A stretch of DNA of 17,987 bases from NCBI GenBank assembly GCA_029858305.1, contig JAOUFI010000046.1, positions 1 through 17,987 of the forward strand. The letters are read 5' to 3'. The translations under genes and the position numbers were made by a program. This DNA comes from Candidatus Thorarchaeota archaeon. Its GTDB lineage: Archaea; Asgardarchaeota; Thorarchaeia; Thorarchaeales; Thorarchaeaceae. The notes under the pieces were generated by a model. That model was not told the origin of the DNA, made no database searches, and saw only the letters and a program-made list of their open reading frames with translations. The number at the start of each line of letters is the position of its first letter. Positions within the stretch are counted from its first letter, which is position 1. Shown here in pieces: positions 1 through 17,987 of the stretch.

Positions 1-1
1 C

Positions 2-127
2 TCCTGGGAGTACTGGGTCTGATGCCATTGATGCAGTTTGTGAATATGCCAGGAGGACATCCTGTCTAGTGGAAATAAACTCGCTTCCAACAATGTTTGA
101 TAGAATGTCAATGAGTTTCCTATCCAC
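2..127 (-). CDS. FAD-binding oxidoreductase (GlcD/FAD-linked oxidase family), N-terminal fragment running off the left edge
   Basis: Not in the ORF track. Manual translation from GTG at 127 gives MDRKLIDILSNIVGSEFISTRQDVLLAYSQTASMASDPVLPG, which aligns without gaps to the N-terminus of the neighbouring gene (MDRHIVEKIAAIVGDEFVSTREDILLTYSVSASTSYEPVMPG). It starts 3 nt after that gene's TAA. Confidence 0.85.
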   Translation of the reverse strand, partial: MDRKLIDILSNIVGSEFISTRQDVLLAYSQTASMASDPVLPG

Positions 128-130
128 TTC

Positions 131-1549
131 TTATCCCTCCGGGTCTATCAGGGGAATTTTCCCAGGATTCATAATATTGCCAGGATCGATTGCCTGCTTT
201 AAATCGCGTAGAAAATCAAAATATGGCTCCATCTCAGAAATCCCATCTACCCAGTACGGTGCAAGTTTGAACGGAACTGCGCCAGTCTTAAAGATACGCG
301 TTGAGAGTTCCTTATGTGCCGCTCGAACTCGATTTTCTTCTTCTTCATCTTGAGGATCGTAATATAGCTGGGGATAATAGTTGTATGACGCATGGTCTGA
401 CTGAAATCCAGCAGTATGTCCTAGAATGCCAAACTTATCGAAGACACTCCACAGTTCTTCAAGTGTTCTATGCCATTGTGATATTGTTTGGTGATGGTAG
501 AGGATGCGCCAGTGCCAACCGTGCACATATGATGACCTAACAAATTCTCGCATTCGGTCATTCCATTCATTCTGTGGGAGTTCGCGAACGCCTATGACAT
601 GCCCCCCGACTTGTTCGCAGATTTGTTTCGCAACCAGTATATCGCTCTCCAGCTGCTCCTCCCTTACTCTTCCAATGACGACTGATACGGTAATGGGGGG
701 CCAATCATGTTTGGGGACTCCATATTCCTCTCCAACCATGTCTAAGAAAAAGTCAAGAATTCGTCCTTCATATATTGCTATCCAAACCATACTGACATCA
801 TTTTCCTTGGCTTCGAGGATATATTTCTCAGCATCCTGAGGAGTTTGAAAGCCATAAGTGTTGAAGTCAAAATAATGCATTCTCTTGAAGATTTTGAGAG
901 ACACCTTTGTGATGATGCCAAACTCGCCCAGAGATCCAATGAAGAGTCCTGTTAGGTCTGGACCAAAGGCATATCGAAGGAATGGTCCTGGGGCGTTTGG
1001 ATTTGCTTCAGAACCAGTCTGAATCACCTCCCCATTAGGAAGTACGACCTCAAGACCCAAAACAAGCTCAGCGATGCATCCAAACCTGCTCGAGCCAAAA
1101 CCTGATCCATTGACTGCGACATTACCTGCGATTGATGCTGTAAGAGATGACCCTGGATACACAGGTACCCAAAGATCATGCTTATTCAGGTATTTATCAA
1201 GCGCTCCAAAATTTATTCCTGCACCTACAGAAACAGATCGTAAGTCTTGGTAGAGCTCAATGGTATCTAATCTTAGCAGGTCAATAACAAGACCCCCCTC
1301 AATAGGAATGACCTCTCCCTGAAGGCTCGAACCACCAGACCTAGGAGTTACAGGTATCTTGTACTCATTTGCAATTTTGATGACCTGCGATACCTGCTGA
1401 GTGTCTGCTGGTCTCACTATGGCACCAGGCATAACAGGTTCATAGCTCGTGGAGGCTGATACCGAGTAGGTGAGAAGAATATCTTCCCTTGTGGAAACGA
1501 ACTCATCTCCTACAATCGCAGCTATTTTTTCTACGATATGCCTGTCCAA
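131..1549 (-). CDS. FAD-binding oxidoreductase, VAO/PCMH fold (GlcD / D-lactate dehydrogenase-like)
   Basis: 472 aa. FAD_binding_4 features: AIVRP...PVTPRSGGSSLQG, GLEVVLPNGEV, GPDLTGLFIGSLGEFGIIT. C-terminal LKQAIDPGNIMNPGK. TTG start with GGAGGT upstream. Confidence 0.9.
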   Translation of the reverse strand: MDRHIVEKIAAIVGDEFVSTREDILLTYSVSASTSYEPVMPGAIVRPADTQQVSQVIKIANEYKIPVTPRSGGSSLQGEVIPIEGGLVIDLLRLDTIELYQDLRSVSVGAGINFGALDKYLNKHDLWVPVYPGSSLTASIAGNVAVNGSGFGSSRFGCIAELVLGLEVVLPNGEVIQTGSEANPNAPGPFLRYAFGPDLTGLFIGSLGEFGIITKVSLKIFKRMHYFDFNTYGFQTPQDAEKYILEAKENDVSMVWIAIYEGRILDFFLDMVGEEYGVPKHDWPPITVSVVIGRVREEQLESDILVAKQICEQVGGHVIGVRELPQNEWNDRMREFVRSSYVHGWHWRILYHHQTISQWHRTLEELWSVFDKFGILGHTAGFQSDHASYNYYPQLYYDPQDEEEENRVRAAHKELSTRIFKTGAVPFKLAPYWVDGISEMEPYFDFLRDLKQAIDPGNIMNPGKIPLIDPEG

Positions 1550-1575
1550 ATAGGGACCTCCGAGGAAACCACCTT

Positions 1576-1902
1576 TTAGAAGATATGTCTAATCTTCATG
1601 AGGTCTGATGCGGACCCCTTGACCTTGAGCTTCCTCTTTAGGAGTGCAGCCGCAGCACTCATCTCCTCAAGGAATAGCTTGCGAATTGTATCCTCGTCGC
1701 TCTCAATCTTCATATCTGGATTATCAATTCCTCCAGAGTTCACGAGTATAGTGTTGTCCTTTACTATGAAATGATATTCCCTGCCTTCCTTGAGCATCAA
1801 GAGTGCTGTTCGTTCCCAACCTTCAATTGCTTCCATGGTCTTCTCACGTTGGAGACCAATCGTAATCCTTTCGCGCATTAGTTCAAGTAGATCGTCTGTC
1901 AT
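1576..1902 (-). CDS. SCP2 sterol/lipid-binding domain protein
   Basis: 108 aa. The segment PDMKIESDEDTIRKLFLEEMSAAAALLKRKLKVKGSASDLMKI matches the SCP2 C-terminal pattern (pD..i..d...+..l......A...GKlKv.G...lmk). Confidence 0.8.
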   Translation of the reverse strand: MTDDLLELMRERITIGLQREKTMEAIEGWERTALLMLKEGREYHFIVKDNTILVNSGGIDNPDMKIESDEDTIRKLFLEEMSAAAALLKRKLKVKGSASDLMKIRHIF

Positions 1903-1940
1903 CGCAATTCACTTCGGATGACTGCCGCAATTCACAGCGA

Positions 1941-1955
1941 GATTAAACTGTTGTC
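1941..1955 (-). promoter_or_regulatory. Putative BRE/TATA promoter for the SCP2-FAD oxidase genes
   Basis: Minus strand reads GACAACAG-TTTAATC about 40 nt upstream of the SCP2 ATG. A near-identical ACAACAG-ATTTAAC lies upstream of kdgK. Confidence 0.4.
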
Positions 1956-2001
1956 CTCGCTTAGAAAATGGATTTAACCGAGCTAAAGTTGCGCAGTATG
2001 T

Positions 2002-2652
2002 CTATTTACGATGAGCCTTGACAATGTCCATGAACTTCCGAACATTCTCTGTGATTATTTCGTACTTCCCTTCTTTGATTGCCTTCTTATCAGTGATAGC
2101 TCCGCCTACACCGAGTGCGAATGCTCCTGCATCAATCATGGGACCAGCTGTTTCCAAATCTACACCACCTGTAGGGACAAGGGGAATGTGAGGCAACGGT
2201 CCCTTTATCGCTTTTAGATACTCAGCTCCACCAACATTTCCACAGGGAAATACCTTTACAGCATCTGCACCGAATGTATATGCCTCATAGATCTCAGTTG
2301 GAGTTAGGGCTCCTGGGATAATTGGTTTCGAATGCTTAAGCACAGTTTCGATAAGCTCTTGAGAGTAATTGGGACTTACAATGAAGTCGCTCCCAGCCTT
2401 GATAGCCTCAATTGCCATCTTTCCATTTACTACTGTACCTGTACCAATCAGAACCTTGTTCCCAAATTGCTCAACCAATTGCTTCACAACATCAATGGCT
2501 CCAGGTACGCTCATAGTGATCTCGATTATATTAACGCCACCCGCGAGAAATGCGTCTGCTACCCTGAAAGCGACGTCCGCAGACTCAACACGGATTATGG
2601 GAATTAACCCAGTATCATGAATTTGCTTCATTGCCTTTTCTCTATTCCACAA
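2002..2652 (-). CDS. eda: Bifunctional KDPG / 4-hydroxy-2-oxoglutarate aldolase
   Basis: Motifs IPIIR, IIEITM, IGTGTV, FIVSP, PGALTPTEI, AVKVFP (Schiff-base Lys), PTGGV, GVGG. Start reassigned to TTG at 2652, 7 nt after a GAGGTGA RBS that contains the kdgK stop. The ORF-track extension to 2733 overlaps kdgK. Confidence 0.92.
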   Translation of the reverse strand: MWNREKAMKQIHDTGLIPIIRVESADVAFRVADAFLAGGVNIIEITMSVPGAIDVVKQLVEQFGNKVLIGTGTVVNGKMAIEAIKAGSDFIVSPNYSQELIETVLKHSKPIIPGALTPTEIYEAYTFGADAVKVFPCGNVGGAEYLKAIKGPLPHIPLVPTGGVDLETAGPMIDAGAFALGVGGAITDKKAIKEGKYEIITENVRKFMDIVKAHRK

Positions 2653-2659
2653 TTTGATA

Positions 2660-3655
2660 TCACCTCTCGATTCGGAGACTTCTCTCTCTTCCCTTGAGCA
2701 TCTTCTCCACCTCGTCCTTGTAAATGAACGCAAGATCTCCTGGAACTGAGTGCTTCAATGCTGAGAATGCTGATCCAAAATCTACAGCCTTTTGAAGATC
2801 CTTAAGCACAAGATATCCATAGATGAATCCTGCACTGCACGAGTCTCCTCCACCCAGTCTATCTACTATCTCCACATCATAGGTTGGGCTCCTGAAAATC
2901 TTTCCATCCGAAAAGGCAAATACCGACCATTTATTGAACCAAACCGAAGGGGTCTCACGCAAAGTGATTACCACGACTTCAAATCCGAATTTGTCAACTA
3001 ATTTTTGCGCCACCTCTTCGTAGTCCTTGCCTTCGATGCCATAGACAACTTTCGTATCTTCCTCTGTTGTGATAAGGATGTCAATGTATTCCGATGCGGG
3101 TTCAGTGAAAGCTTGAGCCTCTTTTGGAGTCCATAATTTGCTCCTATAATTCACATCATAGGAAACTTTGCAACCTTGCTTTTTGGCAATCTTCAATACC
3201 TCTATAGTCGCCTCTGAGCAGCTTTGGCTTAGTGCTGGCGTTATCCCGCTAGTATGAAAGAGTTTCGTACCCTTGAGGATGGTTGTCCAATTCACTTCTC
3301 CCGGTCTAATCTTACTGATTGCAGATTCTTTTCTATCATAGATTACTCTGTTCGTTCTTGGCGCTGCACCAAATTCCACATAGTAGACTCCACAACGGTC
3401 TTCTGGATCCCAAAGAATATGTGAAGTATCAACTCCATGCTCTCGGGCTTTGTTTCTTATGAAATGACCAATTGAGTTATCACCCAGTTTTGTCACATAT
3501 GCCGATTTTAGACCAAGTCGTGCGCATGCCACTGCAACATTCATTTCTGCTCCGCCAGCGTGAGCATCAAAGCTATGTGTCTGTTCAAAGCGCATAAAAT
3601 TAGGGGGTGAAAGTCTGAGCATCACTTCACCAAAAGTGACTACGTCATAAGTCAT
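2660..3655 (-). CDS. kdgK: 2-keto-3-deoxygluconate kinase (PfkB family)
   Basis: Motifs VVTFGEVMLRLSP, GGAEMNVA, GVYYVEFGAAPR, YDRKESA, HTSGITPALS, SYDVNYRSKLW, IVDRLGGGDS, ALKHSVPGD are typical of the KdgK subgroup. Adjacent to eda. ATG at 3655 follows GGAG (ORF track starts at 3670). Confidence 0.9.
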   Translation of the reverse strand: MTYDVVTFGEVMLRLSPPNFMRFEQTHSFDAHAGGAEMNVAVACARLGLKSAYVTKLGDNSIGHFIRNKAREHGVDTSHILWDPEDRCGVYYVEFGAAPRTNRVIYDRKESAISKIRPGEVNWTTILKGTKLFHTSGITPALSQSCSEATIEVLKIAKKQGCKVSYDVNYRSKLWTPKEAQAFTEPASEYIDILITTEEDTKVVYGIEGKDYEEVAQKLVDKFGFEVVVITLRETPSVWFNKWSVFAFSDGKIFRSPTYDVEIVDRLGGGDSCSAGFIYGYLVLKDLQKAVDFGSAFSALKHSVPGDLAFIYKDEVEKMLKGRERSLRIER

Positions 3656-3703
3656 CAGAAACAACTCCAAGTCGTTTAATATGATTTAGATGATGATGTT
3701 AAT

Positions 3704-3717
3704 GTTAAATCTGTTGT
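3704..3717 (-). promoter_or_regulatory. Putative internal BRE/TATA promoter upstream of kdgK
   Basis: Minus strand ACAACAGATTTAAC in the AT-rich GRE-kdgK spacer, about 50 nt upstream of the ATG. Confidence 0.35.
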
Positions 3718-3732
3718 AAGATACCATACTCG

Positions 3733-6084
3733 TTATGCGCTATGACTTGAGAACTCTGTTCTCGCTATCACCTCATCTTGAACAAATGGGTCAAGTTCTA
3801 TGAAATACGCACTATATCCTGCGACTCTCACAATGAGGTCTCGATGTTTCAGAGGATTCACCTTTGCATCTTCGAGTATTTCACGCGATACAACATTGAA
3901 TTGAACATGGAATCCTCCCAATTGGAAATATGCATCTATCATTCCCAAGAACTTCTCACGCCGCGATGTTGTATTAAAGAAGTCAGGAGTAAATTTCATG
4001 TTGTAGAGAGTTCCGTTGTAACAGAGTCTGTGATCAAGTCGAGCTACTGATTTCATTGCAGCAGTTGGACCATGTGTGTCTCGATTCTGTGTGGGAGATA
4101 CTCCATCCGAGAGCATGTAGCCAGCCTTTCGTCCATCAGGAGTTGCCCCTAGAACCTCTCCCTGTGGGATATACATAGAAACTGAAAAAAGCGCTCCATG
4201 ATATGGACCATTTCTTGTGGTCATTCTACTTTGAATCGACTTGCAAAACGCTCTTCCTGTGTCACGAGCTAGATAATCCACCTTTTCAATATCATTACCA
4301 TACTTGTCAGGATCATTCTCGAATCGTACGCGAAGTTCTTCGTGGTTTTCATAGTTATTCGCTATGATGCTGAGGATTTGATCCATAGACATCTCTTTAT
4401 GTTCGAATACATATTTTCTAAGGATTTCAAGAGAATCTGCCACAATGGCAACTCCAACCCCCATTATGCCGCCACTATTATAGACAGCACCACCCTCTTG
4501 CATTGTAAAACCTGAGTCAATACATCCTTCAAGTAAGGATGAAATAAATGGTGTCGGTTTATGTTTAGATAAAACATCTGCAGCTAATCTATCTGCTCGA
4601 GTTAACAAATCAATTGCGTAGTCGATCTGTTCTTCATATGCCTTCCAGAGTTGATCAAAGTGTGCGAAAGTTCTTGGATCTCCAGTTTCTTTCCCAACTA
4701 GTTCTCTGGTCTTTGGATCTCTTCCATTATTCAGTGTTATCTCCAGAATTTTCGGTAAATTCACATAGCCTATGTTTGGTCTAGGATCTGCTTTTCCACC
4801 AATAATGGGTTCAACACAGCCAAGTATCGCGTAATCATAGGCTTCAGCTTCGTCAGTTCCCTTATCGACCATTATTGGGATAATCGTTTCATCATTGAAC
4901 AATCCTGGCATCCCGAGCCCCTTTGAAATAACATCGACAACCATGAGCTTTAGGTGTTTGGGCGTCTTTTTATGCCATCTAAAGGAGACCGTAGGTTGTG
5001 TCATTCTTATGTTTGCAGTTGTTTCAAGAATCAGTTCTGTTAACTCATTACTTGCATCATTGCCCTGTTTGTCTTGACCACCTACAGTAAGATTCTGGAA
5101 CATAGGATGTCCGGCAAATGCCACACTATAGTACTCATTTCTCAATTTTATGAGTGAGGTGAATTTCACCCACAACATCTCAAGCAATTCAAGAGCATAT
5201 GCCTTGTTTATCTTTCCACCTTTCATGTCATTATGGAAGTACGGATACAAGTATTGATCGAATCTACCTGTGGACATAGAATGCCCATTGGATTCAGTCT
5301 GGACAAGGAGGTGAATAAACCAAAAAGCCTGTAAAGCCTCGTGGAATGATCCGGCTGGTTGTGCAGGGACTTTCGCACAAATCCTTGAGATTTCAGCTAA
5401 CTCTTCCTTTCTCTTCTCATTCTTTTCTTTGTTAGCCAATTCCTGTGCAAGGAGAGAGAACCTGTTTGCAAATCGAATGACAGCTTCTAATTCAATTCTT
5501 ACAGCCCTATAGAATTGGACTTTCTTCTCATCCTGTTTGCTCTTCTTTTCATGAATACTAATCTGAGAGAGAATATGGTTTAATCCCTTATTGATGACCA
5601 ATGGGTAATCCACAATAACATGTCCTATTCCAGTACCAGGAGCTCCTATTGTAAACAGTCCTGCCTTGGATGCCCTCACAGATTCCATAGGCATGACTTT
5701 TGCCGCAATCTCTGCAGTGCTCTTACCACTCCAGAACTCGAAGACCCGACTTAGATTCTCTTTATCCTTCTTGCTAAGAAAGAATCTTTCAGTTCTCCGT
5801 TTACTGAATCTGTCTAGCTCATCATTTATCCAAGCCCAACTATATTCTGGAAATATCTGGCATGATCGAGGTGTTGGTCCCATATTCCCGACAATTAGTT
5901 CCTCTGGCTCAATCCTTATGGTCATTCTATCAAGCACATGAGCGAAAGCTCCTGCCAAGCGGATTATCGTGGGCTCAGACCAATGTTTGCGAACATAATC
6001 CGTGAAAAGGACTGCTCTCTCTGAGGAAATGGTTGGTTCTGATTCAAGCATTCGTTGTTTCATTCTCAATGTCCGAGCTGTCAT
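3733..6084 (-). CDS. Glycyl radical enzyme (PFL2 / glycerol-propanediol dehydratase-like eliminase class)
   Basis: About 783-791 aa. Gly-radical loop LIVRVAGYSAYF (RVAGY at 3814-3828), single-Cys loop GCVEP (4807-4821), ESNGHSMSTGRFDQY, ATPDGRKAG, HVQFNVV. Probable start MTART at 6084 (ORF track: 6108). Confidence 0.93.
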   Translation of the reverse strand: MTARTLRMKQRMLESEPTISSERAVLFTDYVRKHWSEPTIIRLAGAFAHVLDRMTIRIEPEELIVGNMGPTPRSCQIFPEYSWAWINDELDRFSKRRTERFFLSKKDKENLSRVFEFWSGKSTAEIAAKVMPMESVRASKAGLFTIGAPGTGIGHVIVDYPLVINKGLNHILSQISIHEKKSKQDEKKVQFYRAVRIELEAVIRFANRFSLLAQELANKEKNEKRKEELAEISRICAKVPAQPAGSFHEALQAFWFIHLLVQTESNGHSMSTGRFDQYLYPYFHNDMKGGKINKAYALELLEMLWVKFTSLIKLRNEYYSVAFAGHPMFQNLTVGGQDKQGNDASNELTELILETTANIRMTQPTVSFRWHKKTPKHLKLMVVDVISKGLGMPGLFNDETIIPIMVDKGTDEAEAYDYAILGCVEPIIGGKADPRPNIGYVNLPKILEITLNNGRDPKTRELVGKETGDPRTFAHFDQLWKAYEEQIDYAIDLLTRADRLAADVLSKHKPTPFISSLLEGCIDSGFTMQEGGAVYNSGGIMGVGVAIVADSLEILRKYVFEHKEMSMDQILSIIANNYENHEELRVRFENDPDKYGNDIEKVDYLARDTGRAFCKSIQSRMTTRNGPYHGALFSVSMYIPQGEVLGATPDGRKAGYMLSDGVSPTQNRDTHGPTAAMKSVARLDHRLCYNGTLYNMKFTPDFFNTTSRREKFLGMIDAYFQLGGFHVQFNVVSREILEDAKVNPLKHRDLIVRVAGYSAYFIELDPFVQDEVIARTEFSSHSA

Positions 6085-6132
6085 CCTAAAACATATCATC
6101 CCTTTCATTGATTACTCTTATCATACAGGATT

Positions 6133-7299
6133 TCACAGCAGTTTTGGAAGATAACTATCCAACCTGCTAAGAGCTTCCTCAATTCTCTGCGTTGAAACAG
6201 CGTAGCAGAGTCTAAGGAATCCTTCTCCAAATTTACCAAATGCAGAACCATGAACTGTCACGACACTCGTATCCTTGAGGATTTTGAGAACAAGGTCATA
6301 GGATTTCATTCCATAAGCCGAAACATCTGGAAAGACATAGAATGCACCCCCTGGCGGTTCTAGCTCAACTCCTTCGATTGCATTCAATCCCTTGGTTATT
6401 ATCTCACGTCGTTTCTTGAAAGTCTGAAGCATATCTTCCACACAGTCTTGTGGTCCTGATACTGCAGCTTGAGCAGCTTTCTGTGATATCGTTGTGGGCA
6501 TAGCAATGATATGTTCTTGAAGTTTTGTCATCGCGCCTATAATCTCTCTCGGACCAACACATGCTCCTATGCGCCAACCTGTCATTGCATATGTCTTGCT
6601 GAGCGAGAAGAGTGATACTGTGCGCTCCTTCATTCCTGGTAGAGACCCGATAAAGAGTGGTTTTTCTGTATCATACCTGAACTTTTCATACGCCTCATCT
6701 GAAAGAACGTAGATATCATGCTCGATACAAACATCAGCAATTCTCTTCAATTCCCTATTTGGGATGATTCCCCCAGTCGGATTGTTTGGAGAATTTAGAA
6801 CTAGCATTTTGGTCTTGTCTGTTATGACCTGCTCTAGCTCCTCTGCAGTAAAACCAAATCTATTCTCTTTTTTCAATTGGATGGGTACAGGTATGCCTTG
6901 TGCTAGCTTGATATGTGCATAATGACTGACAAAACCAGGATCTGGATAAATCACTTCATCCCCTGGATTGATGACGACCATATTTGCTAGAACAAGAGCG
7001 CCCATGCCACCAGCAGTGCACATAATTTCCGTGACAGGATCAGAATCAATTCCATTATCCCGTTTTATCTTCTGGGCCAGGGCTTCTCGAACTTCAATTA
7101 ATCCAGCATTGTGAGTATACCGTGTATATCCATCATCAATTGCTTGCTTCGCAGCTTCCTTGATATGTTGAGGTGTATCAAAGTCTGGGATTCCAACTGT
7201 CATATCAAAGACATCTGTTCTGCCTATGACCATGTTGTAGATCTTGCGAATCTCGCTTCCTGGAACGTATGCATTTCTGTCTGCTAGCAATTGTACCAC
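6133..7299 (-). CDS. PLP-dependent aminotransferase class I/II (aspartate aminotransferase-like)
   Basis: Motifs GIPDFDTP, YTHNAG, LNSPNNPTG, VLSDEAYE, SLSKTYAMTGWRIG (PLP Lys), PGGAFYVF, GFLRLCYA. GTG start. Confidence 0.93.
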   Translation of the reverse strand: MVQLLADRNAYVPGSEIRKIYNMVIGRTDVFDMTVGIPDFDTPQHIKEAAKQAIDDGYTRYTHNAGLIEVREALAQKIKRDNGIDSDPVTEIMCTAGGMGALVLANMVVINPGDEVIYPDPGFVSHYAHIKLAQGIPVPIQLKKENRFGFTAEELEQVITDKTKMLVLNSPNNPTGGIIPNRELKRIADVCIEHDIYVLSDEAYEKFRYDTEKPLFIGSLPGMKERTVSLFSLSKTYAMTGWRIGACVGPREIIGAMTKLQEHIIAMPTTISQKAAQAAVSGPQDCVEDMLQTFKKRREIITKGLNAIEGVELEPPGGAFYVFPDVSAYGMKSYDLVLKILKDTSVVTVHGSAFGKFGEGFLRLCYAVSTQRIEEALSRLDSYLPKLL

Positions 7300-7325
7300 C
7301 TTGGATGAAGCAGCAGTGCGTTTTC

Positions 7326-7400
7326 AGGTTTATATAACCTCTCGAATGGACACATCTCTTAAAGTCGATTCTAATTTGAGTACAGAGGAGTTTTAATATA
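7326..7400. promoter_or_regulatory. Divergent archaeal promoter region
   Basis: AGGTTTATATAACCT (7326-7340) contains a minus-strand TTATATAAA about 30 nt upstream of the aminotransferase GTG. TTTTAATATA (7391-7400) lies upstream of the plus-strand gene. Confidence 0.55.
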
Positions 7401-7443
7401 GGCAACTCCAGAAGAATCAATAATCCATCAGGAGATGCAGAAG

Positions 7444-7917
7444 ATGTCACGACCCAGCGCTGATGAAGTGAGAAATAGTTCTATGCAGACGCTTGCTGAC
7501 ACCCATGTTGTTTATGTAGAAACTGTACGTCGATCTTTCGGTACTGAAGGACTCAAATCTATAGGCGATGCAAACAGAGTACATGGGCGGAACCTCGGCG
7601 AATCTGCAATAAAAGCAGGGAATCTTCGCAGGGGAGACTTGCGCTCTATCTTTGAGTTCTTTGATGCGGCTCATCCTTATTTCGGATTCGATCTAGAAGT
7701 GGAACACATCAGTGACAAAGAGCTGAATTTGAAAGTAACATCATGTCCTTGGATTGATTCTTTCAGAGCCAGAGGCGCGGGCGAAGACATTTGCACGTGG
7801 GTCACATTGATCGACGAAGGAATTGGTCAAGCAGTAGACGCTGAAGTAAAATTAACAATTCCTAAGTGTATGATGCGGGGTGATGACTACTGCATTTATC
7901 GATGGGCGAAAGAATAG
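7444..7917 (+). CDS. L-2-amino-thiazoline-4-carboxylate hydrolase-like / V4R-fold small-ligand-binding protein
   Basis: Pattern V..CPW...x10..IC...D.G....x12..CMMRGDDYC.YRW is typical of this Cys-rich family. ATG at 7444 follows GGAG (ORF track: 7435). Confidence 0.7.
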   Translation: MSRPSADEVRNSSMQTLADTHVVYVETVRRSFGTEGLKSIGDANRVHGRNLGESAIKAGNLRRGDLRSIFEFFDAAHPYFGFDLEVEHISDKELNLKVTSCPWIDSFRARGAGEDICTWVTLIDEGIGQAVDAEVKLTIPKCMMRGDDYCIYRWAKE

Positions 7918-7928
7918 GGGCAGATTAT

Positions 7929-8597
7929 TTGACGAATAAACGAACATCCATAATCCAAAGAACACTCAAACTGTATGTTGCTGCTTTGTCTGATGCCGCT
8001 GATGAAATAGGACTGAATCAAGTCTGCATGGACCGAGGGATATTTCCTCTCACTGAAAACAAGAGGATGGCCGGCTTTGCAAGAACCGGAAAACTGGTAC
8101 GATCTCCGGTAAACCAACCCTACGATGAGGCTCAGCTAGATACTTTCATGAGTCTTGCCACGAAAGCAATTGATGGTGATTTGATCACAATTGATATGTC
8201 TGGTAGCACTGACTGTTCAGCTTGGGGGCAAGTTCTTACTAGGATTGGAAAACCCTTGGGAGTACGTGGAGCGCTTGTGGATGGAACATCTCGGGATATC
8301 GATGACATCAACAAAATGGACTTTGCTGTCTTTGCGCGAGGTCGTCATCCTGGAACAATGAGAGGAAGAATGAACATGGAATCTGTGCAGGAGCCTATCA
8401 CATGTGGAGGCATCACTGTACATCCTGGGGATCTCATTTTTGGGGATGGTGATGGTGTTGTAGTAATACCTATTGACCATATCGACGAGATACTGGTTCA
8501 TGCAGAGCATGTTGTATCAACAGACAATTGGTGGGCTGAAAGACTTGATGAAGGAAGGGATCCTCATGAACTCCATAAGGAAAGACCAATTCCCTAG
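7929..8597 (+). CDS. RraA family / 4-hydroxy-4-methyl-2-oxoglutarate (HMG/CHA) aldolase-like protein
   Basis: Motifs AALSDA, SAWGQVL, GVRGALVDGTSRDIDDI, FAVFARG, CGGITVHPGDLIFGDGDGVVVIP. Probable TTG start at 7929, avoiding overlap with the upstream gene (ORF track: 7902). Confidence 0.88.
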   Translation: MTNKRTSIIQRTLKLYVAALSDAADEIGLNQVCMDRGIFPLTENKRMAGFARTGKLVRSPVNQPYDEAQLDTFMSLATKAIDGDLITIDMSGSTDCSAWGQVLTRIGKPLGVRGALVDGTSRDIDDINKMDFAVFARGRHPGTMRGRMNMESVQEPITCGGITVHPGDLIFGDGDGVVVIPIDHIDEILVHAEHVVSTDNWWAERLDEGRDPHELHKERPIP

Positions 8598-8636
8598 TCC
8601 CACTTTAATTAAAAATGATGAGACAAATCCACAAGG

Positions 8637-8645
8637 CTTTAAACT
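8637..8645 (+). promoter_or_regulatory. Putative TATA box for rps26e
   Basis: CTTTAAACT preceded by purine-rich CACAAGG, about 55 nt upstream of the TTG start. Confidence 0.35.
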
Positions 8646-8695
8646 CGAATATAATCAAATTGGGCGGCTAGAAACCAGGTGGAATACCAGGTCGA

Positions 8696-8980
8696 TTGGC
8701 GAAAAAAAGAAAATCATCCGGACGAGCAAAGGGAGGAGCCGGCCACAAGGGTTCGGTCCAATGCTCAAGATGTGGACGATTAGTCCCATCCGATAAGGCA
8801 AAGAAATTTACTAAAACTGTCAGTTCTGTTGAGCCACAGATTGCACGAGAACTTCGTCAACAAGGTTCATACATCCCTGCACATCGGACTACTGCTTACT
8901 ATTGTGTAAGTTGTGCAGTCCATTCTGGTAAGGTGCATATTCGGGATAGCAAAGCGAGGAAGACAATCCCAGCTCGCTAG
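8696..8980 (+). CDS. rps26e: 30S ribosomal protein S26e (eS26)
   Basis: 94 aa, basic. KKRKSSGRAKG...VQCSRCGRLVPSDKAKK...YYCVSCAVHSGKVHIR is the eS26 zinc-finger signature. Confidence 0.95.
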   Translation: MAKKRKSSGRAKGGAGHKGSVQCSRCGRLVPSDKAKKFTKTVSSVEPQIARELRQQGSYIPAHRTTAYYCVSCAVHSGKVHIRDSKARKTIPAR

Positions 8981-9111
8981 ATCACTTCAAGATGAAACTG
9001 ATAAACTCTCATCTACAGAAGAATTGTCGAAATGACAGTGTTAGGTGACAGACCGTACGCATCATCTATAAAGTCTAATCTGAGGATGTGTTTTCTTCCC
9101 TGTAATTGTAG

Positions 9112-10233
9112 CTATGTGTATCTACCCTTCTTTAGCGCATAATCATAAATCTCAAGTATTTTCTGAGGAGTTGAGTCTGGTTGGATGTTGTGAGCAGGTG
9201 CTAGAATATAACCTCCACCAGGAGCAAGTGCCCCGAGGCGCTTATCTATCTCTTCTCTAAGTTCTTCTTTTGTTCCTGATTCTGCCATTGCGCGTTGCAG
9301 GTCAATTCCACCATGGAAAGAGAGTCTGTCTCCATATTTCATCTTAAGGTCCTTTGATTCCATTCCAAATGCCAAGGGCTGAATCGGATTCAGAATATCA
9401 ACTCCGACATCAATCAAATCTTTGATGAGAGGTTCAATTGCGCCGCAGCTATGATATAGCAACTTAACATGCGGTGCTCGTCGATGTATGTCCCCATAGA
9501 TTTTGAGATGACGTGGCTTAATCAAGTCACGATACATTTTGGGGCTGATGATCAATCCTTGTTGATGTCCAAGGTCATCTCCTACCTGAACAATATCCAA
9601 GTAGTCGCCAACCTCATCCAACAAAACTCGGTTCATATCCAATGCAAACTCCATGCATTTGTCCATCATTGCCTCAGCCAGTTTCCTGTTCTTTACTAAG
9701 TCAATCAGGAACTTGTCAAAGCCCCTCATGTAATGTTCGCAGATTTCAAAAACTCCCCAAGGTCCTCCAACCATTCCGACTACAGCATTGTCTGTCTGTT
9801 CATGTAAATACTTGGCCCATTCAACCACTCCATCCATCCTAGAAGAATCATCAGCATCTGGCCATGCATATTCCTCAACTTGTTCTACCTCTGTGAATTC
9901 CGCCCATGGGTAGTATGTTATCTCCCAGTAGGGACCAAACCACTTTCCTCTAAATCCATACTCGGAGTCTGTCGTTCCATCGGGATATGTCTTAGCTTGG
10001 AAGCTTTTCGCGGTGTTCATGTAGACTCGACGAAAGTCAACATGAAGTCGTTGGAGGAGTTCTTCCGATGTCTTCCAGCTCGACATGATACCCCACTCTT
10101 GGGTTTCCTCTGCAGTGATTCCTAGATGATCTCTGAGTTTTTCATATGCCGCTGGAGTGGTCCAATAATCAAGAGGCACTCTATCCGGCTCTTCATGATT
10201 CAGTGTTGTTAAAACTCTCTCTCTTGATTTCAT
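9112..10233 (-). CDS. Uroporphyrinogen decarboxylase superfamily protein (URO-D/MtaA-CmuA-like TIM barrel), not canonical HemE
   Basis: Motifs MKSRERVL..LNHEEPDRVP, GDDLGHQQGLIISP, YHSCGAI, GVDILNPIQP, FHGGID, GGYILAPAHNIQ. Lacks the HemE RQAGR motif. Confidence 0.85.
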   Translation of the reverse strand: MKSRERVLTTLNHEEPDRVPLDYWTTPAAYEKLRDHLGITAEETQEWGIMSSWKTSEELLQRLHVDFRRVYMNTAKSFQAKTYPDGTTDSEYGFRGKWFGPYWEITYYPWAEFTEVEQVEEYAWPDADDSSRMDGVVEWAKYLHEQTDNAVVGMVGGPWGVFEICEHYMRGFDKFLIDLVKNRKLAEAMMDKCMEFALDMNRVLLDEVGDYLDIVQVGDDLGHQQGLIISPKMYRDLIKPRHLKIYGDIHRRAPHVKLLYHSCGAIEPLIKDLIDVGVDILNPIQPLAFGMESKDLKMKYGDRLSFHGGIDLQRAMAESGTKEELREEIDKRLGALAPGGGYILAPAHNIQPDSTPQKILEIYDYALKKGRYT

Positions 10234-10386
10234 AGTATTTTGACTTAGGACATTCCAATATTAAAAAGAAACTATCTGTTCGACTTTAATAAGAGTTAAT
10301 ACCGGAGCCCTTAATTATGCCAGATTATACGATATCCAGAAGATTTCTTCAACTGAACATGACCGAATAAAATGGAGTTTCATTAG

Positions 10387-11769
10387 ATGGTTGATGTTGC
10401 AAAGATTACTCGCCTTCTAGGCGAAATTGTACCGCCTAAGAGAGTGAGTGATAGAGATTTTGATCTTATTCCCTATAGCAGGGATCTGAGTCCTGCAAGA
10501 CAAAAGATGCCTACTCATGTTGTCATCCCTGAATCTAAAGAGGAGATACAGGGGATTCTGAAGATTGCCAATCAAGAAAATGTTCCAGTGTACATCAGAG
10601 GTGGAGGCACTTCACATTGGGACGCATATCTCGCTCAGGAACCAGGGATTATGCTCGATATGAGCAGGATGAATAAAATAATCAACATCAATGAGCGTGA
10701 CCTTGTTGTTACAGTTCAACCCAACTGTACATGGGCTAAGCTGGATAGAGAGCTTCGGAAACATGGACTGACATATCTTTGCAGTGAAGCAGGTGGTCCA
10801 GCTATGACAGTTGGAGGTTCTGTTATGAAGGCTGGTAGTGGTCCTCATTCTACGGCCAAATTCGGTTTCCATGGTAATCAGGATGTAGTCACACTAGAAA
10901 TGGTCCTACCGAATGGAGATGTCGTTCAAACTGGTTCTGCAGCTTGGCCAAGTGCTGGGAAGTTTGAACGCCAATGCCTTGGTCCTGATCTTGGTGGTAT
11001 GTTCATTGGCGCAGAGGGAATCCTCGGTATCTGTACTGAATTGACAATGAGAATTCGACCAGCCTCAGATTTCAAGGAGCGTTTGGTGGCTGTAATGCCT
11101 TCACTTGATAGTGTTGTCGAGTTTGGTCATTTCATCAATCGTCATGTTGGAGATGAATATCTTCAAGGCACATATCTATGGGTTGACCCCAACACTCCAG
11201 ATGTCTTCCTTTTCATGATGGATATCTTCGGATACGAGGAAGAAATCATAGAACACAGGAAAAAGAAGCTGATTGAGAAGGTCAAGGAACTAGGTGGACA
11301 ACTCGGAGACCGAGCCCCTGCAGATGACTACTTTGGTCGTATTCTCACGGGATTGACCGATCTATTCAATACTGGAGTATGGCATTTCTTTGGGGCTGGA
11401 ACTCTTAGGATTGATGATATCCAGTTTATGTATGATGTTTGGAGAAGAGAGCTAATCGAAAAGAGAGGATATCGGAAAGCAGGATTTGGAGGACAAATCT
11501 TGCCACGTCGTTGGCTTGCTTTCATGGTGACCAACTATCGAGAACCTGGAGAATGGGATGAGCTAGTCAAAATGGCTCATGAGATTGATAAGATCATTCT
11601 CGCAGGACCCGTGATTCCGTATGGCATAGGTGGTCGTGATGGGCTCAGGAACATTGTTGCATCTCACGATACTGGTTACTATCGTCTGCTGAAGACCCTA
11701 AAACGAACACTTGATCCTAAGAATATCCTACAGAGAGGAATATTCATACCCCAGGAGGAATTGCATTGA
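10387..11769 (+). CDS. FAD-binding oxidoreductase (GlcD/Dld-like flavoprotein subunit)
   Basis: Motifs YSRD, VVIP, VPVYIRGGGTS, TVGG, LEMVLPNGDVVQTGS, GPDLGGMFIGAEGILGI and C-terminal LKRTLDPKNIL. Overlaps the downstream Fe-S gene by 4 nt. Confidence 0.9.
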   Translation: MVDVAKITRLLGEIVPPKRVSDRDFDLIPYSRDLSPARQKMPTHVVIPESKEEIQGILKIANQENVPVYIRGGGTSHWDAYLAQEPGIMLDMSRMNKIININERDLVVTVQPNCTWAKLDRELRKHGLTYLCSEAGGPAMTVGGSVMKAGSGPHSTAKFGFHGNQDVVTLEMVLPNGDVVQTGSAAWPSAGKFERQCLGPDLGGMFIGAEGILGICTELTMRIRPASDFKERLVAVMPSLDSVVEFGHFINRHVGDEYLQGTYLWVDPNTPDVFLFMMDIFGYEEEIIEHRKKKLIEKVKELGGQLGDRAPADDYFGRILTGLTDLFNTGVWHFFGAGTLRIDDIQFMYDVWRRELIEKRGYRKAGFGGQILPRRWLAFMVTNYREPGEWDELVKMAHEIDKIILAGPVIPYGIGGRDGLRNIVASHDTGYYRLLKTLKRTLDPKNILQRGIFIPQEELH

Positions 11770-12962
11770 GAATCGAAGAATTTCGAGATATGATCTACGC
11801 CTGTGGAAGGTGCAATTTCTGCCGAGGAATAGATTTCAATGAACGTTGTCCTGAAATCTTTACTCAAACTTGGGAGTCTTCCACAGCTCGAGGAAGAATG
11901 GCAATTGCCCGAGGAATCCTCGAAGGAAAATTAGACTATTCTGAAGAGATGGCTGAACGTATCTTTGGTTGTTTTATGTGTGGCCGTTGTAGAGAAGAAT
12001 GTAAGAAAGCGGCCCAAATTGATGTCATAGATATTACAAAAGCCATGAGAGCTGATTTCATTGAGCAGGGAGTGAAGATTCCGGAAGGCGGCTCGAAGAT
12101 GGCTGATACCGCTATCTCAAGTGGGAATATCTTTGCAGATACTCCTGAGATTCACACAAAATGGGCAGAAGGTCTAGAATTTGTAGAAGGTTCTGGTACG
12201 CTTTTCTACCCTGGTTGTTTGGCAAGTCATCGATTTAAAGAGAAGACGAATATCCTTGTGCAAGTATTGCAAGCTGCTGGTTATGAACTAGATTTCCTTG
12301 GTCATGATCAGACATGCTGTGGAACTCCCCTATGGGTGACAGGAAAAATCAAGAATGCCAAAAGATGGGCGCAAGACTACCTCCAGAAGTTGCAAGATCG
12401 TGGTGTCAAAGAGATAATCACTCCTTGCCCAAGCTGTTTCAGAGCATTTGACGAAGAGTATCCTGTGCTCCTTGGATTAGATAAGTTCCCAATACGTGTA
12501 CGACATACAAGTGAAATTCTTGAGGAGATAGTAGAACAGAAGAAGCTAAAATTCAAAATTTCCATTAACAAGCGAGTGACATATCACGATCCATGCGAAA
12601 TAGGTCGATACAAAGGTATCTATGAACCTGCGAGGAAAGTGTTTGCAGCTTTACCAGGGATTGAGTTTATCGAGATGTCACGAAACAAAGCGGATGCCTT
12701 CTGTTGCGGTGGGGGCGGTGCCGTGAAACTGATGTATGAAGACTACTCGAATGCTGTGGCAAAAGAACGGATTCAAGACTTTATTCAAACAGGTGCTGAC
12801 GTATTAATAACCATTTGTCCAGCATGTGAGATGAACCTCACACACGGTACATATGCAGCAGATATTGAGGCACGTGTCCTTGATGTAGCAGAATTGATGG
12901 CTGTAGCGGCAGGAATAGTGGATCCAGAGATCTTGGAGACCGATTATTTCCCAGAAGACTAA
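11766..12962 (+). CDS. Fe-S oxidoreductase, GlcF/HdrD-like (ferredoxin domain plus two CCG domains)
   Basis: 4Fe-4S motifs CGRCNFC...CP and CFMCGRCREEC. CCG domains YPGC...TCCG...CPSC and YHDPC...CCGGGG...ICPAC. TTGA start/stop overlap with the upstream gene. Confidence 0.92.
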   Translation: MRIEEFRDMIYACGRCNFCRGIDFNERCPEIFTQTWESSTARGRMAIARGILEGKLDYSEEMAERIFGCFMCGRCREECKKAAQIDVIDITKAMRADFIEQGVKIPEGGSKMADTAISSGNIFADTPEIHTKWAEGLEFVEGSGTLFYPGCLASHRFKEKTNILVQVLQAAGYELDFLGHDQTCCGTPLWVTGKIKNAKRWAQDYLQKLQDRGVKEIITPCPSCFRAFDEEYPVLLGLDKFPIRVRHTSEILEEIVEQKKLKFKISINKRVTYHDPCEIGRYKGIYEPARKVFAALPGIEFIEMSRNKADAFCCGGGGAVKLMYEDYSNAVAKERIQDFIQTGADVLITICPACEMNLTHGTYAADIEARVLDVAELMAVAAGIVDPEILETDYFPED

Positions 12963-13007
12963 ACAAGTGGATTAAAGATTCCCGATTCCATGGAGAGACT
13001 TCCCAGG

Positions 13008-13298
13008 TTATCCTCCAACTGCAGCTATCATGAAGACAATCAGGTCTCCTTTTGAGACCTTTGTCTTAATACCCTCTCGGGAAACCATATTCATTCCATT
13101 GATGAACACAATTGCATCTCTTCTTAGTAGTCTATCTTTCTCTTCATCAAGATAGACCTCAAAGCGGTCACCGTACTCCTCATGTAGCTCACCGATCAAT
13201 TCTTCGATAGTTGAACCCTCTTTTGTATTGAAAGGAAATTTATTGTGCTCTGAATTCTTCAAGCCTTTGTTCATCAACTTCACGAACACTTCAGTCAA
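13008..13298 (-). CDS. MoaD/ThiS/SAMP (Urm1-like) ubiquitin-like sulfur carrier
   Basis: 96 aa beta-grasp pattern: STIEELI..L, IVFING, TKVSKGDLIVF, C-terminal di-glycine AVGG-stop. TTG start with GGTGA RBS. Confidence 0.88.
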   Translation of the reverse strand: MTEVFVKLMNKGLKNSEHNKFPFNTKEGSTIEELIGELHEEYGDRFEVYLDEEKDRLLRRDAIVFINGMNMVSREGIKTKVSKGDLIVFMIAAVGG

Positions 13299-13330
13299 TT
13301 TAACGATTCACCACTGATACCTAGATGGAT

Positions 13331-13372
13331 TAACTTTAAATTAAGTTTGTCGAAGAGGAGGTTAATATAAAA
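13331..13372. promoter_or_regulatory. AT-rich divergent promoter elements between the SAMP-like and HTH-Mrr genes
   Basis: AACTT-TAAATT-AAGTT imperfect palindrome (13332-13347) about 35 nt upstream of the SAMP TTG, and TTAATATAAAA at 13362-13372. Confidence 0.4.
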
Positions 13373-13517
13373 CGCCCACCGGTTGAAAGGAGTATAACTT
13401 AAAGGGCGGGGCATTCATAGAGCATGTCGATACACATATTCTAAACTGCCACAAAGCATATGTACCCTTAAGTTTCGATTCGTATCGGGCCGTATTAAGA
13501 ATACAAGAACAGAAACA

Positions 13518-14315
13518 TTGGTTGCGATTAATTTGGCAAATGCAAAAGAACGTAGAACTCTCAGAGAATGGCTGATGGAAAATGCACGCGATAGCCCTGT
13601 GCACTATACTGAGATTGCTGAGAGACTAGGCAGGGATCCCGCCTCGGTTTCTGCTTCTCTGTCCATAGAGAAGGCACAAGCAGAAGTCGATGGAAGACCC
13701 GCATATTTCTTGAGAGTCGCGCCTGGACTCTATAGATTCAATGATCTCTGCGAAGGGGCAATCACTGAACAGCAGCTCGATGAAGACCTGCGAGAAAAGT
13801 CTCGTGCAAGCAAGTTGGCTACTAGGAATGAGATGAACCAAGCCATCGCCAACCTCGACCTGAATGGATTTAGAGAACTTGCCGAGGTTATTCTTGTCAA
13901 TGTCAGGGTCAACCGAGAAGAGATTCGGGAACGTAAGCGGTACAATAACACAATTGTTATGACAACCAGCTGGCTAGATGATGGTGGTCGAGCACCTGTC
14001 GTGTTCTATGCGAAGAAATGTGAGCTCGATGAGCCGATTGGCGAGGAAACGATACTCGAGATACGTGGAGCGCTGCCTACCTATCGTGCAAACCAAGGCG
14101 TTCTCATATCGAACGGTATTTGTACACCTGATGCAAAAAATGAGGCACTCCAGCCAGAACTCACCGTGCCGCCTGTCCATATCATGGACAAAGAGATCAT
14201 CCTGAATGTTCTCTTTGAGAGCAGGACCGGAGTCAAGTCCAGCAAAGTAGAGATATTCCTGCTTGACACAGATTTCTTCAAACATCTCATGCCCGAGGAA
14301 AGGAAAAACCAATAA
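13518..14315 (+). CDS. Winged-HTH (HARE-HTH-like) plus Mrr-like restriction endonuclease domain protein, probably catalytically degenerate
   Basis: N-terminal PVHYTEIAERL...SVSASLS...FLRVAPGLYRF. C-terminal Mrr_cat-like F.EL...IL ... AKK ... IGEETILEIRGAL...ANQGVLISNG.CTPDAKNEA...PVHIMD...ILNVL...GV. Confidence 0.7.
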   Translation: MVAINLANAKERRTLREWLMENARDSPVHYTEIAERLGRDPASVSASLSIEKAQAEVDGRPAYFLRVAPGLYRFNDLCEGAITEQQLDEDLREKSRASKLATRNEMNQAIANLDLNGFRELAEVILVNVRVNREEIRERKRYNNTIVMTTSWLDDGGRAPVVFYAKKCELDEPIGEETILEIRGALPTYRANQGVLISNGICTPDAKNEALQPELTVPPVHIMDKEIILNVLFESRTGVKSSKVEIFLLDTDFFKHLMPEERKNQ

Positions 14316-14410
14316 CATTGTCCTATGAGTATCAGAACACTTTCTGTTCCTTCGATGTTGTTTTTTCTTTGATTATAGAAAATAGGCTCAGTGTAGACGA
14401 GCGTTCTTCG

Positions 14411-14471
14411 ACTTAAATATAAGCGTTTAATAAAGAAGATTTCAACCCCTCAACTTAAATATCAGCGTTTA
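14411..14471 (+). repeat. 19-bp direct repeat (tandem promoter or operator) upstream of the permease
   Basis: ACTTAAATATAAGCGTTTA (14411-14429) and ACTTAAATATCAGCGTTTA (14453-14471): 18/19 identical, 42-bp period. Confidence 0.8.
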
Positions 14472-14539
14472 CAATGTGGATGGTATCACGATACGATTCT
14501 TTCTTGTCGTGAGAGAGAAAAAAAAGGAGAACAATACAA

Positions 14540-16072
14540 TTGAGTGAGGACAAACTCCTCTTTGTCAGAGAGTCGTCCGGCCTCGTTAAGGAAGTAGGTA
14601 CGGGCTTTGCTCTCCTCCTCCCAATAGCACTGACATTGGGACCGTGGTTCCACTACTTTGGACCCCAGGTCTCGACTTGGAATCCTGGCGCGCATCTTAC
14701 ACCAATGTATGCAATTGGTGCGGCAACGGTCTTCTTTGAGGCCCTTGCACTCATGTGTTTGATGCTTGCCATGCCAAGATCAGGAGCCTCATACCACTTC
14801 ACAGGAAGAGGTCTGAGCCCGATTTTCGGTGTAATGGAAGGTTGGCGGAGCGTAATCACGAACCCTGTCTTCAGGGGAACTGGGAGCTTCTTCGCAGTAC
14901 AGATCTTCGCTGGTGGTCTTACGGTCATTGGCACAGCAACAAGCAATACTGCATTGATCTCATTTGCAGCGACACTTGGATCAGATGTCATTTGGCTGTT
15001 CACCGCTGCTTTTCTGATGATCCTTGTCGGATTTTTCTTCAGCTATTTGAGTGTAAAGTGGCTGGGATGGTTCGTTATAATTCTGGGAATCATCAATATA
15101 GTAGCATTATTGGTTGCAGATCTTGTAATGCTTGCGACACCCATTAACCAGACTGTCTGGGAAGGTACGATGGGTGCTGGAACATGGGCTCCAATAGCTG
15201 CCTTCGATAACACTGCTTACGTAAACTTCAACTGGGGAGCAGTTGGCCCCGCACTCCTGCTCACTGTAGGTGGTATGTGGCCATATCTCATTATGCCTGT
15301 CGCAGGTGAGGTTTCGCAACCGAGCAGAAACATTCCACTAAGCAACCTTGGTGGATGGGCTGGAATTGCAGTTTTCTTCCTGCTATCCGGTTTTGCTGTA
15401 GAGTCCTGCATGGGACCCTACCTATATGGCATAAACTCTGTAGGTGGCGTCTTCCCCGGCTTCGGTAACTACGCCGCAGTCATTCTTGGTGCTAATCCAC
15501 TAGCCTGGTTCGTGATATTATGTCCGATATTCGCAAGTGTTTTAGACTCACCAAGTAACGCGTTGTGGGTCACCCGACCTATGCATAGCATGGCTATGGA
15601 CCGATTCTGTCCTGAAGCATTTGCACGCGTCCATCCGAAGTACCATGTTCCACACATCACTCTGTGGTTCTGGCTAATCCTCTCGGCTGGTACAGTCGCA
15701 TATGCTACAGCTCTACAGTACTTCTACGGTACTGCGCTGGCCTCACTGATTGGCGTGGCATATACCTACGTCTTCATCAGGTGGCAGATGGCATTAGCAG
15801 CAGTCTCGTTACCATATTACCGACCGACCTTATGGGAGCGGAGCGGAGGATGGAAATTCCTAGGAATTCCGTTGATATCCCTCGGTGGTTTGGTATCAGG
15901 AGCTATGTTCTTCTGGGCTATCATCGCATACGTACCGGGACTACCCTACGAGGTAGCGTTCACGGTAGCTGTCTACGTGATAGGTCAGATTGCTTACATG
16001 TACTATGGAGCAAAGAACAAGGCTAAGGGCATTGAGATGTCCGCCATCTTTGGACAACTACCCCCCGAGTAG
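14540..16072 (+). CDS. APC superfamily amino acid/polyamine permease
   Basis: 510 aa with about 12 hydrophobic segments. Motifs LFVRESSGLVKE, AMPRSGASY, AGEVSQPSRNIP, MAMDRFCPEAFARVHPKYHVP. TTG start after AAGGAG. Confidence 0.92.
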   Translation: MSEDKLLFVRESSGLVKEVGTGFALLLPIALTLGPWFHYFGPQVSTWNPGAHLTPMYAIGAATVFFEALALMCLMLAMPRSGASYHFTGRGLSPIFGVMEGWRSVITNPVFRGTGSFFAVQIFAGGLTVIGTATSNTALISFAATLGSDVIWLFTAAFLMILVGFFFSYLSVKWLGWFVIILGIINIVALLVADLVMLATPINQTVWEGTMGAGTWAPIAAFDNTAYVNFNWGAVGPALLLTVGGMWPYLIMPVAGEVSQPSRNIPLSNLGGWAGIAVFFLLSGFAVESCMGPYLYGINSVGGVFPGFGNYAAVILGANPLAWFVILCPIFASVLDSPSNALWVTRPMHSMAMDRFCPEAFARVHPKYHVPHITLWFWLILSAGTVAYATALQYFYGTALASLIGVAYTYVFIRWQMALAAVSLPYYRPTLWERSGGWKFLGIPLISLGGLVSGAMFFWAIIAYVPGLPYEVAFTVAVYVIGQIAYMYYGAKNKAKGIEMSAIFGQLPPE

Positions 16073-16086
16073 AATATAGACTAGTC

Positions 16087-16123
16087 GAAGAGAGCAGCAA
16101 GCTCTCTTCTTCCCTTTATTTTT
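16087..16123 (+). terminator. Hairpin plus pyrimidine/T-tract terminator after the permease
   Basis: Perfect 9-bp stem GAAGAGAGC (16087-16095) / GCTCTCTTC (16101-16109) with a 5-nt loop, followed by TTCCCTTTATTTTT. It lies between convergent genes. Confidence 0.65.
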
Positions 16124-16168
16124 GCGATAGATTATCTATCACGAATTATCAAGAAGTATAGTTATTCT

Positions 16169-17101
16169 CTAGTACTCCTCTACAAAATCTTTGATGGGTG
16201 GAAACTTGTTTCTACTCGCCTTACTGGAAAAGGCTTCAAGTTTGTCCCATGTCCTATGAAACCTAGAAGGAAATGACCAAGGTCTAATCAAAAGATACTC
16301 TTCTACATCATCCGATGAATTATATGTTTCAAGAGCCTTTTCTGCCTCACGACTGAATTCATGCCGTTGGTCATCATCCAAGACTTGTTGTTCGAAGATA
16401 TAGGCGTCTTCTTTCCACTGATATCGAACTGTGAATTCCTCATCGTCACAAAAGACACGGTGTATTAATCTCCATGGCCAGAATGTTGACATTTGCTCCA
16501 ACTGTTCACCGGCTCCATAGAAATCGATTGCCATTCCTTCTTTGCAAAAGACGTAGTCTGGACCACGTTCTCTGAATTTCTTATTCGGTTTTGCCATTCG
16601 CCCTTTCTTAGCCCAATCATAGAACTCCGCTCTAACACGACTATAAACTTCGCAGTGATCTAAGATGTACTTTACTGCAGCCGCGGTACCATGATGGGCA
16701 AGTCCAGGTAGTGACGGTCGGCCAAGACGGTCTTCAATTAACTCACGCACCATCGAAATGTCTTCACTCGGAATTGTTGTCCAAATAGGAAATACGGCTC
16801 TTTCAAATGGTGTAGTATACAGAAACACCATCCCTGCAGTTCCAATAGGCTTCATTCCCTCAGGAAGCTCTTCATCAATAGGCCAGGTTTCTTCGTCCTT
16901 GCAATAATGAACCTCAGCTACTTCAAAAGACACTACTTCCTTCCACTCAGCATCGAAGACTGCCTGATACTCCTTTCTCTTCTTCTGACGTGGCAGTATG
17001 AATCTTGCATATGTAGGATTGATCTGCAATTCATGGCGTGATTTGCTATGGGGGCAGTTTCCAAGATATTCGATATCTGGCAATCTTTCTTCATCCGACA
17101 T
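16169..17101 (-). CDS. Hypothetical soluble protein (possible tandem PH-like domains)
   Basis: Long ORF (310-317 aa) filling the gap between genes, with protein-like composition. Probable start MSDEER at 17101 (ORF track: 17122). No family recognised with certainty. Confidence 0.7.
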   Translation of the reverse strand: MSDEERLPDIEYLGNCPHSKSRHELQINPTYARFILPRQKKRKEYQAVFDAEWKEVVSFEVAEVHYCKDEETWPIDEELPEGMKPIGTAGMVFLYTTPFERAVFPIWTTIPSEDISMVRELIEDRLGRPSLPGLAHHGTAAAVKYILDHCEVYSRVRAEFYDWAKKGRMAKPNKKFRERGPDYVFCKEGMAIDFYGAGEQLEQMSTFWPWRLIHRVFCDDEEFTVRYQWKEDAYIFEQQVLDDDQRHEFSREAEKALETYNSSDDVEEYLLIRPWSFPSRFHRTWDKLEAFSSKASRNKFPPIKDFVEEY

Positions 17102-17234
17102 TGTGATATGACCGCCTTTCATAATAGTAGGTTTATCGATCTGAGATTGGTTTTCGAGGTGCTGTTCTTAAAGGTTCTTAAAAGACTCCACGACCTCACC
17201 TTAAGAATCAAAAGGGTTAAAGGCTTGATACTCG

Positions 17235-17963
17235 GTGGCTCCTAAAAGAGGATATTCCACGATGAGTCAACATCCAAAACGAGAGAGAGAGACCTCTACG
17301 TCTCTAGAAGACTTTGAGTTTGATCCTTCTGAGATTGATTTGAAGTACAGTAAAAACCTAATGACTGTCTTTGATGGCTATCGTATTCATCGGACCTATG
17401 ACCTAGGATTCATTGATAAGGCAATCAACAAAGGCGCTCTTCCAAAGGCGTTCATCCGTCAATGGGGAACAATTAGATCCGTACTTCACAAGTTGGCTGC
17501 TATCGGTCCGAAGGTCCCTGGCGTGGAATCTTGGCTAAACAAGAAGCAATACTTGGCCTTCATATCTATGGCTGTACTTACAATTGTAGCACCATTACTA
17601 TTGCTTACATGGGTGTTTCAATGGGATTTTCTTGTACCATATGCTTTGCCCTTAGCACTTATCGCAGTTGGTCTAATGCTTGTGAATTGGCTTGCCTCAT
17701 CTTGGTTCAATCGCAAGGTGGCATGGGCCATACACTACTATATAGAAGATAATCAGAACCTAGTCGCTAGAGAACGTGTGCTGCTAAAGAAATGGGTCCA
17801 GATTCTAATTCACCATACCGCACGGGTGATGAGAAAAGGTGGATACGATCCTGCTAAGAATTTAGTCAAGTTCTTCAATGACGACTACGTCGGGATAGAA
17901 GTGCTCAAGGTACCTGCTGGTCTTCGAAAGAACTATGTTGTAAAGATTAAGCTAACCGGATGA
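17235..17963 (+). CDS. Hypothetical membrane protein with two central transmembrane helices
   Basis: 242 aa. Hydrophobic hairpin YLAFISMAVLTIVAPLLLLTWVF / FLVPYALPLALIAVGLMLVNWLA flanked by basic soluble domains. Alternative ATG at 17262. Confidence 0.75.
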   Translation: MAPKRGYSTMSQHPKRERETSTSLEDFEFDPSEIDLKYSKNLMTVFDGYRIHRTYDLGFIDKAINKGALPKAFIRQWGTIRSVLHKLAAIGPKVPGVESWLNKKQYLAFISMAVLTIVAPLLLLTWVFQWDFLVPYALPLALIAVGLMLVNWLASSWFNRKVAWAIHYYIEDNQNLVARERVLLKKWVQILIHHTARVMRKGGYDPAKNLVKFFNDDYVGIEVLKVPAGLRKNYVVKIKLTG

Positions 17964-17987
17964 GCTATTCTATAATTTCTGAGAAAA

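Follow-up and report, generated by a model that had tools for sequence, protein, structure and literature searches.

Gene content of the locus

The window, that is, the whole stretch of 17,987 nucleotides analysed here, derives from a contig of Thorarchaeota, an uncultured sediment Asgard archaeon. As described in the initial annotation, aminotransferase > glycyl radical enzyme (GRE) > kdgK > eda lie with short spacers on one strand; all four ORFs were found on the minus strand in the span 7299-2002. The genes considered in this study are:

131-1549, minus strand: second GlcD-like FAD oxidoreductase, accessory, 3' of eda; in 23/42 loci, many of which are truncated
1576-1902, minus strand: SCP2-domain protein, accessory, 3' of eda; in 22/42 loci, many of which are truncated
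about 2652-2002, minus strand: eda, KDPG/KHG aldolase (TIGR01182); probable TTG start at 2652
3655-2660, minus strand: kdgK, PfkB-family KDG kinase, 331 aa, similar to T. maritima 2afb
6108/6084-3733, minus strand: GRE of the PFL2/glycerol-dehydratase subfamily (TIGR01774), assigned by sequence to a Thorarchaeota-specific clade
7299-6133, minus strand: class I PLP aminotransferase, 388 aa (Pfam PF00155)
7435-7917, plus strand: small putative protein of the ATC_hydrolase family; its gene and that of the aminotransferase point away from each other, 135 nt apart
7902-8597, plus strand: RraA/HMG-type class II aldolase-like protein; in 31/37 family genomes
9112-10233, minus strand: UroD/MtaA-fold protein with H261-x-C263 and H348; nearest solved structure MtaA (4ay7/4ay8)
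10387-11769, plus strand: FAD-linked GlcD/D-lactate-dehydrogenase-like oxidoreductase; orthologue in 31/37 family genomes
11766-12962, plus strand: CCG-domain Fe-S protein (GlcF/HdrD-like), probable partner of the FAD oxidoreductase, with which its gene overlaps

The GRE comprises 791 aa from M1 (6108) or 783 aa from M9 (6084), and orthologues use either start. The spacer between the aminotransferase gene and the GRE gene is 48 nt to M9 (24 nt to M1), followed by 77 nt between GRE and kdgK and about 7 nt between kdgK and eda. The conserved block reaches to about 12962, beyond the four genes first noted. Downstream of eda, the place of the second GlcD-like oxidoreductase is taken by other genes in five loci (L057, L058, L063, L067, and L070).

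None of the 17 window ORFs scanned is of the Gad, IlvD/Edd, UxaA, or UxuA type, in agreement with the initial annotation, and no GRE activase is encoded in the window or the cluster. A sigma-70 promoter scan of the locus stayed at chance level, with a model that is not suited to archaea. In one metatranscriptome run (6% of words shared), eda/kdgK, kdgK, and the GRE gene were each touched by a contig, but the three contigs were short and of low depth and thus too weak to use, and ESM Atlas matches carried generic family names only.

The GRE compared with characterised enzymes

The GRE, a radical enzyme of an oxygen-sensitive type, passes the TIGR01774 cut-off (736 bits; cut-off 678). It shows the C-terminal Gly loop and the catalytic Cys of the PFL2/GD subfamily, which is of the eliminase/isomerase type, and GCVEP is present. 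The motifs GCVE (C431/E433) and RVAGY (G764) contain catalytic positions that are invariant in 120/120 aligned orthologues, and together with H163 they retain the complete Gly/Cys/Glu/His set of glycerol dehydratase. The AlphaFold2 model (pLDDT 95.7) adopts the GRE barrel fold with a TM-score of 0.97 to 1r8w. In a 2026 GRE review, the CXE and His164-equivalent residues are assigned to C-O elimination (PMC13450708, section 5.6).

Orthology to a characterised GRE was ruled out by NCBIfam cut-offs, identity, and the tree. The scores (bits/equivalog cut-off) are 550/1050 for CutC, 606/1000 for HpfG, 538/1000 for HpsG, 581/1109 for PflD, 438/1100 for IAD, 351/1150 for HPAD, and 155/994 for PFL. Of 149 other representatives, 47 entered the tree alongside 10 references and 7 orthologues, and it was built without HplG, HpyG, HpzG, IslA, and HpsG; judged by sequence, the GRE forms an isolated clade confined to this lineage. 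Separation from propanediol dehydratase, glycerol dehydratase, and HypD had been set beforehand as a test, and the tree places the GRE apart from all three (37%, 41%, and 34% identity, respectively). One orthologue (P0049) carries the label 'benzylsuccinate synthase' in a public database. This role was rejected, since the GRE scores 286 bits with 4pkc and 685 bits with glycerol dehydratase and has the CXE motif.

Glycerol and propanediol dehydratase: The B12-independent glycerol dehydratase of Clostridium butyricum (1r8w/1r9d) and propanediol dehydratase (5i2a/5i2g, 9rco) superpose on the GRE with a TM-score of 0.97 and an rmsd of 1.3-1.4 Å. The Gly loop, CXE, and the equivalents of His164, His281, and Ser282 are shared, and the set His164, Cys433, and Glu435 is matched by H163, C431, and E433. 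However, these two enzymes share 58% identity with each other, well above their identity with the GRE, and the GRE lies in a separate clade. Tyr339/Phe, Trp445-His446-Asp447, and Tyr640, which we take to be pocket residues of these diol dehydratases, are replaced by H334 (Phe in 11/120 orthologues), R443-P/Q444-N445, and F641. Position by position, Tyr339 becomes His/Phe, Trp445 Arg, Asp447 Asn, Phe450 Tyr (Y448), and Tyr640 Phe, and the NYYYNG loop is shortened to APGTG; V643 also differs from glycerol dehydratase. The gene context is unlike that of the comparison loci L082 and L083. The GRE gene was checked for an adjoining activase gene with alcohol dehydrogenase or microcompartment genes, as in these dehydratases, and this arrangement was not found; neither an activase gene nor microcompartment genes adjoin it.

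Arg443 and His334: R443 is invariant (120/120 orthologues) and aligns with Arg453 of YbiW, presumably a phosphate ligand. The loss of Asp447 and the gain of Arg443 would fit an anionic substrate. The occurrence of Phe at position 334 in some orthologues indicates that His334 is not a required anion ligand.

YbiW and PflD: These E. coli anhydroglycolysis isomerases (8id7, 8yjo, 8id0) resemble the GRE locus in the pairing of a GRE with an aldolase in sugar catabolism. They abstract the C2 hydrogen of 6-phosphosugars and then cleave a C-O bond to give a keto-deoxy product upstream of the aldolase (PMC13450708). YbiW shares 35% identity with the GRE and lies in a separate clade; the test for the His334 and YRCTG signature failed, and only the Arg column is common to both. 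Their partner is fructose-6-phosphate aldolase, whereas a KDPG aldolase and a KDG kinase are found here.

HypD, HpyG, HpzG, and HplG: The hydroxyproline GREs share the CXE eliminase core, and archaeal hosts are plausible. HypD differs from the GRE in its QRAPGH / GCxE...GKEAY signature and its pocket residues, which are absent here, and the GRE reaches 577 of 1100 bits against NF043068. The same genome encodes a separate HypD above its cut-off.

KDG kinase, KDPG aldolase, and the conventional dehydratases

The best solved relative of the kdgK product is the KDG kinase of T. maritima (2afb; 275 bits, E 7e-81), followed by 1v19, 2v78, and 1wye. The motifs GGAEMN, YDR, DVNYR, DR-GGGD, and PGD, which we take to be on the substrate side and to bind KDG, are kept in 81-86 of 86 aligned Thorarchaeota sequences. 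All lineage-specific NCBIfam cut-offs are missed (315/440, 186/400, and 82/400; IolC 176/300). Eda passes TIGR01182 (184 bits; cut-off 156), contains IIRVE, IEITMS, and AVKVFP with the Glu, Arg, and Schiff-base Lys motifs, and is the sole copy found in the genome. The aminotransferase is nearest to the aspartate/aromatic aminotransferase of PDB 1gd9/1dju.

The semi-phosphorylative Entner-Doudoroff and hexuronate routes (Gad, IlvD-type, UxaA or UxuA > KdgK > Eda) have this lower pathway in common, with a T. maritima-type KDG kinase and a KDPG aldolase. Their dehydratases, however, were not found in most of the genomes studied, and a radical enzyme occupies their position. The source genome (89% complete) yielded no IlvD/Edd, UxaA, or UxuA, and its single MR/MLE protein is nearest to L-Ala-D/L-Glu epimerases. 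Across the 37 family genomes, UxaA and UxuA were each found in none (0/37) and IlvD/Edd in 2/37, and non-enolase MR/MLE proteins occur in 10/37. In 21 of the 32 genomes with kdgK, none of the four was found; the family-wide profile covered UxaA, UxuA, IlvD/Edd, and MR/MLE. Beyond the family, a single sampled Asgard genome has a close kdgK-eda pair (G060; 62% and 48%); by contrast, it has UxaA, UxuA, IlvD, and three MR/MLE-type proteins and no orthologue of this GRE.

Synteny and distribution

We fetched 42 GTDB loci and counted synteny where the flank sufficed. The initial annotation had made recurrence in other genomes a test, and the association does recur: kdgK lies directly downstream of the GRE gene at ≤300 nt in 38/40 loci, eda is present in 33/35, and the aminotransferase gene adjoins upstream in 32/35. 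The gene order is therefore not due to chance. GRE, kdgK, and eda are found in the identical 32 of 37 family genomes. Among the best 80 of 575 metagenome matches, no GRE was encoded near the closest non-Thorarchaeota relatives of kdgK, so these loci provide no independent second origin of the pairing. A bacterial GRE-kdgK-eda pairing was likewise sought there and not found.

The proposal of a four-gene module was right in that these genes co-occur, but it was too narrow. The aminotransferase, the MtaA-like protein, RraA, and the FAD oxidoreductase show the same or nearly the same distribution, and the five genomes without the GRE (two of them 83-85% complete, and related genomes are not independent) lack the whole block. 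As the MtaA-like, RraA, and GlcD-like genes are distributed almost identically, co-loss alone does not single out kdgK and eda as partners of the GRE.

The MtaA-like gene is present in the same 32/37 genomes as GRE, kdgK, and eda and is frameshifted where those decay. Its product has MtaA as the best fold match (TM 0.69), remains far below the MtaA cut-offs, and contains the HxC zinc motif with His instead of Cys at the third ligand position. Orthologues or homologues adjoin RACo or B12-binding genes in G062, G031, G048, and G058, though not in this window. We regard the protein as a candidate corrinoid-dependent demethylase and the RraA-like protein as a candidate aldolase for non-phosphorylated 4-hydroxy-2-oxo acids. 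Locus L053 has an MttB-like gene and a corrinoid gene near the block. No aldonate-producing dehydrogenase accompanies the block consistently; members of a Zn-dehydrogenase family are encoded in 9/43 loci.

Translocation and decay of the GRE gene

In one lineage, the GRE gene has been translocated. All three genes, GRE, kdgK, and eda, are intact in G061, and the translocated GRE is also intact in G062. In G031, a relative of G061 (97% complete), the GRE gene has three stops, kdgK has two stops and decayed motifs, and eda is frameshifted, at unlinked loci, while the aminotransferase gene and 4/4 compared control neighbours are without a stop. The aminotransferase, kdgK, and eda genes stay together without an adjoining GRE gene in G061 and G031. 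This joint decay is a single event, and a broken GRE occurs in only 1/42 loci. Stop-codon recoding was rejected as the cause, since TAG, TGA, and TAA all occur among the stops and both eda and the MtaA-like gene are frameshifted. A dN/dS test of relaxed selection was uninformative owing to saturated synonymous sites.

G031 has also lost the activase and all its other GREs, and this by itself explains the decay of its GRE gene. The source genome contains one TIGR02494 activase protein, encoded at G000:C98:24569-25435 beside another GRE outside the cluster. Activases were found in 33/37 family genomes, in single copy in 30; G065, which seemed to have an intact GRE without an activase, was taken as evidence for neither case owing to scaffold gaps, one of them inside the GRE gene. 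The GRE is probably activated in trans by the single activase of the genome.

Proposed pathway and alternatives

Based on the gene identities, synteny, co-distribution, single co-decay, and catalytic residues observed, we propose a scheme whose activation, reaction type, substrate, step order, and accessory roles are predictions. The GRE would be a radical C-O eliminase that converts an aldonate, possibly O-methylated or anhydro, into the 2-keto-3-deoxy acid for KdgK and Eda, a reading to which we give about even chances. As a dehydratase (C-O 1,2-eliminase), it would thus catalyse the entry step of a catabolic module for sugar acids in Thorarchaeota. Once the enzyme has been activated in trans, the thiyl radical of Cys431 would take the C2 hydrogen of the aldonate. 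Glu433 would deprotonate the C2 hydroxyl, and His163 would protonate the C3 leaving group, which is OH or, in a modified sugar acid, O-methyl or ring oxygen. Return of the hydrogen would give the 2-keto-3-deoxy acid, and KdgK and Eda would convert the hexonate-derived product to pyruvate and glyceraldehyde-3-phosphate. Products of pentonate or 6-deoxy type, which are not open to phosphorylation, may be cleaved by the RraA aldolase, the hydroxy acids arising from cleavage may be oxidised by the GlcDF-like enzyme, and the MtaA-like protein may strip the methyl group from a methylated substrate. The earlier suggestion that the GRE supplies KdgK and Eda is partly supported by synteny, co-distribution, joint decay in one genome, and the scarcity of conventional dehydratases, with chemistry and substrate as its predicted part. 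The aminotransferase, in contrast, is a weaker pathway partner than proposed, being intact in G031 where GRE, kdgK, and eda decay.

This last observation also bears on the view that the GRE belongs to the module and acts on an amino or N-methyl compound, either converting a glucosaminate-like acid via an imine to KDG by HypD-like chemistry, or a hydroxylated or methylated amino acid that is finished by the aminotransferase and an aldolase. HypD, HpyG, and HpzG take a hydrogen beside nitrogen and lose water (PMC13450708), the aminotransferase gene adjoins in most loci and remains with kdgK-eda after the GRE moves, and the MttB-like and corrinoid genes of L053 would fit an N-methyl substrate. 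However, the GRE pocket lacks the acidic residues of HypD and CutC at the aligned loops, Asp447 is lost, and the aminotransferase resembles ordinary aspartate/aromatic enzymes; we consider this view unlikely. Quite unlikely, in our judgement, is a divergent diol dehydratase acting downstream, in which glyceraldehyde, lactaldehyde, or glycolaldehyde is reduced to glycerol, 1,2-propanediol, or ethylene glycol and then dehydrated as an electron sink. Glycerol and propanediol dehydratase are indeed the nearest solved relatives by sequence (685 and 621 bits) and fold, H276 and S277 match together with the catalytic residues, and V643 corresponds to the Val of propanediol dehydratase. Yet the clade is separate, Asp447, Tyr339, Trp445, Tyr640, and the YY loop are all replaced, and kdgK would be left without a supplier.

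The order of steps could also be reversed, on the model of the YbiW/PflD pathway, with the PfkB kinase phosphorylating the sugar acid and the GRE acting on the 6-phosphate (e.g., 6-phosphoaldonate to KDPG, replacing Edd) before Eda. The Arg443/Arg453 alignment, the C2 chemistry of YbiW and PflD on 6-phosphosugars, and the near absence of IlvD/Edd agree with this order, but the kinase has retained the motifs of KDG kinases, whose substrates are 2-keto acids, and the GRE conserves neither His334 of YbiW nor the loop residues of PflD, making a kinase-first route decidedly unlikely. Finally, the GRE could be a passenger of a catabolic island and act on an unrelated substrate; KDG would then come from PLP beta-elimination by the aminotransferase, from KDG uptake, or from an unrecognised dehydratase. 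Co-loss of the whole block, activase loss as an explanation for the decay in G031, a possible promoter of its own in the AT-rich spacer 5' of kdgK, and the retention of aminotransferase-kdgK-eda without an adjoining GRE gene in G061 and G031 are compatible with a passenger. Since the translocated GRE is kept intact in G061 and G062, and the only genome to have lost GRE chemistry shows decay of kdgK and eda although its aminotransferase gene is intact, we judge it very unlikely.

Implications

According to the 2026 review (PMC13450708), every PFL-like GRE with a characterised function comes from bacteria, and sugar acids are not among the GRE substrates listed there. The context of this GRE clade is unusually informative, as the KdgK/Eda read-out is encoded beside it. 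In its widest form, which is possible but doubtful, our reading would make the GRE a metal-free radical aldonate dehydratase or a methanol/ether-eliminating lyase, taking the place of every known dehydratase family at the head of a branched Entner-Doudoroff-like Asgard route and coupled to the corrinoid-dependent removal of methyl groups from methylated sugar acids. It would also be the first functionally assignable archaeal PFL-like GRE, with one activase common to GREs with different Gly loops. Activase specificity is poorly studied (PMC13450708), and one activase for several GREs would bear on it. If the eliminase reading is true, the GRE superfamily would gain a new reaction and the Entner-Doudoroff lower pathway a new type of entry enzyme, and a widespread uncultured sediment Asgard lineage would be linked to a concrete carbon substrate.

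Gene organization of the core

The window is the entire contig C24 of a 3.04-Mb genome with a completeness of 89%, and its close relatives carry the label Candidatus Thorarchaeota. The core consists of four genes.

Genes of the core (coordinates, strand, and assignment)
7299-6133, minus strand: ORF, class I aminotransferase
6108 or 6084 (alternative start residues) to 3733, minus strand: ORF, glycyl radical enzyme (GRE)
3655-2660, minus strand: ORF, PfkB kinase; nearest solved structure, KDG kinase (kdgK)
about 2652-2002, minus strand: aldolase (eda); above the TIGR01182 cut-off

As described in the initial annotation, the genes are co-oriented with short spacers: all four follow one another on the minus strand in the order aminotransferase > GRE > kdgK > eda, separated by 48 nt (to M9 of the GRE), 77 nt, and about 7 nt. 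The top solved relative of the kinase is Thermotoga maritima KDG kinase (2afb, 275 bits), and an alignment of 86 Thorarchaeota sequences shows the kinase motifs kept in 81-86 of them; the protein scores below every lineage-specific NCBIfam cut-off. Neither kinase nor aldolase has a second close copy in the source genome.

Family placement and predicted pocket of the GRE

The GRE scores over the general PFL2/glycerol-dehydratase family cut-off and under those of HypD, CutC, HpfG, HpsG, PflD, IAD, HPAD, and PFL. When 1.84 billion representatives clustered at 50% identity were searched with a profile built from 29 orthologues, a single cluster scored 1554 bits and the runner-up 810 bits; hence, the clade stands isolated. 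The 24 genomes sampled from outside the family, which itself contributed 37 Thorarchaeota genomes, yielded no orthologue. The AlphaFold2 model (pLDDT 95.7) has glycerol and propanediol dehydratase as nearest folds (TM 0.97). These two are 58% identical to each other, whereas the GRE is 41% identical to the former and 37% to the latter. In a FastTree phylogeny of 64 sequences, in which deep branches are weakly supported, the Thorarchaeota clade (support 1.0) joins three uncharacterised proteins (support 0.96) and does not group with glycerol/propanediol dehydratase, HypD, YbiW, PflD, or CutC.

G764, C431, E433, H163, H276, and S277 are invariant in 120/120 orthologues. Section 5.6 of a review (PMC13450708) assigns hydrogen abstraction to Cys433, deprotonation to Glu435, and leaving-group protonation to His164 of glycerol dehydratase. 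Compared with that enzyme, Trp445-His446-Asp447 is replaced by Arg443-Pro/Gln444-Asn445, Tyr339 by His334 (Phe in 11/120 orthologues), Phe450 by Tyr448, Tyr640 by Phe641, and the NYYYNG loop by APGTG. We take these changed positions to be pocket-lining in the glycerol dehydratase structures; beyond the invariant residues, the pocket would then be rebuilt. Arg443 falls in the same alignment column as Arg453 of YbiW, which is presumably an anion ligand. The loss of the acid, the gain of an invariant Arg, and the smaller loop would fit a larger anionic substrate.

Synteny and co-distribution

The GRE-kdgK-eda arrangement, whose recurrence in other genomes the initial annotation had left to be checked, does recur. 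kdgK lies downstream of the GRE in 38/40 GTDB loci with enough flank (42 loci fetched) and in 29/30 of a second, overlapping set; eda is present in 33/35 GTDB loci, and the aminotransferase is upstream of the GRE in 32/35. Of the 37 family genomes, 32 have the GRE orthologue, and exactly these also have kdgK and eda. UxaA and UxuA were each found in 0/37 and IlvD/Edd in two; ten genomes have non-enolase MR/MLE proteins, of which the one looked at, from the source genome, is dipeptide-epimerase-like. All four protein families are missing from 21 of the 32 kdgK-bearing genomes. In contrast, G060, a genome outside the family, combines a close kdgK-eda pair with UxaA, UxuA, IlvD, and MR/MLE proteins and has no orthologue of the GRE. 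In this genome, from another Asgard lineage, which has the conventional dehydratases, an HpcH-type aldolase precedes kdgK and eda (L073:7185-9953), so that here too a class II aldolase is paired with kdgK-eda, in parallel.

The closest kdgK relatives from outside Thorarchaeota have eda alongside and lie near LarA-family, Zn-dehydrogenase, Gfo/Idh/MocA, KduI/IolB, and transporter-like genes. Since no GRE lies near such relatives in the best 80 of 575 metagenome matches (0/80 loci), the GRE-kdgK-eda pairing appears to be of single origin.

The wider block and its activation

10233-9112, minus strand: UroD/MtaA-fold protein, in the same 32/37 genomes as GRE, kdgK, and eda; frameshifted in genome G031

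The aminotransferase, an RraA/HMG aldolase-like protein, and a GlcD-like oxidoreductase (at 10387) are each found in 31/37 family genomes, the latter two being missing from G031 too. The five GRE-less family genomes also lack the aminotransferase, MtaA-like, RraA-like, and GlcD-like genes; the co-loss is therefore block-wide, and the catabolic module is wider than the four genes.

For the MtaA-like protein, methylcobalamin:CoM methyltransferase is the top match in both sequence and fold. Its orthologues or homologues adjoin RACo or B12-binding genes in four genomes (G062, G031, G048, and G058), and in G028 a RACo-MtaA-corrinoid trio directly follows eda. These neighbours hint at a methylated substrate.

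No GRE activase was found in the block. The source genome has one activase (TIGR02494; G000:C98:24569-25435, L076:10483-11526), beside a different GRE. Because 30/33 activase-bearing family genomes hold a single copy and most genomes have two to four GRE matches, activation is probably common to several GREs. The three GREs of the source genome differ in their Gly loops (RVAGYSA, RVAGYSD, and RVTGYNA), which suggests a promiscuous shared activase. Directly upstream of the activase lies the third, uncharacterised GRE (G000:C98:22104-24548, L076:8105-10549), with a GCLE loop and a long tree branch. The other (G000:C205:202697-205147; L077:7698-10148, minus strand) reaches 1251 bits against a HypD cut-off of 1100 and is 53% identical to a bacterial HypD. 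Its Cys loop is GCVT, not CXE; judged by this motif, it is apparently an archaeal HypD-like variant without the catalytic Glu.

Other genes of the window and flanks

A ribosomal protein S26e gene (8696-8980, plus strand) lies within the block, between the RraA and MtaA-like genes; apart from the window, this was seen just in its two nearest loci (L031 and L032). A ThiS/MoaD/SAMP ubiquitin-like gene (13008-13298, minus strand) and a gene for an Mrr_cat-domain protein (13518-14315, plus strand) stand at the block border in 15/43 and 12/43 loci, respectively. An APC-family amino-acid permease (14540-16072, plus strand), for which block membership is not implied, is the only part of the window under a long, 99%-identical contig of higher depth (one RNA run). 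The ORFs 16169-17122 (minus strand, 317 aa) and 17235-17963 (plus strand, 242 aa) had no Pfam/NCBIfam match. The FAD oxidoreductase at 131-1549 has a paralogue (59% identity) that opens at the edge of another contig (G000:C97:3-1295). At this position, relatives have two copies in tandem; hence, C97 may continue the window contig. In relatives, 13 loci (L031:15521-16657 and 12 others) carry a myo-inositol-1-phosphate synthase gene a few kb downstream of the block, and six (L042:12051-12938 and five others) carry a SAM-dependent methyltransferase gene just past eda on the opposite strand.

Separation and decay of the locus

In one lineage, the GRE stands apart, upstream of a thermosome gene and, where the flank reaches, downstream of a 2-oxoacid oxidoreductase gene, with aminotransferase-kdgK-eda at another place. 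All four genes are intact in G061, which belongs to this lineage. In G031 (97% complete), the GRE has three stops, kdgK has two stops and decayed motifs, eda has a C-terminal frameshift, and the Mrr-like neighbour is frameshifted; the aminotransferase and 4/4 control neighbours compared have no stop. The decaying GRE, kdgK, eda, MtaA-like, and Mrr-like genes are spread over three loci (L074, L075, and L170). As G031 also lacks the activase and any other GRE, decay of the GRE needs no extra cause there. In this genome, which lost glycyl-radical chemistry, kdgK and eda are dispensable and the aminotransferase is not; this is one event.

Proposed function

The reading we hold most likely, at even odds and inferred at every chemical step, is that the GRE is a C-O 1,2-eliminase of an aldonate. 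The enzyme would abstract H from C2 of the aldonate and expel the oxygen substituent at C3, and the resulting 2-keto-3-deoxy acid would be taken on by KdgK and Eda. Those substrates of the pool that are methylated or cannot be phosphorylated would be dealt with by RraA, GlcDF, and the methyltransferase.

That the GRE works on an amino or N-methyl substrate, with involvement of the aminotransferase encoded upstream, is unlikely, and a role as a downstream diol dehydratase, the activity of its nearest folds, is slightly more doubtful. We rate a shade lower again the order in which the kinase acts first and the GRE then works on the 6-phosphate. The GRE as a passenger gene of the block is the least probable of these alternatives.

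Full-text literature searches, mostly covering open-access papers, yielded no description of a KDG-making GRE or of the Thorarchaeota locus. According to the 2026 review (PMC13450708), every characterised PFL-like GRE is bacterial, and the words "gluconate," "keto-3-deoxy," "Entner," and "aminotransferase" do not occur in it. In a figure of PMC8163825, certain GREs of Thorarchaeota bear the label alkyl/benzyl-succinate synthase, a GRE tree is part of the supplement of PMC6258724, and PMC12756279 presents a ligand screen that needs no activation. The GRE of this locus is real, conserved, and uncharacterised, and it represents a new clade whose link to KdgK-Eda is strong yet circumstantial.
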